In this document: positions 1 through 64,000 of the stretch, in pieces
How the letters are laid out: each line of letters begins with the position of its first letter
Numbering within the stretch: position 1 is the first letter of the stretch
Assembly (NCBI GenBank): GCA_035482045.1
Contig: DATHRD010000015.1
Coordinates: forward strand, 14,597-78,596
Length of the DNA: 64,000 nt
Reading direction: 5' to 3'
Source of the DNA: Thermoanaerobaculia bacterium
Lineage (GTDB): Bacteria > Acidobacteriota > Thermoanaerobaculia > Gp7-AA8
The notes under the pieces: generated by a model
What the model was told of the DNA's origin: nothing
The model's database searches: none
Seen by the model: the letters and a program-made list of their open reading frames with translations, nothing else
Position numbers and translations under genes: made by a program

Positions 1-1
1 T

Positions 2-157
2 GGCAATGCCCTTCAGGCGAACGGATACGACATCCATCCACACCGTCATGTGCGCGACCAGCTCGATGATCGAATGAACGTTCGGAAGAGGATGGGCGTG
101 GGCCTGTTCGTCCGTCACGTTGTCGAGAAGAGGACGGATGGCGACGCCGGTCCATGA
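2..157 (+). CDS. 3-prime end of an unidentified upstream CDS (partial; start lies outside the window)
   Basis: Open frame from the window edge ending ...VVEKRTDGDAGP with TGA at 155-157. The stop overlaps the ATG at 154 in an ATGA arrangement. No family recognised. Confidence 0.2.
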   Translation, partial: GNALQANGYDIHPHRHVRDQLDDRMNVRKRMGVGLFVRHVVEKRTDGDAGP

Positions 158-261
158 TGGTCCACCCCAGGCCCGGTTCAATTGGTCGAGAATGCGTTCG
201 ATCGCTCGCATGGACGGCGATTCTGCTACATTCGCGCCCCAACGCAAATCGAGGAGCGTCG

Positions 262-1050
262 ATGAGTTACGTCGTAGGTGAGTGGCTGAATCTCGCCGTC
301 CGCTGGACGCACGTCTTCGCGGCGATCATGTGGGTCGGGCAGACGTATTTCTTCACCTGGCTCGACCACACCTTCCAGGGAGAGAAGCAGGTCTGGATGG
401 TGCACAGCGGCGGTTTCTACATCGTCGACAAACAGAAGCGACCGGAACTGCTGAACCAGACGCTGCACTGGTTCAAATGGGAGGCGTTCTTCACGCTCGT
501 GTCGGGCTTTCTGCTGCTCATCCTCGTCTACTACGGCGGGGGCATCATGGTCGACGAAAGCGTCCTGAAGATCACGGCGTGGCAGGCGGCCGGACTCAGT
601 CTGGTCCTCATCGCGGCCTGCTGGTTCCTGTACGACTTTCTCTGGATCTCGCCGCTGCGAAGGTACGAGGTGGCGGGGACAATCGTCTCGTACCTGCTCC
701 TCGTCGGGGCCATCGTCGGTTCCACGCACCTCTTCTCCTCGCGGGCGGCATATATGCAGATCGGCGCCACGCTCGGCACGTTCATGGCGTTGAACGTCTG
801 GGTGCGCATCCTTCCGGCGCAGCGGCAGCTCATCGCGGCGGTGAAGGCCGGCGGTGAGCCGGACATGCGCCTGGCCGACCTCGCCAAGCAGCGCTCGAAG
901 CAGAACACGTTCATCGTCCTTCCCGTCGTCTTCATCATGATCAGCAGTCACTTCCCCGTCGCCACCTACGGCAGTCAGTACAACTGGCTCGTGCTGGCGG
1001 TGCTCGTGCTGGTGGGGTGGGGTGTAGCGAAGGTCATTCGTACGCGGTAG
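262..1050 (+). CDS. DUF989 / urate-oxidase-N-like polytopic membrane protein (PuuD membrane-domain-like, no cytochrome c domain seen)
   Basis: ORF 154..1050. Hydrophobic protein begins MSYVVGEWLNLAVRWTHVFAAIMWVGQTYFF at internal ATG 262, preceded by GAGGAG. Several predicted TM helices. Sits in a purine-catabolism neighbourhood. Confidence 0.5.
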   Translation: MSYVVGEWLNLAVRWTHVFAAIMWVGQTYFFTWLDHTFQGEKQVWMVHSGGFYIVDKQKRPELLNQTLHWFKWEAFFTLVSGFLLLILVYYGGGIMVDESVLKITAWQAAGLSLVLIAACWFLYDFLWISPLRRYEVAGTIVSYLLLVGAIVGSTHLFSSRAAYMQIGATLGTFMALNVWVRILPAQRQLIAAVKAGGEPDMRLADLAKQRSKQNTFIVLPVVFIMISSHFPVATYGSQYNWLVLAVLVLVGWGVAKVIRTR

Positions 1051-1145
1051 CGCGGTAGCGCGGTCGCGGGGTTGCGCGGTCTCGCGGTTTTCAACACCCG
1101 AGACCCCGAAACCGCGAGACCGCGAAACCGCGAAACCGCACACAG
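1045..1145. repeat. GC-rich palindromic intergenic element of the GCGGTCTCGCGG / CCGCGAGACCGC family
   Basis: gcggtagcgcggtagcgcggtcgcggggttgcgcggtctcgcggtttt...gaaaccgcgagaccgcgaaaccgcgaaaccgc. Inverted arms with internal short direct repeats. Confidence 0.7.
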
Positions 1146-1153
1146 GAGCTCAT

Positions 1154-2482
1154 TTGAAACGCACTCTCTCCGACAACGACATTCGCTCCGCCGCGGCGAA
1201 GCTCGATCCTGCTCTCACCAGATTCATGGCTCGCTTCCCGGAAGACTCAGGAGCCCGGCAGCCGGTGCACACGGTTTATGGCGGGGCACATCTCTTCAAG
1301 AGCGACACGACGCAGAAACTCGGCGTGCTGGCGCTGCGGGCTCTCGATGAGTACGGACCGGACGCGGCCACGCTTGGGAACGCCATCGGGATCGACCCGC
1401 GCTTCCAGGACGTCGTCTACGCGCGCGTCCTGGAGAAGCTCCGCCGCGAACCGGTCGAGGATTTCCGCATCGATTTCGAGGACGGCTACGGCAACCGCGC
1501 CGATGAGGAGGAGGACGGCCACGCCGCCGCTGCCGCGCACGAGGTTGCGGCGGGGATGAAGAACGGAACGCTGCCTCCCTTCATCGGCATTCGCATCAAA
1601 CAGTTCTCTCAGGAGCTGATGCCGCGTTCGATCCGCACGCTCGATATCTTCGTCTCGACGCTGCTCGATGACGCGGGTCTGCTGCCCCCCAACTTTGTCG
1701 TGACTCTGCCGAAGATCCAGTTGCCGCACCAGGTCACGGCGATGGCCGATCTTCTCGACGCCATGGAACCGAAGCTCGGCCTGGCGCATCACGCGCTCCG
1801 CTTCGAGTTCATGATCGAGACGACCCAGGCCATCCTGAGCGAGAACGGCGTCTCCAACCTGCCGCTCTTTCTCGACGCCGCGCGCGGGCGGGCCGTGGCC
1901 GCGCACTTCGGCACGTACGACTACACGGCGAGCTGCAACATCACCGCGGAGCATCAGCGGATGGACCACCCCGCCTGCGACTTCGCCCGCCACATGATGC
2001 AGGTGGCCTACGCTGGGACAGGTCTCTGGTTGTCGGATGGCGCCACGAACATCATGCCGATCGCGCCGCATCGCGTCACGCTCACAGCGCGGCAAATCGA
2101 GGAGAACCGCTCGGTCGTCCACCGCGCCTGGCGATTGCACGCCGATCACATCCGGAACTCGCTCATCAACGCGTACTACCAGGGATGGGACCTCAATCCG
2201 GCGCAGCTTCCGACGCGGTATGCCGCCGTCTACTCGTTTTTCCTGGAAGGCTTGCAGGCGGCCACTGATCGTTTACACAACTTCATCGAAAAGGCTGGCC
2301 AAGCCACCCTCGTCGGCGATGTTTTCGACGATGCCGCCACCGGACAGGGACTGCTCAACTACTTCCTCCGCGCGCTCAACTGCGGCGCCATCACGGAAGA
2401 GGAAGCGCTCGCCACGGGTCTGACTCTCGACGAGCTTCGCAGCCGCAGCTTCGTGAAGATCATGAAGGGGCGGAGGAAATGA
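1154..2482 (+). CDS. HpcH/HpaI/CitE-like aldolase-lyase family protein
   Basis: TTG start with AGGAG 5 nt upstream. Motifs RIDFEDGYG (DxEDA-like metal site) and FEFMIETTQAI (mIET motif) typical of the CitE/HpcH fold. Function in this locus unknown. Confidence 0.5.
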   Translation: MKRTLSDNDIRSAAAKLDPALTRFMARFPEDSGARQPVHTVYGGAHLFKSDTTQKLGVLALRALDEYGPDAATLGNAIGIDPRFQDVVYARVLEKLRREPVEDFRIDFEDGYGNRADEEEDGHAAAAAHEVAAGMKNGTLPPFIGIRIKQFSQELMPRSIRTLDIFVSTLLDDAGLLPPNFVVTLPKIQLPHQVTAMADLLDAMEPKLGLAHHALRFEFMIETTQAILSENGVSNLPLFLDAARGRAVAAHFGTYDYTASCNITAEHQRMDHPACDFARHMMQVAYAGTGLWLSDGATNIMPIAPHRVTLTARQIEENRSVVHRAWRLHADHIRNSLINAYYQGWDLNPAQLPTRYAAVYSFFLEGLQAATDRLHNFIEKAGQATLVGDVFDDAATGQGLLNYFLRALNCGAITEEEALATGLTLDELRSRSFVKIMKGRRK

Positions 2483-2490
2483 CCGCTCGT

Positions 2491-2841
2491 CTAACTTCCT
2501 CGATATGTTGAATATCCGAAGGGGCTGAGAAGCAACGGCACGTGAAAGTGCTGTGCCCCTTCGCTCACAATGAACTCGATCACCACCCGCGGAAAGAAAC
2601 CCTCGGGGTTGTAGGAGCCGGTATCGAACGAGAGCCGATACCTGCCGGCCTCCGGCATTTCGTCAGCGAGTTTCAGCCGTCCGCCGGCGTCCGTCGAACC
2701 GGTCGCGACGATCACCCATCCTTCGCGATCCATCTGGGGCAGGCGTGCTTCGGCCATATATGGACCGTGGCTCAGCGTGACCGCCAGGCCCGCTGCCGGT
2801 AGTCCCTTTGCGGTGTCGAGTACATGAGTCGAGATACCCAT
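2491..2841 (-). CDS. uraH: 5-hydroxyisourate hydrolase (transthyretin-like)
   Basis: MGISTHVLDTAKGLPAAG ... C-terminal YRGS signature. GGAGAC upstream of ATG 2841. Confidence 0.85.
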   Translation of the reverse strand: MGISTHVLDTAKGLPAAGLAVTLSHGPYMAEARLPQMDREGWVIVATGSTDAGGRLKLADEMPEAGRYRLSFDTGSYNPEGFFPRVVIEFIVSEGAQHFHVPLLLSPFGYSTYRGS

Positions 2842-2923
2842 TGTTGTCTCCACTCGGCGGCAAGACGCCGCCGAGCCAGCCGGCGGGACCCTTCGGCTCC
2901 GCTCAGGGCAGGCGCCAGCGCTC

Positions 2924-4411
2924 CTACCCTACCAACTTCATCAGCCGTAGCTTTGTGATCTTCATCTGCTCCTCGGCGGCGAGGCGCAGTTCGTCTTCAG
3001 GCGAATTCTCCAGCCGTTGCCAGGCCATGGCCAGCATCTCATCGGCGCTGCGGCCGGTGGCGCAGACGATGTAGATGTATCCGAAGCGCGCCTCGTACTC
3101 GCGATTCGCCGCTGCCAGTGCGTCCATGCTCTCGCTCGACGCCGAGGCGGTTCCCGACTGCTCCTGCTGTTCCCATCGTGAACCGGACCCGTCGCCGATG
3201 CGCGGATGTGCGGCGAAGGCTTCGCGCCAGTCGTCAGGCTTCAACGCGTGCCAGATCTGCTCGGCCTGGTGAATGAGATCGCTCCAGGCCGGGAACGGAC
3301 GCGCCCCGGTCATCCGCCGCACCCACTCGGTTGAGCCGCAGCAGTTCCTGAGCTGCATGGCCGCGAGCTCGTCCGTCAACGTATTGACGTACCTGACCAC
3401 AGCTTCGCCGCGGCCTTCCTCGGTGGCCACGCCGTGCACGCGCAGCCGGCTGACGCCGCCGTCAGGGAAGACATTGAGCCGCAGGTGCGTCACCGGCCCG
3501 TTCTGTGCCAGCTCGTCGATGAAGATGTGACGGGTATGGCCTTGCAGCTTCGTGCGCGGCAGTACCTCGAACCACTCAGCGTCGATGAGCGCCGCTCCCG
3601 CGGCGGCAAACGCGCGGGTGCCGTCGATCGAGCAGGTGTCTGGGTAGTTGCCTTTGAAATGGTTGGTGTCGATCTCGACACGCCGTATCAGCCCCTCGGC
3701 GGCGAGCTGCACGATGACCCAGTCGTTCCCCGGACCGCGCCGCCGCTTCGTCTCCCACCCATCGCTCATGTTGACGGCGCGGTCCGGCATGATCAAGTTG
3801 TGCTTCGGTCCGAAGAACATGTCGCTGCAGGCCAGCACGTCGCCGCCGTGCTCCGCCGCCGCGAGGTCGGTCTCGATGGACAGCCCGCCTTCACGCCGCC
3901 ACTCGGGGACGACCTGGCCGTGCACACGGAGCCGCGCTACGCCACCGTCGGGATAAATGTGGAGCCGCAGATGGGTGAAGGCGTACGGCGTGTCGACCGC
4001 AAAAGGGTTCTCGCTGTCACCTTTCAGTTCGGACTTCGGAAGGATCTCGATCCAGTTCGCCGCCAGAAGCGCCTCAACGTCGCTTTCTGGCGGAGTTGCA
4101 CACGCTTCGATGGAGCAATGCGACGGATAGTTGCCGCGAAAGAAAGCCGTATCGACGACGACCCCGCGAATCACACCGCGAAGGCCGAGGCGGATGATGG
4201 CGAAGTCATGGCCGGGAGTGCGCTTGCGGCGGCTTTCCCATCCATCCATCCACTTTCCGCGGTCTGTGTACTCGTATTCCTTCCACACCGGCTTCGCGGG
4301 GCGAAGCAGGTTCTCCTTCTCCGCGAAGTAATCGTCGGTGGCATAGAGCACCGATCCGCCGAGGCGCTCGGAGGCTAGGTCCAGCAGCTCTTGAAAATCG
4401 GTTTTGCTCAT
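2924..4411 (-). CDS. bifunctional allantoicase (two allantoicase repeats) fused to a C-terminal OHCU decarboxylase domain
   Basis: Two allantoicase repeats (KWMDGWESRRKR ... DGWETKRRRGPGNDW). C-terminal AFAAHPRIGD...FGYIYIVCATGRSADEML is OHCU decarboxylase-like. Start taken at MSKTDF (4411). The in-frame upstream ATG at 4477 lies inside a palindromic repeat. Confidence 0.75.
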   Translation of the reverse strand: MSKTDFQELLDLASERLGGSVLYATDDYFAEKENLLRPAKPVWKEYEYTDRGKWMDGWESRRKRTPGHDFAIIRLGLRGVIRGVVVDTAFFRGNYPSHCSIEACATPPESDVEALLAANWIEILPKSELKGDSENPFAVDTPYAFTHLRLHIYPDGGVARLRVHGQVVPEWRREGGLSIETDLAAAEHGGDVLACSDMFFGPKHNLIMPDRAVNMSDGWETKRRRGPGNDWVIVQLAAEGLIRRVEIDTNHFKGNYPDTCSIDGTRAFAAAGAALIDAEWFEVLPRTKLQGHTRHIFIDELAQNGPVTHLRLNVFPDGGVSRLRVHGVATEEGRGEAVVRYVNTLTDELAAMQLRNCCGSTEWVRRMTGARPFPAWSDLIHQAEQIWHALKPDDWREAFAAHPRIGDGSGSRWEQQEQSGTASASSESMDALAAANREYEARFGYIYIVCATGRSADEMLAMAWQRLENSPEDELRLAAEEQMKITKLRLMKLVG

Positions 4412-4515
4412 GAACGAACCGAGACGAATGTTGAATGTTGAACGTTGAGTGTTAAATGTTGAATGAAGGTCAGCCACTCAACATTCACCACTGAACATTC
4501 AACATTCAACATTCG
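4405..4515. repeat. imperfect long inverted repeat built from tandem AATGTTG heptamers, AT-rich relative to the rest of the window
   Basis: acgaatgttgaatgttgaacgttgagtgttaaatgttgaatg ... cactcaacattcaccactgaacattcaacattcaacattcgt. Overlaps the 3-prime end of allantoinase and the 5-prime region of the allantoicase fusion gene. Confidence 0.8.
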
Positions 4516-5878
4516 TTCTCCGAACCCACTCCCCAATCGCATTGCCAAGATGCCGCCCATCCTCCCACACCTTGTGGCCACGGACATACGTCGCTCGGAC
4601 GACGCCGGTGAGCGTCTCGCCGGCATACGGCGTGACCTTGTGCCGATGTTGAACGAGCTCCTCTCGAACGACGAAATGCGCATCCGGATCGAAGACGACG
4701 ATGTCGGCGTCGAAGCCGGCGGCCAGCTTTCCTTTGCGGTCGCCGAGTCCTGCCAGCGTTGCCGGGCCGGTCGTCATCAGATGGACAATCTGCTCGAACG
4801 CAATGCCGCGCTTCTTCGCCTCGGTCCAGACAATCGGCAGGCCGAACTGCAGCGAGGCGATTCCGCCCCAGGCCCGCGCGATGTCGACTGCGTCCATCCG
4901 TTTCAGCTCCGGTGTACACGGGGAGTGATCGCTGACGACGGCGGTGAAGAGTCCCTCGCGGAGGCCGCGCCACAGCTCCTCGCGGTTGGCGTGACCGCGG
5001 ATCGGCGGGGCGCACTTGAACTCCGTCGCTCCGTCCGGCACCTGCTCGGCGTCGAAGTAGAGATAATGCGGCGTGGTCTCGGCAGTCAGCGGCCCGTGCG
5101 CGTCGCGGGCGCGGCGAAGCGCATCGAGCCCGTTCGCCGAGGAGAGGTGGACGATGTGGGCATGCGTCCCAGTCTTCCGCGCCAGCGCGTAGACGAGTGC
5201 GATCGCTTCATCCTCGGCTTCGGCGGGACGTGTGGCGAGGTAGCTCGCATACGAACGATCGTGGCCCGCCGGCGCGTGGATGTGCTCCGGCAATTCCGCG
5301 TGGACCAGCAGAGGCGCGCCGGTGTCCCGCAACGCGTTCAATGCCTCTTCCAGTCCGCGAGCATCGAGATGGCCAAACTCCGGCACTCCCGAGTCGACGA
5401 GAAAGCATTTGAAGCCGCACGCTCCGGCTTCGAGCATGGCCCGAAGCTGTCCCGAGTTTCCCGGCACCGCGCCGCCCCACAACGCCACGTCGACGCGACA
5501 CTTCCCATCGAGAGCGCGCACCTTCGTCTCCAGCGCCGCAACGGATGTCGTCGGAGGGATCGAGTTCAAGGGCATATCGACGACCGTGGTCACGCCACCG
5601 GCCGCCGCCGCCCGTGTGGCCGTCTCGAACCCTTCCCATTCCGTCCGCCCCGGCTCGTTGACGTGTACGTGCGAGTCCACGATGCCGGGCATGAGGGTGA
5701 GACCGCCGTAGTCTTCGAACGGGGCTCCCGCGGGGACGTCGTCGAATTCGCTGACGCGCTCGATCACTTGCCCGTTGACGTGAATCGTCGACGGCCGGAT
5801 ACCATGCGGCGTGACGACGCTACGGCTGCGGAGGATCACGTTTCGGATGATAGCGGAGGCAATGTATGTCTCGAACAC
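4499..5878 (-). CDS. allB: allantoinase
   Basis: GIVDSHVHVNEPGRTEWEGFETATRAAAAGGVTTVVDMPLNSIPPTT and WGGAVPGN motifs of cyclic-amidohydrolase allantoinase. Confidence 0.85.
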   Translation of the reverse strand: MFETYIASAIIRNVILRSRSVVTPHGIRPSTIHVNGQVIERVSEFDDVPAGAPFEDYGGLTLMPGIVDSHVHVNEPGRTEWEGFETATRAAAAGGVTTVVDMPLNSIPPTTSVAALETKVRALDGKCRVDVALWGGAVPGNSGQLRAMLEAGACGFKCFLVDSGVPEFGHLDARGLEEALNALRDTGAPLLVHAELPEHIHAPAGHDRSYASYLATRPAEAEDEAIALVYALARKTGTHAHIVHLSSANGLDALRRARDAHGPLTAETTPHYLYFDAEQVPDGATEFKCAPPIRGHANREELWRGLREGLFTAVVSDHSPCTPELKRMDAVDIARAWGGIASLQFGLPIVWTEAKKRGIAFEQIVHLMTTGPATLAGLGDRKGKLAAGFDADIVVFDPDAHFVVREELVQHRHKVTPYAGETLTGVVRATYVRGHKVWEDGRHLGNAIGEWVRRTNVEC

Positions 5879-5912
5879 GCGCGCGGTGGGTGTGTTGACT
5901 TGTCATCCACTC

Positions 5913-6154
5913 TGTCATCCTGAGCCTGCCGGAGCCGCTGAGCGAGCGCAGCGCGAGTGCGGCGGAGGACGGCGAAGGATCTCCAGATGCGCTGCTTGGG
6001 GCAGAAGCACAGATGGGGTTTTGTCGTTGATCTTCCTCACAAAAACCACAGTTTCGCTACTGCCCCAGGCGCTGCCACTGGAGATCCTTCGCCGTCCTCC
6101 GCCGCTCTTCGCTCGCTACGCTCGCTCAGCGGCTGCGGCAGTCTCAGGATGACA
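5913..6154. mobile_element. MITE-like non-autonomous element, copy 1: about 74-bp near-perfect terminal inverted repeats with TGTCATCCTGAG termini
   Basis: Left arm tgtcatcctgagcctgccggagccgctgagcgagcgcagcgcgagtgcggcggaggacggcgaaggatctccag. Right arm ctggagatccttcgccgtcctccgccgctcttcgctcgctacgctcgctcagcggctgcggcagtctcaggatgaca. Central region of about 90 bp. A partial direct copy of the terminus (tgtcatcc) lies 12 bp upstream. Confidence 0.6.
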
Positions 6155-6194
6155 AATTGCCAATAGGGTTTCTTCACGGAGACCTGCGTTTCCT

Positions 6195-8540
6195 TCACGG
6201 CTGCGGTGCCGCCACTTCCCTCGCATCGCTTCCCCGTGCCGCCCGCCGGTACGCCGTCATCCGCGTCAAAATCTCTTCCCCCGTTGCCGGCGCGTTCAGT
6301 TTCGGGATCTCACCACCGCTGAGGTACGACAGCGCGTTCTTCACAGCCATCCAGACCGAGATGGCCAAGACGAGCGGGGGCTCGCCGGTCGCTTTGCTGG
6401 AGCGGATGTTGAGCGCGTTCTCCGCGTCGATCCAGTCGACATTGAAAACAGGCGGGACATCCTGGATGTTCGGGATCTTGTACGTCGTCGGCGAGTGCGA
6501 GAGGAGGTTGCCCTTGGCGTCGTAGCGCAACTCTTCGTTCGTGAGCCAGCCCATGCCCTGAATGAATGCACCGGTGATCTGGCCGCGGTCGATGCCGGGG
6601 TTGATCGGCTTGCCGATGTCCATCAGCAGGTCGGAGCGACGCACCTGCATCATGCCGGTGAAGCGATCGATCTCGACCTCGGAGATCGCCGTGCCCTGGG
6701 TGAAGTAGAGGAACGGCGTGCCGCGGCCCTTGTCCGCATCCCAGTCCAACCCCTGCGTCGCATAGAAACCGCGTTCGCCGAGGGAAACGCGCTCGATGTG
6801 ACACATCTTCACGAGAGCCGCAAAGGTGAGGCGCGGCTCCGGCACCCGGCGATCGAAGACGTCGCCGTCCTCGAAGACCACGTCATCGACGGATGGTGCC
6901 ACGGAGCCGGCGCGGCCGAAGTGCTCCGCGGCGACGGCCGCCATGCGTGATCGAATCTTCCGGCAGGCGTCGGCGGCGGCGCTGCCGTTGAGGTCCGCGC
7001 CGCTGGAGGCCGCCGTGGCCGAGGTGTTGTTGTTCTTCTCCGTCGACGTCGTCATCAGAAGGACGCGCTCGGCATCAATCCCCAGCTCATCGGCCACGAT
7101 CTGACGGATCTTCGTGTTGACGCCTTGACCCATCTCTGTCGCGCCGGTCGAGACCTGCACGGAGCCGTCGAGGTAGACGTTTACGAGGGCGTTGGCCTGG
7201 TTGAGGAACTTGGTGTTGAACGAGATGCCGAACTTCACCGCGGTACAGGCGATGCCGCGAAGATGGGTGCGCGAGGCCGCGTTGAAGCTGGCCACCTCGG
7301 CGGCACGCTTCGCGTAGTGGCCGCGTTTCGCGATCTCGTCGAAAAGATGAGGCAGGTGATTGTTGCGGACGACTTGACCGTAGGGCGTGATGTTGCGGTC
7401 GTCGATGCCGTAGCAGTTGCGGCGGCGGACTTCCAGCGGATCCATCTTCAGAATGACCGCGATCTCTTCCAGGATGTTCTCGATCGTGGCAATTCCCTGC
7501 GGTCCGCCGAAGCCGCGGAAGGCGGTGTTCGGCGGGTAATTGGTGCGACAAACCGTGCCGCGAATCAAGACGTCGGGCAGGTAATAGGCGTTGTCGGCGT
7601 GCGTCATGGCGCGCCCCAGGACCGCCGTCGAGAGGTCGGCGAAGGCGCCGCCGTCCGAGTAGAAATCGATGCGTGCGCCGGTGATCACGCCGTCGTCGTC
7701 GAACGCGACTCTGTAGTCGTTCTGGAACGGATGTCGCCCGCCGGTGACGCACATGTCGTCGTCTTTCGTGTAGGCGATGCGCGCCGGGCGCTTGAGCTTG
7801 TGTGCCACGAGTGCCGCAATCGCGGCAGGGTGCGTGGCCTGACACTCTTTCCCGCCAAAGCCGCCGCCCATCCTCTTGGTGACCACCGTTACCTTGTTGA
7901 TCGGCAGCCCGAGCAGATGAGCGATGACGTCCTGAACCTCGGAAGGGTTCTGCGTCGATGAGTGGACCGTGAGCTGATCGAATTCACCAGGCACGGCGAT
8001 CGCTGCCTGCGACTCAAGGTAGAAGTGATCCTGGCCGCCGCTGATGAACGTCCCCTCGAGAATGTGAGCGGCGGAAGCGAAGGCCGCCTCGACGTCGCCG
8101 CGCTGGATGGTCATCGTCCTGCCGATGAACAGGCAGCGCCGCTTCGCTTCGTCGATCGTGAACACCGGCTCCAGTTCTTCGATATCGACCCCGATGGTCG
8201 CCTTGGCCGCGCGGATGGCCGCGCGCGACTCGGCGGCGATGACGACGATCGGGTGCCCGATAAACGACGCCACGTCTTCGGCCAGGAGCAGTTCGTCCTG
8301 AATGATCGGCCCGAATAGGTTGTGGTGAAGATCGCGATAGGTGAAGAGTCCTGCGACGCCTGGCACCCTCCGCGCCGCATCGAGCTCGATCGAGCGGATC
8401 CGTCCATGGGCGACCGGCGACCAGACGAAGTCGACGATCAGCTCCCCGCGCAGCGGCGCCATGTCGTCGACGTACACCGACTCGCCGCTCACATGGCCGA
8501 CCGCCGAATCATGAGGGATGTTCTTTCCGACCGAGGACAT
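6195..8540 (-). CDS. xdhB: xanthine dehydrogenase molybdopterin-binding large subunit
   Basis: 781 aa. Ald_Xan_dh-like sequence throughout (e.g. FGGKE, molybdopterin-binding regions). Confidence 0.85.
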   Translation of the reverse strand: MSSVGKNIPHDSAVGHVSGESVYVDDMAPLRGELIVDFVWSPVAHGRIRSIELDAARRVPGVAGLFTYRDLHHNLFGPIIQDELLLAEDVASFIGHPIVVIAAESRAAIRAAKATIGVDIEELEPVFTIDEAKRRCLFIGRTMTIQRGDVEAAFASAAHILEGTFISGGQDHFYLESQAAIAVPGEFDQLTVHSSTQNPSEVQDVIAHLLGLPINKVTVVTKRMGGGFGGKECQATHPAAIAALVAHKLKRPARIAYTKDDDMCVTGGRHPFQNDYRVAFDDDGVITGARIDFYSDGGAFADLSTAVLGRAMTHADNAYYLPDVLIRGTVCRTNYPPNTAFRGFGGPQGIATIENILEEIAVILKMDPLEVRRRNCYGIDDRNITPYGQVVRNNHLPHLFDEIAKRGHYAKRAAEVASFNAASRTHLRGIACTAVKFGISFNTKFLNQANALVNVYLDGSVQVSTGATEMGQGVNTKIRQIVADELGIDAERVLLMTTSTEKNNNTSATAASSGADLNGSAAADACRKIRSRMAAVAAEHFGRAGSVAPSVDDVVFEDGDVFDRRVPEPRLTFAALVKMCHIERVSLGERGFYATQGLDWDADKGRGTPFLYFTQGTAISEVEIDRFTGMMQVRRSDLLMDIGKPINPGIDRGQITGAFIQGMGWLTNEELRYDAKGNLLSHSPTTYKIPNIQDVPPVFNVDWIDAENALNIRSSKATGEPPLVLAISVWMAVKNALSYLSGGEIPKLNAPATGEEILTRMTAYRRAARGSDAREVAAPQP

Positions 8541-8610
8541 GGAATTTGTAAGTATACGGCGGCGACAATGCTATATTAGCCGTACCTAAACAAACGCGAA
8601 GGCAATCTCT
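8541..8610. promoter_or_regulatory. AT-rich divergent promoter region between xdhB and the secreted-protein gene
   Basis: ttgtaagtatacggcggcgacaatgctatattag: TTGTAA and TGcTATATT-like boxes in an otherwise high-GC context. Spacing is not ideal, so treated as a low-confidence call. Confidence 0.3.
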
Positions 8611-10596
8611 ATGCGACATGTCGCCGTTGCGGCTGTGTTTCTGCTCGTCTGTCCGATCGCTATCGCCCAGCACCTCCACGCCACTACCGCCCCCGGGCGA
8701 GTCTCGCCGTGCGACAAAAAATTCGCGGAGGCTGTCAGCCAGCCGCAATTTGCGAACCGCGAGTGGGTAGTCACCAGCAACGGGACGGCGCAGAAGTACT
8801 TCGACCAAGGATTGACGCAGTATTACGGATTCAACTTTGAAGAGGCGCTGCGCAACTTCCGCGGAGCGGCGGCAGCCGATAGCACACTGGCCATGGCATA
8901 TTGGGGCATCGCGCTCGCGGCGGGCCCGAACATCAACCTCGGCATGGACGATCCGTGTCGCGCTGTGGCGCTGAAGGCGATCCTGGCTGCGGAGGAGCGG
9001 GCGAAGACGGGCAAAGACGACAGAGCCAAGCTGGCGCGCGCTCTGATCCACGCACTCTCGTTACGCTACAACGATCCGGGCGATCCGGTGTCGGAGGCAG
9101 TCGCCTACAGCGTCGCCATGGGCAAGATTTGGGACCAATACAAGGACCAACGCTCTGGCATCGGCGTCAGCGTTAATGTCGGCGCACTCTACGCCGAGAG
9201 TATGCTTGATCTACGCCCGTGGGGCGTGTACGACCATTGCAAGAGCGCTGCGCTCGAGACTCTCCAAATTGAGAGCGTCCTGGAGAACTGCATAGACAAT
9301 TCTCGCGACGCTCTCGGCGCGAATCACTTCTGGATACACACGGTCGAAGGGGGGCCCAAACCGGACACAGACCGGGATTTTTGGAGCGCGGAATTGCTGA
9401 CGCGGCTGGTTCCCGCGTCGGGGCATCTGGTGCACATGCCGTCGCACATTTTTCTGCTGAACGGCCAATACCTAAATTCTTTGAATAGCAACGTGCAGGC
9501 CGTGAACGCCGATTTAAGCGAGTACGAGGAATCCTGCCGCGGCTCGTACACGGTGTATAGCGCTAATGACAAATGCCCGCAGCTCTATTACGGCCACTAC
9601 CAAAGCCACAACTACTTCTTCGGCACCGTCTCCGCCACATTTCTCGGGCGAAGCGAGCAAGCGGTGAAACTAGCGTGCGACACGAGCGCGCACGCGCAGC
9701 GCTTCTCGGCCAATGAGCCGGAGTTGCAGCGATACATGACGGCGCCGCTCCTGACTCTGGTGATGAACCGCAACTGGTGCGCAGTCCTCAAGGAGCCGGA
9801 GCCACCCGAGGAGTGCTACATGTGCCCGTTTGTGCCGGATAAGTACCCGCTGAACGGTTGCCACATCCTTAGTTCCGTGCGGCATTGGGCGCGCGGGATG
9901 GCGTACATCGCCGGCGCCAACGACGACTCCAGCACATGCAAAGTCCAAGCACCCGATATCGCCAGGTCGCGCGGGGAGTATGACGCGATGGCGAAGGAGA
10001 TGACCAAGATCGTTCCTCCCACGCCGATCGGATGGGGTAACAACAGCGCCGCGGCGGTGCTGGCCATCGCTCAGTCGATGCTGAGGGCGCGCATCAGTTG
10101 GGCGAAAGGTCAGTGCGCGAAGTTCGGTGAGTGCAAAGCGGGCGGTTTGTGTGAGAAGGGTGGTCAGTGCGAGGCAGCCCTGGACGAGGCCATTTCGCAT
10201 CTGAAGCTCGCGGTCACGCACGAGGACGCGCTGGGATACGACGAGCCTCCACAGTGGTTCGCCCCCACCCGCGAGGCTCTCGGCGGCGCCTACCTGCAGC
10301 TAGGAGAGCTCCATCTTGCGGAGCAAGTATTCGATGAAGAGCTTGAGCGCCACCCGGCGAGCGGCCGCGCTCTCTATGGCAAGATGCGTGCACAAGGGAA
10401 AACCGACGATCTCGCTTTCTGCACTGCGTGGGCGAACGCTGATTACACGATGACCGACGAGGATCTTTGGCCGGCTGCGATACTCGATGCCAAGAGCAAT
10501 GTCGTAACGACATGCGGAAAAGAGATAAAGGCTCTGTCTAAAAAGAGTTGCTCAAATCCTTCGCTTCCGATCTCCTGCCCCACAAAGATGGAGTGA
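8611..10596 (+). CDS. secreted Cys-rich hypothetical protein with C-terminal TPR-like region
   Basis: Signal peptide MRHVAVAAVFLLVCPIAIAQ. Many Cys residues. C-terminal TPR-like segment. No family recognised. Inserted between xdhB and xdhA on the opposite strand. Confidence 0.6.
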   Translation: MRHVAVAAVFLLVCPIAIAQHLHATTAPGRVSPCDKKFAEAVSQPQFANREWVVTSNGTAQKYFDQGLTQYYGFNFEEALRNFRGAAAADSTLAMAYWGIALAAGPNINLGMDDPCRAVALKAILAAEERAKTGKDDRAKLARALIHALSLRYNDPGDPVSEAVAYSVAMGKIWDQYKDQRSGIGVSVNVGALYAESMLDLRPWGVYDHCKSAALETLQIESVLENCIDNSRDALGANHFWIHTVEGGPKPDTDRDFWSAELLTRLVPASGHLVHMPSHIFLLNGQYLNSLNSNVQAVNADLSEYEESCRGSYTVYSANDKCPQLYYGHYQSHNYFFGTVSATFLGRSEQAVKLACDTSAHAQRFSANEPELQRYMTAPLLTLVMNRNWCAVLKEPEPPEECYMCPFVPDKYPLNGCHILSSVRHWARGMAYIAGANDDSSTCKVQAPDIARSRGEYDAMAKEMTKIVPPTPIGWGNNSAAAVLAIAQSMLRARISWAKGQCAKFGECKAGGLCEKGGQCEAALDEAISHLKLAVTHEDALGYDEPPQWFAPTREALGGAYLQLGELHLAEQVFDEELERHPASGRALYGKMRAQGKTDDLAFCTAWANADYTMTDEDLWPAAILDAKSNVVTTCGKEIKALSKKSCSNPSLPISCPTKME

Positions 10597-10694
10597 GCTT
10601 TGGTGCCGGCTGAATGGGCTTGACGAAGGCGAGCCATGGCGGTTCCACGACACGAAACCGCGTCAACGATGTCAGCGTGGCTACGTCGTGACCG

Positions 10695-12164
10695 CTACAC
10701 CCGCGCGAAGCGACGTTCCGCCGCCTCTTCGAACACCTCGTACCAGAACTTCGCCATGATGTTCTCTGCGAGTTGCAGCCTGTAGTCGGCGGAGCCCCGC
10801 ACGTCGCTGATCGGCTTGATCTCGTCGCGGGCGATGCGGCCGGCGTGCTCGAAGGTATCAAGGGTGGCCGTCTTGCCGGCCAGGAAGGCTTCCGTGTGCG
10901 GGAGGCGGATGACGGTAGGGGCGACGCCGCCGTAGGCGATGATGGCGTGGTCGATCCGATCGCCGCTGATTGCCAATCGAATGGCGGCGGTGAAGGCGGA
11001 GATGTCGAGATCCTTGCGTCGCGAGACCTTGTAGAGCTTGAGCGTGTCGCGGACGATGGGGATGCGAACGCTGGTGATGATCTCGTCGGGATGGAGATCG
11101 AACTTCCGGTATCCGAGGTAGAAGCGGTCGATCGGAACGGTGCGAGTGCCGCCGTTCAGCGCGAGGGTGGCGCCGGCGACGAAGAGATAAGGCAACGTGT
11201 CGGCGATTGGAGAGCCGTTGGCGATGTTGCCGACCAGCGTTCCGGCGTTCTTGATCTGAGGTGAGCCGAACACGGCCAGGATGCCCGCCAGCTCGGGGAT
11301 GCGATCGGCGATGAACGTCTCGAAGTCGGCGAGCGTCGCATTCGCGCCGGCGACGATCGCGCCGTCTTCTTCGCGCAACTCGTTGAGCGATGCGATCTTC
11401 GACAGTGACAGCATCGCCGGCGCGGCGAGGTTCCGCTTGTTGACCCAGACGCCGACGTCGGTCCCCCCCTGCACGATCGTGCATCCGGGATGGCCGCGTT
11501 TGAAGGCGATTGCCTCGTCGAGCGTGGCCAGCGCGCAGAAGGAGCCGACCTCCACGGAATCGCTTGCATCCGGAAGATCGGGATAGCGGTCGCGCATCTT
11601 GCTGATCGGCGCGCCGTCGATCGCCAGCGCGGCCTTGATGATCGGCTCGTAGCCGGTGCAGCGGCAGAGGTTTCCGGTCAGCCCGTCACGTACCTGTTTT
11701 TCATCGACCCGGTCACAGCGCTCGAACATTCCGGCCATGGCCATGACGAAGCCGGGCGTGCAGTAGCCGCACTGCGCGCCGTGGCAACGAACCATGGCCT
11801 CCTGAACAGGATGGAGAACGTTTTTACGCGGAGACGCGGAGACGCGGAGGGAGTCCTCTTTTCTCCGCGTCTCCGCGCCTCCGCGTGAAACGGTTTTCGT
11901 TTCGCTCAATCCTTCCACCGTGACGATCGATGATCCATCGAGCTGCGCGAGCGAAAGGATGCAGGCGTTGACCGGACGATAGTCGGCATCGGCCGTGCGC
12001 CGGGTCAATACCGTGCAGGCGCCGCAATCCCCTTCCTCGCAGACGATCTTCGTCCCAGTGGCAGCGACATCCTGTCGAAGATAGTTCGCGAGGGTCTCGA
12101 AGGCGACATCGCCGGCGATGCGATGTTCACGGCCGTTGATGTGGATGAGGATGTGGTCGCGCAC
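10695..12164 (-). CDS. xdhA: xanthine dehydrogenase small subunit (2Fe-2S and FAD-binding)
   Basis: EEGDCGACTV and CGYCTPGFVM ferredoxin motifs followed by an FAD-binding domain. Contains an unusual in-frame palindromic segment (separate feature). Confidence 0.85.
   Translation of the reverse strand: MRDHILIHINGREHRIAGDVAFETLANYLRQDVAATGTKIVCEEGDCGACTVLTRRTADADYRPVNACILSLAQLDGSSIVTVEGLSETKTVSRGGAETRRKEDSLRVSASPRKNVLHPVQEAMVRCHGAQCGYCTPGFVMAMAGMFERCDRVDEKQVRDGLTGNLCRCTGYEPIIKAALAIDGAPISKMRDRYPDLPDASDSVEVGSFCALATLDEAIAFKRGHPGCTIVQGGTDVGVWVNKRNLAAPAMLSLSKIASLNELREEDGAIVAGANATLADFETFIADRIPELAGILAVFGSPQIKNAGTLVGNIANGSPIADTLPYLFVAGATLALNGGTRTVPIDRFYLGYRKFDLHPDEIITSVRIPIVRDTLKLYKVSRRKDLDISAFTAAIRLAISGDRIDHAIIAYGGVAPTVIRLPHTEAFLAGKTATLDTFEHAGRIARDEIKPISDVRGSADYRLQLAENIMAKFWYEVFEEAAERRFARV
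11826..11888. repeat. near-perfect 24-bp-stem hairpin embedded in frame in the xdhA interdomain linker
   Basis: cgcggagacgcggagacgcggaggga gtcctctttt ctccgcgtctccgcgcctccgcg. Encodes the low-complexity segment VSRGGAETRRKEDSLRVSASPRKN. Confidence 0.8.
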
Positions 12165-12166
12165 GT

Positions 12167-13498
12167 CTACAGCCGCACGATCCCGTTATACGTCTCCGGC
12201 CGCCTGTCCCGATAGAACTGCCACGTATTGCGGACTTCGCGGATCTTGTCCATATCCAGATCCGCGGTCACGAGCGCGTCCGCATCGCGAGGGCCCACGG
12301 CCAGCATCTGGCCACGCGGATCGCAGAAGTAGCTCTGGCCGTAGAACTCGCCGATGTTCCATGGCGCCTCGTAACCAACGCGATTGATGGCGCCGACGAA
12401 GTAGCCGTTGGCCACCGCGTGCGCCGGCTGCTCGAGCTTCCAGAGGTACTCCGAGAGACCGGCTACCGTCGCGGAAGGGTTCATCACGATTTCCGCTCCG
12501 GCCAGGCCCAACTCCCGGGCGCCCTCGGGGAAGTGGCGGTCGTAGCAGATGTAGACGCCGACCTTGGCGTAGGCCGTATCGAACACCGGGTACCCGAGGT
12601 TGCCGGGACGGAAGTAGAACTTCTCCCAGAAACCGGGCGCGACGTGCGGAATGTGGTTCTTACGGTACTTGCCGAGGTACGTGCCGTCGGCGTCGATCAC
12701 GGCGGCGGTGTTGTAGTAGACGCCGGTCGACTCTTCCTCATACAGCGGCACGATGATGACCATGCTGTATTTCTTGGCGTACTCCTGCATCAGCTTCGTG
12801 GTCGGACCGTCCGGGATCCTCTCCACGGAGTCGTACCAACGCGTGCTCTGCTCGGCGCAGAAGTAAGGGCCGGTGAAGATCTCCTGCATGCAGAGGACCT
12901 GAACGCCCTCGGCGCCGGCCTGGTCGACATACTTGAGCGTGCGCTCAGTCTGGGCCTCGCGGATCTTCTCGAGCGATTCGCTCGTGTCACAGGCCAGGGA
13001 CGTCTGAATCAAACCACCTTTAACGATTCGGGACATGTGTTTTCTCTCCGATTGGGGCTCGCGGATTATACCGGCACGGCCGGTAGCGTTGGTCGCCCGA
13101 GGCTCCGCCACAACGTGCGCGTAATCAACGTTTTCGCGCGGAGCTTCGTCGGCGACGATGATCGTCGGTTGTGGCGGCTCCGGGGGCGGAGGTGGGGGTG
13201 CTGGCTGCGGCACCGGCTCCGGTTCAATGATCGGCAACGGTTCCGGATCGGCGTCCGGCAACGGCTCGGGATCTTCGGGAGGAGGTTCTGCGTAGGTCGG
13301 ACTCTCAGTCCGACCGGGCGGTGGTACGACCTCGGACGCGCGGTCGGATTGGAGGTCGGACTGGAGAGTCCGACCTCCGTTCGTCCGACCTACGTTGGCC
13401 TCGTCTGCCTTCTCGCGTTCCGCGTTCTTCCGCCGCCATGACCCGCCGGCGATGATGATGACGACTGCAACAAGGATGAGGATGGTGATGTAGGTCAT
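12167..13498 (-). CDS. beta-ureidopropionase-like CN-hydrolase (N-carbamoyl amidohydrolase), possibly with an N-terminal membrane anchor and Pro-rich linker
   Basis: Catalytic domain motifs: YRKNHIP, PVFDT, ICYDRHFP, GAEIVMNPSAT. Two candidate starts. ATG 13498 overlaps the NCS1 stop (ATGA) and gives a TM helix plus Pro-rich region. ATG 13036 is preceded by TATAAT and GGAGAG. Confidence 0.75.
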   Translation of the reverse strand: MTYITILILVAVVIIIAGGSWRRKNAEREKADEANVGRTNGGRTLQSDLQSDRASEVVPPPGRTESPTYAEPPPEDPEPLPDADPEPLPIIEPEPVPQPAPPPPPPEPPQPTIIVADEAPRENVDYAHVVAEPRATNATGRAGIIREPQSERKHMSRIVKGGLIQTSLACDTSESLEKIREAQTERTLKYVDQAGAEGVQVLCMQEIFTGPYFCAEQSTRWYDSVERIPDGPTTKLMQEYAKKYSMVIIVPLYEEESTGVYYNTAAVIDADGTYLGKYRKNHIPHVAPGFWEKFYFRPGNLGYPVFDTAYAKVGVYICYDRHFPEGARELGLAGAEIVMNPSATVAGLSEYLWKLEQPAHAVANGYFVGAINRVGYEAPWNIGEFYGQSYFCDPRGQMLAVGPRDADALVTADLDMDKIREVRNTWQFYRDRRPETYNGIVRL

Positions 13499-14994
13499 GC
13501 GGCGGAGGGAACCTCGACGATGCCGCTCGGGCGGAAGGTTTTCATCAACAGAAGGTGGGTGATCGCGGCGACGCCGAAGCCGACGAACCAGGCATAGTCG
13601 TACAGCGGGCGCAGCGCGGGAACGACCAGACCGATCCAGGCCGCGGTGCAGCCGAGGAGTGTGGCGAGGACAGCGCGCCAGTTCCAGCCGCCCGCGTATC
13701 GGTACGCTCCGTCGATTCGATAGAGATCACCGAGCACCAGCAGCTTTTTCCGCACGATCCAGTAGTCGACGATCATCACGCCGCCGATCGAGCCGAGCCC
13801 GCCCGAGTAGCCGAGGAGCCACGTGAAGATGTAACCCGAGGGATCCGCCAGCAGACGCCAGGGCTGCATGGCGATCGCCAGCAGGCCGGTGATCAGGCCG
13901 CCGGTGCGGAAGGAGATCCATTTCGGGAATGCGTTCGCGAAGTCGTTCGCCGGCGAGACCACGTTGGCGGCGATGTTCACGGAAAGCGTGGCGATGACGA
14001 CGGTGAACATCGAGATGGCCACGACCAGAGGCTGCTTGAACTGCGCCACGAGCTTGAGTGGATCCCACAGCTCGTTGATGCTCATCGTCGGATAGATGAC
14101 GACTGCAGCGGAGGTGATGAGCACCCCCATTGCCGCGAAGATGGTCATCGTCGTCGGCAGTGCCACCGTCTGACCGATGGCCTGCTCGCGCTGGCTGCGG
14201 CCGAAACGGGTGAAGTCGGGCATGTTCAGCGACAGCGTGGCCCAGAAGCCGATCATCGCCGTCAACGAGGGGATGAAGATCGGACGGAACTGTGCCCAGG
14301 TCTCGAACTTCCCCTTCTCGTGCAGAAGGTAGCCGAGGCCGTGCGCTCGCCAGACCGCCCATCCCAGAAGGAAGGCCGTCATGACGAGGACAAACGGAGC
14401 CGCCCAGTTCTCAAAGCGGCGAAGCAGGTCCATGCCGCGGTAAATGATCAGAATGTTGAGCAGCCAGAAGAGGAGAAACGAGATCCATTCGGTGGTCGGA
14501 TGCCCAACGAACCTGCCGAGGAGGGTGGGCCAGGAGGGAAGGATCGAGGTGAAGAAAGTGTGGAGCGCTTCCCCGCCGATCCAGGCCTGAATCCCGAACC
14601 AGCCGCAGGCGACGATGGCGCGCATGAGCGCCGGAAGGTTCGAGCCGATCGTCCCGTAACTGGCCCTGGCGAAGACCGGAAACGGAATGCCGTACTTGGT
14701 TCCGGCGTGTGAGTTGAGGAGGATGGGGATGAGGACGATGGTGTTGCCCACGAGGATCGTCAGCAGCGCCTGCCACCAGTTCATCCCCGCGCCGATGAGT
14801 CCCGACGACATCATGTAAGTGGGGATGCAGTGCGCCATGGCGATCCAGAGCGCGGCGTAGTTGTAGGTGGTCCAGTTCCGCCGTGCCACCGGCACCGGCG
14901 CGAGGTCGTGGTTGTAGAGAGGGCTGGTGCGAATCCCCTCCTCGGAGCGAAGCTCGACACGTCCGTCTTCGTGTTGGATGACTGCGTCAGTCAT
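13495..14994 (-). CDS. NCS1 family nucleobase/hydantoin/allantoin:cation symporter
   Basis: 12-TM protein with typical NCS1 sequence. Start taken at MTDAVIQ (14994). Confidence 0.8.
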   Translation of the reverse strand: MTDAVIQHEDGRVELRSEEGIRTSPLYNHDLAPVPVARRNWTTYNYAALWIAMAHCIPTYMMSSGLIGAGMNWWQALLTILVGNTIVLIPILLNSHAGTKYGIPFPVFARASYGTIGSNLPALMRAIVACGWFGIQAWIGGEALHTFFTSILPSWPTLLGRFVGHPTTEWISFLLFWLLNILIIYRGMDLLRRFENWAAPFVLVMTAFLLGWAVWRAHGLGYLLHEKGKFETWAQFRPIFIPSLTAMIGFWATLSLNMPDFTRFGRSQREQAIGQTVALPTTMTIFAAMGVLITSAAVVIYPTMSINELWDPLKLVAQFKQPLVVAISMFTVVIATLSVNIAANVVSPANDFANAFPKWISFRTGGLITGLLAIAMQPWRLLADPSGYIFTWLLGYSGGLGSIGGVMIVDYWIVRKKLLVLGDLYRIDGAYRYAGGWNWRAVLATLLGCTAAWIGLVVPALRPLYDYAWFVGFGVAAITHLLLMKTFRPSGIVEVPSAA

Positions 14995-15169
14995 TGATTG
15001 TCTCCGGATTCCCAAAATGACGGGTGAGGCGCATTGTGCCACACCGATCCGGCAGGACACCGAAGCCCGATGGATGACTTGACCGACTTGGGCGAGCGAT
15101 CACTGGAACTCGTCAATGGATCGTCAAATATCGCAAATCATGGATGTTACAGCGCCTTCGTGATTGATG

Positions 15170-15415
15170 ACAACACCATCGAGAATGGCGATGTCGCCAA
15201 GAAAGATGGCGATGTTGCCATCGAACATGGCGATGTTGCCTTCGAAAATGGCGATATCGCCCCCAAAGATGGTGATTTGCCAAAAAAGATGGCGATGTCG
15301 CCCCCAAAGACGGCGATGTTGCCATCAAGGTTGATGATGTTGCCAAAAAAATGATGATGTCGCCAAGAAAAATGGCGAGGTTGTCATCCGAAGTGAGGAC
15401 GTTGCCATCACTCTC
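15170..15415. repeat. tandem array of about 11 degenerate 21-bp units, each containing the palindrome ATGGCGATGTTGCCAT
   Basis: gatggcgatgttgccatcgaac / atggcgatgttgccttcgaaa / atggcgatatcgcccccaaa ... Low-GC relative to the flanks. Lies upstream of the NCS1 permease gene and downstream of the dihydropyrimidinase gene. Confidence 0.8.
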
Positions 15416-15482
15416 ACAGAGTTAAGCGTCCAGGTTCTGGACACCCTCGGGTCTCGAGGCTTGCGTGTCCCGTCCTCCGGCG

Positions 15483-16868
15483 CTACCTCGGAGAAAACGC
15501 CTGTCCCCGTTTGAGGAACTGCCCCTTCCCAGCCCGTCCGACGTACTTTCCCTCTTCGATCACCAGCTCGCCACGCGAAAGCACCGTCTTGGTTACCCCG
15601 CGAACCCGGCGCCCCTCGTAGCAGGAGTAGTCGACGTTCATGTGGTGGGTCCTGGCGCTGATGGTCATCTCTTCGTCCGGATCGAAGATGACGATGTCGG
15701 CGTCGCTGCCGACGGCGATCGTTCCTTTGCGTGGGAAGAGGCCGAAGATCTTCGCGGCCGCGGTCGACGTGATCTCGACGAAACGGTTGAGCGAGATGCG
15801 CCCCTCGGCCACGCCGCCGTCGTAGACGAGCGACATCCGGTTCTCCACGCCCGGCCCGCCGTTGGGGATCTTGGAGAAGTCGTTCTTGCCGAGCTCCTTC
15901 TGCTCTTTCATGCAGAACGGGCAGTGGTCGGTCGAGACGACCTGCAGGTCGTTGAACTTCAGCCCGCGCCACAGCTTGTCCTGGTTCCACTTATCGCGAA
16001 TGGGCGGCGTCATCACGTACTTGGCGCCTTCGAATCCGGGCTGTTCGTAGACGCTGTAGTCGAGGAAGAGGTACTGCGGGCAGGTCTCGGCGAAGGCGTT
16101 GATGCCCATATCGCGCGCCCGCGTCACTTCCTGCAGCGAGTCGTCGCAACTGAGATGGACGATGTAGACCGGCGCGTCCGCCATCTCGGCGAGAGCGATG
16201 GCGCGATGAACGCCCTCCGCCTCCGCTTTGGTAGGTCTCGTCAGGGCGTGGTATTTCGGCGCCGTCTTCCCCTCGGCCAGCGCCTTCTTGACGATGGCAT
16301 CGATGACGACGCCGTTCTCGGCGTGCATGCAGATCAACCCGCCGTTCTCACCCGCCGTCCCCATGGCCTTGAAGATCGTAGCGTCGTCGACGAGGAACAC
16401 TCCCGGATAGGCCATGAAGAGCTTGAAGCTCGACACCCCTTCGTCGATCATCCCCTTCATCTCCGGCAACCGCTCGTCCGGCAGATCGGTACAAATGAGA
16501 TGGAACCCGTAGTCGATCGACGTCTTTCCCTCGGCCTTGGCGTGCCATACGTCGACCGCCTGCCGCAGCGACTGTCCCTTGTACTGCACGGCGAAGTCGA
16601 TGATCGTCGTCGTCCCCCCGTGCGCCGCCGCGATCGTGCCGGTCTCGAACGTGTCGGATGCCGAGGTTCCACCGAACGGCAGTTCCATGTGCGTGTGCGG
16701 ATCGATCCCGCCGGGGATGACGAGCCGCCCCCTGGCATCGATGACCTTGTCGGCCTGAGCGTCGATCGACTTCCCGATCATGGCGATCGTCCCGTCCTCG
16801 ATGAGGATGTCCGCGCGGTAGTCGTCGACGGCGGTGACGATGCGACCGTTCTTGATGAGGGTGGTCAT
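15483..16868 (-). CDS. dihydropyrimidinase / D-hydantoinase
   Basis: MTTLIKNGRIVTA...IPGGIDPHTHM. Cyclic amidohydrolase, 461 aa. Confidence 0.85.
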   Translation of the reverse strand: MTTLIKNGRIVTAVDDYRADILIEDGTIAMIGKSIDAQADKVIDARGRLVIPGGIDPHTHMELPFGGTSASDTFETGTIAAAHGGTTTIIDFAVQYKGQSLRQAVDVWHAKAEGKTSIDYGFHLICTDLPDERLPEMKGMIDEGVSSFKLFMAYPGVFLVDDATIFKAMGTAGENGGLICMHAENGVVIDAIVKKALAEGKTAPKYHALTRPTKAEAEGVHRAIALAEMADAPVYIVHLSCDDSLQEVTRARDMGINAFAETCPQYLFLDYSVYEQPGFEGAKYVMTPPIRDKWNQDKLWRGLKFNDLQVVSTDHCPFCMKEQKELGKNDFSKIPNGGPGVENRMSLVYDGGVAEGRISLNRFVEITSTAAAKIFGLFPRKGTIAVGSDADIVIFDPDEEMTISARTHHMNVDYSCYEGRRVRGVTKTVLSRGELVIEEGKYVGRAGKGQFLKRGQAFSPR

Positions 16869-17200
16869 GGCTGGACTCCTTGGTTCAAGTAGCGCTCGAT
16901 GATCGCTTTCAGTTTGGGCAAATCTTCAGTCGCGGTGTCCCACACGCGATCATTGTCGATGTCGAAGTAAGAATGAATGAGGTGGTTGCGCATTCCGACG
17001 ACTTCGGGCCAGGGAATCTCAGGCAGCTCGGCGCGCACTGCCATTCCGATGCGTGCCGCTGCCTCGCCGACAATTTCAATCGATTTCACGATTGCGAGTG
17101 CGAGCTGGTCATCTCCGTCCAGATCAGCGCGGGTGCGGCCGGCAATGAATCGCTCGACACGCCCTGCGGATTCGACGATGTGACGGAGGCGCTCGATGTC
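16865..17200 (-). CDS. hepT: HepT-like HEPN toxin (DUF86) with no canonical start codon across its N-terminal homology
   Basis: Rx4HxY motif (MRNHLIHSYFDID). Family-like N-terminal sequence DIERLRHIVESAGRVERFIAGRTRADLDGDDQLALAIV continues in frame upstream of the annotated GTG (17089), up to the MntA stop. That stretch has no ATG, GTG or TTG. Confidence 0.6.
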   Translation of the reverse strand, partial: DIERLRHIVESAGRVERFIAGRTRADLDGDDQLALAIVKSIEIVGEAAARIGMAVRAELPEIPWPEVVGMRNHLIHSYFDIDNDRVWDTATEDLPKLKAIIERYLNQGVQP

Positions 17201-17501
17201 AGGCGGCGGAATACTGCACCTCGGCCGAATGAACGACTTGGTCGCGGAAATAGCGGCTCAGCTCTGCCGGTGTTCTGAGGTCAACCTTTCGCCCAAGCCG
17301 CTCACCGAGCTCGATCTCCATGCCCGCCATGGCGATGTATCCCACCCGCGCCCCTTCTTCGAACTCCACCAGCACATCGACATCGCTCTCCGGCCGAAAA
17401 CGGTCTGTCAGCACGGAGCCGAAAAGAGCCAGCTTGCGAATGTGGTTTCGCTTGCAGAACTCCGAAACGAACGCCGGATCGAGCTGAATATGCGCCGTCA
17501 T
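17199..17501 (-). CDS. mntA: MntA-like minimal nucleotidyltransferase antitoxin
   Basis: LFGSVLTDRFRPESDVDVLVEF (GS...DxD nucleotidyltransferase motif). Alternative starts up to 17552. Confidence 0.7.
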   Translation of the reverse strand: MTAHIQLDPAFVSEFCKRNHIRKLALFGSVLTDRFRPESDVDVLVEFEEGARVGYIAMAGMEIELGERLGRKVDLRTPAELSRYFRDQVVHSAEVQYSAA

Positions 17502-17578
17502 CGCACCGTGCATTCTAGCGCGATGCCTCAATTCGGGCGCCGTCGCCGGCATGGAGGCCGCCGTTTCGCTGCGCAGCT

Positions 17579-18853
17579 CTATCCCTTCCTTTGTTCCAAA
17601 GCCCGGTACCCGATATCCATTCGATACCTTGCTCCCTCGAACCGCACTTTCGGCGCGGCCTGGTACGCCTTGGCCAGCGCTTCGGAGAGGGTTGCCGCGC
17701 GCGCGCAGACGCTGGCCACACGGCCGGCGACGTTGATCATCTTGCCGCCGCGGGAGATGGTCCCGGCGTGGAAGACCGTCACCGCCGGGTCGTCGATCGG
17801 ATCGATGATGACTTCCTGCCCCTTCTGGAAGTCCTCGGGATAGCCATCGACAGCGACGACGACGCAGGCCGCGGCTTCCTTGACCCAGTTCAGCTTCGTG
17901 TCGCCGAGGTTGCCGCGGGCCACCTTGAGACAGAGATCGGCCAGGTCGTCTTCGAGGCGGAGCATCTGCACCTGCGTTTCCGGATCGCCGAAGCGGCAGT
18001 TGTACTCCAGCACTTTGGGACCCTTGGGCGTGAGCATCACGCCCGCATAGAGGCAGCCGGTGTACGGGCGTCCCTCATCGGTCATCCCCTGGATCGTCGG
18101 CATGATGATTGTCTTCACAATCTCCGCCGCCGCTTCACCGGTCAGGACCACGGCCGGTGAGTGCGCCCCCATGCCGCCGGTGTTGGGACCTGTCTCGCCG
18201 TCGAAGGCCTTCTTGTAGTCCTTGGCAGGGGCCAGCGAGACGAACTTCGTCCCGTCGGTCAGGACCATGAACGACACTTCCTCGCCGGTCAGGAACTCCT
18301 CGACCAGGATGCGATTCGCGGCGTTCCCGAACTTCTTCTCCTCGAACACGAGCCGGAGATACTCCTCCGCTTCCGCCTTCGATCCGATGATGACGACACC
18401 CTTGCCGGCGGCCAGCCCGTCGACCTTCATGACCGCGGGGTAGCCGAACTCCTTCAGCGCCGCTTTGGCCTCGTCGGACGACGAGCAGACACGGGCCTCG
18501 GCGGTAGGGATACCGTACTTGCGCATGAACTCTTTGGAGAACGCCTTCGACCCTTCCAGCTCCGCGGCCAGACGTGTCGGGCCGAAGATGGGCAGACCGC
18601 GTTTCTGAAACTCGTCAACGATGCCGAGGGTTAGCGGCAGTTCCGGGCCGACGATGGTCAGGTCCATCTTCAGCGTCTCGGCAAAATCTGCCAACTCGAT
18701 GATGTCGGCAACGCCGATGTTCACGCAGTCGCCGACGGCGGCGATCCCGGCGTTCCCCGGGGCCGCATAGACCTCCCTGACGAGAGGAGACTGGCGGAGT
18801 TTCCACGCGATCGCATGCTCGCGTGCCCCTTGCCCAACGACCAGAACGCGCAT
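17579..18853 (-). CDS. purD: phosphoribosylamine--glycine ligase
   Basis: MRVLVVGQGAREHAIAWKL... ATP-grasp domain. Full length, 424 aa. Confidence 0.9.
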   Translation of the reverse strand: MRVLVVGQGAREHAIAWKLRQSPLVREVYAAPGNAGIAAVGDCVNIGVADIIELADFAETLKMDLTIVGPELPLTLGIVDEFQKRGLPIFGPTRLAAELEGSKAFSKEFMRKYGIPTAEARVCSSSDEAKAALKEFGYPAVMKVDGLAAGKGVVIIGSKAEAEEYLRLVFEEKKFGNAANRILVEEFLTGEEVSFMVLTDGTKFVSLAPAKDYKKAFDGETGPNTGGMGAHSPAVVLTGEAAAEIVKTIIMPTIQGMTDEGRPYTGCLYAGVMLTPKGPKVLEYNCRFGDPETQVQMLRLEDDLADLCLKVARGNLGDTKLNWVKEAAACVVVAVDGYPEDFQKGQEVIIDPIDDPAVTVFHAGTISRGGKMINVAGRVASVCARAATLSEALAKAYQAAPKVRFEGARYRMDIGYRALEQRKG

Positions 18854-18879
18854 GAGGTAGGTGTTTGAATTCTAGCACG

Positions 18880-19076
18880 CGGTTGCGGGGTCGCGCGGCA
18901 GCGTGATTGCGCGGTCTCGCGGATTCGGTTGCTGAGTCGCTGGGTTACTGAGTTGCTGAGTCTACGGAAGCTGCCCAGCAACCCAGCAACCCCAGCAACC
19001 CAGCAACCCCAGCAATCCAGCAACTCAGCAACTCAGCAACCCAGCACCCCGAGACCGCGCAGCCGCGAGACCGCGT
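18880..19076. repeat. long imperfect inverted repeat made of GTTGCTGAG / CCCAGCAAC short tandem units, flanked by GCGGTCTCGCGG and CGCGAGACCGCG
   Basis: Left arm gcgcggtctcgcggattcggttgctgagtcgctgggttactgagttgctgagtc. Right arm ccagcaacccagcaaccccagcaacccagcaaccccagcaatccagcaactcagcaactcagcaacccagcaccccgagaccgcgcagccgcgagaccgcg. Confidence 0.8.
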
Positions 19077-19136
19077 CCAACGAAATCCGACACCCTCCAT
19101 AGACGTTCCCAACCCCGCCGCCGTACATGTGTCACG

Positions 19137-19757
19137 ATGGCTGCGGAAGTCCTCCGAATGATCCCGACGAAAGAGTCCGTGGAACCCGACGACCGCCAAC
19201 TGGTCGAACAGATCCGGCAGGGCGACGATGGGGCGTTTGAGACGCTCGTCCGCCGGAAGACCTCCAAGGTCTACGGCCTTTGCTACCGCGTCATCGGCAA
19301 TGGGGAGGACGCCAAGGACATCTCCCAGCTCGTCTTCCTCAAATTGTGGGAGAACCTCGAGAAATACGACTCGGCGTACGCCTTCGACACCTGGCTCTAC
19401 CGGATGGTGACGAACGTGGCCATCGATTTCATGCGCAACAAACAGTCGCGCGACAACGCCGTCAACTCCAACCTGCGGCTCGTCAAGACCTCGGTCGACC
19501 CGGAACAGACGGTGACCGTGCAGCGAAAAGAGGTCGAGTCTGTCTTCAACGTCGTCTCGGGCGTCCTGTCACCGAAGCAGAAGACGATCTTCGTCATGAG
19601 CGAGATGGAAGACCTCCGTTCTTCGGAGATCGCCAGGATCCTCGGCTGCCGCGAGTCGACGGTGCGCAATCACCTCTTCAACGCCCGCAAGCTGATGCAG
19701 CAGCAGTTGAAGAAACGCTTCCCCGAATACGCGCGGCTTTGGGAGGAATCGCGATGA
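19137..19757 (+). CDS. ECF-type RNA polymerase sigma factor
   Basis: Sigma-70 region 2 (YRMVTNVAIDFMR) and region 4 (SEIARILGCRESTVRNHL). Confidence 0.8.
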   Translation: MAAEVLRMIPTKESVEPDDRQLVEQIRQGDDGAFETLVRRKTSKVYGLCYRVIGNGEDAKDISQLVFLKLWENLEKYDSAYAFDTWLYRMVTNVAIDFMRNKQSRDNAVNSNLRLVKTSVDPEQTVTVQRKEVESVFNVVSGVLSPKQKTIFVMSEMEDLRSSEIARILGCRESTVRNHLFNARKLMQQQLKKRFPEYARLWEESR

Positions 19758-20281
19758 TCACGTGCCGGCAATTCCGCGCCAACCTCCAACCCGGCACGGC
19801 CGACGCCGCCCTGCTCGATCATCTTCGGCATTGCGATGCATGCCTCGACTACGCCATGGGCATCGATCCTGACCTCTTCTTCCGCTCCATCGGCGGCGAG
19901 GAGCTCGTTCCGCCCGGCGGCTTGGACGCCTTCGTCGGCGACGTGATGTCGCAGGTGCGGGTTCGTGGTGCGGAGACCTCACTCGCGCCGCGCCGTGCGG
20001 CCGGGGTATGGCAGCGGCTGGCGATCGCCGCGACCGTCGCTGCCGGTGTTACCGGCGCAACGCTCGTTTATCGCATCGAGCAGAGGCCGCCGGCCGCTCA
20101 TCCCACGCAAACGGCAGCCGCCGCCGTCAAGTCTGCCGTGGCCCGTTCGGCGGCTCTTGCGACGAAATCGTTCGTGGAAACGTATTCATCTCACAACGCG
20201 ACGATCGTCGAGGTGCCGAACGAGGGCAGCGACGCTAAAATCGTGATGATCTTCGACGACACATTGCCGGCGGACCTATGA
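19754..20281 (+). CDS. zinc-finger (HxxxCxxC) anti-sigma factor with a single TM segment
   Basis: HLRHCDACLD motif. ATGA overlap with the sigma stop. TM segment WQRLAIAATVAAGVTGATLV. Confidence 0.65.
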   Translation: MITCRQFRANLQPGTADAALLDHLRHCDACLDYAMGIDPDLFFRSIGGEELVPPGGLDAFVGDVMSQVRVRGAETSLAPRRAAGVWQRLAIAATVAAGVTGATLVYRIEQRPPAAHPTQTAAAAVKSAVARSAALATKSFVETYSSHNATIVEVPNEGSDAKIVMIFDDTLPADL

Positions 20282-20976
20282 ATCTGAAGCGCATTCTCCT
20301 GATGATTTCGATGATGGCCGTCCTCTGCGGCGCCGCCATCGCCGAGCCCCCGGAAGCAGCGGCCGACGCCAGGACGCCGCTGGCGGTGCGCTCGTTTACC
20401 TTCAAGTTCAAGCAGGCCGACAAGGCCGCGGCGGCCATCAAGCCGCTTCTGAGCACCGATGGCTCGATGTCGATCCAGCCCTCGACGAACTCGCTCGTCG
20501 TCACCGACCGCACCGACAATATGAAAGCGATCGCGAAGATGATCGGCGACTTCGACAAGGAGCCGCAGAGCTTCCGGCTCTACGTCCGCATCGTCGGCGC
20601 CTCGCGCGTCGAAGGGACGCCGAAGATTGCCGACGACCTCAAGGATGTGGCCCGGAAACTGGCCATCCTGCCGTACAACGCTTTCGAGAGCGTCGGTGAA
20701 GCGACGGTCCAGGGGAAGGAAGGCGACCCCGGTCTCATCGACATGCAGAGCGGTTATCGCGCCGACTTCCGTTTCGGTGAATACGATCCGGCCAGCGATT
20801 CGATCGCGGTCAACGGCCTGCACATCGCCAAACTCACGGGACCACAGAAGGACCAGCTCACGTCGCTGCTCACGACGACGCTGAACCTCGCCATCGGCCA
20901 GACATACATTCTCGGCGCGTCAAAAGATCCGCAAAGTCATCGCGCGTTGATGATCGTCCTCGTCGCTCGACGTTAA
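20278..20976 (+). CDS. secreted protein with secretin-N-like (STN/GspD N-domain-like) repeats
   Basis: Signal peptide MNLKRILLMISMMAVLCGAAIA. FKFKQADKAAAAIKPLL...NSLVVTDRTDNMKAIAKMI resembles secretin N domains. ATGA overlap with the anti-sigma stop. Confidence 0.5.
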   Translation: MNLKRILLMISMMAVLCGAAIAEPPEAAADARTPLAVRSFTFKFKQADKAAAAIKPLLSTDGSMSIQPSTNSLVVTDRTDNMKAIAKMIGDFDKEPQSFRLYVRIVGASRVEGTPKIADDLKDVARKLAILPYNAFESVGEATVQGKEGDPGLIDMQSGYRADFRFGEYDPASDSIAVNGLHIAKLTGPQKDQLTSLLTTTLNLAIGQTYILGASKDPQSHRALMIVLVARR

Positions 20977-21000
20977 GAGCGGCCATCCTCCTACGCATTC

Positions 21001-21040
21001 GGGGCGCGGCGACTCACCCTCCGCCGCGCCCCACTTTTTG
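21001..21040 (+). terminator. rho-independent terminator
   Basis: ggggcgcggcg actcaccctc cgccgcgcccc acttttt: 11-bp perfect stem followed by a T-run. Confidence 0.7.
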
Positions 21041-21076
21041 CGGTTCCGCGGTCTCGCAGGTTTCGCGGTCTCGCGG
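21041..21076. repeat. direct repeats of the cgcggtctcgc motif
   Basis: cggttccgcggtctcgcaggtttcgcggtctcgcgg. Confidence 0.6.
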
Positions 21077-21189
21077 TAAGGCGGCACGGACAAGAGTGCC
21101 TGTGCCTGAAAAGAAGGTTGCCGCGCGACGGCGCAACCTCGCGACCTCGTCTGCTATCCTTTGAGCTGTCGCCGTTTCGGAGGATTTCA

Positions 21190-22587
21190 ATGCGCAGATT
21201 CGTTTTCGCAGCCGCGGTTTGCACGCTCATCGCGCTTCCCCTGGCCGCTCAGAACACCGACATCGAGTCGCTCTCCGGCCTGCAGTTCAACTTCGGCAAT
21301 CCCGGTGCCCGCTCGCTCGGCATGGGCGGTGCGTTCCTCGGCCTGGCCGATGATGCGTCCGCCGCTGAGGCCAATCCGGCCGGGCTCACAATCCTGAGGA
21401 AGCCCGAGATCACGATCGAAGGGCGCAACTATCAGGAAGAACAGGTCTTCACGACGAGTGGCACGTATCCCGACCTCCAGCGCACTGCGTTCAGCCACTA
21501 CAGCCAACGCGTCGACCCGACCTTCGCCAGCATCGTCTATCCGACGAAGTACTTCACCTTCGGCGCCTACTACCACGAGCCCCTCCGCAATGAAGGGACG
21601 GGCCAGGTGGTGCCTGTGCGCAACACCTTCACCGGCGAGATCAAGACAGACGTCCCCAACTTCTTCCTCCCGGTCGACTCCAACGGCAATCCGACCGGCG
21701 GCCCGATCACGTCCGCCGCATGCGACGCTCTGCGCGTGAATAACCCGTTCGCCTGCCTCGAGTACACGGTCCTGCCCTTTCTCAGCTCCGTCAAGATTCA
21801 GGAAAGGACGCTCGGCGTGGCCGCGGCGTTCAAGATCGGCACCTTATCCTTCGGCGCCGCGGCGCGCTTCCAACGTTTCAACGAGACGGCCTTCACATTC
21901 CGCGTGACGCCGACGGGCGACTTCTCGAGCATCTCCGTGCAGGCTTCGAGCGACATCACCAGCAACAATTCCGTCGCCAAAGATCAGACCGACCTCACCT
22001 TCTCCGGCGGCTTCAAGTGGGCGCCGACCGACAAGTTCTCGCTCGGCGGCGTCTACAAGCAGGGAGCGAAGTACGCCACGCCGACCTTTGCCGCGAACGA
22101 CACCACCAACTTCGCGTTCGTCAAAGCCGCCGACACGACGTTCCATATCCCCGATGTCTTCGGCGCCGGCGTCTCCTACCGTCCCATCCCCGTGCTGACG
22201 GTCAACGCCGACGTCGTGCGTGTGAAGTACTCGAATCTCGTCGACGACTTCGTCTCCATCAATGCCACCGTGCGTGCCATCGATCATGCATACAAGGCGG
22301 CCGATGCCACGGAGCTCCACCTCGGCGGCGAGTACTTCTTCTCGACGAGGATTCCGTTCGCCATGCGCGCCGGCTACTGGCGCGACCCGCAGCACTCCAT
22401 CACCTACACGGGCCCGCTCCAGAACGCGGACGAGGTGGCCGCGGCGTTGCTCTTCCCGAAGACGAAGTCTCAGAACCACGTCTCCGTCGGCGCGGGCCTG
22501 GCATGGCCCCGCTTCCAGATCGACGCCGCCTACGACAGGTCGGAACTGTTCAAGGTCGGGTCGATTTCGATGGTGACGAGGTTCTAG
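21190..22587 (+). CDS. FadL/OmpP1/TodX-family outer membrane beta-barrel transporter
   Basis: Signal peptide MRRFVFAAAVCTLIALPLAAQ. N-terminal LGMGGAFLGLADDASAAEANPAGL (NPA motif). C-terminal aromatic residue (F). Confidence 0.65.
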   Translation: MRRFVFAAAVCTLIALPLAAQNTDIESLSGLQFNFGNPGARSLGMGGAFLGLADDASAAEANPAGLTILRKPEITIEGRNYQEEQVFTTSGTYPDLQRTAFSHYSQRVDPTFASIVYPTKYFTFGAYYHEPLRNEGTGQVVPVRNTFTGEIKTDVPNFFLPVDSNGNPTGGPITSAACDALRVNNPFACLEYTVLPFLSSVKIQERTLGVAAAFKIGTLSFGAAARFQRFNETAFTFRVTPTGDFSSISVQASSDITSNNSVAKDQTDLTFSGGFKWAPTDKFSLGGVYKQGAKYATPTFAANDTTNFAFVKAADTTFHIPDVFGAGVSYRPIPVLTVNADVVRVKYSNLVDDFVSINATVRAIDHAYKAADATELHLGGEYFFSTRIPFAMRAGYWRDPQHSITYTGPLQNADEVAAALLFPKTKSQNHVSVGAGLAWPRFQIDAAYDRSELFKVGSISMVTRF

Positions 22588-22589
22588 AG

Positions 22590-22734
22590 GTGGTTGCTGA
22601 GTTGCAAGGTTGCTGGGTCTCTCGGCAGCGCGGTCTCGCAGTAGCGCGGCGGCCACGAGCAGAGACCGCGAGACTTCGAAACCGCGAGACTTCGAGACCC
22701 AGCAACCCAGCAACCCGCATCACAGCAACCCGCA
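22590..22734. repeat. inverted repeat element combining GTTGCTG / CAGCAAC units with GCGGTCTCG / CGAGACCGC cores
   Basis: gttgctgagttgcaaggttgctgggtctc...gcggtctcg ... cgagaccgcgagacttcgaaaccgcgagacttcgagacccagcaacccagcaacccgcatcacagcaacccgcatcacag. Confidence 0.8.
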
Positions 22735-23382
22735 TCACAGCCCTTCCAGCGGCAAATCGAGCAGCTCGAACTTATCCCAGCCGCGAAAGTCGAAGTGCCA
22801 CCATTCGGATGGCAATGGGTCGAAGCCGTGGCTGATCATGGCCTCCCGCAGCTTGGCGCGATTCGCGAGAACCTCGGCCGGCAGGTCGTTGAAGTCCTGG
22901 CGCGCCCGAGGGGTGAAGTCGTCGTAGCCGGTGGGCATCGGCAGCTCGCGGCCGGTGTGCAGATCGATGAGCGTCAGATCGACGGCCGCGCCGCGGTTGT
23001 GACGCGAGCCTTTGGCCGGGTCGGCGACGAAGTCGGGATTGCGGATCGGTTTCCACATCTGTACAGTCACGCGATAGGGCCGATAGCCGTCGAAGATCTT
23101 CAACCCCAGCCCCTGGCGCGCCAGATCGCGCTCGACATCGTGCAGTGCGATCGCGGCCGGGCGGCGCAGGAAGACTCGCGGCACCGGATACAACTGCTCG
23201 TGCATGAAGTTGTTCGTGGTGGCGTAGCGCACGTCACGCGGGAGGTCGGTGATCTCGACCAGCCGTTTGTCGGGGTCGGCAGCCACGAGCCGGTCGTACT
23301 CGGCGACATCGCGGACGACGGGCGGATGCGTCGTCGCGCATGCGGTCGCAAGGAGCAGCAATAGGGCGAGGGCTCTTCTCAT
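22735..23382 (-). CDS. D-Ala-D-Ala dipeptidase (VanX/DdpX, M15 family) lipoprotein
   Basis: SRHNRGAAVDLTL and EWWHFD motifs. Lipobox LLLLATAC. Confidence 0.75.
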   Translation of the reverse strand: MRRALALLLLLATACATTHPPVVRDVAEYDRLVAADPDKRLVEITDLPRDVRYATTNNFMHEQLYPVPRVFLRRPAAIALHDVERDLARQGLGLKIFDGYRPYRVTVQMWKPIRNPDFVADPAKGSRHNRGAAVDLTLIDLHTGRELPMPTGYDDFTPRARQDFNDLPAEVLANRAKLREAMISHGFDPLPSEWWHFDFRGWDKFELLDLPLEGL

Positions 23383-24569
23383 CGCGACATCCCCGGCGCC
23401 ACTTTCGTCATGAAGTCTTCCATATTCTTCATCACCCGCTTCGAATCGTGGTTATTGAAGTCGAACCAGAGCATCAGCCGGTCGTCAGGGTGGAAACGCT
23501 CGGTGATCTGCTTCGCGATCATCTCGGCATTGCCGATGAGGGCGTTTTCCGTGGCACGCTGCACCTTCACCTCATCGAGCGTCCCCTCGAGCGCGCGCCA
23601 GTAATTGATCAATGCCGCCCGTGCCTCCTCGGCCGCACGCGGCGGATCGTCGTGGATGAAGACCAGGACCGTGCGAGGCATCAGCCGCCGCTGCCAGCCG
23701 CCGCCGTCCGGATGATATGCGGTAGCCATCCGCTCGTTCGTCTTCTGGATTTCGTCGCCCGGCGTGATCGATAGATTGAAAACGCCGACCGGCAGGATCG
23801 TGTTGGCGAAGACCTGCGTTGCCGCATCGTGCGAGCCGATCGACAGCCGCAGCAGCTCCATCCGCGATTCCCGCGGCACGATCTTCAGATTCGGAAACAC
23901 CCAGCGCGGCGCCAACGGAATCTCGTCGGCGCTCTGTCCGCAAGCGTCCACGACACGCTGCCAGTCGCCATCGGAGCGAAAGTCTTTCGGTTGAAGCGAG
24001 CGATTCGCGATCATCGACGAGCTCAGAGTCTCCCCGCGCAGCAAACGGAGAAAGATCTCCGTCGCCTCTTCGAAGATTTTGTTTTTCACCACCGGCCAGG
24101 CAGCTTCCTCCACCGGCGTGCGCGGCACGATCCCGTACGGGATGTTGATGAACGGAAAGCGGCCCGCCGCGAAGCCGATCGTGAGCAGGCGCCGCTCCTT
24201 CGGATCGAGCCCGTGGAGAGCGAGAAACGTCTTGATCCTCTCCGCTGCCGCGATTGGGCCGCCGTTGCAGAGGATGTTCATGATCGCCGATCCGACGCCG
24301 ATCTGCTTCGTCCTTGCGAAGATCCGATGCCCGAGCTGCAGGATGTCGGTATTGAGCCCGATCTCTCCGACGAAATGCGGGATGACCGCTCCCCGATTCG
24401 TCTTCTGAACCTCCGTCGACAGATGACTCTCCGCCACCCATGCCGTCCCGAACCCGAGCCGGTCCGCGAGGATCACCTGCTCGAAGAAGTTCTCGAACAT
24501 GACCCGCTCGCTCGGCATGTAGCCGTTGACCTCGGTCTGCGAGATGGAGAAGAAGACGTCGAGCTCCAT
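23379..24569 (-). CDS. LLM-class (luciferase-like) flavin-dependent oxidoreductase
   Basis: MELDVFFSISQTEV...DRLGFGTAWVAEHH-like N-terminus. Start chosen at internal M (24569). Confidence 0.65.
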   Translation of the reverse strand: MELDVFFSISQTEVNGYMPSERVMFENFFEQVILADRLGFGTAWVAESHLSTEVQKTNRGAVIPHFVGEIGLNTDILQLGHRIFARTKQIGVGSAIMNILCNGGPIAAAERIKTFLALHGLDPKERRLLTIGFAAGRFPFINIPYGIVPRTPVEEAAWPVVKNKIFEEATEIFLRLLRGETLSSSMIANRSLQPKDFRSDGDWQRVVDACGQSADEIPLAPRWVFPNLKIVPRESRMELLRLSIGSHDAATQVFANTILPVGVFNLSITPGDEIQKTNERMATAYHPDGGGWQRRLMPRTVLVFIHDDPPRAAEEARAALINYWRALEGTLDEVKVQRATENALIGNAEMIAKQITERFHPDDRLMLWFDFNNHDSKRVMKNMEDFMTKVAPGMSR

Positions 24570-24589
24570 GGCTTCGGGGATCGTATAGG

Positions 24590-24665
24590 AATGGGGGTGG
24601 GGAGTGGCGGGTGGGGAGTCGGAGAACCTATCATTCGGAATGACAGATATCCCCACCCTCCACTC
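24590..24665. repeat. G-rich / C-rich palindrome of the GGGGTGGGGAGTGG family in a divergent intergenic region
   Basis: atgggggtggggagtggcgggtggggagtcgg ... tccccaccctccactccc, followed by TATAAT at about 24668-24673. Confidence 0.75.
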
Positions 24666-24679
24666 CCTATAATCCCCGC

Positions 24680-25744
24680 GTGCCCTTCAACGAAAACCAC
24701 CCCGTCAACTTCGCGCGGGCGATGCCGAACTGGCAGCCGCTGGTCGAATATCGGCGGAATGGCGTCGCGGAGAACACGATCCACGGCGCTGTGTCGTGGG
24801 TTTCGGGGAGGAGCGTCGTCCATTCGTTCGGCGGCAACGTCGAGGTCTACGGGCGGTCGATGGTCAAGCCGATCATGATGAAGGTCTTCGTCCGCGAGTT
24901 TGCGCGGGCGCTCAATGGCGAGCAGAAGGCCATTTCCGTTGCCTCTCACAACGGTGACACCGAGCATGTGCGCGTGGCCCGGTCGATCCTCATGCAGGGC
25001 GAATGGGGCCTCATGCAGGCTCCGCTCGACGTCCCCCTCGTGCAGTTCGGCCGGCAGGTGCGTCGTCCGCGCCGCTGGTATCACTGCTGCTCGGGAGAGC
25101 ACGCGGCCATCCTTCGCGGCTGCAAGCTGAAAGGGTGGTCCCGCGTCGGCTACGTCTGGCCCCATCACCCCTTCTTCCAGGAGTATCTGGCCTACATTCG
25201 CCACGTCCTCGGCGGCGAGTGGAAGCAGGGGACGATCGCCAAGGACGGCTGCGGATTGCCGACGGTTTCGATGACCGTCACCGACCTGGCCAGGCTCTTC
25301 GCCAACCTCGTCACCGAGAAAAACGACGACTGGATCTGGCAGGCCATGATCGAACATCCCGACCTCATCGGCGGCTTCAATCGTCTCGACTCGACCGTCC
25401 TCAAGGCCTGTCACGGTCGCGTGCTGGCCAAGGAAGGCGCTGACGGACTCCTCGGGCTGGCCATCGAACATCCCGAGTATCCCGAGGGCCTCGGCGTGGT
25501 CGTGAAGATCGCGCACGGCTGGAACCCGCAAGCGACGTGGTACATCGCCCGTTACATCCTCGGCGTTTTGGGGTTCGAGTTCCGCAATCCCTACAAACTG
25601 CGCCGCCAGAAAGCGTTCATCGTCCCCGAGGTCATCCCGCCGGGTCTCAGAGACCGGATGGCCGCCATCGTCCCGTGGGACTCATGGGATCCGGACATCG
25701 ACAAATGGGAGTTCGAGCCGGAGGAGTTCCTTGCCGCTCGCTAA
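24680..25744 (+). CDS. asparaginase_II (PF06089)-like protein
   Basis: HCCSGEHAA and DGCGLPT resemble the Cys-Lys-Cys zinc-site motifs of Rhizobium-type asparaginase II. GTG 24680 lies 7 nt after the TATAAT. Alternative ATG at 24722. Confidence 0.5.
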   Translation: MPFNENHPVNFARAMPNWQPLVEYRRNGVAENTIHGAVSWVSGRSVVHSFGGNVEVYGRSMVKPIMMKVFVREFARALNGEQKAISVASHNGDTEHVRVARSILMQGEWGLMQAPLDVPLVQFGRQVRRPRRWYHCCSGEHAAILRGCKLKGWSRVGYVWPHHPFFQEYLAYIRHVLGGEWKQGTIAKDGCGLPTVSMTVTDLARLFANLVTEKNDDWIWQAMIEHPDLIGGFNRLDSTVLKACHGRVLAKEGADGLLGLAIEHPEYPEGLGVVVKIAHGWNPQATWYIARYILGVLGFEFRNPYKLRRQKAFIVPEVIPPGLRDRMAAIVPWDSWDPDIDKWEFEPEEFLAAR

Positions 25745-27155
25745 CTTCATCGGAGGCGTCTTCGTTCCGCCGCACTCCGGTGCGTACTTCGACGACATCA
25801 ACCCTGCCACCGCCGAGGTCATCGCGCAGATTCCGGATAGTGACGAACGCGATATCGAGGATGCCGTGGGCGCGGCGAAAGCGGTGTTTCCGGCATGGTC
25901 GCGCACGCCTGCCGCGGAACGAAGCAACCTGCTTCTGAGGCTCGCCGATCTCATCGAACTGAACCTCGACGAGCTTGCCCGATGCGAGTCGATCGACAAC
26001 GGCAAGACGATCTCGCTGGCGAGGCGGTTGGACATCCCTAGGGCCGTGGCCAACTTCCGTTTCTTCGCCACGGCCATCCTCCACCAGTCCAGCGAGGCCC
26101 ACATCACGGATGCGACCGCTCTGAATTACACATTGCGGCAACCGCTCGGCGTCGTCGGTCTGATTTCGCCATGGAATCTGCCACTTTATCTGCTCTCATG
26201 GAAGATCGCCCCGGCCGTCGCCACGGGAAACACGTGCGTCGCCAAGCCGAGCGAGCTGACGCCGCTGACAGCCAATCGCCTGGCCGAGTTGTCGATCGAA
26301 GCAAGGATCCCGCCGGGCGTGATCAACATCGTCCACGGCTACGGCAACAAGGCCGGACGTGCGCTGACCTGTCACGAGGACGTCGCCGCGATCTCTTTCA
26401 CCGGCGGTACGGTCACCGGTGCCGCCGTGGCGGCAAACGCCGCGCCGCGATTCAAGAAGCTCTCTCTCGAGCTCGGGGGCAAAAACCCGAACATCATCTT
26501 CGCCGATGCCGATCTCGACGACGCTGTGGCCACGTCGATCCGTTCCAGCTTCTGGAACCAGGGAGAGATCTGTCTCTGCGGATCGCGCATCTTGGTCGAG
26601 CGTTCCATCCACGATGAATTCGTCGGGCGTTTTACCGCAGGCGTGAAGAAACTGCGCATCGGCGATCCGCTCGACGACGCCACCGACATCGGCGCTCTGA
26701 TCAGCGAGGTCCACCTGCAAAAGGTCATGGGGTACATCGATCTGGCAACGAAAGAGGGCGGCACCGTCGTGGCCGGTGGTCATCGCCTGGATCGTTCCGG
26801 CTATTTCGTCGAGCCGACGATCGTGACCGGCCTTGGGTGCGATTGCCGCGTTCTGCAGGAAGAGATCTTCGGTCCCGTGGTGACCGTCACCCCCTTCGAC
26901 AGCGAGGAGGAAGCCGTCCGCTTTGCCAACTCCACACGCTACGGCCTCTCCGCCACCGTCTGGACGCGCGACCTTTCGCGGGCCCATCGTGTCGCCGCAT
27001 CGCTCGATGCCGGCACGGTTTGGATCAACTGCTGGCTCCTCCGCGACCTCCGCGTCCCCTTCGGTGGGATGAAGGAGAGCGGGGTAGGACGCGAGGGGGG
27101 CGTCGAGTCGCTGGAGTTCTTTACCGAGGCGAAGAATGTTTGCGTGAGGATCTAG
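25731..27155 (+). CDS. NAD(P)-dependent aldehyde dehydrogenase (hydroxy/aminomuconic semialdehyde dehydrogenase-like)
   Basis: ELGGKNP, catalytic QGEICLCGSR, FGGMKESG. Confidence 0.8.
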   Translation: MPLANFIGGVFVPPHSGAYFDDINPATAEVIAQIPDSDERDIEDAVGAAKAVFPAWSRTPAAERSNLLLRLADLIELNLDELARCESIDNGKTISLARRLDIPRAVANFRFFATAILHQSSEAHITDATALNYTLRQPLGVVGLISPWNLPLYLLSWKIAPAVATGNTCVAKPSELTPLTANRLAELSIEARIPPGVINIVHGYGNKAGRALTCHEDVAAISFTGGTVTGAAVAANAAPRFKKLSLELGGKNPNIIFADADLDDAVATSIRSSFWNQGEICLCGSRILVERSIHDEFVGRFTAGVKKLRIGDPLDDATDIGALISEVHLQKVMGYIDLATKEGGTVVAGGHRLDRSGYFVEPTIVTGLGCDCRVLQEEIFGPVVTVTPFDSEEEAVRFANSTRYGLSATVWTRDLSRAHRVAASLDAGTVWINCWLLRDLRVPFGGMKESGVGREGGVESLEFFTEAKNVCVRI

Positions 27156-27159
27156 AGGT

Positions 27160-28338
27160 CTACGGCGTCTTCGGTACCAGGACCCAATCCGTCTTCACCC
27201 TCGCGCTCTCGTTGCCTGTCTTGTCGACCGACACCACCTCGTAGTAGTACGAGATGCCACGTTCGACGCCGGTGTCACGGTAGTTGGTGGCGGTGAGGAG
27301 GACGATTGGCGTCATCGGGATAGTGCCGACCGAATGCAGGTTCTCGATCCCCGATCCCTCGGTGCGATAGACCTTGTAGCCGGCCAGATCTGGGGCTTCG
27401 ACCGGGTTCCAGACCAGGCGGACCGCGCCGGTCTCGACAAGCGCGGTCAGGCCGGTGGGTGGTGGTGGAGGAACAAGGTCCTTGAAGATTGCGCCGGCAA
27501 TGGGTGAGGGGTCGCTCTCAATACGCGGAGATCCTGCTGCGGCGAGCGCGGTGACGAAGTAGTCGTGCGGGCCGTAGGAAGGGTTGTCCGTGTATGTCGC
27601 GGCCGTCACCGGCGAGGTATTGACCGGTGTCGCGAACTCGTCGGCCGGCTGGTCGTGCGGGAATCGATAGATGTTGTACCCGGCGATCGATGGTTTCTTT
27701 GCGCCGCTGATCGACGTGTCGGGAGCGGCCCAGGTCAGCACGACACCCTCGCGCCGCGCGGTTGCGGTGAGCGCGGTTGGCGCAACCGGCACGTCCATCG
27801 GCACGATGGGTACGAGGTTCGAGAGGTCACTGCTCGCCGATGTGCCCTCGGTGACGACGGCGTAGGTGACACGGATCGGGCGGCCGTCGCTTCCATGGAT
27901 TGGCGGCGTGTCCTCGTACGTCAGACGTGCTCCCGTGGTCGCGGCCGGCAACTTGGCCGCCTCGATGCTGTCGATACGGGCCCGGCGCTTCAGGAACTGA
28001 GGTGCGCTGAGAGGCGGCACTTTCGTAAAGGGTTGCATGTTCTGCGCAACGGCAGATTCGGGCTCCCGAAGTGCCGGCGAGACCGGCGCCGGCGAAGCTG
28101 CCGTCGCGACCGGCGTCTCTTCGATCGAGCGCCAGACCACGATGTGCTTGATGCCTGTCATGCTCTTGCCCGCCGTGGTCAGAGACGGGTAGCCCCACGA
28201 CAGGAGAACTTTGGGACCGCGCTGTGCTACAAGAAGATCGGTCGTCGCTTTCGGGATGACCGGCACAGGCGGATGCGGATCGCCGCGTTTGCCGCATGCC
28301 ACGACAGCGAACAGAAAAAGCACCGCAAGTTTTCTCAC
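27160..28338 (-). CDS. lipoprotein with fibronectin-III-like repeats
   Basis: Lipobox LFLFAVVACG. Repeated beta-rich segments ending in GYKVYR / GYNIYR. Confidence 0.5.
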   Translation of the reverse strand: MRKLAVLFLFAVVACGKRGDPHPPVPVIPKATTDLLVAQRGPKVLLSWGYPSLTTAGKSMTGIKHIVVWRSIEETPVATAASPAPVSPALREPESAVAQNMQPFTKVPPLSAPQFLKRRARIDSIEAAKLPAATTGARLTYEDTPPIHGSDGRPIRVTYAVVTEGTSASSDLSNLVPIVPMDVPVAPTALTATARREGVVLTWAAPDTSISGAKKPSIAGYNIYRFPHDQPADEFATPVNTSPVTAATYTDNPSYGPHDYFVTALAAAGSPRIESDPSPIAGAIFKDLVPPPPPTGLTALVETGAVRLVWNPVEAPDLAGYKVYRTEGSGIENLHSVGTIPMTPIVLLTATNYRDTGVERGISYYYEVVSVDKTGNESARVKTDWVLVPKTP

Positions 28339-28369
28339 CGTTGCGGAATTCTAACGGACAGGAAGCCTC

Positions 28370-30205
28370 ATGTGCGGAATCATCGGATATGTCGGGACGC
28401 GCGACGTCGTGCCGGTCCTGATCGGCGGGCTGAAAAAGCTCGAATATCGCGGCTACGACAGCGCGGGTATCGCCATCGTCGACAGTAACGGCGTGCAGAT
28501 CGTGCGCGCCGAGGGGAAACTGTCGAACCTCGAGGCAAAACTGGACAACCGTCCGCTCCACGGTACGTTCGGAATGGGCCACACGCGTTGGGCCACGCAC
28601 GGCAAACCGAACGAGAACAACGCCCATCCTCATCGCGACTGCAGCGGGAAAGTCGTGGTCATCCACAACGGCATCATCGAGAACTTCCTGCCCATCAAAC
28701 AGCGGCTGCAGAAGGCGGGGCACGAGTTCAAGACCGAGACCGATACGGAAGTCGTGGCCCACCTCATCGAAGAAAACATGAAGGATGGGACGAAGTTCGT
28801 CGAGGCCGTGAGGAAGACACTCAAAGAGTTGGAAGGCCACTACGCGCTGGTGATGATCGACGGCAACGAGCCCGGCACGATCGTGGCCGCGAAGCAGGGA
28901 CCTCCTCTGGTGGTCGGCCTGGGCGAAAACGAAAACTTCATCGCGTCTGACGTCGCGCCTCTCCTCGCCTACACGCGCGACGTCATCTATCTCGAGGATG
29001 GCGAGTACGCCGTCGTCGACCAGACCCACGTCTCCGTCTTCGATCAGGACGATCGGAAGATCGAGAGCGAACCGAAGCGCATCCTCTGGGATGCCGTCAT
29101 GGCCGAGAAGGAAGGCTACCGGCACTACATGCTCAAGGAGATTCACGAGCAGTCGCGGGCCGTTCGTGACACGTTCACCGGCCGGATGTTCGAGGAGTCG
29201 GGCGAGATTTTCTTCAACGACCTGCAGCTCGCGCCGGACGATTGGGCGAAGATCCGAAAGGTTCACATCGTTGCCTGCGGCACGTCGTGGCACGCGGGCC
29301 TGGTCGGCAAGTTCCTGCTCGAGGAGGCCGCCCGCATTCCCATCGAGGTCGATTATGGGTCGGAGTACCGCTATCGCAATCCGATCATCGACGCGAGTAC
29401 GCTCGTCGTCGGTGTCACGCAGTCGGGCGAGACCGCCGACACGATCGCCGGGATGCAGGAAGCGAAACGGCGGGGCGCGAAACTCATCACAATCTGCAAC
29501 GTCATCGGTGCCGCGGCCACGCGGATGTCGGATGGCGCGATCTACACGAACGCCGGGCCCGAGATCGGGGTTGCCTCGACGAAGGCGTTCACGACGCAGC
29601 TCACGGCCTTCTATCTTCTCGCGCTCTACATCCGCCAGCTCCGCGGCGAGGCGGTCGGCAATCGCCGCAAGGCCATGCACGAGATGAGCGCGATCCCGCA
29701 CAAGATCGAAGATCTTCTGGCCAAGCAGGAGAAGCACATCGAGGCCCTGGCGCACAAGTACGCGAAATCACAGGATTTCCTCTTCCTGGGCCGTGGCGTG
29801 CACTACCCGATCGCGCTCGAGGGGGCGCTCAAGCTCAAGGAGATCTCGTACATTCATGCCGAGGGCTATCCGGCGGGGGAGATGAAACACGGACCGATCG
29901 CCCTCATCGACGAGAACCTTCCGGTCGTGGCTATCGCCACGCACACGCCGGTATATGAGAAGGTCGTCTCCAACTTGCAGGAAGTGAAAGCGCGCGACGG
30001 CAAATTGATCGTGATCTGCGACGAGGGCGACGAGGCTATCCACAAGCTCGCCGACGACGTGATCGAGATCCCTTCGACGATCGAGCCCCTCCAGCCGATT
30101 CTCTCGGTCATCCCGACCCAACTCCTCGCGTACTACATCGCCTTGCGTCGCGGCTGCGACGTCGATCAGCCACGGAATCTGGCAAAGAGCGTGACCGTGG
30201 AGTGA
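28370..30205 (+). CDS. glmS: glutamine--fructose-6-phosphate aminotransferase
   Basis: MCGIIGYVG... N-terminal Cys. Two SIS domains. Ends ...VTVE. Confidence 0.95.
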   Translation: MCGIIGYVGTRDVVPVLIGGLKKLEYRGYDSAGIAIVDSNGVQIVRAEGKLSNLEAKLDNRPLHGTFGMGHTRWATHGKPNENNAHPHRDCSGKVVVIHNGIIENFLPIKQRLQKAGHEFKTETDTEVVAHLIEENMKDGTKFVEAVRKTLKELEGHYALVMIDGNEPGTIVAAKQGPPLVVGLGENENFIASDVAPLLAYTRDVIYLEDGEYAVVDQTHVSVFDQDDRKIESEPKRILWDAVMAEKEGYRHYMLKEIHEQSRAVRDTFTGRMFEESGEIFFNDLQLAPDDWAKIRKVHIVACGTSWHAGLVGKFLLEEAARIPIEVDYGSEYRYRNPIIDASTLVVGVTQSGETADTIAGMQEAKRRGAKLITICNVIGAAATRMSDGAIYTNAGPEIGVASTKAFTTQLTAFYLLALYIRQLRGEAVGNRRKAMHEMSAIPHKIEDLLAKQEKHIEALAHKYAKSQDFLFLGRGVHYPIALEGALKLKEISYIHAEGYPAGEMKHGPIALIDENLPVVAIATHTPVYEKVVSNLQEVKARDGKLIVICDEGDEAIHKLADDVIEIPSTIEPLQPILSVIPTQLLAYYIALRRGCDVDQPRNLAKSVTVE

Positions 30206-30214
30206 TCGGAAGAC

Positions 30215-30288
30215 AGATAGGAGTGTCTGTGCCTGCCAAAGTCGATCCCGTTCCACTCCACGACTTCTGTAAATTTCCGCAGCCGATG
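30215..30288. repeat. 20-bp inverted repeat pair in the glmS-alkA intergenic region
   Basis: acagataggagtgtctgtgcc ... ggcacagacactcctgtctgt. Confidence 0.5.
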
Positions 30289-30289
30289 T

Positions 30290-31090
30290 GTGGCACAGAC
30301 GGCACAGACACTCCTGTCTGTGCGGTGTGAAAATGCATTCGTGACAGCACTCGCCTACACCTCTCCCTATGACTGGGACGCCATCCTCGCCTTCCTCCGT
30401 CCGCGCGCGATCGCCGGCGTCGAAGTAATCAGCGCGGATGCCTACGAACGTGGCGGAGTGCAGGTAACGCATGACGCAACCAGGAAGGTCGTGATCGTCA
30501 GCGACCCTTCGCAGGCCGATCGCGTGCGGACGATGTTCGATCTCGATGCCGACATCGTCGCGATCGAGAAGCGGCTCGGGCGTGACCCCATGCTTGCGCC
30601 GCTCGTTCGCGCGCATCGCGGTATTCGCGTTCCGGGGACTTGGGACCCCTTCGAGATGGCTGTCCGGGCCGTGGTCGGGCAGCAGATCAGCGTGGCCGGG
30701 GCGACTACGATCATGGGGCGCATCGCTACGCGCCATGGCGTCACTCCCGAGTCGCTGATGCGCGCACGAGCGAACCCGGGAATGCCGCAGGCGCGCTGGA
30801 GCTCGATTCGCGGGTTGGCCCGTGCAGTGGCCCGCGGCGAGGTCACGTTCGAGCGCGGTACGACCCTCGAAGAGTCGATCGGCCGGCTGACATCGCTGCC
30901 CGGTATCGGTCCATGGACGGCCCACTACGTCGCCATGCGCGCCCTTCGCGAGCCCGACGCCTTCCCGCACACCGACCTCGGCATCCGCAAGGCTGCCGGC
31001 ATGATCGGTGACCGCGAGCTACTGGCGCGGGCGGAGGGGTGGCGGCCTTATCGGGCGTATGCCGCCATGTTGCTGTGGCGCAGTCTGTAG
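30290..31090 (+). CDS. DNA-3-methyladenine glycosylase II-like (HhH-GPD, AlkA family)
   Basis: HhH-GPD fold: LTSLPGIGPWTAHYVAMRAL plus a catalytic Asp region. Start codon uncertain. Confidence 0.65.
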   Translation: MAQTAQTLLSVRCENAFVTALAYTSPYDWDAILAFLRPRAIAGVEVISADAYERGGVQVTHDATRKVVIVSDPSQADRVRTMFDLDADIVAIEKRLGRDPMLAPLVRAHRGIRVPGTWDPFEMAVRAVVGQQISVAGATTIMGRIATRHGVTPESLMRARANPGMPQARWSSIRGLARAVARGEVTFERGTTLEESIGRLTSLPGIGPWTAHYVAMRALREPDAFPHTDLGIRKAAGMIGDRELLARAEGWRPYRAYAAMLLWRSL

Positions 31091-31114
31091 CGGCGTTATG
31101 ATCAAACGCGGCCG

Positions 31115-31594
31115 ATGACGACCTTCACCTACGTCGATACGCCGATCGGCGCACTGCTCGTCGCGGGAGACACGGACGGCATCGTCGAGATCCATTTCGC
31201 TGGCGCGAAGCCGAGATCGGACTGGGTGCGCGACGACGACTCTCTCGCGGACGCGGCCTCACAGTTGCGCGCGTACTTTGACGGCGAGCTGCGCGCGTTC
31301 GACCTTCCGCTGAAAACGGATGGAACCGAGTTCCAGCAGAGGGTCTGGAGCGCATTGCGCAAGATTCCGTACGGCGAGACGACCACCTACACCGCCATCG
31401 CCGAACGAATTGGAAGGCCGAGCGCTGTGCGCGCGGTTGGGGCCGCGAACGGCGCGAATCCGATCCCCATCGTGATCCCCTGTCATCGCGTCATCGGAGC
31501 GAGCGGTTCGATGACCGGCTTCGGCGGAGGAATCGACGTAAAGAAGCGACTGCTCGCGCTCGAAGCACGGGTGTCGGGTCGAACGCTCTTTTGA
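31115..31594 (+). CDS. ogt: methylated-DNA--protein-cysteine methyltransferase
   Basis: IPCHRVI active site. ...IPYGETTTY... DNA-binding region. Confidence 0.9.
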   Translation: MTTFTYVDTPIGALLVAGDTDGIVEIHFAGAKPRSDWVRDDDSLADAASQLRAYFDGELRAFDLPLKTDGTEFQQRVWSALRKIPYGETTTYTAIAERIGRPSAVRAVGAANGANPIPIVIPCHRVIGASGSMTGFGGGIDVKKRLLALEARVSGRTLF

Positions 31595-31628
31595 ACCCCT
31601 TCCGCACTGACGTAAACTGGCTGCTTCC

Positions 31629-33044
31629 ATGATCCTGCTGCCAATCGGGCGCGATGACGCGGTCATTCGCCGCCATGCCTGGGTTTCGTACTCCATCATC
31701 GGCCTGAACATCTTCGTCTGGCTGGCCATGGCCGTGTACGAGACGGCGGGCGGCAGCGCACACGCCAACGAGCAATGGGTGAAGACGATGCGCTTCTTCA
31801 TCGCGCATCCTTACCTGCACGTTCCGCCGTCGATCGACCTTCTCGTGCCCCCTTCGCTCAAGGTGCGCGTTGCGGCGACGGCCACGCCGCCGGCGGCCTC
31901 GGTGGATGTGCAGGGGGAACAGGCGACATTTGACGGCATGGCCGAAGATCTCGAGCGCGCCTACAAAGCTCTGCCAAGCATCCGTTTTGGCTACACTCCC
32001 GCGGAGGGGGGCGTCGTCCGCATCTTCACAGCGATGTTCATCCACCTCGGTTTTCTGCACCTTTTCGGCAACCTCCTCTTCTTTTTCATCTCGGGGCCGT
32101 TTGTGGAGGATGTCTTCGGCCGTCCGCTATTCGCTTTTCTCTACTTAAGCGGTGGTGTGGTGGCAACACTCGTCTTCGCCGCGAAGCATCCGGGCAGCAA
32201 CATATCGCTCGTCGGTGCCTCGGGCGCGATCGCCGCGGTGATGGGGGCTTACCTCGTCCGTTTCCTCAACTCGAAGGTGGAGTTCATCCTCATTCCGTTT
32301 CTGCTGGTGTGGAGGTGGAACTTCCGCTTTCACATGCCGGCCTTCGTCGCGCTTCCGCTCTGGTTCGCACAACAGTTCTACCTGACGACGACCGAGACAT
32401 CGGGTGGCGGGACGGCCTTCTCCGCGCACGTGGGCGGTTTTCTTTACGGCGTCGTCATCGCGCTCATGGTCAGGTTGCTGGGCATCGAGGAAAAGTTCGT
32501 CGCGCCTCTAGTCGAGAAGGAAACGACGTGGAAAGCGGACGACCGCCTGGTGCAAGCGGTAGCGGCCAGAGACGCCGGCGATCTCGACCGCGCGCGGACG
32601 TTGATCGCGGCGCTGCTGGCCGAACAGCCCCGCAACATCGACGCGCTTCGCTTCGCTCTCGACGCCTCGGTTGATGAACGAGCGCGCGACGGGTATGCCA
32701 CACGGCTGCTGGCGCGTGACATCGAAGAGAAGCACGATGATTCCGCCGTCGATCTGATTCGCGAGTTGCAAGCGGAACGGTTGCCGCATTTCCTGGCTCG
32801 CGCCGCGCAGTTCGCCGAGCGGCGCGGCCAGCGTGATTGGGCGATCGTCCTATACGAGTCGCTTTGCGATATCGAGACGACCGGCGTCAACGCCATCGGC
32901 CCGCTCGTCAAGCTTGGGACTCTGCGGAAGCTGTCCGGAGACGCCGCCGGCGCGCGCGACGCGCTGACAAGAGCGCGGCATCATCCCGACTGCTCACCGG
33001 AATGGGCTGCGAACGTCGAGGCGAAGCTGCAGCAATTGGCGTAA
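31629..33044 (+). CDS. rhomboid-family intramembrane serine protease with a C-terminal TPR-like domain
   Basis: GASGAI (catalytic Ser) and the downstream His in the rhomboid core. Soluble C-terminal helical-repeat region. Confidence 0.75.
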   Translation: MILLPIGRDDAVIRRHAWVSYSIIGLNIFVWLAMAVYETAGGSAHANEQWVKTMRFFIAHPYLHVPPSIDLLVPPSLKVRVAATATPPAASVDVQGEQATFDGMAEDLERAYKALPSIRFGYTPAEGGVVRIFTAMFIHLGFLHLFGNLLFFFISGPFVEDVFGRPLFAFLYLSGGVVATLVFAAKHPGSNISLVGASGAIAAVMGAYLVRFLNSKVEFILIPFLLVWRWNFRFHMPAFVALPLWFAQQFYLTTTETSGGGTAFSAHVGGFLYGVVIALMVRLLGIEEKFVAPLVEKETTWKADDRLVQAVAARDAGDLDRARTLIAALLAEQPRNIDALRFALDASVDERARDGYATRLLARDIEEKHDDSAVDLIRELQAERLPHFLARAAQFAERRGQRDWAIVLYESLCDIETTGVNAIGPLVKLGTLRKLSGDAAGARDALTRARHHPDCSPEWAANVEAKLQQLA

Positions 33045-33046
33045 CG

Positions 33047-34129
33047 TCAGCCGCGCGCGATCCAGCCGCCGCCGAGGCAGAGATCGCCGTCGTAGAAGAC
33101 AACTGCCTGACCGGGGGCGACGGCGCGGAGCTTCTGCGCGAACTGGACGCGGGCGCGGTCGCCGGCGAGCGGCGTAACCGTCGCGGCGACGTCGGCCGAA
33201 CGTGAACGAACGCGGGCCTGGACCTCGATCGGTCCGGACGGGGTCTCACCGCTGATCCAGTGAACGCGCCCGGCGACCAGCTCATCACGCTCCAGATCCG
33301 ACGCTTCGCCGACTACCACGCGCCTCGTGAACGGGTTCACGTCGAGGACGTACATCCGCTCGGCTGTTCCGCCGATGTCGAGGCCGCGTCGCTGCCCGAT
33401 GGTGAAGTGGTAGTACCCGTCATGGGTGCCGACCACGTTGCCGTCGACGTCGACGATCTCACCGGCCGCGTCTCCCGGTGCGATCGATGCCTCGCGCTCG
33501 ACGATGGCCGCGTAGCTGTCTTTCTGTGGCACAAAGCAGATCTCGTACGATTCCTTCTTCTGCGCCACCACGAGGCCTGCCGCCTCGGCGACGTCCCTGA
33601 CCTGCGGCTTGGTCATCTCGCCCAGCGGGAAGAGCGCGCCGGCGAGTTGCTCCTGCGTCAGCTCGAAGAGGAAGTACGACTGATCCTTGGCCAGATGCCG
33701 GGCCTTGCGCAACTCGAACCGGCCGGCGTCGTCGCGGGTAATGCGGGCGTAGTGGCCGGTGGCAATTCTCTCGGCACCGATGGCCCGCGCTTTCTCGTGG
33801 AAAAGGTCGAATTTCACGTGTGTGTTGCAGAGCACACACGGGCTGGGGGTCAGGCCGCTCAGGTACGACTGAACGAACGGAGTGATGACCTTTTCGTGAA
33901 AGTTCTGCTCCAGATTCAGCGTGAAGTGGGGGATCTCGAGCTTCCAGGCCACACGGCGGGCGTCGGCGAGATCGTCGATCGTGCAGCAGCCGCCGTAGGT
34001 CGTGTCGGCATTGGCCAGGTTGTCGTACATCTGCATCGACAGACCGACGACATCATGTCCGGCCGACTTGAGAATGTACGCGGCGGTCGACGAATCGACC
34101 CCGCCTGACATGGCTACAGCGACTTTCAA
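33047..34129 (-). CDS. mnmA: tRNA-specific 2-thiouridylase
   Basis: (M)KVAVAMSGGVDSS PP-loop. TTG start at 34129 with GGAGGG upstream. The longer in-frame ORF up to 34621 appears spurious. Confidence 0.85.
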   Translation of the reverse strand: MKVAVAMSGGVDSSTAAYILKSAGHDVVGLSMQMYDNLANADTTYGGCCTIDDLADARRVAWKLEIPHFTLNLEQNFHEKVITPFVQSYLSGLTPSPCVLCNTHVKFDLFHEKARAIGAERIATGHYARITRDDAGRFELRKARHLAKDQSYFLFELTQEQLAGALFPLGEMTKPQVRDVAEAAGLVVAQKKESYEICFVPQKDSYAAIVEREASIAPGDAAGEIVDVDGNVVGTHDGYYHFTIGQRRGLDIGGTAERMYVLDVNPFTRRVVVGEASDLERDELVAGRVHWISGETPSGPIEVQARVRSRSADVAATVTPLAGDRARVQFAQKLRAVAPGQAVVFYDGDLCLGGGWIARG

Positions 34130-34198
34130 GGCCCTCCGAGAAGCACCCGCGGAGAGTGCGATATTCCGAAAGGCACCTGTTGTGCATGTGAATGAACC

Positions 34199-34657
34199 GT
34201 GGTCCAAACAGGTGAAGAGGTGACGGAGAAACCTCCGTTTTGCGTATTGGTGGTTGACGATGACCCGAGCATCCGGCGGATGATCGTGGCAGCGCTCAAG
34301 CGCGACGGCTATGTCTTTCATGAAGCACCGAACGGGAAAGAGGCCCTCGACCTCATGCGAAGCGAGCACCCGAACGTCGTCGTGCTCGATCTGATGATGC
34401 CGGTCCTTTCCGGTTGGGACGTGCTGCAGGCGCGCGAGCTGGAGCCGGAGCTGAAGAGCATCCCGGTCATCATCATCAGCGCGAATCGCGCTCCCGAGGT
34501 TGCCACGGCGGTCGACAAGGGTATTTGTGCCTTCCTGCCGAAGCCGTTCGATATCGGTGCGCTGAGTGCGCTCGTGAGAAGCTGTCTGCCGGTGACGGGG
34601 CAGTCCCGCGCCTTGGCTCACGCCCAGGACGGCGAGGCAAAAGCACCGGCCTGCTGA
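34199..34657 (+). CDS. single-domain CheY-like response regulator
   Basis: VLVVDDDPSIRRMI...VVLDLMMPVLSGWDVL (phospho-acceptor Asp context). Confidence 0.8.
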   Translation: MVQTGEEVTEKPPFCVLVVDDDPSIRRMIVAALKRDGYVFHEAPNGKEALDLMRSEHPNVVVLDLMMPVLSGWDVLQARELEPELKSIPVIIISANRAPEVATAVDKGICAFLPKPFDIGALSALVRSCLPVTGQSRALAHAQDGEAKAPAC

Positions 34658-34677
34658 GCCCTGATACCATTCGCTCC

Positions 34678-35172
34678 ATGTGGGTGAGCATCATCATGGG
34701 AAGCGATTCGGACGCCGAGGTCATGTCGCAGGCCTGCGCGGCACTCGATGAGTTTGGCGTCGCCTACGAGATGAAGGTCGCATCCGCGCACCGGAGTCCG
34801 GACCGAACGAAACAGATCATCATCGACGCGGAGCGCGACGGGGCGGCCGTATTCATCGCCGGAGCGGGGATGGCGGCCCATCTGCCGGGCGTCGTGGCGT
34901 CGTTCACCACGAAGCCGGTCATCGGCGTACCGCTCGCGGGAGGAGCGTTGCAGGGACTCGATGCCCTGCTGGCGGTCGTGCAGATGCCGCCTGGAGTCCC
35001 GGTGGCCACCGTGGCGGTCGGCGGCGCTCGAAACGCGGGCATCCTTGCGGCGCAGATCATCGCTCTGACGGACGAGGGCCTCGCGGCGCGGCTGCGCGAA
35101 CAGCGCGTCTCGATGGCGGATGCCGTTGGGAAGAAGTCGAAGAAGGTCGAACGCTCGACGAGAGTGGATTAG
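34678..35172 (+). CDS. purE: N5-carboxyaminoimidazole ribonucleotide mutase
   Basis: MWVSIIMGSDSD...AGAGMAAHLPGVVA. Confidence 0.9.
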   Translation: MWVSIIMGSDSDAEVMSQACAALDEFGVAYEMKVASAHRSPDRTKQIIIDAERDGAAVFIAGAGMAAHLPGVVASFTTKPVIGVPLAGGALQGLDALLAVVQMPPGVPVATVAVGGARNAGILAAQIIALTDEGLAARLREQRVSMADAVGKKSKKVERSTRVD

Positions 35173-35178
35173 TAGGAG

Positions 35179-36093
35179 ATGGCTCCTCACGACCATCATC
35201 ACGAAGCTCGCGGCGCAACCGTATCGCGCAAGCTGATGGTTGCTTCCATCGCCACGGCGATTTTCGTTGGCGTGGAGGTAGTGGTCGGAATCGAAGCGAG
35301 ATCGCTCGCTTTGATCGGCGATGCGCTCCACAACGTGACCGACACGTTGGCGCTCCTTCTGGCCTTGTTCGCCGTGCGCCTGGAGAGGCGGCCGGCTACG
35401 AGCGCGAAATCCTACGGCTGGCACCGCGCCGGCGTGCTGGCGGCCTTCATCAACGCCGGCGCACTGGCGGCGTTCACGATCTTCCTCTTCGTCGCATCCG
35501 CACAACGGCTGCGCACTCCCGTGCCCGTCAACAGCACGGCCATGCTCATCACCGCCGCGGCAGCGCTGCTCCTCAACGGCTCGATCACACTCTGGCTTCG
35601 CGGCCATGGGCACGATCTCAATCTTCGGGGCGCCATGCTTCACATGCTCGGCGACGCCATCTCCTCGGCGGGGATCATCGCGGCCGCTCTCCTGATCCGC
35701 TCGACCGGTGCCCTGTTCTGGGATCCGGCCGTCTCCGTCGCCATCGGCATTCTGATCCTCTGGAGCAGTTGGGGGATTCTGCGCGAAGCCATCAACCTGC
35801 TGCTAGAAGGGACGCCGTCCGGCATCGATCCGGAGGCGGTGACGCGCGCGATCGCGGCACTCGACGGCGTTGACGGTGTGCATCACCTTCACATCTGGGC
35901 TCTCGGCGCGTCGCGGCCGGCGCTGTCGTGTCATCTCATGGTCGGGGATATCCCGGTCCGGTCGACGGGCAATCTGCTCGCGCGGGTCAACGGACTCCTG
36001 GAGCATGAATACGGGATCGCGCACACGACGATCCAGTTCGAGTTCGCGAGCTGCGATACCGACGACCCGTACTGCGTGCCGTACGAAACGTAA
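35179..36093 (+). CDS. cation diffusion facilitator (CzcD/ZitB-like) metal efflux transporter
   Basis: His-rich N-terminus. 6 TM helices with the HNVTD motif. C-terminal cytoplasmic domain. Confidence 0.8.
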   Translation: MAPHDHHHEARGATVSRKLMVASIATAIFVGVEVVVGIEARSLALIGDALHNVTDTLALLLALFAVRLERRPATSAKSYGWHRAGVLAAFINAGALAAFTIFLFVASAQRLRTPVPVNSTAMLITAAAALLLNGSITLWLRGHGHDLNLRGAMLHMLGDAISSAGIIAAALLIRSTGALFWDPAVSVAIGILILWSSWGILREAINLLLEGTPSGIDPEAVTRAIAALDGVDGVHHLHIWALGASRPALSCHLMVGDIPVRSTGNLLARVNGLLEHEYGIAHTTIQFEFASCDTDDPYCVPYET

Positions 36094-36094
36094 C

Positions 36095-37087
36095 CTACCT
36101 CTTCGCGCGGAGCGCGGCCTCGTGAGCACGCGCACGATCGAGCGCCTTTTCGAGGGTGCGAACGACCTCGCTCGCGGAGGCCAGCAGCGACTCCAGCTCC
36201 ACCCGCTCCGCGCCCGTGTCGTGAATCTCCGTGGCACCCGCGGCAAACGGGTCGTCTGCCCCGTCCGGCTCGACCTCGACGGCGACCACGGCGCCGAAGG
36301 GATCTTCCTCTTCAGCTACGTGGACTTCGATCGGTTCCGCCTCGAACGGTGAGACCGTGACCGTCTCGTCGGCGTCGAACGACGGCTGGGCAGGCGTCGT
36401 TTTCATCGACAGCTTCGGAGTTCCCGCCGACGTCGGCGTCACGCCCGATCTCGCTGACATATCCGGCGCGCCAAGCTCCGGCTCCTCGTGCAACGTCGTG
36501 TCGACGTTGTTCTTGAGATTGTCGAGGATGCGGGATACCGCGGCGCGGAGCGTAGCAGTGACGCCGCTACCGGTGATGGCCGCCGCCTCAACGGTCGGTA
36601 CTCCGTTCGGATTCAAATACTCGTTCATCACCTCGACCGAGTCGATGTTCGGCAGGTCACGCTTGTTGTACTGGTAAACCAGGGCCACTTTCCCCGGATC
36701 GATGCGGTTGATCCGGAGATTCGTCTTCAGGTTCTCCAGGCTGTCGAGGTTCGAGTCGCGCATCGTCGACTGCGAGTCGGCCACGAAGACCACGCCGTCG
36801 GCACCGCGCAGCACGAGCTTTCTCGTGGCGTTGTAGAACACCTGGCCGGGCACGGTGTAGAGCTGCACGCGTACTTTCTGACCGGCGATCGTGCCCAGCT
36901 CCATCGGCATGAAGTCGAAAAAGAGGGTCCGGTCCGTCTCCGTCGACATCGAGATCATCTTGCCCTTGTTGTCGAGCTTCGGATTTCCGTAGATCTTCTC
37001 GAGATTCGTGGTCTTCCCGCACAGGCCTGGCCCGTAATAGACGAGCTTGACCGTCACCTCGTTGATCGCCTTGTTGATCAGGACCAT
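36095..37087 (-). CDS. mglA: MglA-family Ras-like small GTPase with a long acidic C-terminal extension
   Basis: KLVYYGPGLCGKTTNLEKI...STETDRTLFFDF...LYTVPGQVFY...YQYNKRDLP is near-identical to MglA core motifs. About 130 aa of extra acidic C-terminus. No mglB adjacent. Confidence 0.8.
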   Translation of the reverse strand: MVLINKAINEVTVKLVYYGPGLCGKTTNLEKIYGNPKLDNKGKMISMSTETDRTLFFDFMPMELGTIAGQKVRVQLYTVPGQVFYNATRKLVLRGADGVVFVADSQSTMRDSNLDSLENLKTNLRINRIDPGKVALVYQYNKRDLPNIDSVEVMNEYLNPNGVPTVEAAAITGSGVTATLRAAVSRILDNLKNNVDTTLHEEPELGAPDMSARSGVTPTSAGTPKLSMKTTPAQPSFDADETVTVSPFEAEPIEVHVAEEEDPFGAVVAVEVEPDGADDPFAAGATEIHDTGAERVELESLLASASEVVRTLEKALDRARAHEAALRAKR

Positions 37088-37099
37088 GGCGGGATTAGC

Positions 37100-37240
37100 T
37101 TACCTGATGTTGGGGGGTGGGGAGTGGGGGTGGGGAGTGGGAGAGGGAGTCGCGGTGGGAAGCTACTGCTCTGAAATCCAACTCCCAACTGCCACTCCCA
37201 CCCCCCACTCCCCACTCCCCACCCCCCACCCCGCGATATC
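37100..37240. repeat. G-rich / C-rich long palindrome of the GGGGTGGGGAGTGG family between mglA-like and eda-like genes
   Basis: ggggggtggggagtgggggtggggagtgggagagggag ... ctcccaactgccactcccaccccccactccccactccccaccccccacccc. Confidence 0.8.
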
Positions 37241-37248
37241 CTTTCCTC

Positions 37249-37926
37249 ATGTCCCGCAAAGAACTGTTCGAAAAAGTGTCGCTGGAGCAGATCATCGGTG
37301 TCGTGCGTGAAGAGAGCGTCGAGGCCGCTGAGTCGGTGGCCGAGGCGTATGCGCGCAACGGTATCCGCCTCCTGGAGGTGACGTTGACGACGCCCAAGGC
37401 GTTCGACCTCATTGCCCGATTCGCGCAGAAGTACGCGCCGCTCGACGTCGTCATCGCCGCGGGCACCGTGCGCAGTTCAAACGACGCCGCACAGGCACAG
37501 CGGGCTGGCGCAAGGGTCATCGTCTCGCCCCACACCGACGTGGGCGTGATCGAGTACGCGAATGAGAACGATCTTCTCTGCGTCGCCGGCGCCGGTACAG
37601 CCACGGAAATCGTTCGTGCATTCGAGGCTGGCTGCGACATCGTGAAGGTGTTCCCGGCGCTCTACCTCGGCGGTCCCGACTACATCCGAACACTGCGCGG
37701 TCCGATTCGCGACGTGCCGATGCTGGCCGGCGGCCCGGTGCCGCTCGACGCGATCGAAAGCTATCTCGATGCCGGCTGCATCGCCGTGAACCTCGGAGCC
37801 TCGCTGGCCGTGCCGGAGTTGGTGCAGACCGAGCAGTGGGAGGAGATCGGCCGCCGCGCGCTTCTGGCGACCTCGATTGTGCAGTCGCGCAACGTCGCCG
37901 TCGAGTCCGACTCTTACGTCCACTGA
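37249..37926 (+). CDS. eda: KDPG / 4-hydroxy-2-oxoglutarate aldolase family protein
   Basis: IRLLEVTLTTP, IAAGTVRS, GTATEIVRAFEAGCDIVKVFPA. Confidence 0.7.
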   Translation: MSRKELFEKVSLEQIIGVVREESVEAAESVAEAYARNGIRLLEVTLTTPKAFDLIARFAQKYAPLDVVIAAGTVRSSNDAAQAQRAGARVIVSPHTDVGVIEYANENDLLCVAGAGTATEIVRAFEAGCDIVKVFPALYLGGPDYIRTLRGPIRDVPMLAGGPVPLDAIESYLDAGCIAVNLGASLAVPELVQTEQWEEIGRRALLATSIVQSRNVAVESDSYVH

Positions 37927-37928
37927 TC

Positions 37929-39239
37929 GTGAGCGGATTGATTCAGAAGGCATACCTCGTTCCGGGGCAGCCGCATATTCTCCTTGCGCCGGACCGCAGC
38001 TCGGGCTGGGCGTCGCTCCGGCAGAGCTACGAGGCGATCGGCCGTGAGATCGAACGCTCCGGCGCGGAGCTGATGCTGCTCTATTCGACGCAATGGTTCT
38101 CCGTCATCGGCCATCTTTTCCAGACCGCTCCGAATCCGAAATGGACGTTGGTCGATCAAAACTGGTACGAGCTCGGCGAGATCCCCTATTCGTTCCGCGT
38201 CGATCCGGAGTTCGGAACGCTCTACGCCGGCATCTGCAAGGATCTCGGCATGCAGACGGCGACCGTCGACTATCACGGCTTCCCGATCGACACCGGTACC
38301 GTCGTCGCTCTCAAGCTGCTCAATCCCAACAATGCCGTGCCCGCGTCCGTGGTCTCGTGCAACATCTACGCGGAGCGCGATGAGACACGCGCCCTCGGCC
38401 GCGCCGCCCGGACCGCGATCGACCGCTACGGCAGAAAGACGATCGTCGTGGTGGTCTCGAATCTCTCCAACCGCTACGAGGTCGGCGACATCGACCCGGC
38501 ACAGGACCACATCTCCTCGTCGAAGGACGACGAATGGAACCGCAAGATCCTGGAGATGCTGGGCGAAGGCCGGCTCGAGGATGTGGCCCAGGTTGCCCGC
38601 GAGTTCGGCCGCGAGGCCAATGCCGACATGGGTTTCAAGGCCATCTGGTGGCTGGGCGCGCTCGCGGGCGAGAACAACAAGTACGACGGCAAGGTGTGGG
38701 ACTACCAGCCGGTCTGGGGTACGGGAAACGCGCTCGTCGAGCTGACGCCCAATCTGCACAAGGAGCTCGACTTCGAGAAGGAGTTCGACGAGGGGCCCGT
38801 CGATGCAGGAACGGGGCTGGAATCGCACAACGTGATCGCCGGCGGTTCAGAGGCGCTCGAGTCGGGCTTCAAGATCATCGCGCCCCAGGCTGCTTCTCCC
38901 GTCGGTGCCTATCCTCACGCACGCCGCGTTGGCGATCTGCTCTTCCTTTCCGGCATCGGGCCGCGGCGGCCGGTCACCAATGAAATCCCCGAAGGGATCG
39001 AGGCTCAGACGCGGGCCGCGGTCGACAATGTCCGGGCGATTCTCGAAGCGGCGGGCAGCTCGCTGGAGAAAATCCTGGACGTGACTGTCTATTTGACTGA
39101 CATGAAAGGCGACTTCGAGCGATTCAACCGGGTTTATACCGAGGTCCTCGGGATGATCCAGCCCACACGCACCACCGTGGGGGTCGACTCGTTGCCGACC
39201 CCGATCTCCGTCGAGATGAAGATCATCGCGTCAGCCTGA
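37929..39239 (+). CDS. class III extradiol ring-cleavage dioxygenase (LigB family) fused to a C-terminal RidA/YjgF-like domain
   Basis: GTG start immediately after the eda stop. C-terminal AYPHARRVGDLLFLSGIGP...VTVYLTDM is RidA-like. N-terminal about 300 aa is LigB-like. Confidence 0.45.
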   Translation: MSGLIQKAYLVPGQPHILLAPDRSSGWASLRQSYEAIGREIERSGAELMLLYSTQWFSVIGHLFQTAPNPKWTLVDQNWYELGEIPYSFRVDPEFGTLYAGICKDLGMQTATVDYHGFPIDTGTVVALKLLNPNNAVPASVVSCNIYAERDETRALGRAARTAIDRYGRKTIVVVVSNLSNRYEVGDIDPAQDHISSSKDDEWNRKILEMLGEGRLEDVAQVAREFGREANADMGFKAIWWLGALAGENNKYDGKVWDYQPVWGTGNALVELTPNLHKELDFEKEFDEGPVDAGTGLESHNVIAGGSEALESGFKIIAPQAASPVGAYPHARRVGDLLFLSGIGPRRPVTNEIPEGIEAQTRAAVDNVRAILEAAGSSLEKILDVTVYLTDMKGDFERFNRVYTEVLGMIQPTRTTVGVDSLPTPISVEMKIIASA

Positions 39240-39868
39240 TGACTCTCATCGACATTTCGCCTGTGATCGATGCCGCGATCAACGTCTGGCCGGGCGATAC
39301 ACCGTTCGTACGGACGATCAACGCCGACTTGAACGACGGCGCGAACCTGACGCTCAGCGACATCCGGACGTCGCTGCACGTCGGCGCGCATGCCGACGCG
39401 CCGAGCCATTACGTCGCGAACGGCGCCGACATCGCCTCGCGGCCGCTCGATCTCTACCTCGGCCTCTGCGTCGTTGTACACGTCGACGTCGCGCGCGGGG
39501 AGCGAATTACGCCCGACCATGTCGCGGACAAGTGCGAGGCTCTCACTGCACCGCGCGTCCTCTTTCGCACGGGGACGTTTCCCGACCATCGCCACTGGAA
39601 CAACGACTTCGCCAGCCTCTCACCCGAGCTGGTCGACGATCTCCACCACCACGGCGTTCGCCTCATCGGCATCGACACCCCCTCGGTCGATCCGTTCGAC
39701 TCGAAAGCGCTCGAGGCGCATCAAGCCTTCGCCAGGAACGACATGGCCATGCTCGAGGGACTCGTGCTCGACGGTGTCGAAGAAAGGGAGTACGAGCTGA
39801 TCGCTCTGCCGCTGCGAATCAAGGGTGCCGATGCCAGTCCCCTGCGGGCGGTGCTGCGAACGCTGTGA
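39239..39868 (+). CDS. cyclase-family protein (kynurenine formamidase KynB-like)
   Basis: HVGAHADAPSHY metal-binding motif of the cyclase / arylformamidase family. Confidence 0.6.
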   Translation: MTLIDISPVIDAAINVWPGDTPFVRTINADLNDGANLTLSDIRTSLHVGAHADAPSHYVANGADIASRPLDLYLGLCVVVHVDVARGERITPDHVADKCEALTAPRVLFRTGTFPDHRHWNNDFASLSPELVDDLHHHGVRLIGIDTPSVDPFDSKALEAHQAFARNDMAMLEGLVLDGVEEREYELIALPLRIKGADASPLRAVLRTL

Positions 39869-39879
39869 CCGAGGCCCCA

Positions 39880-40215
39880 GAGTCGATGTTTTGTCTCCCG
39901 GAGCAAAAGCTTTGACTCCCAGAGCCCAAGTCTTGACTCCCAGAGTCGAAGTTTTGACTGACAGAGTCGAAGTTTTGACTCCCGGAGTCGAAGTTTTGAC
40001 TCCCGGAGTCGCACTTTAGACTCCCAGAGTCGCACTTTAGACTCCCAGAGTCGCACTTTAGACTTCCGGAGTCGCACTTTAGACTTCCGGAGTCGCACTT
40101 TAGACTTCCGGAGTCGCACTTTAGACTCCCAGAGTCGCACTTTAGACTCTCAGAGTCGCACTTTAGACTCTCAGAGTCGCACTTTAGACTCTCAGAGTCG
40201 ATGCTTAGGCTCACT
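39880..40215. repeat. tandem array of about 15 copies of a 21-bp unit GAGTCGCACTTTAGACTCCCA, forming continuous alternating palindromes GAGTC...GACTC
   Basis: Early copies are the variant gagtcgaagttttgactccc[ag]. Later copies are gagtcgcactttagact[ct]cc[ag]. Lies in a convergent 3-prime/3-prime intergenic region. Confidence 0.85.
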
Positions 40216-40257
40216 GAGCGCCCTCGAGGCCCGAATAGCGGAACTTAACGGCGCCGG

Positions 40258-41316
40258 CTAGAGGCTCCGGTAGACCTCCATCAGTCTGGCGGCCGCTCTC
40301 TCGTAACCGAAGAGCTCCGATTGTTCGTACGCGCGTCGGCGGAGATCGGCGAGGTCACCGTTCGATGCCGCAATCACCTTCGAGGCCGTTGCATCCGGTG
40401 TTCCGTTATCGGCAATGAGCCGCGGTGCGAGATCGCCGAGCAGCGCGGACATCCCTTCGAGCGGAAACGTGACCGGCACGACCCCGCAGGCCATCGCCTC
40501 GAGAACCGCACGATGTCCTTCATCCGAGCCGCGGGCGGTGAAGAGGAGGACATCCGCGGCCCGGTAATACTCGGCAAGATCGTCCTCATGGTAACCGGCC
40601 CAGATCACGTCGATCGCGAGATCGCGCGCCAGGTTTTCGAGTGCGGGCCTGTGTTCGCCGTGTCCCACGATCATGAGGCGCGCGTTCGCGATCTCGCGCC
40701 GCACCAGGGAAAAGGTTCGCAGTACTTTTTCGAAGCCACGACCCTTCGAAAGCTTGCCGATCGCCAGCAGGAGCAAAACCTCCGGGCCGAGGCCGTAGTG
40801 TTCGCGGACGTCGCGTCCGATGGGAGTGAATTGCCGCTGAGGAATCGGCGGAGGAGTGAATTGAGGCTCGTGCCCGCGGATCGGCAAGGCATCGATAAAC
40901 GAGTCGTTGACGACGCAGATCCGGGCGGTGCGGGCGATCAGCCATCTCGTGAACAGATCGCCTCGTATCGCGCGCCGCGCGTGAAACGTTCGCACGACTT
41001 CAGTCCGCTTGCCGCGCGTTGCGAAATACGCGAGCCAATGGTCGTAGGTGAGGTGCGCGTGAATGACCTCGAATCGGTGATGATCGATGAGCCGCCCGAT
41101 CGTGTCGGCGGTGCTTGCGAACGAAAAGGGGTTCTGCGCTTTGGCGATGATGGGGTGCGCGAAATCGTGATGCCCGATCTTTTTCTGCAGCTTGTAGCCG
41201 CCGACGTATGCGAAGTGCGCGTCGACGCCGGCTTCCCGAAGCGCCTCTGTTTCGGCAAACGCCGGGGCGGCCGCGCCGGTCCATCGATTGCCGGCGGCGA
41301 GGTGGAGGACTTTCAT
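40258..41316 (-). CDS. GT4-family glycosyltransferase
   Basis: C-terminal EGHRAVLEAMACGVPVV-like motif (E...E). Start MKVLHLAAGNRWTGAA. Confidence 0.75.
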   Translation of the reverse strand: MKVLHLAAGNRWTGAAAPAFAETEALREAGVDAHFAYVGGYKLQKKIGHHDFAHPIIAKAQNPFSFASTADTIGRLIDHHRFEVIHAHLTYDHWLAYFATRGKRTEVVRTFHARRAIRGDLFTRWLIARTARICVVNDSFIDALPIRGHEPQFTPPPIPQRQFTPIGRDVREHYGLGPEVLLLLAIGKLSKGRGFEKVLRTFSLVRREIANARLMIVGHGEHRPALENLARDLAIDVIWAGYHEDDLAEYYRAADVLLFTARGSDEGHRAVLEAMACGVVPVTFPLEGMSALLGDLAPRLIADNGTPDATASKVIAASNGDLADLRRRAYEQSELFGYERAAARLMEVYRSL

Positions 41317-41319
41317 GCG

Positions 41320-41414
41320 GTTTTGTGGCTGCGGTCTTGCGGTCGCGGAGTGAAAGGCGGCGCTTCCGCGCAACCTCGCAACCGCGAGACCGCGATGTTA
41401 CACTCCGCGCCGCC
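41320..41414. repeat. GCGGTC / GACCGC palindromic element directly abutting two divergent start codons
   Basis: gcggtcttgcggtcgcgg ... cgcaaccgcgagaccgcg ATG. Left arm abuts the GT4 ATG on the minus strand. Confidence 0.75.
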
Positions 41415-41654
41415 ATGGCAATTCAGCCTCAGCTCCTCGAAATACTGGCCTGCCCGATCTGCAAGGAAGAGGTCCGACCCGTGCCTCTTTCGGATGCACG
41501 CCGCGTTACGGTACGCGACAAATTCCGCGACAAGATGCGCGGCGAGGAGCTCGTCGTCGAAGAGGGGCTGCAGTGCGTGAAGTGTCACCGTGTTTATCCC
41601 ATCGTCAGCGACATTCCGGTAATGCTCCTCGACGAAGCGTTCGAAGAAGCGTGA
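41415..41654 (+). CDS. Trm112/YcaR-like small zinc-ribbon protein (UPF0434)
   Basis: LEILACPICK...LQCVKCHRVYPIVSDIPVML. Confidence 0.7.
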   Translation: MAIQPQLLEILACPICKEEVRPVPLSDARRVTVRDKFRDKMRGEELVVEEGLQCVKCHRVYPIVSDIPVMLLDEAFEEA

Positions 41655-41663
41655 CGCCCGCCC

Positions 41664-42872
41664 GTGTCTCTCGCCAGACGTCTCGGCCTTCCTGAAGAGA
41701 CGCCCAAACCGGTCGCGCTGGCAGTCCTCTTTTACCTCGGTCATCTTTTCTGCGCCGGTTGGGCGGCCTCGTCCGAGATATTCGCGTTCGCGACGATGGT
41801 GACGGTCGGCTATGCGCTCTACCGGCGCCTGCTGGTCCCCTCGTTTCACATCCTCTACGTTCCGTTGGCGTTGTATGGACTCGACTCGACGGTCTCCTCG
41901 TTCGTGGCGGGCCGTCACATCCACACCTTCGGCGAGAGCGCGCTCTGGGGAAAGATGTTTCTCTTCCCGGCGGCGCTGATTCTCTTTCGAAACGTCCCAC
42001 GGAGCCGCGTGGCGGCTCTGCGGATGCTTCTCATCTTCGGCGTCTTCTCGGCGGGCTACGGCTTTGTGCAGTATTTTGCGCTGAGCGCACACCACGATCT
42101 CGATCACCGCATCACCGGCCCCGCGGCGCACGTGATGACTCTGTCGGGATTGCTCCTGCCCGTGGCGCTTTTGTTTCTCGTACTCTGGATCTACGACCTG
42201 CGCAATATGTTGCTCATCGCCGGCGTGGCGATGACGCACTTTGCTCTGCTGCTCACGTTCACACGCAGCGTGTGGCTTGGCTGGGTCGCGGCCGTGGCCG
42301 TCCTGCTCGTGCTGAAGTGGCCGAAAGCGTTGGCCTGGGCGGTGCCGGTGGCCATTCTGGCCGTCAGTTTCGCTCCGCTGCCCTTTTTCAGCAGGGTTGT
42401 CTCCAGCTTTGACGTGAGGCAGTCGTCGAACCTCGATCGAATCCGGATGGCGGAAGCCGGCATCGAGATCATCAAGGACTACCCGCTTTTCGGCGTAGGT
42501 CCGGCGAACGTCAAGGAAACCTATCCCCTTTACCGCAAGCACGATGCGCCCCGCTTCCGTATCCCACACCTGCACAACAACGTCATCCAGCTCTGGGCTG
42601 AGCGGGGGATCCTCGGGCTGGTGGCCTACCTCTTCCTCCAGTTTCTCTTCCTGCGCGCGTGTGCCCATGCTTGGGGGGGGCCGGCCACGAAGTTCGCGGA
42701 GGCCGGCGTCGCCGTGGCGGTCGGGCTGGCCGTGGCCGGCCTGTTCGAGTTCAACTTCGGCGATACCGAAGTCTTCTGGATGCTGCTGGACGTCTTCGCG
42801 CTCGTGATCGCCTTCATCGAACGGCCTCAGCCGTCGAATGAAGCCCTGTCGGCTGGTGTTCCGGGATCGTAA
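41664..42872 (+). CDS. O-antigen ligase / Wzy_C-domain polytopic membrane protein
   Basis: IPHLHNNVIQLWAERGILG matches the H..N....E.G signature of WaaL/Wzy_C. Confidence 0.6.
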   Translation: MSLARRLGLPEETPKPVALAVLFYLGHLFCAGWAASSEIFAFATMVTVGYALYRRLLVPSFHILYVPLALYGLDSTVSSFVAGRHIHTFGESALWGKMFLFPAALILFRNVPRSRVAALRMLLIFGVFSAGYGFVQYFALSAHHDLDHRITGPAAHVMTLSGLLLPVALLFLVLWIYDLRNMLLIAGVAMTHFALLLTFTRSVWLGWVAAVAVLLVLKWPKALAWAVPVAILAVSFAPLPFFSRVVSSFDVRQSSNLDRIRMAEAGIEIIKDYPLFGVGPANVKETYPLYRKHDAPRFRIPHLHNNVIQLWAERGILGLVAYLFLQFLFLRACAHAWGGPATKFAEAGVAVAVGLAVAGLFEFNFGDTEVFWMLLDVFALVIAFIERPQPSNEALSAGVPGS

Positions 42873-42974
42873 CCTTATCCCTGCCAGCCAGCGTCTGGAG
42901 AAGAAAACCGGTTGTAACCTTTCCCCGCGAGCTTGCGTCAAGTAGAGAGAACCGGGCCCGTAACCTTTCCCAGC

Positions 42975-43586
42975 ATGCCTTCGTCAAAGAAGAGAAACCG
43001 GGATTTGAAACGCCTGACCGATCAGGAGTTGATGGATCTCGTTCAGGCGGGTGATTTTTCTCCCGCCGCGGAGATTTACGAACGCTATTCGAGCCGTATC
43101 TACAGTTTTGCCTACCGCTTCCTGAGGAACAGCGAGGCGGCCGAGGACATAACCCAGGAAGTCTTCATCAAGATCATGAAACGCGCGGCCCAGTTTCACG
43201 GTGGATCAAAACTTTCGACGTGGCTTCTCGCAATCACGGCCAATTCCTGCCGCGACCACCTGAGGAAACAGGAGAACAGGCCGAAAGCAGGAGAGGATGT
43301 TTTGATCGAACTTCCCGCGCCATACGAGCTCTCGCCGGAGCGGTACATGGAGCGGCGCGACGCGGAAAGACGGATTCAGGAAGCGCTGACGGTGCTCACG
43401 CCCGACCAGCGCGAAGCCATTCTGCTCTCGCGGTACCAGGGACTCTCGTACGCCGAGATCGCGCAGGTTGCCGGTTGTTCGGAGGGAGCGGTGAAGACGA
43501 GAGTATTTCGCGCCATGGAGGTGCTGAAGAAAGCGCTGACCGGCGGTGCCCATGGAGGTGACCAATGCCTGACTGTGATGCCATGA
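42975..43586 (+). CDS. ECF-type sigma factor
   Basis: Sigma-70 regions 2 and 4 (SYAEIAQVAGCSEGAVKTRVFRA). Confidence 0.8.
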   Translation: MPSSKKRNRDLKRLTDQELMDLVQAGDFSPAAEIYERYSSRIYSFAYRFLRNSEAAEDITQEVFIKIMKRAAQFHGGSKLSTWLLAITANSCRDHLRKQENRPKAGEDVLIELPAPYELSPERYMERRDAERRIQEALTVLTPDQREAILLSRYQGLSYAEIAQVAGCSEGAVKTRVFRAMEVLKKALTGGAHGGDQCLTVMP

Positions 43587-44584
43587 GAGAAAACATGCCC
43601 CTGCTGCTGACCGAGTCGCTGGACCCGGTGCAGCGTGAGCTGACCCATCAGCACATCGAAACGTGCCCGGCCTGCACCAGAGACTGGTCTTCGTACAAAG
43701 AGACCTGGCGGATGCTCGACAGCCTTCCAGAGCTGGAAGTACCGGCTCGCGTGAAGCAGCGTTTCCTGGCCGGGATCGCACCGGAGCTTGCGGAAACGAA
43801 TGTTGTTCCATTCCATCGCGGTCGAGCGGTCCGCTGGCTGGCGCAGGCGGCAGCGATCGTCATCGTCGGCGGCAGCGCGTTCTATGCCGGCCACCGTGTG
43901 GCACCAAGGGTTCAGCTCAACCCGACAGAGGCAAGGGTGAGTGGTGTTCAGCAGCTTGTGCCTGCGGCCGCCTATTCGATCGCGGAATCGCGCGTCCTTC
44001 CCGCGGCTTCGATCAGCCCGCAAATCGAGGGACGGCCCGACATCCAGAACGTGCAATTCACCGATGCCACGCCGTCAAACGATCAGATCGGCGTCTCATT
44101 CGACATCACGTCTCACGTGACCGTGACCGGGCATCCGACAGACAAGAGCATGGTCAGCCTGTTGCGCTACGTTCTCGAGAACGAAGACCGGGAGTCGCCG
44201 TCGCGCTCGCGTGCCATCGACTGGGTCCGTTCGACGTACTCGCGTGTCGACAAGCCGGCCCCGGAGATCATCGACGCGCTGGCGAACGTGTTGCGCAACG
44301 ACCAGCACCAGGGTGTGCGCATCAAAGCCGCCGACACGCTGCAGTCGCTGCGGTCGGCGATGACCGACAGCACACGTGATGCGCTCGTCGAGGCGTTGAA
44401 AAACGATCCCAACCCGGCCGTCCGCATCAAAGCGGTCGAGGCATTGGCGAAGCTCGCGCGCAGCGGCGCCCCCCTCGATCCGGGGATGGTCGACATGCTC
44501 CGCCAGAAGGCTTCACAGGGTGACGAGAATGTTTATGTCCGCGTCAAAGCGGCAGAGGCACTGAGCAGCATTCAACCCCGATGA
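43565..44584 (+). CDS. anti-sigma factor: N-terminal zinc finger, TM helix, periplasmic HEAT-repeat domain
   Basis: HQHIETCPACTRDW. TM segment LAQAAAIVIVGGSAFYAG. C-terminal repeats ...VRIKAADTL... / ...VRIKAVEAL... / ...VRVKAAEAL.... Confidence 0.6.
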   Translation: MPDCDAMRENMPLLLTESLDPVQRELTHQHIETCPACTRDWSSYKETWRMLDSLPELEVPARVKQRFLAGIAPELAETNVVPFHRGRAVRWLAQAAAIVIVGGSAFYAGHRVAPRVQLNPTEARVSGVQQLVPAAAYSIAESRVLPAASISPQIEGRPDIQNVQFTDATPSNDQIGVSFDITSHVTVTGHPTDKSMVSLLRYVLENEDRESPSRSRAIDWVRSTYSRVDKPAPEIIDALANVLRNDQHQGVRIKAADTLQSLRSAMTDSTRDALVEALKNDPNPAVRIKAVEALAKLARSGAPLDPGMVDMLRQKASQGDENVYVRVKAAEALSSIQPR

Positions 44585-46143
44585 GATTGACGATACGAAT
44601 TTCCATTGCGGCTGTGACGGTGCTCTTCGCGGCGCAGCTCTTCGGCGCAGCGTTTGCGCCGGGCAACCGCATCGTGCGGGAGTTTCCAATCGATCCCGCC
44701 GGATCGATCTGGATCGAGAATCCCTTCGGCACCGTCGAAGTGATCGGCGGCGAGGGGAAGCTCGTCTCCGTCACGGCCGATCGGGTGATAACGGCCCCGG
44801 ATGCAGCCTCGATGAAGGACGCCGCGGACAGCGTGGGGATCGACTTCAAGGGCGACACGAAAGCTCTGCTCATGTGGACGGTCTTCCCCCCGGCGCATAA
44901 CGCGCGTTGGAACGTGGCGGTCAACTACGTGGTCCGGGTTCCCCGCGGCGTCAGCGTCAAGGTCGACTCGAAGCTGGCAGAGCACATCCGGGTATCGCAC
45001 CTGAGCGGCGGCGTCACGATCAACGGATTCGCCGGGACGGTGATCCTGGACGACGTCGCAGGAGCATCCTCGATCAGCATGGTCAATGGCCGGATCGTCT
45101 ACGACTACGCGCAGCGGCCTGTCTCGAAGGCGGTGGTGCAGGCGGTCAATGCCGACATCGACATCTACCTGCCTCCCAACTCGAGCTTCGATTGGATCGC
45201 GAACACGATCAACGGCGACATTCTGACGACGTTCCCCGTTCGCGGCGGCCGTTTCAGTGGAACGATATTCCACGGCACGGTCGGCTCGGGAGGGCCGACG
45301 ATCGACACGACGACGATGATGGGCCGCATCCTCGTGCAGGCCAAGGGAACGAAATTAAGTCAGGCCCAATCGGTGCGGGTCAACCAGGCCAGTCATCAGC
45401 CGGTTCCCGGCGATGTGCTGCTTCAGCCGCCGGTGAAGATTCAGTTGCCGTTCGTCAACGGCGACTTCAATTCGGCGGCCTCGGTAGCCGATGTCACGAT
45501 CAGCGAGGTGCGCGGCAACGCACATATCGTCTTCGGAGCCGGCCGGGTGGAGCTGGGTGCTGTCTATGGCCAGTGCAACGTGACCTCGATGGGGGGACCG
45601 CTGAACCTTGGCGACATCATCGGCGCACTCTTCGCGCATACGGGCGCCGGTGACATCTACGTGCGTGTCGCCCGGATGGGGGGACAGGTTACGACGGACG
45701 GCGGCACCATTCGCGTCATCGTTGCCGGTGGGCCGATGACGTTGCGTTCCGGCGGCGGTGACATCATCGTGCGCCAGGCTTCCGCGGCGATCGACGCCGA
45801 GACTACCTCCGGCGACGTCACGCTGACGGCAGATCCCAAACAGAAGACGCTCAAGGCCACGGCCCGCACACTGCAGGGAAATATCATCCTGAACGTCAGT
45901 CCACACTTCGCGGCGGACATCGACGCCACGATCCTGACAAGCGATCCCGACGTGAACGAGATGCACATCGACTTCAACGGTATCTCGGTGCGCCGCGAGC
46001 AGGTCGGCAATAAAACACGCATCCACGCCACCGGCAAGATCAACGGAGGCGGGGAGCGCGTCGAGCTCTACGCCGAGGAAGGCGACATCCATATCTCCGC
46101 GCACACGATCACCCCGATCAAAGTGGCCTCGCCGAAGCGGTAA
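44581..46143 (+). CDS. secreted DUF4097-type beta-strand repeat (putative adhesin) protein
   Basis: Signal peptide MRLTIRISIAAVTVLFAAQLFGAAFA. Repeated SGDV..T / GG.I beta-strand units. In an operon with the sigma / anti-sigma pair. Confidence 0.55.
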   Translation: MRLTIRISIAAVTVLFAAQLFGAAFAPGNRIVREFPIDPAGSIWIENPFGTVEVIGGEGKLVSVTADRVITAPDAASMKDAADSVGIDFKGDTKALLMWTVFPPAHNARWNVAVNYVVRVPRGVSVKVDSKLAEHIRVSHLSGGVTINGFAGTVILDDVAGASSISMVNGRIVYDYAQRPVSKAVVQAVNADIDIYLPPNSSFDWIANTINGDILTTFPVRGGRFSGTIFHGTVGSGGPTIDTTTMMGRILVQAKGTKLSQAQSVRVNQASHQPVPGDVLLQPPVKIQLPFVNGDFNSAASVADVTISEVRGNAHIVFGAGRVELGAVYGQCNVTSMGGPLNLGDIIGALFAHTGAGDIYVRVARMGGQVTTDGGTIRVIVAGGPMTLRSGGGDIIVRQASAAIDAETTSGDVTLTADPKQKTLKATARTLQGNIILNVSPHFAADIDATILTSDPDVNEMHIDFNGISVRREQVGNKTRIHATGKINGGGERVELYAEEGDIHISAHTITPIKVASPKR

Positions 46144-46152
46144 CGGTGTCGG

Positions 46153-48009
46153 CTACGCCTTATTCGCTGTGCGACGCCGCTTCGCGTGCAGGCGGTCGAT
46201 GAGCTTCGTCGTGGACCGGATCTGCTCGAGGATCTTCTCTTCGAGGCCCGCGCCCTTGGCCTTGAAGCTCTTCGCTTTGCGGAACACCTGACGGGCGCGA
46301 TCCTTCTGGCCGCTCTCGAGCAGGGCCATTCCGAGGTGCATGAGGTTCGTCGCTGTCGGTCCCAGATCGGCGGACTTCGTGAGGAAGTCGACCGCGTTCC
46401 CGAACTCGCGGCGTTTGAAGTACACCCATCCGAGGGCGGCCAGGGGGAACTGCTTCAGCTCCTTCGGCGAGTAGCGGAGCGCCAGTTGGGCCGACTCGAG
46501 GGCTTCGTCGAGGTTCTCTTCCATCTCGGCGAGGTTGTATGCCTTCTCGTAGTACGCGATCGACTTCGCGTAGTTGGAGGTGTAGTCGTGCAGCATCTCT
46601 TCGAGCGCGCGGTTGGCGTCTTTGAAGTTCCCCTCGGCGCGGAGTGCTTCGACGAGCGTCGTGTACGCAGCGGCCGCGACGACATCGGTCGGCCGCTGCC
46701 GCAACACGCGCCGCGCCGCCGCGATCGCCTCGGTGTTCATCTCCAGGTGCGAGCAGAGAAGCGCATAGGGCATCAGGATGCTGATGTTGTCGGGGTCGAC
46801 GGCCGAAGCGCGGCGATAGTGATCGAGGGCCTCGATGTAGTTTCCGCTCGTGGCCAGTCCTTCAGCGTGCTTGAACTCTTCGGCGGCCGGACCCTCCAGC
46901 GGGATGTGGCCGGAGATCCCTTCGTAGATTTTCACCGCCTGCTGGTACTCGATCTTGTTGGGGTTGAGCTCCAGCGCTTCCTGGAAGCAGTCGATGGCCT
47001 TGCGGTTCCAGTTGCGGTCCAGATAGCAAAGCCCGAGGTGATAGATCGCCTCCTCGTACTCCGGATCGAGCTTCAGCGCGGATTGGAAGGCCTTGATGGC
47101 GCGCTCGAGTTGGCCTTTGTCATAGAAGATCGTGCCGAGCAGGTAGTACGCCTGCGGCAACTGCTCGATCTGGATGGCCTTCTCCAGGAACTTCTGCGCA
47201 CGCAGCAGCTTGCCCTTGCGCGCGTAGATCGCGCCGAGCGAGAAGTACGGCAGGAACGACTCCTGTGAGATCTGGATGGCGCGCCGGAGCCATCGCTCAG
47301 CGCCTTTGAGATCCTGCCGCTCGTGGAGTAGCACGCCGTAGAAGACGGCCGCGTCGAAGTGATCGGGCTGCACCTCGAGCGTCCGTTCCAGATAGTGCTT
47401 GGCGCGATCGAGGTTTCCGTCGTTGAAGAACATCTCGCCGAGGAAGAACGACAGCTCGTAATTGTCGCGATCGAGCTTGAACGCCTCCTCGAGTGCCTTG
47501 ATGCCGCGATCGGGGTCAAAGGCATCGATGGCCGATTCGGCTTCCGCCAGTAGCTGCAGGAAGCGCTCGCGCCGCTCGCCGCGGAAGAGCGACATGATCC
47601 GGTCTTTCCGCTCGGTGAAGCGCTGCTTCTTTTCGAGAGCGAGCATCTGCTCGCCCATCTTCGATTCCCACAGTTCGACGAGCTCGTCCGCGGAGACGAC
47701 GTTCTTGCGCTCCAGAAGCTCCTTCACGGAAAGGAGGCCGGTCTGGTTGATGAAGATCGCCCGTTCATGTTTCTGCACGGCATCGACGACGCTCCGAAGC
47801 GTCTCGGCGCTGCGCTTGACGATCTCCTCGAGGCCGGAGACGCGCTCGAGCAGATGCTCGTCGAGAGATACGTCACCTTCCTCGTCGTACTCCTCGACTT
47901 CGTCTTCTTCGAAGGAGTTCACTCCCGAGAGAACGAGAAGCTTCGCCTGGCAGCGAAAGCAGTACTCGCGCTCGTCGTCATTCAACGCACTACAGGTCTG
48001 ACAGAGCAT
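46153..48009 (-). CDS. TPR-repeat protein with N-terminal double zinc ribbon
   Basis: CQTCSALNDDEREYCFRCQ followed by more than 10 TPR units. Confidence 0.7.
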   Translation of the reverse strand: MLCQTCSALNDDEREYCFRCQAKLLVLSGVNSFEEDEVEEYDEEGDVSLDEHLLERVSGLEEIVKRSAETLRSVVDAVQKHERAIFINQTGLLSVKELLERKNVVSADELVELWESKMGEQMLALEKKQRFTERKDRIMSLFRGERRERFLQLLAEAESAIDAFDPDRGIKALEEAFKLDRDNYELSFFLGEMFFNDGNLDRAKHYLERTLEVQPDHFDAAVFYGVLLHERQDLKGAERWLRRAIQISQESFLPYFSLGAIYARKGKLLRAQKFLEKAIQIEQLPQAYYLLGTIFYDKGQLERAIKAFQSALKLDPEYEEAIYHLGLCYLDRNWNRKAIDCFQEALELNPNKIEYQQAVKIYEGISGHIPLEGPAAEEFKHAEGLATSGNYIEALDHYRRASAVDPDNISILMPYALLCSHLEMNTEAIAAARRVLRQRPTDVVAAAAYTTLVEALRAEGNFKDANRALEEMLHDYTSNYAKSIAYYEKAYNLAEMEENLDEALESAQLALRYSPKELKQFPLAALGWVYFKRREFGNAVDFLTKSADLGPTATNLMHLGMALLESGQKDRARQVFRKAKSFKAKGAGLEEKILEQIRSTTKLIDRLHAKRRRTANKA

Positions 48010-48056
48010 GTGTGGGCGATTAGAACACCGTGGACGCTCTTCGTCATCCCCGAGAT

Positions 48057-48908
48057 TCAGGCTTTGCGATAGTCATAGAACCCGCGTCCACTTTTGCGTC
48101 CGAGCCAGCCGGCATCAACCATCTTCACCAGGAGGGGACAGGGCCGGTACTTCGGGTCGCCGAATCCTTCCTCCAGCACGCGAAGAATGGCCAGACAAAC
48201 ATCAAGGCCGATGAAGTCAGCGAGCGTGAGAGGTCCCATGGGATGGTTCATGCCCAGCTTCATCACGCCGTCGATCGACTCCGGCGTGGCCACGCCTTCG
48301 AACAGGGCAAAGATCGCCTCGTTGATCATCGGCATCAGCACGCGGTTGGAGACGAAACCGGGATAGTCATTGACCTCGATCGCCGTCTTTCCCAGCCGCG
48401 CCGACAGCTCGGCGACGCGTGCGTACGTCTCATCGCTGGTGGCGATGCCGCGGATGACTTCCACGAGGGTCATGACCGGCACGGGGTTCATGAAGTGCAT
48501 GCCGATCACCTTGTCGGGACGGTTCGTTGCCGCGGCGATCTTGGTGATGGAGATCGACGATGTATTCGAGGCCAGGATGCAATCGGCGCCGGTGAGTGAA
48601 TCAAGCGTGGTGAACAGTTGCGTCTTGGCGGCAAGATGCTCGCTGATGGCCTCGATGACGATGTCGGCGTCCGCCGCGGCGGACATGTCGCTCGTGGCGT
48701 GGATCCGTCCGAGAGCCTGCTGTTTGTCTTCGGCCGTGATCTTCCCCTTGTCGACGCCGCGCTGCAGGTTGGCGGAGATCGTCGACATACCGCTGGCGAG
48801 CATGGTCGAGGCGATGTCGATGAGGGTGACGCCGAAGCCGGATACGGCGGCCGTGTGGGCGATGCCGTTGCCCATCGTGCCGGCGCCGATCACGACGATC
48901 TGTTTCAT
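48057..48908 (-). CDS. hbd: 3-hydroxybutyryl-CoA / 3-hydroxyacyl-CoA dehydrogenase
   Basis: MKQIVVIGAGTMGNGIA Rossmann motif. C-terminal 3HCDH domain. Confidence 0.85.
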   Translation of the reverse strand: MKQIVVIGAGTMGNGIAHTAAVSGFGVTLIDIASTMLASGMSTISANLQRGVDKGKITAEDKQQALGRIHATSDMSAAADADIVIEAISEHLAAKTQLFTTLDSLTGADCILASNTSSISITKIAAATNRPDKVIGMHFMNPVPVMTLVEVIRGIATSDETYARVAELSARLGKTAIEVNDYPGFVSNRVLMPMINEAIFALFEGVATPESIDGVMKLGMNHPMGPLTLADFIGLDVCLAILRVLEEGFGDPKYRPCPLLVKMVDAGWLGRKSGRGFYDYRKA

Positions 48909-48988
48909 GGGCTCCCTCCAGACGGCGGCGAAGCCTACCACGTTGCAGAGGCGCTGGAAGCGGGCGTAAGATCACCAGTCCAGAGTCT

Positions 48989-50236
48989 ATGGCGTCTAAG
49001 TGCTTCATGTGCGGTGCGGCGATTGCGCGGGGAATCCTCTGCGAGCGATGTGACACGCCACGAAAACCAAAACAAGCACAAACAAAACAGAGTCCGGAGC
49101 CGACACTCGCGGCCGCTGAGCCACCACCGGTTCCAGTGAAACCCGCGGCCGAAGGTGGCAGTCAGCCACGGCGCTCCGCGGGCCCTGCGGCCGCGGCAGC
49201 CACGGCACCTGCTCCCGAACCGGAGCCGTTTCCCAAAGCTCCGCTGTTGCCGTTTCCCGTGGAGTCGGCGTCGCCGGCTATCACCAGCGTCGCCAACGTC
49301 ATCACGGCCGCCGGCGCTCCGGCGATTGTCCTCGGCGCCGACCGCGGCGTGAAGTTCATCACCGAGGAAGCGAAGAAGCTCTTCGGTGTGCCGCAGGCGG
49401 ACCTGTCCTCCGTCAAGCAGATCGAGGCGCTCAGCGGCGCCCGGATCGGTGAGCTGTCCGTTCCCGCGTCCACCGCGCTGCGTATCCGCAATCGCAACAT
49501 CCTCTTTTCCCTTGTGCCGATCTCGGGCGGTGCGATGGGAGCGGTGCTGATGTTCCGCGAAGCCGACACGATGAATCCTTCTCACGCGTCCTTCGTGGCG
49601 TTCGTGCGGGAGACTGTCTTCACCCCGTTGCGATCGTTGCGCGAGTCAGTGCTCGTGTCGTCCCGCGCGCGCCAGCGGGACCCGCTCCTCGAAGACTGGG
49701 CGGCCACGATCGATCAGATCCTCTCCTCTCTGGAGATGGCACCCGAAGTGGAAGAACCGGCACCGGCCGCACGGACCCCGAGAGTGGTCGACGTCATCCA
49801 CTCGGTGGCCAACCGCTTCGGTCCGTTCGCTGACCTGAAGAGCATCCAACTGCAGATCGACGTGCCGGAGCTCGAGGAGCAGTTCAGGAATCACGAGCAA
49901 CTCGTTGAAGCCCTCGGCATCATGATGGACAACTCGCTCCACTACGTTCCACCGGGCGGACAGGTCGTGGTCGGCGTCCGGTGGATGGAGCACAAAGGCA
50001 AGCCTCTGCTGCTTTTCTTCGTGATGGACAACGGTCCGGTCGTGCCGGAGCTGCTTCGTCAGGCCATCTTCGAGCCGGGCTTCGCATGGAATCCGCAGGC
50101 GGCCGAACGGACGGGGCGAAGTCTCTTCAAAGTTCGCGAGTTTGCGGCCGCGCACGCGGGGTCGGTCTGGGTCGAGTCAAAGACGGGGAAGGCATGTACC
50201 TTCTTCCTCCGCGTGCGGCCCGACGGCGTACGATAG
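48989..50236 (+). CDS. cytoplasmic sensor histidine kinase with N-terminal zinc ribbon and diverged H-box
   Basis: CFMCGAAIARGILCERCD. H-box-like SHASFVAFVRETVFTPL. HATPase_c segment (GIMMDNSLHYVPPGG ... GRSLFKVREFAAAHAGSVWVES). Confidence 0.55.
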   Translation: MASKCFMCGAAIARGILCERCDTPRKPKQAQTKQSPEPTLAAAEPPPVPVKPAAEGGSQPRRSAGPAAAAATAPAPEPEPFPKAPLLPFPVESASPAITSVANVITAAGAPAIVLGADRGVKFITEEAKKLFGVPQADLSSVKQIEALSGARIGELSVPASTALRIRNRNILFSLVPISGGAMGAVLMFREADTMNPSHASFVAFVRETVFTPLRSLRESVLVSSRARQRDPLLEDWAATIDQILSSLEMAPEVEEPAPAARTPRVVDVIHSVANRFGPFADLKSIQLQIDVPELEEQFRNHEQLVEALGIMMDNSLHYVPPGGQVVVGVRWMEHKGKPLLLFFVMDNGPVVPELLRQAIFEPGFAWNPQAAERTGRSLFKVREFAAAHAGSVWVESKTGKACTFFLRVRPDGVR

Positions 50237-50249
50237 TCGGCATGCTCCC

Positions 50250-50406
50250 TGTCATCCTGGGGCGGCGGCGCCCCGGAGGGGCAAAGCGCGCCGAAGGACC
50301 CCCAACGCGCTTGCATCGACGGATAACCACCACCCGCCCTGGTTACCAGGCTGGGGGTCGTTCGTCGTCCTGCACCCCTCCGGGGTTTCGGCGACTCAGG
50401 ATGACA
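50250..50406. mobile_element. MITE-like element, copy 2, with the same TGTCATCCTG...CAGGATGACA termini as copy 1
   Basis: tgtcatcctggggcggcggcgccccggaggggcaaagcgcg ... ccggggtttcggcgactcaggatgaca. Fills the convergent gap between the histidine kinase and the Spy-like gene. Confidence 0.6.
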
Positions 50407-50409
50407 GCA

Positions 50410-50784
50410 TTATTTCGGTCGCGGAGGCTGGCCCCGGTCGCGGCGTCGTGCTCCGATCTGCATCCGAAGCGTTTCGAACTTCGTCCGCTGCTCCGGCGTA
50501 AGGATGTGCTCGATCTCCGCGTTCGTGGCGTCCAGCTCCTGGCGCACTTGTGGTCGGACGGTGCTCATCGTCGCATCGATTTTCGCTCGATGGCGCTCGA
50601 TGATCTGCTGCACTTCGGTTTTCTGCTGCGGCGAGAGCTGCAGCGCACGGCCCAGGTTGTCGGCCATGCGCTCGGCGGAAAAGCGCGGGGCCCGGCGCGG
50701 GTAGTGGATCAGGTAGAGATGATCGCCGGCCACGCCGACGAGGACGCCGGTAATGAAAGCGACGACGACCACCACGGCCGCCAT
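50410..50784 (-). CDS. periplasmic LTXXQ-motif (Spy/CpxP-like) protein
   Basis: LQLSPQQKTEVQQI and LTPEQRTKFETLR motifs. N-terminal TM / signal segment MAAVVVVVAFITGVLVGVAG. Confidence 0.6.
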   Translation of the reverse strand: MAAVVVVVAFITGVLVGVAGDHLYLIHYPRRAPRFSAERMADNLGRALQLSPQQKTEVQQIIERHRAKIDATMSTVRPQVRQELDATNAEIEHILTPEQRTKFETLRMQIGARRRDRGQPPRPK

Positions 50785-50791
50785 GCGAGTG

Positions 50792-51115
50792 TTACTCGAC
50801 ACTGAACGTATCCCCTCCGACCGAGATGTCGACGCTCTGCGTGCTCGTGAGCGCATCGAGCGCCGTGGCTGGCGTTTCGCGAGGTTGTTCGAGCCACTGT
50901 ACGCCCAGCGCCGCCACGAGCGCGAGCGTGCCCAGTGAGGCTACGACGGGGCGGAACCAGCGGGCCAGAACAAGGGCGATGCCAGCCTGCGACTCGGCCG
51001 TGATCCGCTCGCGGACGCGCGCGGCGATGCGTGTGGTCATTATGTCGTCCGGCTCGAAACGGAGTTGCCGTGCCTCGCCGCGTAGTCGATCCAGGAAGTC
51101 GTCGTCCTCAGTCAT
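50792..51115 (-). CDS. small membrane anti-sigma-like protein
   Basis: 107 aa with a single TM helix (WFRPVVASLGTLALVAALGV). Overlaps the sigma gene stop. Confidence 0.4.
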   Translation of the reverse strand: MTEDDDFLDRLRGEARQLRFEPDDIMTTRIAARVRERITAESQAGIALVLARWFRPVVASLGTLALVAALGVQWLEQPRETPATALDALTSTQSVDISVGGDTFSVE

Positions 51116-51767
51116 TGCTGCCCCCGTGAAGGTCTGCGAGTTTCTCTTTCAGTTTGCCGCGGGCGAGCGATAGATGAGAGCGTACCGTCCCTTCGCTCAG
51201 TCCCGTCATCGTTGCGATTTCAGAGTGCCCGAATTCGTCGACCAGATACAAGCGTGCCACGATTCTCTGCATCTCCGGCAGTGACTCGATGCCGCGATCG
51301 ATCCGCTGCGCCAGCTCGTTCGCGATCGCGGGCAGGTCGGCGCGGTCGCGCCGCGCCGCCGGTGCCGCGTCGGTGATCTCTTCGTGCCGGAACCTCTTCC
51401 GATGCTTCATCACGTCGAGCGCCAGATTCGTCACGATGCGGTAGATCCATGGTCCGAACGGTTCGCCGGTCTTGAACCGTCCGACGCTCTCGAACGCCTT
51501 GACGAACGCCTCCTGCGCCAGGTCCTCCGCGTCGGCCGCGTTGCGTACGATTCCCCAGCCGATCGAGACCACCCGCTTCATGTATTTCGAAACGAGGTAG
51601 TCGTATGACCCGGCGTCGCCGGCTTTGACGGCGGCAATCGCACGCGCTTCAATCGGATCTTCGTTTGCTGCGCTTCTCGTCTGCGCCCTCTCCGCCGAAA
51701 AAACCAGACGACCGAGCGCGAGGGGGCCGCCCGCGGCACCCCCGAACATCGACGTGGCGTCCATCAT
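51108..51767 (-). CDS. ECF-type sigma factor
   Basis: Regions 2 and 4 (IATMTGLSEGTVRSHLSLARGKL). Confidence 0.8.
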   Translation of the reverse strand: MMDATSMFGGAAGGPLALGRLVFSAERAQTRSAANEDPIEARAIAAVKAGDAGSYDYLVSKYMKRVVSIGWGIVRNAADAEDLAQEAFVKAFESVGRFKTGEPFGPWIYRIVTNLALDVMKHRKRFRHEEITDAAPAARRDRADLPAIANELAQRIDRGIESLPEMQRIVARLYLVDEFGHSEIATMTGLSEGTVRSHLSLARGKLKEKLADLHGGSND

Positions 51768-51771
51768 CTTC

Positions 51772-52242
51772 CTACTTGTCTGCGAGCTTTGCCATCCGCT
51801 GTTGCAGGAAGGCCGCAGCCTTGGTTCGTTGATCGGACGTTAGCACGTTGAGCGCCTTCGAGGCAGCGGCGAGCGTGTTCACCTTGATCTGCCGCTCGGC
51901 GTCGGCCTGCTTGTCGATCAGCGCCTGCGGGGTGGCCAGGTCGTTCGGGTTGGCGAGCAACGCCTGAGCGATCGACTGCCTTCCAGCCCGAAGTGCCGTG
52001 CGGTAGGGTTCATTCTGCGCCTGCAGGTCTGTGAAGATCTTCTTGATGTCGGTGGCCTGCTGATCCGAAAGTCCGAGTGCGGCTTTGGCCTTCCCCATGC
52101 GACCGAACATCATCATGCTGCTGCCACCCGTGCAGCCGTGTGCGCGGCTGGCGGCATGCAAGCGCTGCGCTACCGCGAACGGCACGGCGAGCGCGACGAT
52201 GAGGATCGCCGCCGCCGAGAAAATCAGAGTGCGCTTCTTCAT
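51772..52242 (-). CDS. periplasmic LTXXQ-motif (Spy/CpxP-like) protein
   Basis: Signal peptide MKKRTLIFSAAAILIVALAVPFAVAQ. LGLSDQQATDIKKIF and LTSDQRTKAAAFL. Confidence 0.6.
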   Translation of the reverse strand: MKKRTLIFSAAAILIVALAVPFAVAQRLHAASRAHGCTGGSSMMMFGRMGKAKAALGLSDQQATDIKKIFTDLQAQNEPYRTALRAGRQSIAQALLANPNDLATPQALIDKQADAERQIKVNTLAAASKALNVLTSDQRTKAAAFLQQRMAKLADK

Positions 52243-52325
52243 GAGGGTTCTCCTTGTTGCCGAAGAGGTTACGACGGTATGAGGGGAACGTTGAACATAT
52301 AATCCCGGCAACTCGATCCGCTCCT

Positions 52326-53627
52326 ATGCGCCCTCTTTTTGCAGCCATGGCTCTTATCGCCGCGGGTCTCAGCCCCGCTCTCGCGCAGCCTCTTGTCTGT
52401 CCCCCTGTCGCCTCCGTCGCCGGCCGTGCGTGCGACACGTTTCACTATCACGTGCAGATGTTCAAGCCGGATACCCGCGAGTTCGTCGAGCTTTACGGGG
52501 TCAACCAGTTCGCCTCGATGGCGGCTTGTGAACGTGCCCGCGATGTGCAGTTCAAACGCAACATGGCGGTTGTCGAGTTCTTTCGTGCGCAGAGGAGAGA
52601 CTGGTGGCAGGCCGACAAATTCGGGCAGTGCCATTGCGACATGACCGTCGAACGCGCCAGCCCGAACGCGTTGACGGACGCCGCGCGGGTCCAGCAGATC
52701 CACGACGCGGAAGAGGTTCGGCAACGCGTCCGGGAGCGCCTGCTCGATGCCAGAGTCCCGGCAGACGCAGAGCTGATCCGCGATCTGGCCCCGCCGGTCA
52801 GCACCACACCGCTCATCGGCGGTCCCAAGCTGGTGTCGATGCCGCCTCCGGTTGCGGCCACGACAGTCTCGGGCTCGCCCGACGATCTTCGGATCACGAA
52901 GGCGGTCGATACGACCCCAGCATCGACGACATCGCTCGATCTGCCTCTCGTCGATGTCCCGTTGCCGGGCATCGCGCCGGCCATGGAAACCGCTCCCGCC
53001 ACTACGCCGACGCAAGTGCCGCCGCCCTCCGTGCCGCAGACGTCTGCCCCGGCTCCAGTCAGCAACGCCCCGGCGCAAGCGGTTCCAGCACCGCAGCCCG
53101 CGCAACCTTCGCCAGCCCCCGTCTCCACCGAGCCGTTGGCCATCGTCGACGATCCCGATCTCCCGGCGCCTGAAGATGTCGCAGACGCCTTCGTCAGCTA
53201 TGAGTCGCAGCGTATCCAGAACGTGTTGAAGGTCAGCGGCAGCATCGGCGACGAATCGATCAAGGCTCAGGTGCTCGATGCCTGTACGCAGCGGATCCAA
53301 CTCCTTTCGAACCTTCGCTCGATCATCGTCGGGTCCGGTGCGAAGAGTCGTCTGGTCGCGGCCACGAATGTCGCGAGAAAAGAGAGCGACCGCCTGGCCG
53401 TGGTGGCAAAACTGTTCGGGAGTGACGTGCCGCCGCACTGGGCGCCCAAGGATGCGTCCGATGTGATCTTCGACCCGGGTGTCACGGACCCGGAGCGAGT
53501 GCTCCGCGACAGCTCGTCGTCCGATCAACAGAAACGCCACGCTCTCTACGTTCTGCTGGCGACGACATCGCCGACCGAGCAGCAGCAGATGTGGCTAAAC
53601 TCCGTGATCGAGGCGCTGCTGAAATGA
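52326..53627 (+). CDS. secreted hypothetical protein with Pro/Thr/Ala-rich linker
   Basis: Signal peptide MRPLFAAMALIAAGLSPALAQ. Low-complexity PAPQPAQPSPAP segment. No family recognised. Confidence 0.5.
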   Translation: MRPLFAAMALIAAGLSPALAQPLVCPPVASVAGRACDTFHYHVQMFKPDTREFVELYGVNQFASMAACERARDVQFKRNMAVVEFFRAQRRDWWQADKFGQCHCDMTVERASPNALTDAARVQQIHDAEEVRQRVRERLLDARVPADAELIRDLAPPVSTTPLIGGPKLVSMPPPVAATTVSGSPDDLRITKAVDTTPASTTSLDLPLVDVPLPGIAPAMETAPATTPTQVPPPSVPQTSAPAPVSNAPAQAVPAPQPAQPSPAPVSTEPLAIVDDPDLPAPEDVADAFVSYESQRIQNVLKVSGSIGDESIKAQVLDACTQRIQLLSNLRSIIVGSGAKSRLVAATNVARKESDRLAVVAKLFGSDVPPHWAPKDASDVIFDPGVTDPERVLRDSSSSDQQKRHALYVLLATTSPTEQQQMWLNSVIEALLK

Positions 53628-55423
53628 AACCAGAAACCAGAAACCAAGAACCAGAAACCAGAAACCAGAAACCAGCAAGCGTGCGGCGATCACGATTCTC
53701 ATTTCCGCCTTCTGGTTTCTGGTTTCTGGTTTCTGGTTTCTGCCTTCTGGTTTCTGCCTCCTGCCTTTTCGCGCAGGCGCCGCCAGCTTCGCCCGTTCCG
53801 GCGCAGCCCGCAGGCCCTCCTTCTCAGCCCGCCGCGTCCGCGGCCATGCCTCCGAGCGAAGAGTTCGTGAAGGCGGTTTACTTCGGCGAAAAGTTCGCCG
53901 AGATGAAGGATTACGCAAACGCCTATCAGCAGTTCGCGAAGGCGGACGCGCTGCAGCCCGATGTGCCAGGTGTGCTGTACAACATGGGGGTTCTCCTCGC
54001 CCGCGCCGGCCGCTTCTCGGAGGCACAGGCCAAGGTCGATCGCTACAACCAGCTCTTTCCGGCCGGTGCCGAGAAACCGCTCGTCGCCAAACTGCAACTC
54101 GATCTGGAGTTCGAGCGGGAGCTTCAAAAGAAACGGCAGACGGATGAGGAGTACACCGCCATCTTCACGAGGGGCCGGTTCCTTTACGGCAAGGGTGATC
54201 TTTCAGCCGCGCTCAAGCTGTTCCAGGACGCCGAGCAACAGCGCCCTACCGATCCGGCCGCCGTTTTCAACCAGGGCGTTGTCTATGAAAAGCTCGGGGA
54301 TCTGAACAGAGCGGCGGAGCGCTTTCACCGCTACGAAGAACTGGAGCCCGACGCGAACGCGAAGTCGTCGGCGGATCAGCGCCTGCTCGGTATCGAGAGC
54401 GAGATGTCGGACATGAAGACGAAGATTGTCTGCCCCTTCTGCGGATGGCGGCTGCCGATCGGGTCGATCTGGTGCCCGCACTGCTGGCACGGTCCGTATC
54501 TCACGTCACAATCGCACTGGAATTCGAGGCCGTGTACCGATGGAGCAACGGCGACGCGCGCGACGTATTACGCTGACGGTCGTTTCGCGAAAAACGATTC
54601 ACTGCCTTGTCTCTTCAACGGCATGATGCTCGACGCGCTCCGCTATACGCCTGACCGCCAGCGGCGAGTCCAGGAGACGCGCAAGGCCGAGGGGTGGACG
54701 TACAGCGGAGACCTCATCCAGGGGTGGCATGACCGGCAGGGCAATGAGATTCGTTACGTCCAGGGGGCCGACTACCTCGAAAAGATCGTTTCCCCCAGCG
54801 GCGGAGACCTGCTGCTGTTCAACGCTCACAAAGCGCCTGATGCCGGTATCTGGCTGCTCGATCGGGAGGATGTCGTCATCGACGGTCAGAAGTACACGTC
54901 GCGCTACACCTTCGACGCCCAGAATCGCGTCGCCGAGCAGCAGGTCGTTTATCAGAACGCCGCCGGCTGCAATGACGTCATCACGATGACGGCACTCGCC
55001 ACGTACACGAACGATCTTCTGGCGGGGTTGCAGATCCGCGGAGGTTATACGGGCACTGTCGTTCAGGGCTCGCCGCGCGTCGATTGGGAGGCCAACGTCG
55101 CCTTCTCCTATGACGTCAACGCGCGAGAGACGAAGGAAGAGCTGGCCGTGAGCTCGATGACGAAGACCTACACGGAAAAGCCCTACGGCATGATGCGTCA
55201 GGAAGTGGCCGCGCTCTATCCGGAAATGCGCGTCCGCAAACCGATCGAGAGGATCCTCTATCTCGGCGATCGCTGCGGTGTCTCCGGCACGACAGTCCTC
55301 GGCAATCCCGTCGACCTCCGGCCGTTCTATGCCCTCACTCCGAATCTGGCCGTGGCCATCGCCAGCGGCGTCACCCGTGCGACGGTGAGTTTCACGTATC
55401 CGGACTCGTATAGGGTTCGATAG
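53624..55423 (+). CDS. secreted TPR-containing protein; signal peptide encoded by a (GAAACCA)n / (TGGTTTC)n inverted repeat
   Basis: MKPETRNQEPETRNQKP...FWFLVSGFCLLVSASCLFAQA then TPR-like units. ATGA overlap with the upstream stop. Confidence 0.55.
   Translation: MKPETRNQEPETRNQKPASVRRSRFSFPPSGFWFLVSGFCLLVSASCLFAQAPPASPVPAQPAGPPSQPAASAAMPPSEEFVKAVYFGEKFAEMKDYANAYQQFAKADALQPDVPGVLYNMGVLLARAGRFSEAQAKVDRYNQLFPAGAEKPLVAKLQLDLEFERELQKKRQTDEEYTAIFTRGRFLYGKGDLSAALKLFQDAEQQRPTDPAAVFNQGVVYEKLGDLNRAAERFHRYEELEPDANAKSSADQRLLGIESEMSDMKTKIVCPFCGWRLPIGSIWCPHCWHGPYLTSQSHWNSRPCTDGATATRATYYADGRFAKNDSLPCLFNGMMLDALRYTPDRQRRVQETRKAEGWTYSGDLIQGWHDRQGNEIRYVQGADYLEKIVSPSGGDLLLFNAHKAPDAGIWLLDREDVVIDGQKYTSRYTFDAQNRVAEQQVVYQNAAGCNDVITMTALATYTNDLLAGLQIRGGYTGTVVQGSPRVDWEANVAFSYDVNARETKEELAVSSMTKTYTEKPYGMMRQEVAALYPEMRVRKPIERILYLGDRCGVSGTTVLGNPVDLRPFYALTPNLAVAIASGVTRATVSFTYPDSYRVR
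53625..53765. repeat. inverted repeat composed of tandem GAAACCA heptamers (left arm) and TGGTTTC heptamers (right arm)
   Basis: gaaaccagaaaccagaaaccaagaaccagaaaccagaaaccagaaacc ... ttctggtttctggtttctggtttctgccttctggtttctg. Confidence 0.85.
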
Positions 55424-55446
55424 GGCGCGGAGAAAGTCCAGCATCC

Positions 55447-56157
55447 ATGACCTGGTACCGGGAATGGTTCGGTGAGGAGTACCTGGAGCTCTATGCGCAT
55501 CGTGACGAGCACGAGGCCCGGCGGCAGGTCGCGTTCTTCCGCGAGCACTTCACTAAAGTCGACGGCATCATTCTTGACCTGGCCTGCGGTACGGGACGCC
55601 ACCTCGCGGAGATGAACGTGGAGGGCATCGTCGCAGTCGGCTGCGATCTTTCATTCACGCTCCTCCGTGCGGGCATCGACGAACATGGGCTGCTGCCGGT
55701 GGCACGCGCCGACATGCGCTCGTTGCCGTTCTGCAGCAACAGCTTCGGCGGCCTGGTCAACTTCTTCACGAGTTTCGGATACTTCGCGAAGGAAGACGAG
55801 AACCTGCAGGTGGTGCGCGAGATGGCGCGCGTACTGCGCTCCGGCGGCGTTTTCCTCTTCGACTATCTCAATGTCGACCGGGAGCTCGACAAGCTGGTCG
55901 AGCGCGAGACGCTGGATACGCCGAGCGGGCGGGTGGAGATCGAGCGGTGGTTCGACCCCCGTGACCGTTCGTTCAACAAACGGATCACGATCGGTCAAAA
56001 GCGTTACCTTGAGCGCGTTCGCGGATACGATCTCCATGAGATCTCCACGATGTTCACCTCCTCGGAACTGTTGATCCGCGAATCGTTTGGCGACTTTCAC
56101 GGCGCGCCGTTCGACGCCTCGTCGCCTCGTCTCATCCTGGTCGGGAGCAGAAGATGA
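55447..56157 (+). CDS. class I SAM-dependent methyltransferase
   Basis: ILDLACGTGRH motif I. Post-I acidic residue. Motif II LRSGGVFLFD. Confidence 0.75.
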   Translation: MTWYREWFGEEYLELYAHRDEHEARRQVAFFREHFTKVDGIILDLACGTGRHLAEMNVEGIVAVGCDLSFTLLRAGIDEHGLLPVARADMRSLPFCSNSFGGLVNFFTSFGYFAKEDENLQVVREMARVLRSGGVFLFDYLNVDRELDKLVERETLDTPSGRVEIERWFDPRDRSFNKRITIGQKRYLERVRGYDLHEISTMFTSSELLIRESFGDFHGAPFDASSPRLILVGSRR

Positions 56158-57680
56158 TGAGCGGCGCCGCGTTGGAGGCCGCCTGTCTTCGAATTCCGCT
56201 GACGACGTACGGCTTGAACCCATTCACGCTCGACTGGATGGCCGGCCACTCCAGCGCTACGCGGTTCCTTCCACGAAACGCGGCGGGGAGTTCCAGCCCG
56301 ACCGCCCATCCACCCGCCCTCGCGGACGCCCTGATCGCATCCAACCGCCAATGGGGCCGTGACGTCGGCGACGAAGTTCTCCGCTGGTCTCGCGGCGAGA
56401 CCTTCACGGTCATCGCCGGCCAGCAGGTCGGCTTCGCCGGCGGCCCGATCTACACACTGGCCAAGCTCACCGGAATGCTGAAGCTGAAGCGTGAAAACGA
56501 GAAGCGCGGCATTCCGACGACGGTTTTCTTCTGGCTGGCCACCGAAGACCACGACTTCGCGGAGGTGGCCACGCTGGCGTTGCCGAAGCGCGACCCGAAG
56601 CAGCAACTCGACCTCACGACATTTCGCGCGCGGCACCATGAATCGAAAACCGCCGTCGGCGGGCTGCCGGTCCCCGAGGAGCTGACGCGAGCGCTCGTCG
56701 AATACCTGGACATTCCCCGACCGGCATGGCTGCGCGAGGGCATCACCTTCCGGGACTCGTTCGCGGAGCTGATCAGCGAGGCAGTCGATGGCGGCTTCAT
56801 CCTCGTGGACGCGCTCCTTCCTGAGCTGCGCCGCGCCGGCGCGCCGGTGTTCGACGGGATACTCACGAACTGGGACCGCATTCAGCGCGAGCTGGAACTG
56901 CGCGCCGAGGCGCTGCAAAGTGCCGGTTACACGCCGCAGGTCGTGCCCCGTCCCGGCGAGGCGCACACGCTGCTCTTTGAGCTCGATGAGAACGGCCGGC
57001 GCGAGCTGATCGACAAGCCACGGCCGCTGGCCGCGCCGGAGAGGACATCGACTTCCGCGCTGACCCGTCCCCTGCTCCAGGATTCCGTGCTCCGCCCCGA
57101 CCTGTTCGTCGGGGGACCGGCCGAGGTCGCGTATTACGCGCAGATCGCGCCGCTGCACGAGCTACTCGGTATTGCCATGCCCCGCGTCGCGTTGCGCGCG
57201 CACGAGATGCTCGCGCCGAGGCGCATCGTGCGAACCGTTGCGCGCTACGACATCAGGCCCGAGGAGATTTTCGCCGGAGCCGACGCGCTGCTCGCGGCGC
57301 GCGAGCCCTCCGGCGTCGCCGAGGTACGGACCATCGCTCGAAACGCGCGGCACGAGCTCGCCGAACAGATCACCCGAATCGGCGAGATCGCGCTCCCTGC
57401 CGAGCACGCGCTCGCCCGCGCCATCAGCCGGTCCATCGGTCACATCGAGTACCACTTCGACAAACTGGCCGAACGCGCCATCCTCGGACTGGCGCGGAGG
57501 GATCGCGAGCGATATGCCGCCGTCCGCGAACTGGTGACCACGCTCGTTCCCGACGGCGTTGCCCAGGATCGCGTGACCGGCTGGTTCGGTTACTGGCAGG
57601 AGTATGGCCAGCATCTCGTCGGCCGCATGATCGATGAAGCGGAACAGGACGAGGATGTATGCAAGGTGGTGAGTTTGTGA
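56154..57680 (+). CDS. bshC: bacillithiol biosynthesis cysteine-adding enzyme BshC-like
   Basis: VIAGQQVGFAGGPIYTLAK resembles the BshC GQQ.G..GP.YT motif. About 508 aa. Adjacent to bshB and bshA. Confidence 0.6.
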   Translation: MMSGAALEAACLRIPLTTYGLNPFTLDWMAGHSSATRFLPRNAAGSSSPTAHPPALADALIASNRQWGRDVGDEVLRWSRGETFTVIAGQQVGFAGGPIYTLAKLTGMLKLKRENEKRGIPTTVFFWLATEDHDFAEVATLALPKRDPKQQLDLTTFRARHHESKTAVGGLPVPEELTRALVEYLDIPRPAWLREGITFRDSFAELISEAVDGGFILVDALLPELRRAGAPVFDGILTNWDRIQRELELRAEALQSAGYTPQVVPRPGEAHTLLFELDENGRRELIDKPRPLAAPERTSTSALTRPLLQDSVLRPDLFVGGPAEVAYYAQIAPLHELLGIAMPRVALRAHEMLAPRRIVRTVARYDIRPEEIFAGADALLAAREPSGVAEVRTIARNARHELAEQITRIGEIALPAEHALARAISRSIGHIEYHFDKLAERAILGLARRDRERYAAVRELVTTLVPDGVAQDRVTGWFGYWQEYGQHLVGRMIDEAEQDEDVCKVVSL

Positions 57681-58408
57681 TCGATGGACTCGAGCCGGTC
57701 GACCTGATTTTCTTCGGCGCGCATGCCGACGACATCGAGCTTTCGTGTGGCGGCACGATCGCGAAGGGGGTGCAGGACGGGCTGCGCATCGGCATCATCG
57801 AGCTGACGCGCGGCGAGCTGGGGACACGTGGCACGCCGCGGGTCCGCCGGCGCGAGGCGCTCAAGGCAGCGAAGATCCTGGGAGCCCGTTTCCGCGAGCA
57901 TCTCGACTTCGGAGACGGCGGCATGCGCACCGGCCGCGAGGAGGAGCTGCAGGTCATCGAGATCGTCCGCCGCTGCCGGCCGAAGCTCGTCTTCAGCATG
58001 TGGCCCGATGACCGGCATCCGGATCACATTCGAACCGGACGGATCGTCACCGAGGCGTCGTTCTACTCCGGGCTGCGCCAGTTGGAGACCGGCCTTCCCG
58101 CGCACCGGCCGCAGGCGACGATTTACTATCCGCAGAACTATCTCGTCACGCCGAGCTTCGTGGTCGACGTCACGAAGACCTGGAAGACGAAGATGCGCGC
58201 CGTCGCCGCGTTCAAGTCGCAGTTCTACGACCCGAAATCGAAAGAGCCGCCCACGTTCATCGCGGACAAGAAGTTTCTGGAGATGATCGAGGCGCGTGGC
58301 CGCCACTTCGGCGCGCTGATCGGCGTCGAGTTCGGCGAAGCGTTCATGACAAAGCAGCCGCCGAAGGTCGATGACGTGATCGCCGCGTACAGCGGGAGGG
58401 AGCCGTGA
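57656..58408 (+). CDS. bshB: PIG-L/LmbE-family deacetylase (BshB-like)
   Basis: LIFFGAHADDIELSCGGTIAK ... PDDRHPDH zinc-site motifs. Confidence 0.7.
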   Translation, partial: CMQGGEFVIDGLEPVDLIFFGAHADDIELSCGGTIAKGVQDGLRIGIIELTRGELGTRGTPRVRRREALKAAKILGARFREHLDFGDGGMRTGREEELQVIEIVRRCRPKLVFSMWPDDRHPDHIRTGRIVTEASFYSGLRQLETGLPAHRPQATIYYPQNYLVTPSFVVDVTKTWKTKMRAVAAFKSQFYDPKSKEPPTFIADKKFLEMIEARGRHFGALIGVEFGEAFMTKQPPKVDDVIAAYSGREP

Positions 58409-58414
58409 GAGCTG

Positions 58415-58493
58415 TTGCGAAGTGGCGCGGTTGCGGGGTCTCGCGGCGGCCGGCTACCGCGCGACCTCGGAACCGCGAGACTGCGAGACCGCG
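58415..58493. repeat. GCGGTCTCGCGG palindromic element abutting the bshA start codon
   Basis: gcggttgcggggtctcgcgg ... ccgcgagactgcgagaccgcg ATG. Confidence 0.75.
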
Positions 58494-59612
58494 ATGAGAA
58501 TCGGCATCACCTGCTATCCCACATTCGGAGGCTCGGGCGTTGTGGCCACGGAGCTCGGCGTCGCCCTGGCCCGCGGCGGCGACGACGTTCACTTCATAAG
58601 CTACGCCATGCCGTCGCGCCTCAACGTGCTGCACGAGCGCGTCCGCTTTCACGAGGTAACGGTCACGCCGTATCCCCTGTTTGATCCGTACCCGCCCTAC
58701 ACGCTGGCTCTGGCCACGAAGATGGCCGAGGTGGCCGTTTACGAAAAGCTCGACATCCTCCACGTGCACTACGCGATCCCGCACGCCATCAGCGCGCACC
58801 TGGCGCGCGAGATCGTCGGCTCGAAGGACCTTCGCTTCATCACGACGCTGCACGGTACCGACATAACGCTCGTCGGACGCGACGCAAGTTATCTGCCGAT
58901 CACCAGGTTCGGCATCGAGGTGTCCGACGGCGTGACCGCGGTGTCGGAATGGCTTCGAAAAGAGACCGCGAAGAACTTCGCCACCGAGAAGGAAATCGAA
59001 GTCATCCCGAACTTCGTCGATCCGGCCCGATTCCGCAAGCACGACAGCTCTCTCTCGAATCTTTTCTCCTCTTCGGGCGAGAAGCTGCTCTGTCATGTCT
59101 CCAACTTCCGCCCCGTCAAACGGATCATGGACGTGCTCGTGGTGTTCGAGCGCGTGTCGCGCGTGGTGCCCAGTCGTCTGGTGATGATCGGCGACGGCCC
59201 GGACCGTTCCCTCGCGGAGGCCTTCTGCCGCGACCATCACCTGCGCGAGAAAGTCTTTTTCCTCGGCAACGTTCCGAACCTCGAGGAGGTCGTTGGCGCC
59301 GCGGACGTTTTTCTCCTCCCGTCCGAGGCCGAGTCATTCGGTATGGCCGCTCTCGAAGCGATGGCCTCCGAGGTGCCGGTGATCGGCAGCCGTGCCGGCG
59401 GCCTGACCGAAGTCGTCGTGGAGGGAGAGACCGGCTACCTTCTCCCCGTCGGCGACGTCGAAGCGATGGCCGAGCGCGCCATCGAGATCCTCTCGAATCC
59501 CGACCTCCACCGCCGCCTGGGGCGGAATGGGCGGGATCTGGCGGAGGGGAAGTTCAACGTGAATCGTGTGGTGCCGAGGTATCGGGAGTTCTACGAGAGG
59601 GTGATCGGGTAG
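58494..59612 (+). CDS. bshA: GT4 glycosyltransferase BshA-like (N-acetylglucosaminyl-malate synthase)
   Basis: [22 protein letters not shown] is a BshA-type N-terminus. C-terminal E..E GT4 motif. Confidence 0.7.
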
Positions 59613-59657
59613 GGTGGGAACGCGTCATCACCGCGCGGCGTTAGAATAGTTGTCATC

Positions 59658-59870
59658 ATGTCTGGCAAAGTCATCATCACCACCCCGTTCCCGACGCCGG
59701 ATGAGGTTGCGGCCTACCTTCGCATCCCGCCGAAACGGGTCGCAGAGCTCCGGCGCATGATTGATGAAGTACGCGCGGAGACGTCGCGCAGTGATCGCAA
59801 CAAGAAGGCGCGGCGGAACGGCGGCCGAGCGCTTTCCACCCGCGGCAAAGCTACGCGCGCGAAGAAGTGA
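59658..59870 (+). CDS. small excisionase/AlpA-like HTH DNA-binding protein with basic tail
   Basis: TPDEVAAYLRIPPKRVAELRR resembles an HTH_17-type helix-turn-helix. Lys/Arg-rich C-terminus. Confidence 0.4.
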   Translation: MSGKVIITTPFPTPDEVAAYLRIPPKRVAELRRMIDEVRAETSRSDRNKKARRNGGRALSTRGKATRAKK

Positions 59871-59882
59871 GGTCGTACCACG

Positions 59883-60501
59883 GTGGCCACAAACCAGCCG
59901 AAGCCGCCGGTCGCCTTCATCAACATCCCATACGCGAAACAATACGAACGCGTGTATCTGGCGTTTATCGCCGGCACAGCCGGGTACGGTCTCGTTCCTA
60001 CGGCGGCTGTTCGGGACCCGTCGAGTCGGTTTCAGCTTGAACGCATTTACGAGCTGATCTCAACAGCTCAGTATTCGTTTCACGACCTGTCGTGGATGTC
60101 GCTCGATAGGAAATCGCCGCGGACACCACGTCTTAATATGGCCTTCGAGCTCGGGCTGGCTGTAGCGGTCAGCCGGGCTGCAGGCGCAGATCATCAGTGG
60201 TTCGCATTCGACACAGTCGCCTACCGTCTAGACAAGGCACTGAGTGATCTTGGCGGGATACGGCCACGAATCCGACCGATCGCCCGAGAGCGTCCTCCGC
60301 GCGCTGATGAACGTTCTCGGACGCGTGAGCGACCGGCCAACTTTTGCAAACCTGATCAACACCTATCGTGAGGTTGAAAAAGTGGCGCGACGAATCAAAC
60401 GCAATTACTCTCGTGATCTCTTTGATACGAAGCCTTTCAACGAATTGGTCTTTGTCGCCAGTGAAACAGCGCAACGATTCACACCAACAATTGCTGGCTG
60501 A
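59883..60501 (+). CDS. hypothetical protein split over two overlapping frames (possible frameshift); weak TIR-like resemblance
   Basis: ORF 59883..60371 (VAFINIPYAK ... YSFHDLSWM ... AFELGLAVAV) and ORF 60244..60501 (GTG start, protein-like sequence). The tail of the first ORF is Arg-rich and junk-like after about 60240. Confidence 0.3.
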
Positions 60502-60543
60502 ATATGGCTTCGACTGGACCCCTGAACGCCACGATAAGCGTCT

Positions 60544-60996
60544 TCACGATCCCTCCTCCCTCGCCAGCGTCCCCGAGAAAACCGCGTGGGGGGCTCGCTT
60601 GAGAATCTCGTTTCGAGCGATGGCGTAGCCAAGGATCGCGTCGACCAGCATGCGCCGCCCGTCGTGGGAGAAGAGGATCAGGACCTTTCGCTTGATCTCG
60701 CGGACTTCGACGATGTCTTCCCAGCGCATCCAACGCCCGCGCTTGCCGAACAGCTTCAGCACCCAGTTCTCGTACATCAGGCCGTCGTCGCTGAGGTAGA
60801 TGTGATCGCCGTACTGCACGGCAGCCGCGGCCAGCGTACCGAGGAAGAGCAGGATGAGGGCCACGATCGGCAGCGCCTCGATCTCCTTTTCACCCTTCGA
60901 CAGATAGTCGAACAGCAATGCCGCAGAGGCAAAGGACGCCGCGCAGGAGATCAGGCGCGCGACCGGCGTGCGGTCGAATTTGAGGATCTGAGACAT
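60544..60996 (-). CDS. small membrane protein with two TM helices and a bacterial-PH-like (DUF304/YdbS-like) C-terminal region
   Basis: TM segments LISCAASFASAALLF and LPIVALILLFLGTLAAAAV. C-terminal YENWVLKLFGKRGRWMRWEDIVEVREIK. Confidence 0.4.
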   Translation of the reverse strand: MSQILKFDRTPVARLISCAASFASAALLFDYLSKGEKEIEALPIVALILLFLGTLAAAAVQYGDHIYLSDDGLMYENWVLKLFGKRGRWMRWEDIVEVREIKRKVLILFSHDGRRMLVDAILGYAIARNEILKRAPHAVFSGTLAREEGS

Positions 60997-61007
60997 GGCG
61001 GGAAAGT

Positions 61008-61095
61008 ATAGGACGCGGTGTGTCGCGGTCTCGGGGTTGCGGGGTTACGAGGTCTCGGGGTTACGAGATCGCGGAGTGGGGGTTGCTGGGTTGCT
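61008..61095. repeat. GCGGTCTCG-family element forming the left flank of a 22-bp tandem array
   Basis: gcggtgtgtcgcggtctcggggttgcggggttacgaggtctcggggttacgagatcgcggagtgggggttgctgggttgc. Confidence 0.7.
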
Positions 61096-61129
61096 TAACG
61101 CGCGCATGGCCGGCGAAGCAGGCGACCGG

Positions 61130-61620
61130 TCAGTCATGGCTGTGAATCCGTCCATTCCAGACCCCGTGACTTGATGTCCCAGACCCCGAGACCTGATGTT
61201 CTGAACCCCGTGGATTGACGTCCCAAACCCCGAGACCTGACGTTCCACACTTCGGGACTCGCGTTCCGTACCCGGGACCTGACGTTCCGCACCCCGGGAC
61301 CTGACGTTCCGCACCCCGGGACCTGAGGTTCCGGACCCCGGGACCTGACGTTCCACACCCCGGGACCTGACGTTCCGGACCCCGAGACCTGACGTTCCGG
61401 ACCCCGAGACCTGACGTTCCGCACCCCGGGACCTGACGTTCCGGGCCCCGAAACCTGACGTTTCACACCCCGGGACCTGACGTTACGGACCCCGAGACCT
61501 GACATTACGCACCCTGGGACCTGACGTACCAAACCCCGAGACCTGACGTACCAAACCCCGAGACCTGACGTTACGGACCCCGAGACCTGACGTTACGGAC
61601 CCCGAGACCCGACGTTCCAC
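61130..61620. repeat. tandem array of about 20 degenerate copies of a 22-bp unit ACCCCGGGACCTGACGTTCCGC
   Basis: Copy variants accccgagacctgacgttccgg, accccgggacctgaggttccgg and others, with period 22. Closed by accgcgagaccgc at about 61620-61632. Confidence 0.85.
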
Positions 61621-61679
61621 ACCGCGAGACCGCATAACCTCGGCCCATGACCCACCTGCCGAAACTGCGCGACCGCGAA

Positions 61680-61702
61680 ACCTCGACTACAATCCCCGCC
61701 CC
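61680..61702 (+). promoter_or_regulatory. possible -10 element (TACAAT) 11 nt upstream of the proS ATG
   Basis: cgactacaatccccgccccATG. No Shine-Dalgarno sequence between the box and the start codon. Confidence 0.3.
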
Positions 61703-63415
61703 ATGCGCTGGAGCCAATATTTCATCAACACGTTGCGCGAAGTACCCGCTGACGCGGACGTCATCAGCCAGAAGCTGATGATGCGCGCCAGCATGATCCG
61801 CAAGGTCGCGGCGGGCATCTACACCTACCTCCCCCTGGGCCTTCGCTCGATGCAGAAGCTGGAAGCGATCGTACGCGAGGAGATGGGACGCGCCGGCGCC
61901 GTAGAGCTGTCGATGCCGACGATCCAGCCGGCCGAGCTATGGATGGAGTCGAAGCGCTGGGAGCGCTACGGCAAAGAGTTGCTGCGCGTCAAAGACCGCC
62001 ACGAGCGCGACTTCGTCTACGCGCCGACGGCGGAAGAGGTCATCACCGATACCGTTCGCGACGCCATCAACTCCTATCGCCTCCTGCCGGTGAATCTCTA
62101 TCAGATCCAGACGAAGTTCCGCGACGAAGTGCGCCCCCGCTTCGGCCTGATGCGTGGCCGCGAGTTCGTGATGAAGGATGCGTACTCGTTTCACGCCACG
62201 CGCGAATCGCTCGACGAGACGTACGAGAAGATGCGTGTCGCCTACAGCGCCGTCTTCCGCCGCTGCGCGCTGGACCATGTCGCCGTCGACGCCGACACCG
62301 GCAATATCGGCGGCTCGGCGTCGCACGAGTTCATGGTGCTGGCGCAGTCGGGCGAGGACGCGGTCGTGTCGTGTCCGAATTGCAATTACGGCGCGAACGT
62401 AGAGAAGGCGACGTCCACGTTCTTTCGCAGCGAGTTGGAGCCGGCAACGATGGTCGGGCTGGCCGCGGTCCACACGCCGGGCACTCAGTCGATCGACGAC
62501 GTCGGCAAGTTCCTCGGCAAGCCGACTTCGGAGCTGGTGAAGACGCTCGTCTTCGACACCGACAACGGTTGCGTGATGGTCCTGGTACGCGGCGACCGCG
62601 ACGGGAACGAGGTCAAGATCAAGAATCACCTCGGCGCGCAGTTCCTGGAGATGATGCCGGACACGCGGTTCGAACAAGCCACGGGCGGTCCGGTCGGCTA
62701 CTGCGGACCGGTTGGTACGAAGGCGCCGCGCGTTCTCGCCGACGTCTCCCTCAGGGGGCAGGTGAACTGGGTTGTCGGCGCCAATAAGCGCGATACGCAC
62801 CTCACCGGCGCGAATCCCGGCCGCGATTTTCCGGAGCCGGAGTACGGAGATTTCACGACCGTCTTTGCCGGCGATCCGTGCCCGCGGTGTGCCACGCCGC
62901 TGGAGATTTACCGCGGCATCGAGGTCGGTCACGTCTTCAAGCTCGGTACGAAGTACTCCGAGCCGATGAACTGCACGTTCCTCGACGAGAAGGGCGCGCG
63001 CCAGCCGATGATCATGGGCTGCTACGGCCTCGGCATCGGCCGTACGGTCGCCGCCGCCATCGAGCAGAGCCACGACGACGACGGCATCATCTGGCCGATG
63101 CCGATCGCGCCGTTCGAGGTGGTGGTGACGCAGATCGGCAAGGAAGACAACGTCCGTTCAACGGCCGGCGATATCTACCGCCAACTGTGCGACGCCGGTG
63201 TCGACGCAATCCTCGACGACCGCGACGAACGTCCGGGGGTGAAGTTCAAGGACGCGGACCTGATCGGCTTCCCGCTCCGCATCGGTGTGGGCGCGAAGAG
63301 CCTAGCCAACGGCCAGATCGAGTGGAGCTTCCGCAAGGATCGCGTGAAGCAGCTCGGAGCGGCGGATGAGGTCGTGGCGCGGGTGATCGAAGACGTGCGC
63401 AACGCGAGGGTGTGA
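61703..63415 (+). CDS. proS: prolyl-tRNA synthetase (bacterial type with editing domain)
   Basis: MRWSQYFINTLREVPADADVISQKLMMRA... Class II aminoacyl-tRNA synthetase motifs and anticodon-binding domain. 570 aa. Confidence 0.95.
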   Translation: MRWSQYFINTLREVPADADVISQKLMMRASMIRKVAAGIYTYLPLGLRSMQKLEAIVREEMGRAGAVELSMPTIQPAELWMESKRWERYGKELLRVKDRHERDFVYAPTAEEVITDTVRDAINSYRLLPVNLYQIQTKFRDEVRPRFGLMRGREFVMKDAYSFHATRESLDETYEKMRVAYSAVFRRCALDHVAVDADTGNIGGSASHEFMVLAQSGEDAVVSCPNCNYGANVEKATSTFFRSELEPATMVGLAAVHTPGTQSIDDVGKFLGKPTSELVKTLVFDTDNGCVMVLVRGDRDGNEVKIKNHLGAQFLEMMPDTRFEQATGGPVGYCGPVGTKAPRVLADVSLRGQVNWVVGANKRDTHLTGANPGRDFPEPEYGDFTTVFAGDPCPRCATPLEIYRGIEVGHVFKLGTKYSEPMNCTFLDEKGARQPMIMGCYGLGIGRTVAAAIEQSHDDDGIIWPMPIAPFEVVVTQIGKEDNVRSTAGDIYRQLCDAGVDAILDDRDERPGVKFKDADLIGFPLRIGVGAKSLANGQIEWSFRKDRVKQLGAADEVVARVIEDVRNARV

Positions 63416-63464
63416 TCTGAACGAGTCTGGCCGCGCGGCCTCCGCATGACGATATCGTTGCCGG

Positions 63465-64000
63465 TCAGTTCCGCCGTGCTTTCAGGTACTCCGCGACTTC
63501 CTCAACCGGCTTCGTGTTGAAGATCTCCTTCGCCGAGAGCCCTGCCTTGCGCGCCACCCAGGTGCCGCTGATGAGCGCGGCGTATTCGTGGACGGAGTGG
63601 GCGTCGGGATTGATGCTGAAGCCGACGCCGAGGTCCAGGGCGCGGCGGACGTGGCGCCAGTCGATATCGAGGCGGTTCGGATTGCCGTTGATCTCGATCA
63701 TCACCCCGCGCGCGGCTGCCTTCTCGAAGACACGCTCGTAGTCGATCGTGTAGCCGTCGCGCGAAAGGAGCTTGCGGCCGGTCAGATGGCCCAGGAATGT
63801 CACGTAAGGGTTGTCGAGCGCGCGCAACATGCGCTCCGTCATCTCGTCTTTCGGCATGTGGAACCGCGAATGGATCGAGGCGATGACGAAGTCGAATTTC
63901 GCCAGCGTCCTGGCATCGTAATCGATCGTGCCGTCCGGGAGAATGTCTGCCTCGGTGCCGCGGAAGACGCGCATCGGCGCGACATCGCCTTCGGTGGCGG
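63465..64000 (-). CDS. PHP-domain phosphoesterase (PolX-family C-terminal / histidinol-phosphatase-like), 5-prime partial
   Basis: ADILPDGTIDY...DFVIASIHS...GHLTGRKL...INPDAHS His/Asp metal ligands of the PHP fold. The ORF runs off the window end. Confidence 0.6.
   Translation of the reverse strand, partial: ATEGDVAPMRVFRGTEADILPDGTIDYDARTLAKFDFVIASIHSRFHMPKDEMTERMLRALDNPYVTFLGHLTGRKLLSRDGYTIDYERVFEKAAARGVMIEINGNPNRLDIDWRHVRRALDLGVGFSINPDAHSVHEYAALISGTWVARKAGLSAKEIFNTKPVEEVAEYLKARRN

Follow-up and report, generated by a model that had tools for sequence, protein, structure and literature searches.

How does a nearly perfect hairpin come to lie inside the coding sequence of an enzyme subunit without breaking its reading frame? 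The question is raised by an xdhA-type gene in the window, the term used here for the whole stretch of 64,000 nucleotides that was analysed.

The hairpin and its place in XdhA

An earlier note on this DNA had described a hairpin with a 24-bp stem at 11826-11888, lying in frame in xdhA, and its sequence, its fold and the open frame are all borne out. On the plus strand, the arm ACGCGGAGACGCGGAGACGCGGAG (11826-11849) is followed by the loop GGAGTCCTCTTTT (11850-11862) and the second arm CTCCGCGTCTCCGCGCCTCCGCGT (11863-11886), with GA directly after. The stem consists of 23 Watson-Crick pairs and one G-U pair around a 13-nt loop, and each arm is made up of three tandem octamers, GCGGAGNC. The gene itself lies on the minus strand – a correction to the earlier reading – and is laid out as follows.

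10695..12164, minus strand: xdhA-type gene, 489 aa (Fer2, insert, Fer2_2, FAD_binding_5, CO_deh_flav_C)
11814-11898: imperfect palindrome in its whole extent, with 36-nt arms that are 86% complementary
11889..11906, minus strand: 18-nt prefix AGCGAAACGAAAACCGTT (S87-V92), pairing imperfectly with the tail
11826..11888, minus strand: hairpin core, 63 nt, xdhA codons 93-113 (SRGGAETRRKEDSLRVSASPR)
11863..11888, minus strand: mRNA 5' arm, TCAC border and three octamers, TC-AC GCGGAGGC GCGGAGAC GCGGAG, as in the parsed alleles
11850..11862, minus strand: loop, 13 nt, coding strand AAAAGAGGACTCC
11826..11849, minus strand: mRNA 3' arm, CTCCGC GTCTCCGC GTCTCCGC GT
11817..11825, minus strand: tail AAAAACGTT (K114-N115-V116), a degenerate copy of the family outer terminus GTGAAACCGTT

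Folded as sense RNA, the hairpin forms 24 uninterrupted pairs at -59.9 kcal/mol, compared with a shuffle mean of -29.3 (z = -9.07), and none of 200 shuffled sequences folded as well; the plus-strand DNA folds at -37.8 kcal/mol (z = -7.2). A small adjacent hairpin is predicted at the 18-nt prefix, which may be either native loop codons (RET..) or the 5' outer arm of the element: it is found in the window and in L201, L204, L208 and L210, occurs without the hairpin in L004, and is absent from L001, L193, L205-L207 and L209. At the tail position, 8 of the 11 parsed hairpin-bearing alleles read GAAACCGT(T/C) or GAAACGGTT. An Rfam search of the window gave no match at the gathering score, and sub-threshold matches to microRNA precursors, seen at a permissive threshold, were dismissed as generic hairpin matches. 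Scans found no terminator-like site on either strand between 11600 and 12100 and no promoter signal around the hairpin; an intrinsic terminator, with its GC-rich stem and U run, was set aside because there is no such site and the hairpin lies inside an intact ORF.

The host gene has the domain order of XdhA – Fer2, Fer2_2 (1.3e-26), FAD_binding_5 (4.6e-42) and CO_deh_flav_C (3.7e-29) – with the Fer2 match, at 20.4 bits, slightly below the cut-off of 21. Eight cysteines, C42, C47, C50, C68, C132, C135, C167 and C169, do not vary across an alignment of 61 sequences, the window protein among them; these are the ligands of two [2Fe-2S] clusters, as befits an XdhA. The closest solved relative is Rhodobacter capsulatus XdhA (1JRO/2W3S, E = 1e-85), and an identical 489-aa protein, named xanthine dehydrogenase small subunit, occurs in JGI data (P0001) on two contigs and with five member sequences. 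The molybdopterin partner subunit, XdhB, with Ald_Xan_dh_C, MoCoBD_1 and MoCoBD_2 domains, is encoded at 6195-8540 of the window, also on the minus strand, and an opposite-strand ORF stands between its gene and xdhA.

The reading frame is open through the hairpin, and the peptide SRGGAETRRKEDSLRVSASPRKN, called low-complexity in the earlier note, forms residues 93-115 of the protein. It had been placed between the 2Fe-2S and FAD domains; the domain limits (Fer2 at residues 7-68, Fer2_2 at 114-179, FAD_binding_5 from residue 211) put it instead between Fer2 and Fer2_2, the two [2Fe-2S] domains. In an AlphaFold2 model of the window protein (mean pLDDT 81.7, pTM 0.83), residues 90-114 are coil with pLDDT < 50, and the roughly 25 extra residues, rich in Arg, Ser, Glu and Ala, are thus predicted to be disordered. 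Identity among the hairpin-bearing alleles is 93% at codon positions 1 and 2 and 67% at position 3, and the Fe-S ligands are all kept: judged by these sequence comparisons, xdhA with the insert remains under purifying selection, and the insert appears to be tolerated.

A dispersed family and known repeat systems

The xdhA hairpin belongs to a family of the form TCAC-(GCGGAGNC)2-4-loop-(GNCTCCGC)2-4-GTGA, or, more fully, ..AAAAGGTTTCAC-(GCGGAGNC)2-4-variable loop-(GNCTCCGC)2-4-GTGAAACCTTTT.., which an exact-pattern scan finds at at least 120 loci in soil metagenomes. Among the matches listed, 73-82 of 120 copies have the TCAC/GTGA borders, and the 3' flank consensus of these 120 is GTGAAACCTTTT. 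Arms generally have two to four units, although in one copy they number 4 and 11. The flanking DNA is unlike between loci, which rules out that the metagenome copies are mere xdhA fragments; the loops inspected are also unlike, bar a few orthologous pairs. Within the 64-kb window there is only one copy of the exact family, but a second family site, which in L008-L012 lies in the spacer preceding xdhA, ~30 nt from the gene's start, places the family in the genomes of the window's relatives.

The kinship that had been proposed with intergenic CGCGAGACCGCG hairpins of the window (1060-1139, 22601-22714 and 58426-58493) is not shown. These are built alike, from GC-rich octamers repeated in tandem and set out as inverted arrays, but the unit differs, CCGCGAGA versus CGCGGAGA, and hairpin 1060-1139, the only one whose ends were read, has no TCAC/GTGA ends. 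Other hairpins of the window, with the units GAAACCA, GAATGTT, GGGGAGT and CAGCAAC, resemble tandem heptamer arrays. Separately, a true GTAG-type REP doublet lies in a neighbouring gene, at 13292-13393.

The earlier note had proposed looking for the palindrome in frame in other genes: besides xdhA (in the window, L001, L193 and L201-L210), in-frame copies of the family occur in genes for biotin carboxylase (L083) and MurC (L099). In the former, Biotin_carb_C is matched in two stretches, with the element upstream of the best one; in the latter, which is alphaproteobacterial, 20 residues are inserted and retained across an alphaproteobacterial clade to ~75% identity, the nearest insert-free MurC relatives being only ~75% identical. 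The encoded peptide changes with loop and frame.

Direct repeats at the element borders are at chance level in 119 copies, so that no target-site duplication is seen at the level of the family. A 9-nt direct repeat at xdhA, AAAACCGTT / AAAAACGTT, was down-weighted as a target-site duplication and is better read as the element's outer arm, because AAACC(G)TT is conserved in the outer arm at unrelated loci. No parent insertion sequence (IS) was seen. A phmmer search of 801 kb of loci with an IS200 TnpA query gave no match, in a sample that is small for genes that are single-copy, as RAYTs are; all-against-all clustering of the ORFs near the 120 listed copies, likewise a small sample, found no hairpin-specific or recurrent neighbour gene. 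A protein-database search with a 47-aa composite query from the hairpin peptide returned three candidates and no useful match, and a literature search with the arm sequence one irrelevant match; the family is absent from Rfam and was not found in the searchable literature.

Among the nearest described systems are the Rickettsia palindromic elements (RPEs) – dispersed palindromic repeats that lie in frame in unrelated housekeeping genes, whose peptide is tolerated and which are kept across related species (PMC10969869; PMC3733652). The xdhA element resembles them in its dispersal, its in-frame presence in several unrelated genes and its tolerated peptide, a likeness at the level of description. 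RPEs are AT-rich and ~100-150 bp long, their host is an obligate intracellular alphaproteobacterium and each family has a conserved peptide of its own, whereas the present element is 60-85 nt long and GC-rich, with tandem-octamer arms and a hypervariable loop, and its hosts are free-living soil Acidobacteriota and at least one alphaproteobacterial lineage. REPs and REPINs, which RAYT transposases (of the Y1 HUH type) mobilise, are short imperfect palindromes, mostly extragenic but sometimes intragenic and in frame; they lack target-site duplications and are long-lived (PMC3733652; PMC3116915). Among them are the REPs with GTAG or CGTC tags that Di Nocera et al. described inside genes in 2013. 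With these the element shares a short imperfect palindrome in many dispersed copies without target-site duplication. It lacks the GTAG/CGTC end tag, having instead symmetric TCAC...GTGA borders, its stems, built of tandem octamers, span 16-32 bp compared with 5-13 bp in REPs, and no RAYT turned up in the small sample of 801 kb.

Bacterial MITEs, which sometimes create in-frame fusions (PMC10969869), are likewise small, non-autonomous and hairpin-forming, as in Correia, ERIC, BOX and Nezha. They have terminal inverted repeats from a parent IS and a target-site duplication, whereas the element is a single palindrome for which neither a duplication, at the level of the family, nor a parent IS was seen. 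Cyanobacterial STRRs are intergenic tandem heptamer repeats. The parts of PMC4692102 that deal with tandem heptamers (GGGAATC in Xanthomonas, GGGGA(T/C)T in Nostoc), and mention STRRs briefly, describe intergenic arrays of 7-8-nt units that undergo slippage and occasionally take inverted stem-loop arrangements; the arrays are mainly direct, and those parts do not mention hairpin copies lying in frame within genes.

Alleles, arm conservation and competing origins

Orthologues were aligned, as the earlier note had proposed. In more than 50 of them, and in R. capsulatus XdhA, the site is just 1-6 codons long: L002-L080 carry 3-22 nt opposite 90 nt in the window, and R. capsulatus has four residues (83-86) opposite 28 in the query. 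Distant orthologues simply lack the insert, and the case that the note had named as refuting its view – distant orthologues with the insert and no palindrome – was not seen. The hairpin, or most of it, is present in 12 close Thermoanaerobaculia alleles from different samples and assemblers, 11 of them with the full hairpin; L210 lacks the 3' arm, one allele is cut by a contig end, and the frame is kept in all 11 that could be measured. Position, frame, 3+3 units, tail and the loop 5' motif A[AG]AAGA[GC]G are common to all.

Shorter versions accompany them. The one-armed allele L202 consists of three tandem octamers, CTCCGCGT CTCCGCGC CTCCGCGT, and the one-armed protein motif LRVSAPPRETV recurs in many clusters; one-armed alleles carry the family terminus GTGA(A/G)ACCGTT. 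L016 has a frameshifting two-unit version with no second arm. A frameshifted xdhA as the source of the 366-aa proteins was rejected because the contig of L203 (protein P0073) ends within the hairpin; P0078 and P0083, truncated likewise, share its starting residue. In the xdhA tree, hairpin-bearing and hairpin-free alleles are interspersed, with mixed groupings supported by bootstrap values of 98% (L012/L201), 82% (L001/L005) and 87% (L002/L007/L209), so that a single insertion would need many losses or recombination.

The locus is probably best explained by a REP/RPE-like element that XdhA tolerates because its connector is permissive, with later derived alleles. The earlier picture of a palindromic element in a permissive loop thus stands as regards element and loop, given the other loci of the family, the insert-free orthologues and the predicted disorder; its single landing is too simple for the one-armed alleles and the patchy tree. 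On this view the 63-nt hairpin, with its 9-nt tail, is one member of a dispersed family of REP-like, non-coding palindromes, and it was fixed, without loss of frame, in the short connector at the protein surface that leads from the ferredoxin-type (N-terminal) to the helical [2Fe-2S] domain, in a subclade of soil Thermoanaerobaculia (Acidobacteriota); its translation adds ~25 residues, predicted to be disordered, that the enzyme tolerates. Later changes are those expected of a tandem-octamer palindrome: loss of one arm with the loop, after which three octamers remained in frame, partial deletion of arms and shifts in unit number. The analysis shows the family membership, the orthologues with an empty site, the in-frame translation, the predicted disorder and the range of derived alleles. 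The history may have been that of one old insertion, later lost or recombined, the element being mobilised in trans, either in REP/RAYT-like fashion, as hairpin DNA in single-stranded form, or through template switching. In-frame REPs and RPEs have been documented before (PMC3733652; PMC10969869).

Several observations count against this explanation: the interspersed tree, with flanks that are no more alike among hairpin-bearing alleles within 120 nt, the lack of a target-site duplication in the family, the single exact-family copy in the 64-kb window and the evolution of the arms. Pairwise identity across alleles is 0.94 in the 5' arm and 0.89 in the 3' arm, compared with 0.663 in the loop, 0.666 at third codon positions and 0.73 in the tail; 10 of 50 arm columns vary, and of the 16 third-codon sites that the arms contain only 2 do, versus 66% of such sites across the gene. 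On these figures the loop evolves at the synonymous rate and loop and tail look neutral, whereas arm conservation, third positions included, exceeds neutral expectation; it counts against a passenger, since a passenger at one locus should decay neutrally. The hairpin might then be a selected nucleic-acid structure – possibly one that makes translation pause between the Fe-S domains, that influences how the mRNA is processed or how stable it is, or that is bound by a factor recognising GCGGAG repeats at 8-nt spacing – and its position exactly at a domain boundary would suit such a role, as would the confinement of most variable arm columns to the NN spacer of GCGGAGNN, a pattern seen across the family. 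We nevertheless think it unlikely: compensatory double changes are absent among the alleles, which each carry 0-4 uncorrected mismatches (one of them persistent in most), a manual count of mismatch types finds no asymmetry between G-U and A-C on the sense strand, many close relatives have no hairpin or one arm, and terminator, promoter and Rfam signals are all lacking.

Arm conservation and patchiness could also follow from repeated or recent arrival, by independent hot-spot insertions or by short-tract recombination between lineages, either of which would make the copies younger than the genes. The interspersed alleles speak for this, as do the matching loops (REEKS/REEKA) of hairpin-free members of a clade, the different location of the copy in sister lineages (upstream spacer in L008-L012, gene in L201 and L210) and the GGA TTG directly upstream of every hairpin (TTA in L208), where hairpin-free sisters vary; the native site, GGN CTN CGC GAN, resembles unit plus terminus and could guide homology-dependent insertion. 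Against it stand the features common to all alleles, the divergence of loop and tail, which is close to that of synonymous sites and argues for old copies, and the three arm haplotypes, which broadly follow the gene-tree clades. The flanks bear no trace of hitch-hiking either, with no added similarity among hairpin-bearing alleles within 120 nt and no clear signal in recombination-tract tests (flank identity, sliding windows). Such arrival seems a minority prospect. An origin in place, in which slippage duplicated the octamer (GG)C CTC CGC G native to the site and template switching then produced an inverted array, is disfavoured and very improbable. Native Gly-Leu-Arg codons do spell the arm unit CCTCCGCG in L013 and L016, alleles of two units (L016) and three (L202) lack a second arm, and unit number varies in the family; yet the arms, the TCAC/GTGA borders and the AAACC(G)TT outer sequence recur at the family's unrelated-flank loci, another phylum included, so that a local origin would need convergence on all of them, and even the one-armed alleles have the family terminus. 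As for an assembly or sequencing artefact, contigs do break inside the hairpin and the two-unit version frameshifts, but the identical protein recurs on separate contigs and the frame survives across samples and assemblers; this can be given practically no credence.

Implications for soil bacteria and their genomes

On the practical side, the hairpin breaks metagenome contigs and yields truncated gene calls. In-frame palindromic insertion is itself already known, from Rickettsia RPEs and intragenic REPs, the repeat family being what is new to Rfam and the searchable literature. The phenomenon has so far been best known from the former and a few REP families, and the present case extends it to uncultured soil Acidobacteriota. 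The alleles at this locus form a natural series, comprising the empty site, the full hairpin and one-armed, truncated-arm and frameshifted versions, and the series shows how such an element enters a gene and decays there. A bolder reading, which we consider doubtful, is that the arms, and not the loop or the peptide, are held by purifying selection at one fixed place in the coding sequence of orthologues, and that the family, found in at least two phyla of soil bacteria, would be an undescribed hairpin repeat system whose arms some factor recognises or maintains and which spreads without target-site duplication, repeatedly adding disordered segments to essential enzymes. Conservation far above neutral in the arms, and not in the loop, offers a hint, open to testing, of host-level selection or a correction process acting on these hairpins.

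The hairpin and its place in XdhA

Sequence and folding both bear out the hairpin that the earlier note had placed at 11826–11888. Its arms each consist of three tandem copies of the octamer GCGGAGNC, and outward extension of the imperfect palindrome reaches 11814–11898.

Features of the xdhA region
10695–12164, minus strand: xdhA, 489 aa, the sole long ORF spanning the hairpin site
11826–11888, in frame in xdhA: hairpin core in the window sequence, ACGCGGAGACGCGGAGACGCGGAG / GGAGTCCTCTTTT / CTCCGCGTCTCCGCGCCTCCGCGT GA
8611–10596, plus strand: 661-aa ORF without Pfam match, between xdhA and xdhB
12167–13498, adjoining xdhA: CN_hydrolase gene

Folded as sense RNA, the core forms 24 consecutive pairs (23 Watson–Crick and one G–U) around a 13-nt loop, with an energy of −59.9 kcal/mol vs a shuffle mean of −29.3 (sd 3.4; z = −9.1), and 0/200 shuffles fold as well; folded as DNA, it gives z = −7.2. 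No Rfam family matches the hairpin, no terminator-like signal was found at it, and its arm sequence was not found in the searchable literature.

The host protein has the XdhA architecture in Pfam: Fer2 (7–68), Fer2_2 (114–179), FAD_binding_5 (211–369) and CO_deh_flav_C (377–477). In its best solved relative, R. capsulatus XdhA (1JRO/2W3S; E = 1e-85), chain residues 5–82 and 87–454 align with query residues 7–87 and 116–481, with 28 residues in the window protein vs four in the solved one at the insert site. This puts the insert in the connector joining the two [2Fe-2S] domains and not beside the FAD domain, which corrects the earlier placement between the 2Fe-2S and FAD domains. The hairpin core makes up codons 93–113, encoding SRGGAETRRKEDSLRVSASPR, and all eight Fe–S cysteines are invariant in an alignment of 61 sequences. 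An AlphaFold2 model (mean pLDDT 81.7, pTM 0.83) predicts disorder for the insert, with residues 90–114 below pLDDT 50 and without secondary structure.

The genes around xdhA make up a cluster for purine catabolism, with allantoicase/OHCU decarboxylase, amidohydrolases, XdhB, CN-hydrolase and a purine permease. In the relatives fetched, xdhB never directly follows xdhA, and in one related allele (L201) an IS110-family transposase lies immediately downstream of xdhA. The nearest XdhA genes in the species-representative genome collection all come from uncultured soil Thermoanaerobaculia (Acidobacteriota), the top match having 87% protein identity; a protein identical to the window XdhA is recorded in JGI metagenomes (P0001).

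Alleles and their history at the xdhA site

Among genome orthologues – counting only those with both flanks anchorable – the hairpin is present in L001 alone. Apart from L001 and L016, the anchored orthologues are free of the element, with 3–18 nt at the site, typically Leu-Arg-Glu/Asp plus 2–3 codons. Protein and contig look-ups supplied further hairpin-bearing alleles (L193, L201, L203 and L204–L210).

Allele structures at the xdhA site
18-nt prefix, 63-nt core and 9-nt tail: window, L201, L204, L208; also L210, with the 3' arm deleted
Core and tail only: L001, L193, L205–L207, L209
One arm only, CTCCGCGT CTCCGCGC CTCCGCGT GAGACCGTT, 24 nt of octamers, in frame: L202; its protein motif LRVSAPPRETV occurs in many clusters
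Prefix only: L004

The length is divisible by three in 11/11 measurable full or partial hairpin alleles (L203 being cut by a contig end), the insert is translated in frame, and xdhA has remained under purifying selection; the one-armed and truncated alleles are derived. L016 (JAFAOU010000217.1, 3255–3278) retains a 25-nt remnant of two octamers (CTCCGCG CCTCCGCG TGAAACCGTT), 8 nt shorter than the in-frame one-armed allele, which shifts the frame onto a TGA; its xdhA, recovered as two separate tblastn segments, is either an assembly error or a pseudogene that arose through slippage of the octamers. The repeat also acts as an assembly breakpoint: the L203 metagenome contig (1–75) stops inside the hairpin, giving a truncated 366-aa gene call (P0073) that starts MVQCHG, and two further proteins (P0078, P0083) begin at the same residue.

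The L008–L012 clade has an xdhA without an internal copy and carries a hairpin of the same family, TCAC-(GCGGAGNC)n, in the spacer that separates xdhA from the CN_hydrolase gene (about 2929–2971), ~30 nt 5' of the start codon of xdhA. In the related L201 and L210, where the copy is internal instead, this spacer measures 8 nt and has no hairpin.

In a neighbour-joining tree of xdhA, with the insert excluded, hairpin-bearing and hairpin-free alleles are interspersed (bootstrap 98% for L012/L201, 82% for L001/L005 and 87% for L002/L007/L209). Within clades the hairpin-free loops match each other (REEKS/REEKA, for example) and resemble outgroup loops, and hence they are not deletion scars. In the hairpin alleles the element has a common position, frame, 3+3 unit layout and tail, as well as the motif A[AG]AAGA[GC]G in the 5' part of its loop; the three arm haplotypes broadly track the gene-tree clades. 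Similarity over the 120-nt flank is 0.831 among hairpin-bearing alleles vs 0.831 and 0.824 for the others, and sliding windows gave no clear signal of mosaic structure around the hairpin. Repeated arrival at a favoured site might produce such a distribution, as might one old insertion followed by recombination or loss; we lean towards the old insertion, because divergence in the loop and the tail is as great as that at synonymous sites.

A dispersed family with other in-frame copies

The xdhA hairpin belongs to a dispersed family of TCAC-(octamer)n-loop-(octamer)n-GTGA palindromes, here called the GCGGAG family: scanning metagenome contigs for GCGGAGACGCGGAG-N6-30-CTCCGCGTCTCCGC found at least 120 loci. 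Among the 120 listed copies, flanks are unrelated between loci, 73–82 have TCAC ahead of the first unit and GTGA after the final one, and arms hold 2–4 units, with a single exception of 4 and 11. The loops that were read vary by locus, a few orthologous pairs excepted. The outer consensus is AAAAGGTTTCAC...GTGAAACCTTTT, and complementarity falls to chance ~10 nt beyond the arms. The borders of the listed copies show direct repeats no more often than chance would give, hence no target-site duplication; no transposase or recurrent neighbouring gene appeared in 801 kb around copies, a sample too small to be informative. At L092, L115, L142, L172, L173 and L175, outer inverted repeats GCCACCCAG(C/G)TGGGTGGC, ~30–40 nt on each side, enclose the hairpin, which points to a larger palindromic element of composite build in the organism concerned; several of these contigs are labelled Ga0209579.

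The earlier note had proposed looking for in-frame copies in other genes, and a screen of hairpin-spanning ORFs among the 120 listed loci, compared with Pfam, found them in a biotin carboxylase (L083, 394–447) and a MurC ligase (L099, 3452–3507); in-frame insertion of the hairpin thus recurs. In the carboxylase, Biotin_carb_C is matched in two stretches, with the element just upstream of the best one; the insert is a composite of ~43 residues, in which the GCGGAG hairpin has on either side a smaller one that belongs to a different repeat type (TTCCCGCGAAAGCGGGAA / CCCCGCTAACGCGGGG). The copies at L097 and L111 are flanked by similar hairpins.

The MurC copy contributes 20 residues between ...GIGFEVI and KLQVPGRHN, and this insert (..SRGDAE...SAPPRLRV..) is kept down to ~75% identity in a MurC clade; the proteins compared were P0123–P0149, P0155, P0158 and P0162–P0166. 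Other members carry there a different, longer low-complexity insert of ~45 residues (..SSPPPCGEVEARSASGGGG...TSPQGGG..), which, seen as protein only, is possibly another repeat; the two inserts may share a permissive site or a hot spot. The clade is alphaproteobacterial (Rhizomicrobium-like), relatives at 71–75% identity being named Rhizomicrobium sp., Stellaceae and Alphaproteobacteria bacterium (NCBI), and the family, or a convergent look-alike, therefore extends beyond Acidobacteriota.

The window holds other palindromes. At 13292–13393 (minus strand), inside the CN_hydrolase gene, lies a second in-frame element, a GTAG-tagged REP/REPIN-like doublet (GTAGGTCGGAC ... GTCCGACCTAC, with inner GGTCGGACT/AGTCCGACC hairpins) that encodes NVGRTNGGRTLQSDLQSDRASEVVPPPGRTESPTYAE in a variable Pro-rich N-terminal linker. 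Its peptide, NVGRTLQSD.TPSRTESPTY.E, occurs twice in the L204 orthologue and is absent from six others; GTAGGTCGGAC is present in 14 of the sequences gathered for analysis. Ten more long hairpins (1060–1139, 4424–4516, 5956–6108, 18927–19049, 22601–22714, 24598–24669, 37106–37240, 50249–50407, 53626–53763 and 58426–58493) occupy co-directional, convergent and divergent intergenic gaps and are therefore not simply terminators. Arms were read outside 5956–6108 and 50249–50407, and most of these consist of tandem 7–8-nt units that vary by locus (GCGGTNNC/CCGCGARA, GAATGTT, CAGCAAC[CT], GGGGAGT, GAAACCA); several of the units also occur in related genomes. The hairpin at 22601–22714 appears nested, with CAGCAAC-type outer and CGCGAGAC-type inner arms. 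Two overlap gene ends: the right arm of the GAATGTT hairpin, in the region 4475–4516, contains the stop and last ~five codons of an amidohydrolase gene (4499–5878, minus strand), and the GAAACCA hairpin starts within the TGA stop of the gene at 52254–53627 (plus strand; region 53625–53640).

Arm conservation and the origin of the insert

Mean pairwise identity and variable columns by region (seven alleles with a 13-nt loop; all ten alleles give 92%)
5' arm: 0.938; 3/26
3' arm: 0.893; 7/24
Loop: 0.663; 9/13
Tail: 0.73; 5/9
Gene codon position 1: 0.906; 95/455
Gene codon position 2: 0.937; 60/455
Gene codon position 3: 0.666; 303/456

Only 2/16 third-codon sites in the arms vary (binomial estimate ~1.5e-5 at p = 0.66), and arm variation has no codon-position pattern, which points to constraint on the nucleotides and not on the peptide. 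No compensatory changes were seen among the alleles compared, each with 0–4 unrepaired mismatches, fewest losses being seen in the window's copy, the best-preserved one. Decay would be expected of a selfish copy that is fixed at one locus, yet the arms are kept, so either the host selects for them, or they are homogenised, or the copies are younger than they appear.

Template switching may have placed the hairpin in the connector, or it may have arrived as a mobile element moved in trans; the native GGN-CTN-CGC-GAN is similar to the arm unit and the terminus, and this could have favoured a homology-guided event. Tolerance of extra disordered residues by the connector, together with a length that is a multiple of three, would explain why the insert survived, and later arm loss would reflect palindrome-type deletions and octamer slippage. 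Its behaviour matches that of the Rickettsia palindromic elements and intragenic REPs catalogued by Di Nocera et al. (PMC3733652; reviewed in PMC10969869). The family is set apart from REPs by having TCAC/GTGA instead of a GTAG or CGTC tag, and from MITEs by the lack of the expected target duplication. The tandem-octamer arms recall intergenic arrays of heptamers in Xanthomonas and Nostoc, which are sometimes inverted (PMC4692102). In-frame insertion of palindromic repeats is an already known phenomenon, of which the xdhA hairpin is classed as another case; the feature that deserves follow-up is the conservation of its arms at a fixed coding locus.

What the first reader, a model, noticed from the sequence alone, without database searches (positions are those of the whole stretch)
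24590..24673. G-rich/C-rich palindromes (GGGGTGGGGAGTGG family) in two divergent promoter regions, with G-quadruplex potential (second copy at 37100-37240)
Both copies sit between divergently oriented genes (LLM / asparaginase_II-like, and mglA-like / eda-like). Both have a G-tract arm with four or more GGGG runs on one strand, a complementary C-tract arm, and, in the first copy, a TATAAT immediately downstream. The structure can form either a long hairpin or a G4/i-motif pair. Two copies with the same motif suggest a shared regulatory or structural element.
Basis: seen in the sequence. Interest (0 to 1): 0.6.

Follow-up and report, generated by a model that had tools for sequence, protein, structure and literature searches.

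The report
G-rich heptamer-repeat hairpins between back-to-back promoters
The two G-rich/C-rich palindromes are real, but they are two copies of one variety of a very common, fast-changing hairpin-forming repeat that fills the gaps between genes in this soil acidobacterium, not a conserved G-quadruplex switch.

Summary
Both spacers hold a G-rich arm, a loop and a complementary C-rich arm built from GGGGNGT units. Hairpin z-scores are -3.7 and -8.0, and G4Hunter reaches 2.6 and 3.1. Each palindrome lies between two outward-facing -10 boxes placed 6-10 nt from the start codons, so the flanking genes are probably leaderless or nearly so.

These are not special elements. The window, from a soil Thermoanaerobaculia (Acidobacteriota) contig, holds 16 significant palindromes. 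In 1.7 Mb of related genomes I found 338 more. Many have arms made of tandem 7-nt or 8-nt units of many unrelated sequences. The G-rich arm comes first in about 90% of those with skewed arms.

In orthologous spacers the -10 boxes are conserved, but the middle is a different palindrome or is empty (38-49 bp). At the GTPase/aldolase spacer, 26 of 31 versions keep a palindrome and only 13 keep any G4 motif.

The closest known relatives are the G4-forming heptamer repeats of Xanthomonas and Nostoc (Rehm 2015), which also occur as inverted pairs. The most likely reading is selfish or neutral hairpin-prone spacer DNA with at most a generic structural effect. A side finding: a related palindrome is inserted in frame in a xanthine dehydrogenase gene.

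The parts
23379..24569 (-). Luciferase-like monooxygenase gene, left neighbour of copy 1
   Evidence: Pfam Bac_luciferase. Same gene call in the public contig. ATG on the minus strand at 24569-24567.
24570..24679 (.). Whole divergent spacer 1 (110 bp)
   Evidence: ssDNA fold -26.8 kcal/mol, z = -3.67.
24580..24589 (-). -10-like box of the monooxygenase gene (CCTATACGAT on the minus strand), 10-12 nt from its ATG
   Evidence: GATCGTATAGG is conserved at this position in 8 of the 9 relatives with the divergent arrangement; L006 has GATCCTATAG and L008 GATCGTATGCG. That it acts as a promoter is inferred.
24593..24619 (+). G-rich arm of copy 1, two 13-14-nt GGGTGGGGAGT blocks (heptamer-type units GGGGNGT)
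   Evidence: G4 motif 24593-24616, G4Hunter 2.6.
24620..24649 (.). Loop of copy 1, unrelated to the loop of copy 2
24650..24667 (+). C-rich arm of copy 1
   Evidence: 94% complementary to 24600-24617. G4 motif on the minus strand at 24651-24685.
24668..24673 (+). TATAAT -10 box of the asparaginase-II-like gene, 6 nt before GTG 24680 (leaderless geometry)
   Evidence: TATAAT lies 6-7 nt from the start codon in the window and all 14 relatives. The TSS is inferred, not mapped.
24680..25744 (+). Asparaginase_II-family gene, right neighbour of copy 1
   Evidence: Pfam PF06089, E = 3.5e-51. The N-terminus MPFNENHP is conserved.
36095..37087 (-). Small Ras/Arf-like (MglA-like) GTPase gene, left neighbour of copy 2
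   Evidence: Pfam Arf/Ras, weak. 80 homologous loci.
37088..37248 (.). Whole divergent spacer 2 (161 bp)
   Evidence: ssDNA fold -54.2 kcal/mol, z = -7.95.
37097..37102 (-). TAAGCT -10-like box of the GTPase gene, 9 nt from its ATG
   Evidence: TAAGCTA is present 9-11 nt from the ATG in 25 of 31 orthologous spacers. In most of the rest, AAGCTTA sits further upstream.
37112..37159 (+). G-rich arm of copy 2 (GGGGAGT/GGGGGT units)
   Evidence: G4Hunter 3.08.
37160..37176 (.). Loop of copy 2
37177..37233 (+). C-rich arm of copy 2 (ACTCCCC units)
   Evidence: Inverted-repeat score 30.
37237..37242 (+). TATCCT -10-like box of the KDPG-aldolase gene, 6 nt before ATG 37249
   Evidence: GATATC(C/T)TT or GATAATCT lies 5-8 nt from the ATG in 30 of 31 orthologous spacers.
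37249..37926 (+). KDPG/KHG aldolase (eda-like) gene, right neighbour of copy 2
   Evidence: Pfam PF01081, E = 3.9e-34.

Best explanation
The two elements are copies of a lineage-specific family of G-rich heptamer-repeat palindromes. The unit is GGGGNGT, with the G-rich arm 5' and the C-rich arm 3' on both strands.

This family is one variety of a very abundant class of hairpin-forming repeats, many with arms of tandem 7-8-nt units. The class colonises the intergenic spacers of this soil Thermoanaerobaculia (Acidobacteriota) genome, and occasionally a coding linker.

In both places the palindrome is lodged between the -10 boxes of two back-to-back promoters whose transcripts start at, or within a few nucleotides of, the start codon. 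It therefore lies upstream of both promoters and is probably not transcribed.

The palindrome is not part of the conserved promoter and is dispensable. I infer that these elements persist as selfish or near-neutral DNA through three processes:
- units are gained, lost and homogenised by replication slippage;
- the two arms are kept complementary by intrastrand (hairpin-templated) correction;
- families spread between spacers by copying or insertion.

Any effect on the flanking genes is most likely generic and independent of sequence. It could set the distance between the two RNA polymerase sites, or offer a cruciform or G4/i-motif-prone sink for the negative supercoils made by divergent transcription.

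Shown: the anatomy, abundance, polarity, turnover and promoter-core conservation. Inferred: leaderless transcription, the slippage and template-switch dynamics, mobility of the G-rich family, and neutrality.
For: Anatomy and statistics of both copies.

Source: a metagenome contig. Relatives are Thermoanaerobaculia MAGs.

Abundance of the class:
- TRF and RNAfold show many inverted arrays of 7-8-nt units in the window.
- My inverted-repeat scan finds 16 palindromes scoring >=14 in the window. Markov shuffles give 0-2, and none reaches 16.
- There are 209 in 1.27 Mb of genome loci, with arm periods of 7 (50 cases) and 8 (16 cases).
- This replicates in 410 kb of metagenome loci: 129 palindromes, period 7 in 43 and period 8 in 24.

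Polarity: the G-rich arm comes first in 110 against 16 cases and in 82 against 8.

Position: palindromes begin a median of 3 nt after stop codons and end a median of 18 nt before the next start.

Turnover at both loci: promoter cores are conserved while the middles are unrelated or absent. Flanking CDS are 82-92% identical in DNA, yet the spacers give only 25-56-nt partial matches.

Families cluster within genomes: 16.9% of same-record pairs share >=3 heptamers, against 6.0% of pairs from different records (p = 5e-13). The same families recur at non-orthologous loci.

Direct evidence for gain and loss of a related family: the xdhA linker exists in none, half and full states, and five copies with shared termini sit in five different contexts.

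Leaderless geometry is common in the window.

Precedent: Rehm et al. 2015, PMC4692102.
Against: - The strong G-first polarity, seen in all contexts, is hard to get from a purely neutral process. It hints at a directional mechanism or function.
- Palindromes are rarer in divergent spacers (about 27% of those >=60 bp) than in co-oriented or convergent ones (about 52-54%). This suggests they are not indifferent to promoters.
- G-rich types recur at the mglA/eda spacer in the window and in relatives at 75-81% identity, always in the same orientation. This could mean retention by selection rather than recurrence.
- The two G-type copies share no loop or defined termini. Mobility of this particular family is therefore by analogy only.
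- No expression, TSS or structure-probing data exist for this uncultured lineage.
Confidence: 0.6

Rival explanations
1. G4/i-motif (or hairpin versus G4) switch. Negative supercoiling from divergent transcription extrudes G-quadruplexes on the template strands just upstream of each -10 box. This tunes both promoters, and the two loci share the regulatory device.
For: - G4 motifs occur on opposite strands in both arms, with very high G4Hunter scores (2.6 and 3.08) and an excess of G4 motifs in the window.
- The G-runs lie on the non-coding strand within 50 bp upstream of the ORFs. This is the preferred position reported for the G4-forming heptamer repeats that do form G4 in vitro.
- G-rich varieties recur at the mglA/eda spacer in several relatives.
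Against: - G4 potential is not conserved. Only 13 of 31 mglA/eda spacers have any G4 motif, and almost none of the relatives at 84-91% identity do, whereas 26 of 31 keep a palindrome.
- At the LLM/asp spacer the relatives carry (ATCTGCG)n, a MITE-like hairpin or nothing.
- The same architecture occurs with A/T-rich or mixed units such as GAATGTT, GAAACCA and AAAATTG, which cannot form G4.
- The complementary arm favours a duplex or hairpin over G4.
- Rehm et al. found such repeats under-represented between divergent ORFs and could not identify a regulatory role.
Confidence: 0.1
2. The class works at the RNA or transcription level. The palindromes would be U-tract-independent (bidirectional) terminators, insulators or 3'-end-stabilising hairpins, as proposed for REP elements. 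The two divergent-promoter copies would block antisense or read-through transcription into the neighbouring gene.
For: - The class is enriched just after stop codons (median 3 nt) in co-oriented and convergent spacers.
- The stems are long and stable (mean of 36 Watson-Crick pairs).
- A polarity that is identical on both strands fits a co-transcriptional process.
- Canonical hairpin-plus-T-run terminators are not enriched in this DNA, so some other device may terminate transcription.
Against: - There is no T-run after the stems in any context, and no terminator-like sites at either locus.
- Stem mismatches are not enriched for G.U in the sense orientation. The trend is the reverse, 98 against 148.
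- With outward-facing -10 boxes at its edges, each of the two copies lies upstream of both transcription units.
- Presence of a palindrome shows no association with the kind of start of the downstream gene.
- Empty orthologous spacers exist.
Confidence: 0.15
3. Purely local origin. Each palindrome arose in place from native sequence by slippage followed by inverted duplication, without any mobility. Shared unit sequences would reflect mutational convergence.
For: - Some arrays resemble adjacent native sequence. The (TTAGCTS)n arrays lie next to the conserved TTAGCTTA promoter core.
- The xdhA element's 3' terminus equals native coding sequence, CGTGAAAACGG, and a 'one arm only' state exists.
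- Units change in concert within arrays, for example GGGAGTG against GGGAGTC among close relatives.
- The two G-type copies have unrelated loops.
Against: - The same unit families and composite orders recur at unrelated loci within a genome more often than between genomes.
- Discrete families with conserved termini and length occur in five different contexts, including nested inside another palindrome.
Confidence: 0.15
4. Arrays of binding sites for a sequence-specific DNA-binding protein, either a regulator or a nucleoid protein that recognises GGGGNGT/ACNCCCC units, shared by the two promoter regions.
For: Tandem heptamer direct repeats are classical binding arrays for some regulators (general knowledge). 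Both copies sit at promoters, and the motif is strongly over-represented.
Against: Orthologous promoters replace the units with unrelated ones or lose them. Dozens of unrelated unit sequences share the same architecture. The flanking genes have no common function.
Confidence: 0.05

Closest known systems
G-quadruplex-forming heptamer simple sequence repeats of Xanthomonas (GGGAATC) and Nostoc (GGGGA(C/T)T): Rehm et al. 2015, PLoS One, PMC4692102
   Same: - Tandem G-rich heptamers in non-coding DNA.
- Frequent inverted pairs (70-75 per Xanthomonas genome) able to form stem-loops or cruciforms as well as G4.
- The same placement and polarity: G-runs on the coding strand within 50 bp after stop codons, often overlapping them, and on the non-coding strand within 50 bp before starts.
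- Extensive length and sequence variation between related species at the same spacers.
- No identified function.
- The unit here, GGGGAGT, is one base from Nostoc's GGGGACT/GGGGATT.
   Different: - A different phylum (Acidobacteriota, Thermoanaerobaculia) and a different unit.
- Here the G-rich variety is a minority among dozens of non-G unit sequences with the same architecture, so G4 cannot be the common denominator.
- These two copies sit between divergent ORFs, the position reported as under-represented.
- G4 formation is not tested for this unit.
REP / BIME / REPIN elements (repetitive extragenic palindromes and their inverted doublets)
   Same: Abundant intergenic hairpin-forming repeats, mostly downstream of genes. 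Families are specific to lineages, turn over rapidly and lack a coding capacity of their own. Proposed roles are in supercoiling, termination and mRNA stability (abstracts, and general knowledge).
   Different: - The arms here are built of tandem 7-8-nt units rather than one 20-40-nt imperfect palindrome.
- No GTAG/CGTC terminal tag is visible at the ends of the G-type copies.
- Copies do not share loops or fixed length.
- No RAYT transposase could be looked for with the data held.
MITE-like palindromic elements, including Rickettsia palindromic elements (RPE) that insert in frame into genes (recalled from memory: Ogata et al. 2000)
   Same: - Other families in the same window behave like MITEs, namely TGTCATCCTGAG...CTCAGGATGACA and TTTCACGCGGAG...CTCCGCGTGAAA.
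- The ACGCGGAG family has conserved termini and length and is found in five different genomic contexts.
- One copy is inserted in frame in xdhA, adding about 24 residues to a domain linker.
   Different: The G-type copies have no defined terminal inverted repeat beyond the repeated units themselves. No target-site duplication is visible, and their length is variable.
Cyanobacterial STRR heptamers and TAACTGA heptamer direct repeats (MacGregor 2015, PMC4679880)
   Same: Tandem heptamers concentrated in intergenic DNA close to start codons, with lineage-restricted unit sequences and unknown function.
   Different: Those are essentially direct arrays; only one indirect repeat was reported among 170 TAACTGA sets. 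They were proposed to act on RNA or translation. Here the defining feature is the inverted arrangement.

Membership tests
G4-forming heptamer SSR (Rehm et al. 2015 type) | Tandem units of about 7 nt, each carrying a run of >=3 G | tested here: met
   TRF periods of 6, 7 and 13 with units TGGGGAG / ACTCCCC / GGGGGTGGGGAGT. Sequence.
G4-forming heptamer SSR (Rehm et al. 2015 type) | At least four G-tracts with short loops (G4 motif) in an array | tested here: met
   G4 motifs at 24593-24616, 24651-24685(-), 37112-37147 and 37197-37232(-). G4Hunter 2.6 and 3.08.
G4-forming heptamer SSR (Rehm et al. 2015 type) | G-run on the non-coding strand within 50 bp upstream of ORFs, or on the coding strand just after stop codons | tested here: met
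   Both copies have the C-rich arm on the sense strand next to each start. Class-wide G-first polarity is 110:16 and 82:8. Compared.
G4-forming heptamer SSR (Rehm et al. 2015 type) | Unit consensus GGGNATC / GGGGA(C/T)T | tested here: not met
   The unit here is GGGGAGT / GGGGTGT / GGGGGT. It is one base from the Nostoc unit.
G4-forming heptamer SSR (Rehm et al. 2015 type) | G4 formation of the oligonucleotide in vitro (CD, K+ dependence) | not testable with these tools
   Only sequence-based prediction is available.
REP / REPIN | Short imperfect palindrome with a GTAG or CGTC tag at one end (Di Nocera et al. 2013, abstract) | tested here: not met
   No such tag at the arm ends of either copy.
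REP / REPIN | Cognate RAYT (IS200/IS605-like) transposase gene in the genome, flanked by the repeats | not testable with these tools
   Only the 64-kb window and 7-21-kb loci are held. Whole genomes (for example OY970284.1) could not be scanned.
Intrinsic (Rho-independent) terminator | GC-rich hairpin followed directly by a U/T run | tested here: not met
   No terminator-like site at either locus. No T enrichment after 209 palindromes.
MITE | Defined terminal inverted repeats, conserved internal sequence and length among copies, target-site duplication | tested here: not met
   The two G-type copies share only the repeated units. Loops and lengths differ (30 against 17 nt for the loops, 110 against 161 bp for the spacers) and there is no flanking duplication. 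The ACGCGGAG family does meet the terminal-repeat and length criteria.
Sigma-70-type promoter with leaderless transcript | -10 hexamer (TANNNT) ending 6-8 nt before the start codon, conserved among orthologues | tested here: met
   asp: TATAAT + 6-7 nt in 15 of 15 sequences. eda: TATCCT/TATCTT in 30 of 31. The GTPase and LLM boxes lie 9-12 nt from the ATG. A positional peak of TANNNT occurs at gaps of 6-10 nt (inflated by orthologues) and in many window genes.
Sigma-70-type promoter with leaderless transcript | -35 element 16-18 nt upstream, and a mapped TSS | tested here: not met
   No TTGACA-like partner was found. The -35 position is occupied by the variable palindrome arm. The TSS cannot be mapped here.

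The most novel reading that the evidence does not exclude
The G-type copies may be the visible tip of an undescribed, lineage-wide system of polar hairpin repeats. The G-rich arm is always 5', and the arms are built of 7- or 8-nt units of many sequences.

These repeats occupy about half of the longer co-oriented and convergent spacers of a bacterium that transcribes many genes without leaders. They might act as a U-tract-independent, direction-symmetric transcription stop or insulator. Alternatively, they might spread by a new microhomology- or hairpin-templated copying mechanism that can even colonise coding linkers in frame.
Probability: 0.2. Interest if true: 0.65.

Novelty: new member of a known kind. 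Interest (0 to 1): 0.4.

Why it matters
For the finding as stated, the value is corrective. A striking G4-looking motif in two promoters is not a dedicated regulator. It is one variety of a genome-wide hairpin repeat, and G4 predictions in such genomes should be read against that background.

More broadly, this uncultured soil lineage offers a dense natural series of the same spacer with different palindromes or none. It also offers a coding linker caught in none, half and full insertion states. Together with the strict G-first polarity, these could make two old questions testable: what heptamer repeats and REP-like palindromes do, and how they arise.

Tried and rejected
- RNALfold-style local folding of the whole window did not discriminate, because everything folds at 63% GC. 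I replaced it with a Watson-Crick-only inverted-repeat scan calibrated on Markov shuffles.
- Canonical -35/-10 and hairpin-plus-T-run scans found nothing at either locus and no enrichment over 20 kb.
- Rfam at gathering thresholds gave no family in the window.
- Test for RNA-level selection: there is no excess of G.U over A.C mismatches in the sense orientation, and the trend is the reverse. There are no T-runs after the stems.
- Test for coupling between palindromes and the type of downstream start (-10-only against Shine-Dalgarno) gave no signal in co-oriented spacers. The divergent class is confounded by orthologues.
- The positional -10 survey over all loci is inflated by the 80 orthologous asp starts, so I rely on the per-gene list for the window.
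- Literature searches for a description of these repeats in Acidobacteria found none.
- I considered a formal covariation count on aligned orthologous hairpins and dropped it. Repeat-built arms cannot be aligned unambiguously, so I used per-spacer significance instead.
- CRISPR was rejected for the 21-22-nt tandem arrays, which have no spacers.
Full report
**1. What is at the stated coordinates**

Copy 1 fills the 110-bp spacer 24570-24679. This spacer separates a luciferase-like monooxygenase gene (minus strand, ATG at 24569) from an Asparaginase_II-family gene (plus strand, GTG at 24680).
- It reads GATCGTATAGG, then the G arm at 24593-24619 (GGGGGTGGGGAGTGGCGGGTGGGGAGT), a 30-nt loop, the C arm at 24650-24667, TATAAT at 24668-24673, six bases, and the GTG.
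- The repeat finder gives arms that are 94% complementary.
- As single-stranded DNA the spacer folds at -26.8 kcal/mol, z = -3.67.

Copy 2 fills the 161-bp spacer 37088-37248. This spacer separates a small Ras-like (MglA-like) GTPase gene (minus strand) from a KDPG aldolase gene (plus strand).
- The G arm is at 37112-37159 and the C arm at 37177-37233.
- It folds at -54.2 kcal/mol, z = -7.95.
- It is the most stable 140-nt window of the whole 64 kb.

The motif GGGGTGGGGAGTGG with up to 2 mismatches occurs 10 times against 0.45 expected, and nine of those are in the two loci. G4 motifs lie on opposite strands in both arms, with G4Hunter peaks of 2.6 and 3.08.

The only correction is that copy 1 has G-runs of 5, 4, 3 and 4, not four GGGG runs.

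**2. The palindromes are not special to these two places**

Tandem Repeats Finder and folding of the intergenic regions show the same architecture at many other spacers in the window: a tandem array of a 7-8-nt unit, a loop, and the reverse-complement array. The unit sequences are unrelated. Examples:
- (GAATGTT)n at 4421-4520
- (GAAACCA)7 at 53631-53756
- (ACGCGGAG)3 at 11814-11898
- CGCGGTCTCG and GTTGCTGRG composites at 1044-1139, 18908-19061, 21047-21149, 22595-22719 and 58418-58485

I wrote a Watson-Crick-only inverted-repeat scan to quantify this.
- It finds 16 palindromes scoring >=14 in the window. First-order Markov shuffles give 0-2, and none reaches 16.
- Copy 2 scores 30 and copy 1 scores 15.5.

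**3. Where the window comes from, and the comparative material**

The window is identical to an ENA soil-metagenome contig.

A scan of one genome per species with the Asparaginase_II protein returned 80 loci. All are MAGs of Acidobacteriota, nearly all labelled Thermoanaerobaculia, including 'gp7 AA8' and 'Candidatus Gilichinskyi gelida'. A metagenome scan with the GTPase returned 80 more loci.

Over the window plus the genome loci (1.27 Mb) there are 209 palindromes scoring >=16.
- 73 have clearly periodic arms, with period 7 in 50 and period 8 in 16.
- There are dozens of different units, often several copies of one unit per genome. Examples are AAAATTG, AACGATG, AAGGCAG, ACAGGCTC, ACTCAGG and GGTTGGC.

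The independent metagenome loci (410 kb) give 129 distinct palindromes, with period 7 in 43 and period 8 in 24.

By context, palindromes occur as follows:
- 117 against 226 co-oriented spacers >=60 bp
- 38 against 70 convergent spacers
- 27 against 99 divergent spacers

They start a median of 3 nt after the upstream stop codon and end a median of 18 nt before the next start. No T-run follows them.

Pairs of palindromes from the same record share >=3 heptamers in 16.9% of cases. Pairs from different records do so in 6.0% (p = 5e-13). Named families also recur at non-orthologous loci.

**4. An unexpected regularity: polarity**

A palindrome reads alike on both strands, so it can be 'G-rich arm first' or 'C-rich arm first' on both.
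- G-first outnumbers C-first 110 to 16 in the genome loci and 82 to 8 in the metagenome loci.
- This holds in co-oriented, convergent and divergent spacers alike.

The two copies under study follow the rule. For both flanking genes the C-rich arm is on the sense strand next to the promoter, and the G-runs are on the template strand.

I cannot explain the polarity. It requires a process with 5'-to-3' directionality.

**5. The promoters**

All 14 relatives examined keep TATAAT 6-7 nt before the Asparaginase_II start codon, whatever lies upstream.

At the other three gene starts:
- The aldolase gene keeps TATCCT, TATCTT or TAATCT 5-8 nt before its ATG in 30 of 31 spacers.
- The GTPase gene keeps TAAGCTA 9-11 nt before its ATG in 25 of 31 spacers.
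- The monooxygenase gene keeps CCTATACGATC.

No -35 partner exists. The sequence at the -35 position is the variable palindrome arm itself.

Many other first genes in the window have a TANNNT box 6-10 nt from the start codon and no Shine-Dalgarno sequence.

From the standard -10-to-TSS distance of about 7 nt, I infer that these genes are transcribed as leaderless mRNAs or with leaders of at most a few nucleotides. It follows that each palindrome lies upstream of both transcription units. This is inference, since no TSS data exist.

**6. Orthologous spacers: conserved edges, replaceable middle**

At the monooxygenase/asparaginase spacer, the relatives with the divergent arrangement carry the following:
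- a G-type palindrome of different detail (L011, and the C arm in L003 and L016)
- (GGGAGTC)n/(GACTCCC)n (L008)
- a G-rich/CCGACT hybrid (L007)
- an (ATCTGCG)n hairpin (L013, L015)
- a 170-bp TGTCATCCTGAG...CTCAGGATGACA hairpin (L004, L010)
- only the C arm beside a 700-bp insertion (L014)
- nothing at all (L006, 38 bp, with the two -10 boxes almost touching)

In more distant relatives the monooxygenase gene is co-oriented with, and directly upstream of, the asparaginase gene. The divergent arrangement is therefore a recent inversion.

At the GTPase/aldolase spacer, 31 distinct versions range from 44 to 362 bp. They carry:
- G-type (window, L102, L105, L106, L108, L112, L115)
- GGGAGTC-type (L103, L109-111, L116)
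- CGCGGTCTCG+GTTGCTGRG composites (L086, L087, L090, L091/L146 (identical spacers), L095, L096, L098)
- (TTAGCTS)n (L089, L092, L094, L104, L107)
- (GTTGCCR)n (L093)
- (GGCTGTC)n (L100)
- TAGGTCGGAC hairpins (L083-85)
- no palindrome (L101 at 44 bp, L152 at 49 bp)

Of these, 26 of 31 have a significant palindrome. Only 13 have any G4 motif, and only 8 have one on both strands.

The flanking coding DNA is 82-92% identical to the window, while the spacers give only 25-56-nt partial matches. These relatives are different species, so the turnover is on the timescale of speciation, not of strains.

The conserved property is 'a hairpin-prone filler, G-rich arm first'. It is not the G-runs.

**7. How the elements change**

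Three patterns are visible.
- Among close relatives, arrays differ by unit-wide changes that appear in many units and in both arms. An example is GGGAGTG against GGGAGTC against GGGTGTC in L102/L115 versus L103/L116 versus L111, with loops conserved within each subgroup. This points to homogenisation within arrays and correction between arms.
- Some arrays resemble the native sequence beside them, such as (TTAGCTS)n next to the TTAGCTTA promoter core.
- A related family gives direct evidence of gain and loss.

That related family is the palindrome at 11814-11898. It lies inside an intact xanthine-dehydrogenase small-subunit gene, between the two [2Fe-2S] domains.
- Against Rhodobacter XDH chain A, a 4-residue linker is replaced by 28 residues.
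- Among homologues >=84% identical, the site exists in four in-frame states: none, 3' arm only, full palindrome, and a flank remnant.
- Copies with the same termini (AACCGTTTCACGCGGAG...CTCCGCGTGAAACGGTT) and the same three-unit arms sit in four other, unrelated contexts. One of them is nested in the loop of another palindrome.

At least that family therefore behaves as a small mobile palindrome. Whether the G-type moves in the same way is only an analogy, because its two copies in the window share units but neither loop nor defined ends.

**8. Function**

Against an RNA hairpin or terminator role:
- There are no T-runs after the stems.
- Mismatches are not biased towards G.U in the sense orientation: 98 against 148.
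- The two copies are probably untranscribed.

Against a specific regulator: the variability and empty sites described in section 6, and the unrelated functions of the flanking genes.

What remains plausible is a generic DNA-level effect.
- With 110 and 161 bp between start codons, two polymerases can occupy the facing promoters without overlap. In the 38-49-bp empty spacers they cannot (inference from a footprint of roughly -55 to +20).
- A palindrome between divergent promoters sits where negative supercoils accumulate. It could extrude as a cruciform or as G4/i-motif (inference).

The lower frequency of palindromes in divergent spacers, also noted by Rehm et al., suggests they are tolerated there rather than favoured.

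**9. Comparison with what is known**

The closest described objects are the G-rich heptamer repeats GGGAATC of Xanthomonas and GGGGA(C/T)T of Nostoc.
- They are over-represented in non-coding DNA and often occur as inverted pairs.
- They lie within 50 bp of ORF ends with the same strand rule found here.
- They vary between related species, form G4 in vitro, and have no known function.

The present elements work like these and differ in unit, phylum and setting. I file them as a new member of that kind.

They resemble REP/REPIN and MITE elements in lifestyle but fail their defining sequence features (see the membership table). I found no description of such repeats in Acidobacteria, and Rfam has nothing here.

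**10. Verdict**

The elements are ordinary for this genome: one variety of an abundant hairpin repeat.

The G4 reading is not excluded biophysically, but comparative evidence does not support it. The wider system is more interesting than the two copies themselves, because of its polar palindromes, 7/8-nt periodicity and in-frame colonisation of a coding linker.

Noticed in passing
window 11814-11898 (inside ORF 10695-12164, minus strand): An (ACGCGGAG)3/(CTCCGCGT)3 palindrome is inserted in frame in a xanthine-dehydrogenase small-subunit (XdhA-like) gene, between the two [2Fe-2S] domains. A 4-residue linker becomes 28 residues. Homologues >=84% identical show none, one-arm, full and remnant states, all in frame. 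Copies with the same termini occur at four unrelated loci in other genomes (L012, L014, L016, L104).
   Followed up: yes
window 5913-6155 and 50249-50407; also L004, L010, L012, L013 and others: These are near-perfect 155-240-bp hairpins with shared ends TGTCATCCTGAG...CTCAGGATGACA. They form a MITE-like family found in 13 records at many different loci.
   Followed up: partly
all palindromes in the window and in L003-L162: There is a strict polarity: the 5' arm is G-rich and the 3' arm C-rich in about 90% of palindromes with skewed arms, in every gene context. This is unexplained.
   Followed up: yes
window 39876-40201, 61155-61631, 15185-15407, 42861-43002: These are long direct tandem arrays in intergenic DNA: 21 nt x 15.5, 22 nt x 21.8 (upstream of a prolyl-tRNA synthetase gene), 21 nt x 9.6 and 46 nt x 3. 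They have no spacers, so they are not CRISPR. Their nature is unknown.
   Followed up: no
window gene starts, e.g. 24680, 37249, 34678, 60996(-), 61703, 59658, 41415: Many first genes have a TANNNT box 6-10 nt before the start codon and no Shine-Dalgarno sequence, while others have GGAG-type sites. Leaderless transcription seems common in this lineage.
   Followed up: partly
window 22735-24569 compared with L017-L082: The monooxygenase gene is inverted relative to more distant relatives, where it lies co-oriented directly upstream of the asparaginase-II gene. The divergent promoter pair is therefore a recent rearrangement whose two -10 regions form a small palindrome of their own.
   Followed up: partly
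window 13291-13379; L083-L085 mglA/eda spacers: These are TAGGTCGGAC...GTCCGACCTA hairpins with an internal sub-hairpin. L083 carries three tandem copies (362-bp spacer) and L115 carries a tandem duplication of a G-type palindrome.
   Followed up: partly
co-oriented spacers of window and L003-L082: Stem mismatches are more often A.C than G.U when read in the sense orientation (148 against 98, p = 0.002). This is the opposite of what selection on an RNA hairpin would give, and may reflect a strand-specific mutation bias.
   Followed up: no
window 20995-21040: A classical GC-rich hairpin is followed by TTTTT just after the stop codon at 20976. The organism therefore has at least some canonical terminators, next to a T-less short-unit palindrome at 21047-21149.
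   Followed up: no
window 16865-17513: A HepT-like / nucleotidyltransferase (MNT-type) toxin-antitoxin gene pair lies next to purD, according to the Pfam marks on the public contig.
   Followed up: no
L102, L103, L112, L115, L116 (mglA upstream): In one subgroup the GTPase gene has a GGAGG Shine-Dalgarno-like site and the AAGCTTA core lies about 20 nt further upstream. Here the gene appears to have a leader, unlike in the window.
   Followed up: no

Follow-up and report, generated by a model that had tools for sequence, protein, structure and literature searches.

A putative AmnA-type alpha subunit of 2-aminophenol dioxygenase joined to a RidA-family deaminase domain between eda and kynB in a Thermoanaerobaculia genome

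The middle gene of a tightly packed eda-fusion-kynB group in the window (the whole 64-kb stretch of Thermoanaerobaculia DNA that was analysed) encodes a single polypeptide that would unite the dead alpha subunit of a ring-cleavage dioxygenase with a RidA deaminase acting two steps later. The preferred reading, which homology, active-site residues, and gene neighbourhoods render probable, is that a non-catalytic AmnA alpha subunit has been fused to an AmnD/AmnE-type deaminase, and partners a separately encoded AmnB in an amn-type pathway.

The alpha domain occupies residues 1-275 of the fusion (37929-38753, + strand), and the LigB fold proposed for it in the initial annotation was recovered by the domain search, which matched PF02900 at residues 10-266 (E 4e-16). 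Known alpha subunits match this domain from end to end (7txy_A, 1.4e-54; 8ihg_B, 2.4e-47; 3vsg_A, 2.6e-45), whereas the beta-subunit matches are weaker (about 5e-23 to 1e-25). Relative to the iron-ligand and catalytic residues of the reference dioxygenase (PMC5291488), the fusion carries the substitutions His13 to Gly, His62 to Gln, His195 to Asn, Glu251 to Asp, and Tyr129 to Thr, the last of these in the segment FPIDTGT, where the beta protein has RVDYGT. The columns of His13, His62, His195, and Glu251 hold Gly, Gln, Asn, and Asp in 79/79 fusions, in contrast with H/H/H/E in 9/9 beta proteins, and the residues of a catalytic class III extradiol dioxygenase of the LigB/AmnB type (His, His, Glu, second-sphere His, and Tyr) are thus lacking from the fusion. 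The closer resemblance to the alpha subunits, combined with the replacement of the iron ligands and the catalytic His, therefore argues for an alpha rather than a beta identity. Judged by its sequence, this LigB domain is an iron-less, AmnA-type alpha subunit of 2-aminophenol 1,6-dioxygenase, and not the dioxygenase itself, as had been supposed. An assembly or frameshift artefact is ruled out by the presence of the same continuous fusion ORF in at least 523 species-level genomes, other phyla included. The model of the fusion, built from a shallow alignment of 25 sequences, had a pLDDT of 42, too poor for a fold search.

The RidA-family domain comprises residues 315-436 and the stop codon (38871-39239, + strand), and its presence at the C-terminus, also anticipated in the initial annotation, is evident from the PF01042 match to residues 323-437 (E 5e-27) and from the features of a 2-aminomuconate deaminase. 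The domain matches the 2-aminomuconate deaminase AmnE (6izh) with an E of 6e-22, and the motifs SGxxPRRP, P-x-RTTV, and E-x-K-[VI]-[IV]-A are common to both, the second (PTRTTV in the fusion, aligned with PARTTV in 6izh) holding the equivalent of Arg117, and the third, that of Lys135, following the list of conserved AmnE residues in PMC6742747. The Arg that binds the carboxylate of the substrate (Arg105 of RidA, equal to Arg117 of AmnE) is present. The deamination of 2-aminomuconate, through its enamine/imine, is predicted for this domain from its genomic context, in which dioxygenase subunits and an ALDH of the AMSDH type share a conserved cluster. Between the two domains, a variable linker (residues 276-314; 38754-38870, + strand) is the most divergent segment of the protein, with an amino acid divergence of 0.31-0.36 versus 0.14-0.21 for the alpha and RidA domains, and a dN/dS of 0.13-0.26; across the homologues, the entire protein measures between 426 and 510 aa.

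The eda gene (37249-37926, + strand; 225 aa) ends with a TGA at 37924-37926, the fusion ORF (37929-39239, + strand) runs from a GTG at 37929 to a TGA at 39237-39239, and kynB (39239-39868, + strand; 209 aa) starts with an ATG at 39239. The gene borders abut or overlap, as first described, with a gap of 2 nt followed by an overlap of 1 nt (TGATG). Independent gene calls (ENA, JGI, and Logan assemblies) confirmed the ORFs, and the three genes and their domains, that is, an Eda-type aldolase, a LigB-fold and RidA fusion, and a kynurenine formamidase, are real. No terminator-like site was found on the + strand between the three genes, which, together with their tight packing, indicates an operon-like arrangement. 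The presumed promoter region of the transcript lies between the divergent genes mglA and eda (37109-37232), where a G-rich tandem repeat stands opposite a complementary C-rich tandem repeat to form an imperfect inverted repeat, with 33-nt arms that are 88% complementary; a sigma-70-like consensus was not recognised in this interval. Directly 3' of the kynB stop codon, a 21-nt tandem array of 15.5 copies (39876-40201), each unit bearing a GACTC..GAGTC mini-palindrome, is the location of the region's only terminator-like site on the + strand.

The same fusion is part of a conserved cluster in most Thermoanaerobaculia, as well as in Bdellovibrionota and Planctomycetota; this cluster includes a luciferase-like oxygenase, an asparaginase-II-like hydrolase, a 2-aminomuconate-semialdehyde-type ALDH, the AmnB beta subunit, KynB, and, once, a TDO. 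The loci from outside the Acidobacteriota with both cluster and fusion ORF are those of Bacteriovoracia, Planctomycetota, a Bdellovibrionota-type contig, and one further genome. Among the 71 relatives with enough upstream sequence, 45 have lux-asnII-aldh and then beta no more than 700 nt upstream of the fusion. In the window, the oxygenase, hydrolase, and ALDH genes are found at 23379-27155, 10.7 kb upstream of the fusion; the ancestral cluster has been split in the window's lineage, with the lux, asnII, and ALDH partners being retained.

The ALDH (25731-27155, + strand), which had been put forward as a candidate aminomuconic-semialdehyde dehydrogenase, proves to be of the 2-aminomuconate 6-semialdehyde dehydrogenase type (top PDB matches 7bzv, 4u3w, 4npi, and 4i1w, E ~1e-138), and in the beta-type relatives its gene directly precedes [f18]-beta-fusion. 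Its gene is adjoined in every phylum sampled by that of the asparaginase-II-like hydrolase (24680-25744, + strand; PF06089), a member of the class 3 asparaginase family that matches ReAIV (8cly) with an E of 2e-20. In terms of the active site described for this class (PMC12292245, PMC8602277), the hydrolase keeps the S-x-x-K, SHNG, DGC, and K-x-GA-x-G motifs, and the zinc-site Lys is replaced by Glu (CSGEH) in the window. The third partner (23379-24569, - strand, inverted in the window) is a divergent luciferase-like (flavin/F420 TIM-barrel) putative monooxygenase with a weak PF00296 match, which shares 76% identity with its orthologue in the cluster of locus L054, and 61% with the Bacteriovoracia and Planctomycetota orthologues. 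No close solved relative was found for this protein, its family profile reaching the PDB only marginally (E 0.0025), and its single-sequence model (pLDDT 36) was too poor for a fold search. A FadL/TodX-family outer-membrane channel (21190-22587, + strand; PF03349) heads the cluster in many relatives, where the order todX-lux-asnII-aldh recurs.

Eda is a class I KDPG/KHG-type aldolase (PF01081, E 4e-34; TIGR01182, 160.4 bits against a cutoff of 156.05), and its best solved relative is the KDPG aldolase of T. maritima (1WA3/1VLW), to whose ILKLFPG its Schiff-base Lys motif, IVKVFPA, is aligned. Its gene precedes the fusion in 24/71 loci and beta does so in 45/71, but never both, and the aldolase is not a conserved member of the cluster. 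It is a lineage-specific neighbour in the place of beta, and is probably co-transcribed with the fusion; as eda is clade-specific, any role of its product in the pathway is conjecture. There is a substantial possibility, falling a little short of an even chance, that the eda-fusion-kynB adjacency is a by-product of rearrangement, with an Eda that serves Entner-Doudoroff or hydroxy-oxoglutarate metabolism and has no functional link to its neighbours, given that the protein scores as an ordinary Eda, and that its gene is upstream of the fusion only in rearranged lineages, beside the housekeeping genes purE, CDF, and mglA. This is countered by the eda-fusion spacing of 2-6 nt, which is kept among genomes with fusions that are 69-92% identical, and by the fact that a 4-hydroxy-2-oxo-acid aldolase is the last step needed by a meta-cleavage pathway.

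The product of the third gene, described initially as an arylformamidase-like cyclase, is, by its homology, a genuine kynurenine formamidase (PF04199), which scores 227.3 bits against the TIGR03035 arylformamidase equivalog (cutoff 223.05), and matches the kynurenine formamidases 4COB and 4COG with E values of 5e-51 and 8e-50. The HxGxHxDxPxH metal motif is kept, with SLHVGAHADAPSHY aligning with SPHTGAHVDGPLHY of 4COB. The gene follows the fusion in 38/69 Thermoanaerobaculia loci, and also in Bacteriovoracia, Planctomycetota, and one further locus, while KynB is adjacent in only 12 of the 40 loci with an adjacent beta. In one Planctomycetota locus, a TDO precedes beta by 7 kb, and none was found in the 64-kb window or in the sequence flanking the Thermoanaerobaculia loci. 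The FAA-hydrolase and SDR genes seen in two out-group loci are absent from the flanks of all the Thermoanaerobaculia loci.

The proximity of KynB, and of TDO in that one locus, together with an ALDH and a deaminase of the types used after ACMS decarboxylation, would also be expected if the cluster formed the 3-hydroxyanthranilate branch of classical kynurenine metabolism, whether for catabolism or towards NAD/quinolinate, and AmnBA took over from the cupin-type 3-hydroxyanthranilate dioxygenase. This is unlikely, as kynurenine monooxygenase, kynureninase, ACMS decarboxylase, and nadC are absent from the four gene tables of non-Acidobacteriota, from the gene calls of the window, and from the recurrent families of the Thermoanaerobaculia loci, and the universally conserved luciferase-like and asparaginase-like genes would be left unexplained.

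The catalytic partner is missing from the window, where tblastn with a PDB-derived AmnB fragment, the LigB domain of the fusion, and a Thermoanaerobaculia beta recovered no beta paralogue other than the fusion itself, and no beta gene is present in the 9.4 kb past its end. The three genes are not, therefore, a self-sufficient module, and the reading of a self-contained compact unit fails on this point and on the semialdehyde dehydrogenase, which is encoded elsewhere. Beta genes were recovered in relatives with the gene order of the window, on the same contig as the fusion but far from it (about 58 kb in Ga0247666_1000002 and about 351 kb in JBBRTE010000002.1), and two further matches agree with this separation. 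More generally, the fusion is absent within 6 kb in 26 of the 66 informative metagenomic beta loci (39%). A small protein gene always follows the relocated beta genes; no beta was found for the window's own MAG (locus-tag prefix VLC46), and the four MAG-derived matches to this small protein that were examined bear other prefixes. In the window's lineage, the beta subunit would have been relocated to an unlinked locus, and is expected to be encoded in the window's own genome. Beta proteins keep all their catalytic residues, and are 82-93% identical among the Thermoanaerobaculia, and about 70% across phyla. In NCBI records, this subunit is mislabelled as a tRNA-modification protein.

The lack of an adjacent beta in the 24/71 loci, and, in locus L067, of any beta in the interval from the ALDH gene to the fusion, might reflect an orphan alpha with a new, beta-free role (oligomerisation, scaffolding, or ligand sensing for RidA), in an operon for imine detoxification or some other pathway with Eda and KynB. 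Purifying selection on the alpha domain is strong all the same, with a dN/dS of 0.07 in the window's clade versus 0.12 in the clades with an adjacent beta, and relaxed selection on an "orphan" domain was rejected on this basis. An orphan role is considered improbable, slightly more so than the 3-hydroxyanthranilate branch, given that relatives with the window's gene order keep a beta on the same contig, that the fraction of beta loci without a fusion (39%) is close to that of Eda-type genomes (34%), and that the lux, asnII, and ALDH partners are still in the window. The weakest reading, in which the fusion is an active LigB extradiol dioxygenase plus deaminase, and the three genes a self-contained pathway of deformylation, ring cleavage, deamination, and aldol cleavage, accords with the PF02900 match and the tight packing, but is hardly credible. 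In all 79 homologues, neither His ligand remains, the catalytic His and second-sphere Tyr are likewise substituted, and Asp stands in the place of Glu; the best matches are alpha subunits known to be inactive, relatives encode a catalytic beta in a separate, highly conserved gene alongside the fusion, and the semialdehyde dehydrogenase step is encoded elsewhere.

Under the preferred reading of a fused AmnA-type alpha subunit with a distant AmnB, a complex of beta and alpha-RidA would open the ring of an o-aminophenol to yield 2-aminomuconate semialdehyde, which the ALDH at 25731-27155 would oxidise to 2-aminomuconate, and the tethered RidA domain would then hydrolyse the enamine/imine to 4-oxalocrotonate and NH3. 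KynB would link this pathway to tryptophan and N-formylkynurenine as its upstream source, and Eda may provide a late, pyruvate-releasing aldol cleavage, or may merely share the transcript. The formation of the complex, its substrate (2-aminophenol, 3-hydroxyanthranilate, or another), and the role of Eda are all proposed from sequence and gene order. The amn-pathway assignment of the initial annotation was largely right in its deaminase, ALDH, and KynB, and erred in the LigB catalysis and the compact module. No 4-oxalocrotonate decarboxylase, hydratase, or DmpFG-type genes were found among the gene calls of the window.

The conservation of beta, with the recurring fusion, oxygenase, and asparaginase-like partners, and often KynB, points to a common natural substrate in abundant soil bacteria, which is most plausibly derived from tryptophan. 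It is conceivable, albeit rather doubtful, that the cluster encodes an undescribed tryptophan route, with 2-aminophenol as a natural intermediate. In this scheme, TDO and KynB would take tryptophan to kynurenine, and the luciferase-like flavoenzyme would perform a Baeyer-Villiger oxygen insertion at the aryl ketone of kynurenine, giving a beta-aspartyl 2-aminophenyl ester, or N4-(2-hydroxyphenyl)asparagine after an O-to-N acyl shift. The asparaginase-like Ser-Lys hydrolase would free L-aspartate and 2-aminophenol, which AmnB with AmnA-RidA, the ALDH, and the RidA domain would convert to 4-oxalocrotonate. Literature searches on an AmnA-RidA fusion, on aminophenol in Thermoanaerobaculia, and on the conversion of kynurenine to 2-aminophenol yielded no relevant report.

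The known systems for comparison are AmnBA/CnbCaCb of Pseudomonas sp. AP-3 and Comamonas CNB-1 (3VSG, 8IHG), and the ARO microcompartment enzyme of Micromonospora (7TXY). As in AmnBA/CnbCaCb, the dioxygenase is of the two-subunit LigB type, in which the catalytic beta has the His/His/Glu iron site and its paralogue alpha has lost it, and an AmnA-type alpha2beta2 complex with beta, on which the solubility and activity of the known enzyme depend, is predicted for the fusion. Unlike those systems, alpha is covalently fused to the deaminase of the pathway, and the loci of alpha and beta are unlinked in the window's lineage, so that the adjacent beta gene of the amnBA operon is lacking in the window. 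The contiguity of the canonical operon (amnBACDFEHG-type), in which genes for the dioxygenase, ALDH, deaminase, 4-oxalocrotonate decarboxylase, hydratase, aldolase, and acetaldehyde dehydrogenase adjoin one another, is also lost, as the window has the alpha-deaminase and an ALDH 10.7 kb away, with no beta, decarboxylase, hydratase, or DmpFG-type gene. The cluster includes KynB, luciferase-like, and asparaginase-like genes, and the window is without the lower-pathway genes amnEFGH. To our knowledge, 2-aminophenol dioxygenase has been studied almost only for the degradation of xenobiotics (nitrobenzene and chloronitrobenzene), and the AmnBA/CnbCaCb hosts are known xenobiotic degraders, whereas those described here are soil Acidobacteriota, Bdellovibrionota, and Planctomycetota.

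The RidA domain resembles AmnD/AmnE/NbaF (6IZH) in its fold, its Ser-Gly, its equivalents of Arg117 and Lys135, its RTTV motif, and its genomic company of a dioxygenase and a semialdehyde dehydrogenase, but is the C-terminal domain of a dioxygenase alpha subunit rather than a free-standing homohexamer. The long Lp2 loop insertion of AmnE is missing from the window's RidA, while homologues in other phyla have an insertion there. The third gene resembles the bacterial KynA (TDO)/KynB kynurenine enzymes (4COB, 4COG, 4CO9) in scoring as a KynB at the equivalog level and in its metal motif, but no kynureninase (KynU) is found nearby, and the genes that KynB accompanies are those of an amn-type ring-cleavage cluster, rather than of anthranilate or 3-hydroxyanthranilate enzymes. 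Eda, in turn, is like the enzymes of E. coli and T. maritima (1WA3) in exceeding the family HMM cutoff and in its catalytic Lys motif, and unlike them in sharing an operon with genes of the aminophenol pathway; the aldolases of canonical meta-cleavage pathways are DmpG/AmnG or HpaI-type class II enzymes.

Overall, the cluster is a widespread, unstudied variant of the amn pathway, which probably serves the breakdown of tryptophan. For annotation, the fusion should be named neither a dioxygenase nor merely a "Rid family hydrolase". Actinobacteria handle unstable aminomuconate intermediates with a microcompartment; in the doubtful tryptophan route above, a trimer-forming RidA joined to a dioxygenase would also build a multi-enzyme assembly for handling these intermediates. 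The alpha-deaminase fusion represents a natural case of a downstream enzyme tethered to a pseudoenzyme subunit.

Three genes lie on the + strand at 37249-39868, exactly as the initial annotation had proposed, and the same three products are obtained from independent gene calls in the ENA, JGI, and Logan assemblies. The first, eda (37249-37926, + strand, stop TGA at 37924-37926), matches PF01081 and scores above the TIGR01182 cutoff in profile searches. It is followed by the fusion gene (+ strand), which runs from a GTG at 37929 to a TGA at 39237-39239, and by kynB (39239-39868, + strand), which matches PF04199. The expectation that each stop would overlap or abut the next start is also borne out, given that the eda stop ends at 37926, and the fusion stop and the kynB start share a single A (position 39239). 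Between the three genes, no terminator-like site was found on the + strand, the only one being located within the repeat array immediately 3' of kynB. The profile search recovered both of the expected domains in the fusion protein, PF02900 (LigB) at residues 10-266 and PF01042 (RidA) at residues 323-437.

The intergenic region between the divergent mglA and eda (37109-37232) contains 3.7 copies of a G-rich tandem repeat, GGGGGTGGGGAGT, opposite a complementary C-rich tandem repeat, and the two pair into an imperfect inverted repeat of 33-42 nt, possibly a hairpin or a G-quadruplex; no sigma-70-like promoter was found in this region. Intergenic tandem arrays with a period of 21-22 nt are located at 39876-40201 (15.5 copies), 15185-15407 (about 9.6 copies), and 61155-61631 (21.8 copies). 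The units of the 39876-40201 array bear GACTC..GAGTC mini-palindromes, and its motif is limited, among 173 loci, to the organism's own contigs.

The LigB-fold domain had been labeled a dioxygenase, a label that the analysis does not support. The best solved matches of this domain are the non-catalytic, AmnA-type alpha subunits of 2-aminophenol 1,6-dioxygenase (7txy_A, 1e-54; 8ihg_B, 2e-47; 3vsg_A, 3e-45), whereas its matches to the catalytic, AmnB-type beta subunits are weaker (1e-23 to 1e-25). In the Comamonas enzyme, the iron is bound by His13, His62, and Glu251, while Tyr129 and His195 belong to the second sphere (PMC5291488). In an alignment of these columns across 79 fusion homologues and nine beta sequences, the positions of His13, His62, His195, and Glu251 are occupied by Gly, Gln, Asn, and Asp in 79 of the 79 fusions, and by His, His, His, and Glu in all nine betas, while the Tyr129 position is Thr in the window fusion. 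The alpha-type matches and the replaced ligand columns together mark the domain as a predicted AmnA-type pseudoenzyme subunit, incapable of ring-cleaving catalysis. Purifying selection on the alpha domain is at least as strong in the window's clade as in the beta-adjacent clades, with a dN/dS of 0.07 in the former vs. 0.12 where beta adjoins, and within this clade the alpha domain is less divergent in its amino acids than the RidA domain. Other combinations also occur, such as the fusions of a LivM-like membrane permease domain with an AmnA-like domain in the proteins P0149, P0156, and P0157 (682-1034 aa).

With each species represented by a single genome, a scan detected the fusion in at least 523 genomes, the best 80 of which all belong to the Thermoanaerobaculia or Acidobacteriota. 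Among the 71 loci with enough DNA upstream of the fusion, an AmnB-type beta gene (300-315 aa) lies directly upstream in 45 (beta-type loci), and eda takes its place in 24 (Eda-type loci), including those of the window's clade; the two never occur together. The beta proteins of the beta-type loci, which are 82-93% identical to one another, have all the catalytic residues. The fixed genes upstream of beta encode a FadL/TodX-type channel, a divergent luciferase-like protein, an asparaginase-II-like protein (PF06089), and an aldehyde dehydrogenase (ALDH). This block (todX, luciferase-like, asparaginase-like, ALDH) is kept in the window at 21190-27155, with approximately 10 kb of housekeeping genes (glmS, alkA, ogt, a rhomboid protease gene, mnmA, purE, a CDF transporter gene, and mglA) between it and eda. 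The proposed compact module is thus not sustained, as the ALDH lies in this separate block and no beta-like sequence is present in the 64-kb window. The closest solved structures to the ALDH (25731-27155) are 2-aminomuconate 6-semialdehyde dehydrogenases (E 1e-138), and this homology, combined with the synteny of the cluster, supports the earlier proposal that it is a candidate aminomuconic-semialdehyde dehydrogenase.

A predicted membrane protein of 425 aa that matches no known family (f18) is often encoded between ALDH and beta (L054:5383-6660, and about 20 other loci), and a 23S-rRNA-intervening-sequence protein (IVP; PF05635) is often found between beta and the fusion. At L067:7387-7594, in a genome of otherwise beta-type arrangement, the order is ALDH-IVP-fusion-KynB, with no intervening beta, which appears to reflect an independent loss or relocation of this gene. 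The MglA-like small GTPase of the window (36095-37087, - strand) has the N-terminal sequence MVLINK...GPGLCGKTT and a Pro/Ala/Glu-rich C-terminal extension of approximately 130 aa; it has no Pfam match recorded in the database, and the copy in one relative matches PF00071. At about 56150-59650, consecutive genes for BshC, a PIG-L deacetylase, and a GT4 glycosyltransferase form a bacillithiol-type biosynthesis cluster in this Acidobacteriota MAG.

When metagenomes were scanned using the beta protein as the query, 66 loci were informative; the fusion lies downstream in 40 of them, and the other 26 have no fusion within 6 kb. These stand-alone betas share a conserved, housekeeping context unrelated to the cluster (a 155-aa secreted protein, a BNR/sortilin protein, a nucleotidyltransferase, Maf, and MlaD), and the share of fusion-less beta loci (39%) is similar to that of the Eda-type genomes (34%). 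Direct proof that beta is encoded elsewhere is provided by two contigs. In Ga0247666_1000002, beta stands alone at about 211 kb and purE-CDF-mglA-eda-fusion is located at about 269 kb, while in JBBRTE010000002.1, eda-fusion falls within the first 10 kb and beta again stands alone, at about 360 kb. The latter is the closest relative among those that could be checked, its fusion being 84% identical to that of the window. Contigs of 765,237 and 2,519,354 bp, linked by an equal-bp match, are further candidate cases, and beta followed by the 155-aa protein is confirmed in the former. The window comes from a Thermoanaerobaculia MAG with the locus-tag prefix VLC46. For this MAG, no beta gene was found in the 64-kb window, in the 9.4 kb beyond its end, or among the four MAG-derived matches to the 155-aa protein that were looked up, which carry other prefixes; we infer that the gene exists in the MAG. 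The conserved 155-aa protein is always encoded 3' of the relocated beta, with a 4-nt overlap (L112:6903-7370 and 25 other loci, e.g., L167:3001-3468). It has a signal-peptide or lipoprotein-like N-terminus, no Pfam match, and 726 homologues, apparently all from the Thermoanaerobaculia.

Homologues of beta that are approximately 70% identical are found in the Bdellovibrionota, Bacteriovoracia, Oligoflexia, Planctomycetota, and Sericytochromatia, and gene order was read in four non-Acidobacteriota loci. The Bacteriovoracia locus encodes luciferase-like, asparaginase-like, ALDH, beta, a single 467-aa alpha-RidA ORF, and KynB, with two FAA-hydrolase-family genes nearby. In the Planctomycetota locus, TDO, FKBP, SDR, luciferase-like, two genes of unknown function, asparaginase-like, and ALDH are followed by beta, two more genes of unknown function, a 510-aa alpha-RidA ORF, and KynB. 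A Bdellovibrionota-type contig contains SDR, luciferase-like, asparaginase-like, ALDH, further genes, beta, and a 494-aa fusion, and a fourth genome has asparaginase-like, ALDH, further genes, beta, a 426-aa fusion, and KynB. An old and conserved cluster, present in several phyla, thus has the alpha-RidA fusion as its standard architecture, and the fusion is not peculiar to the window. Some AmnB-like betas (P0272, P0281, P0290, P0295, and P0323) carry the NCBI name 'tRNA U-34 5-methylaminomethyl-2-thiouridine biosynthesis protein', which looks like a propagated misannotation; the 90%-identity cluster of P0272 has 1469 member sequences.

The second-best solved relative of the RidA domain is the 2-aminomuconate deaminase AmnE (6izh, 6e-22), with which it shares an SG..RRP motif, an RTTV motif with the equivalent of Arg117, and a Lys corresponding to Lys135 of AmnE. 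The match and these common residues make the domain credible as an enamine/imine deaminase of the AmnD/AmnE type, in line with the analogy to AmnD drawn initially. RidA domains also occur as a tandem of three in P0127, and as a tandem of three joined to an ALDH in P0133 (873 aa). The kynurenine-formamidase-like cyclase was also correctly recognized, with KynB falling just above the equivalog cutoff of the arylformamidase family TIGR03035, and matching kynurenine formamidase 4COB (5e-51) with the metal motif intact, so that, judged by its sequence, it is a genuine kynurenine formamidase. Of 69 Thermoanaerobaculia loci, 38 encode KynB 3' of the fusion (19/22 Eda-type and 12/40 beta-type), and its presence suggests that the pathway is fed by tryptophan or N-formylkynurenine. 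Two readings of Eda fit the data: it may be responsible for cleaving a late 4-hydroxy-2-oxo acid, or it may share the transcript without being related to the pathway.

The initial interpretation is, therefore, correct in part, in that the proposed family of aminophenol pathways is supported, as are the assignments of the deaminase, formamidase, and ALDH. Based on homology and context, beta and the alpha-RidA protein would form a dioxygenase that opens the o-aminophenol ring to yield 2-aminomuconate semialdehyde, which the ALDH would convert to 2-aminomuconate, from which the tethered RidA domain would release ammonia and 4-oxalocrotonate. The subunits of the Micromonospora enzyme are each insoluble without the other (PMC10470539). 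Through its tether, the deaminase may remain near a pathway with spontaneously cyclizing intermediates.

The luciferase-like and asparaginase-like genes, which are universally conserved and otherwise unexplained, suggest, from chemistry and context, a speculative route from kynurenine to 2-aminophenol. The luciferase-like enzyme would carry out a Baeyer-Villiger oxygenation of the aryl ketone of kynurenine, and the asparaginase-like enzyme would hydrolyze the resulting beta-aspartyl ester or amide. In the asparaginase-like protein, both Ser-Lys tandems and the two Cys residues of the class 3 asparaginases are conserved (PMC12292245, PMC8602277). No description of this route, of an AmnA-RidA fusion, or of the cluster was found in the literature searched. 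The route would account for all the conserved genes of the cluster and, if true, a path from tryptophan to 2-aminophenol would be of greater interest than the cluster itself, which is a variant of the known amn-type meta-cleavage system.
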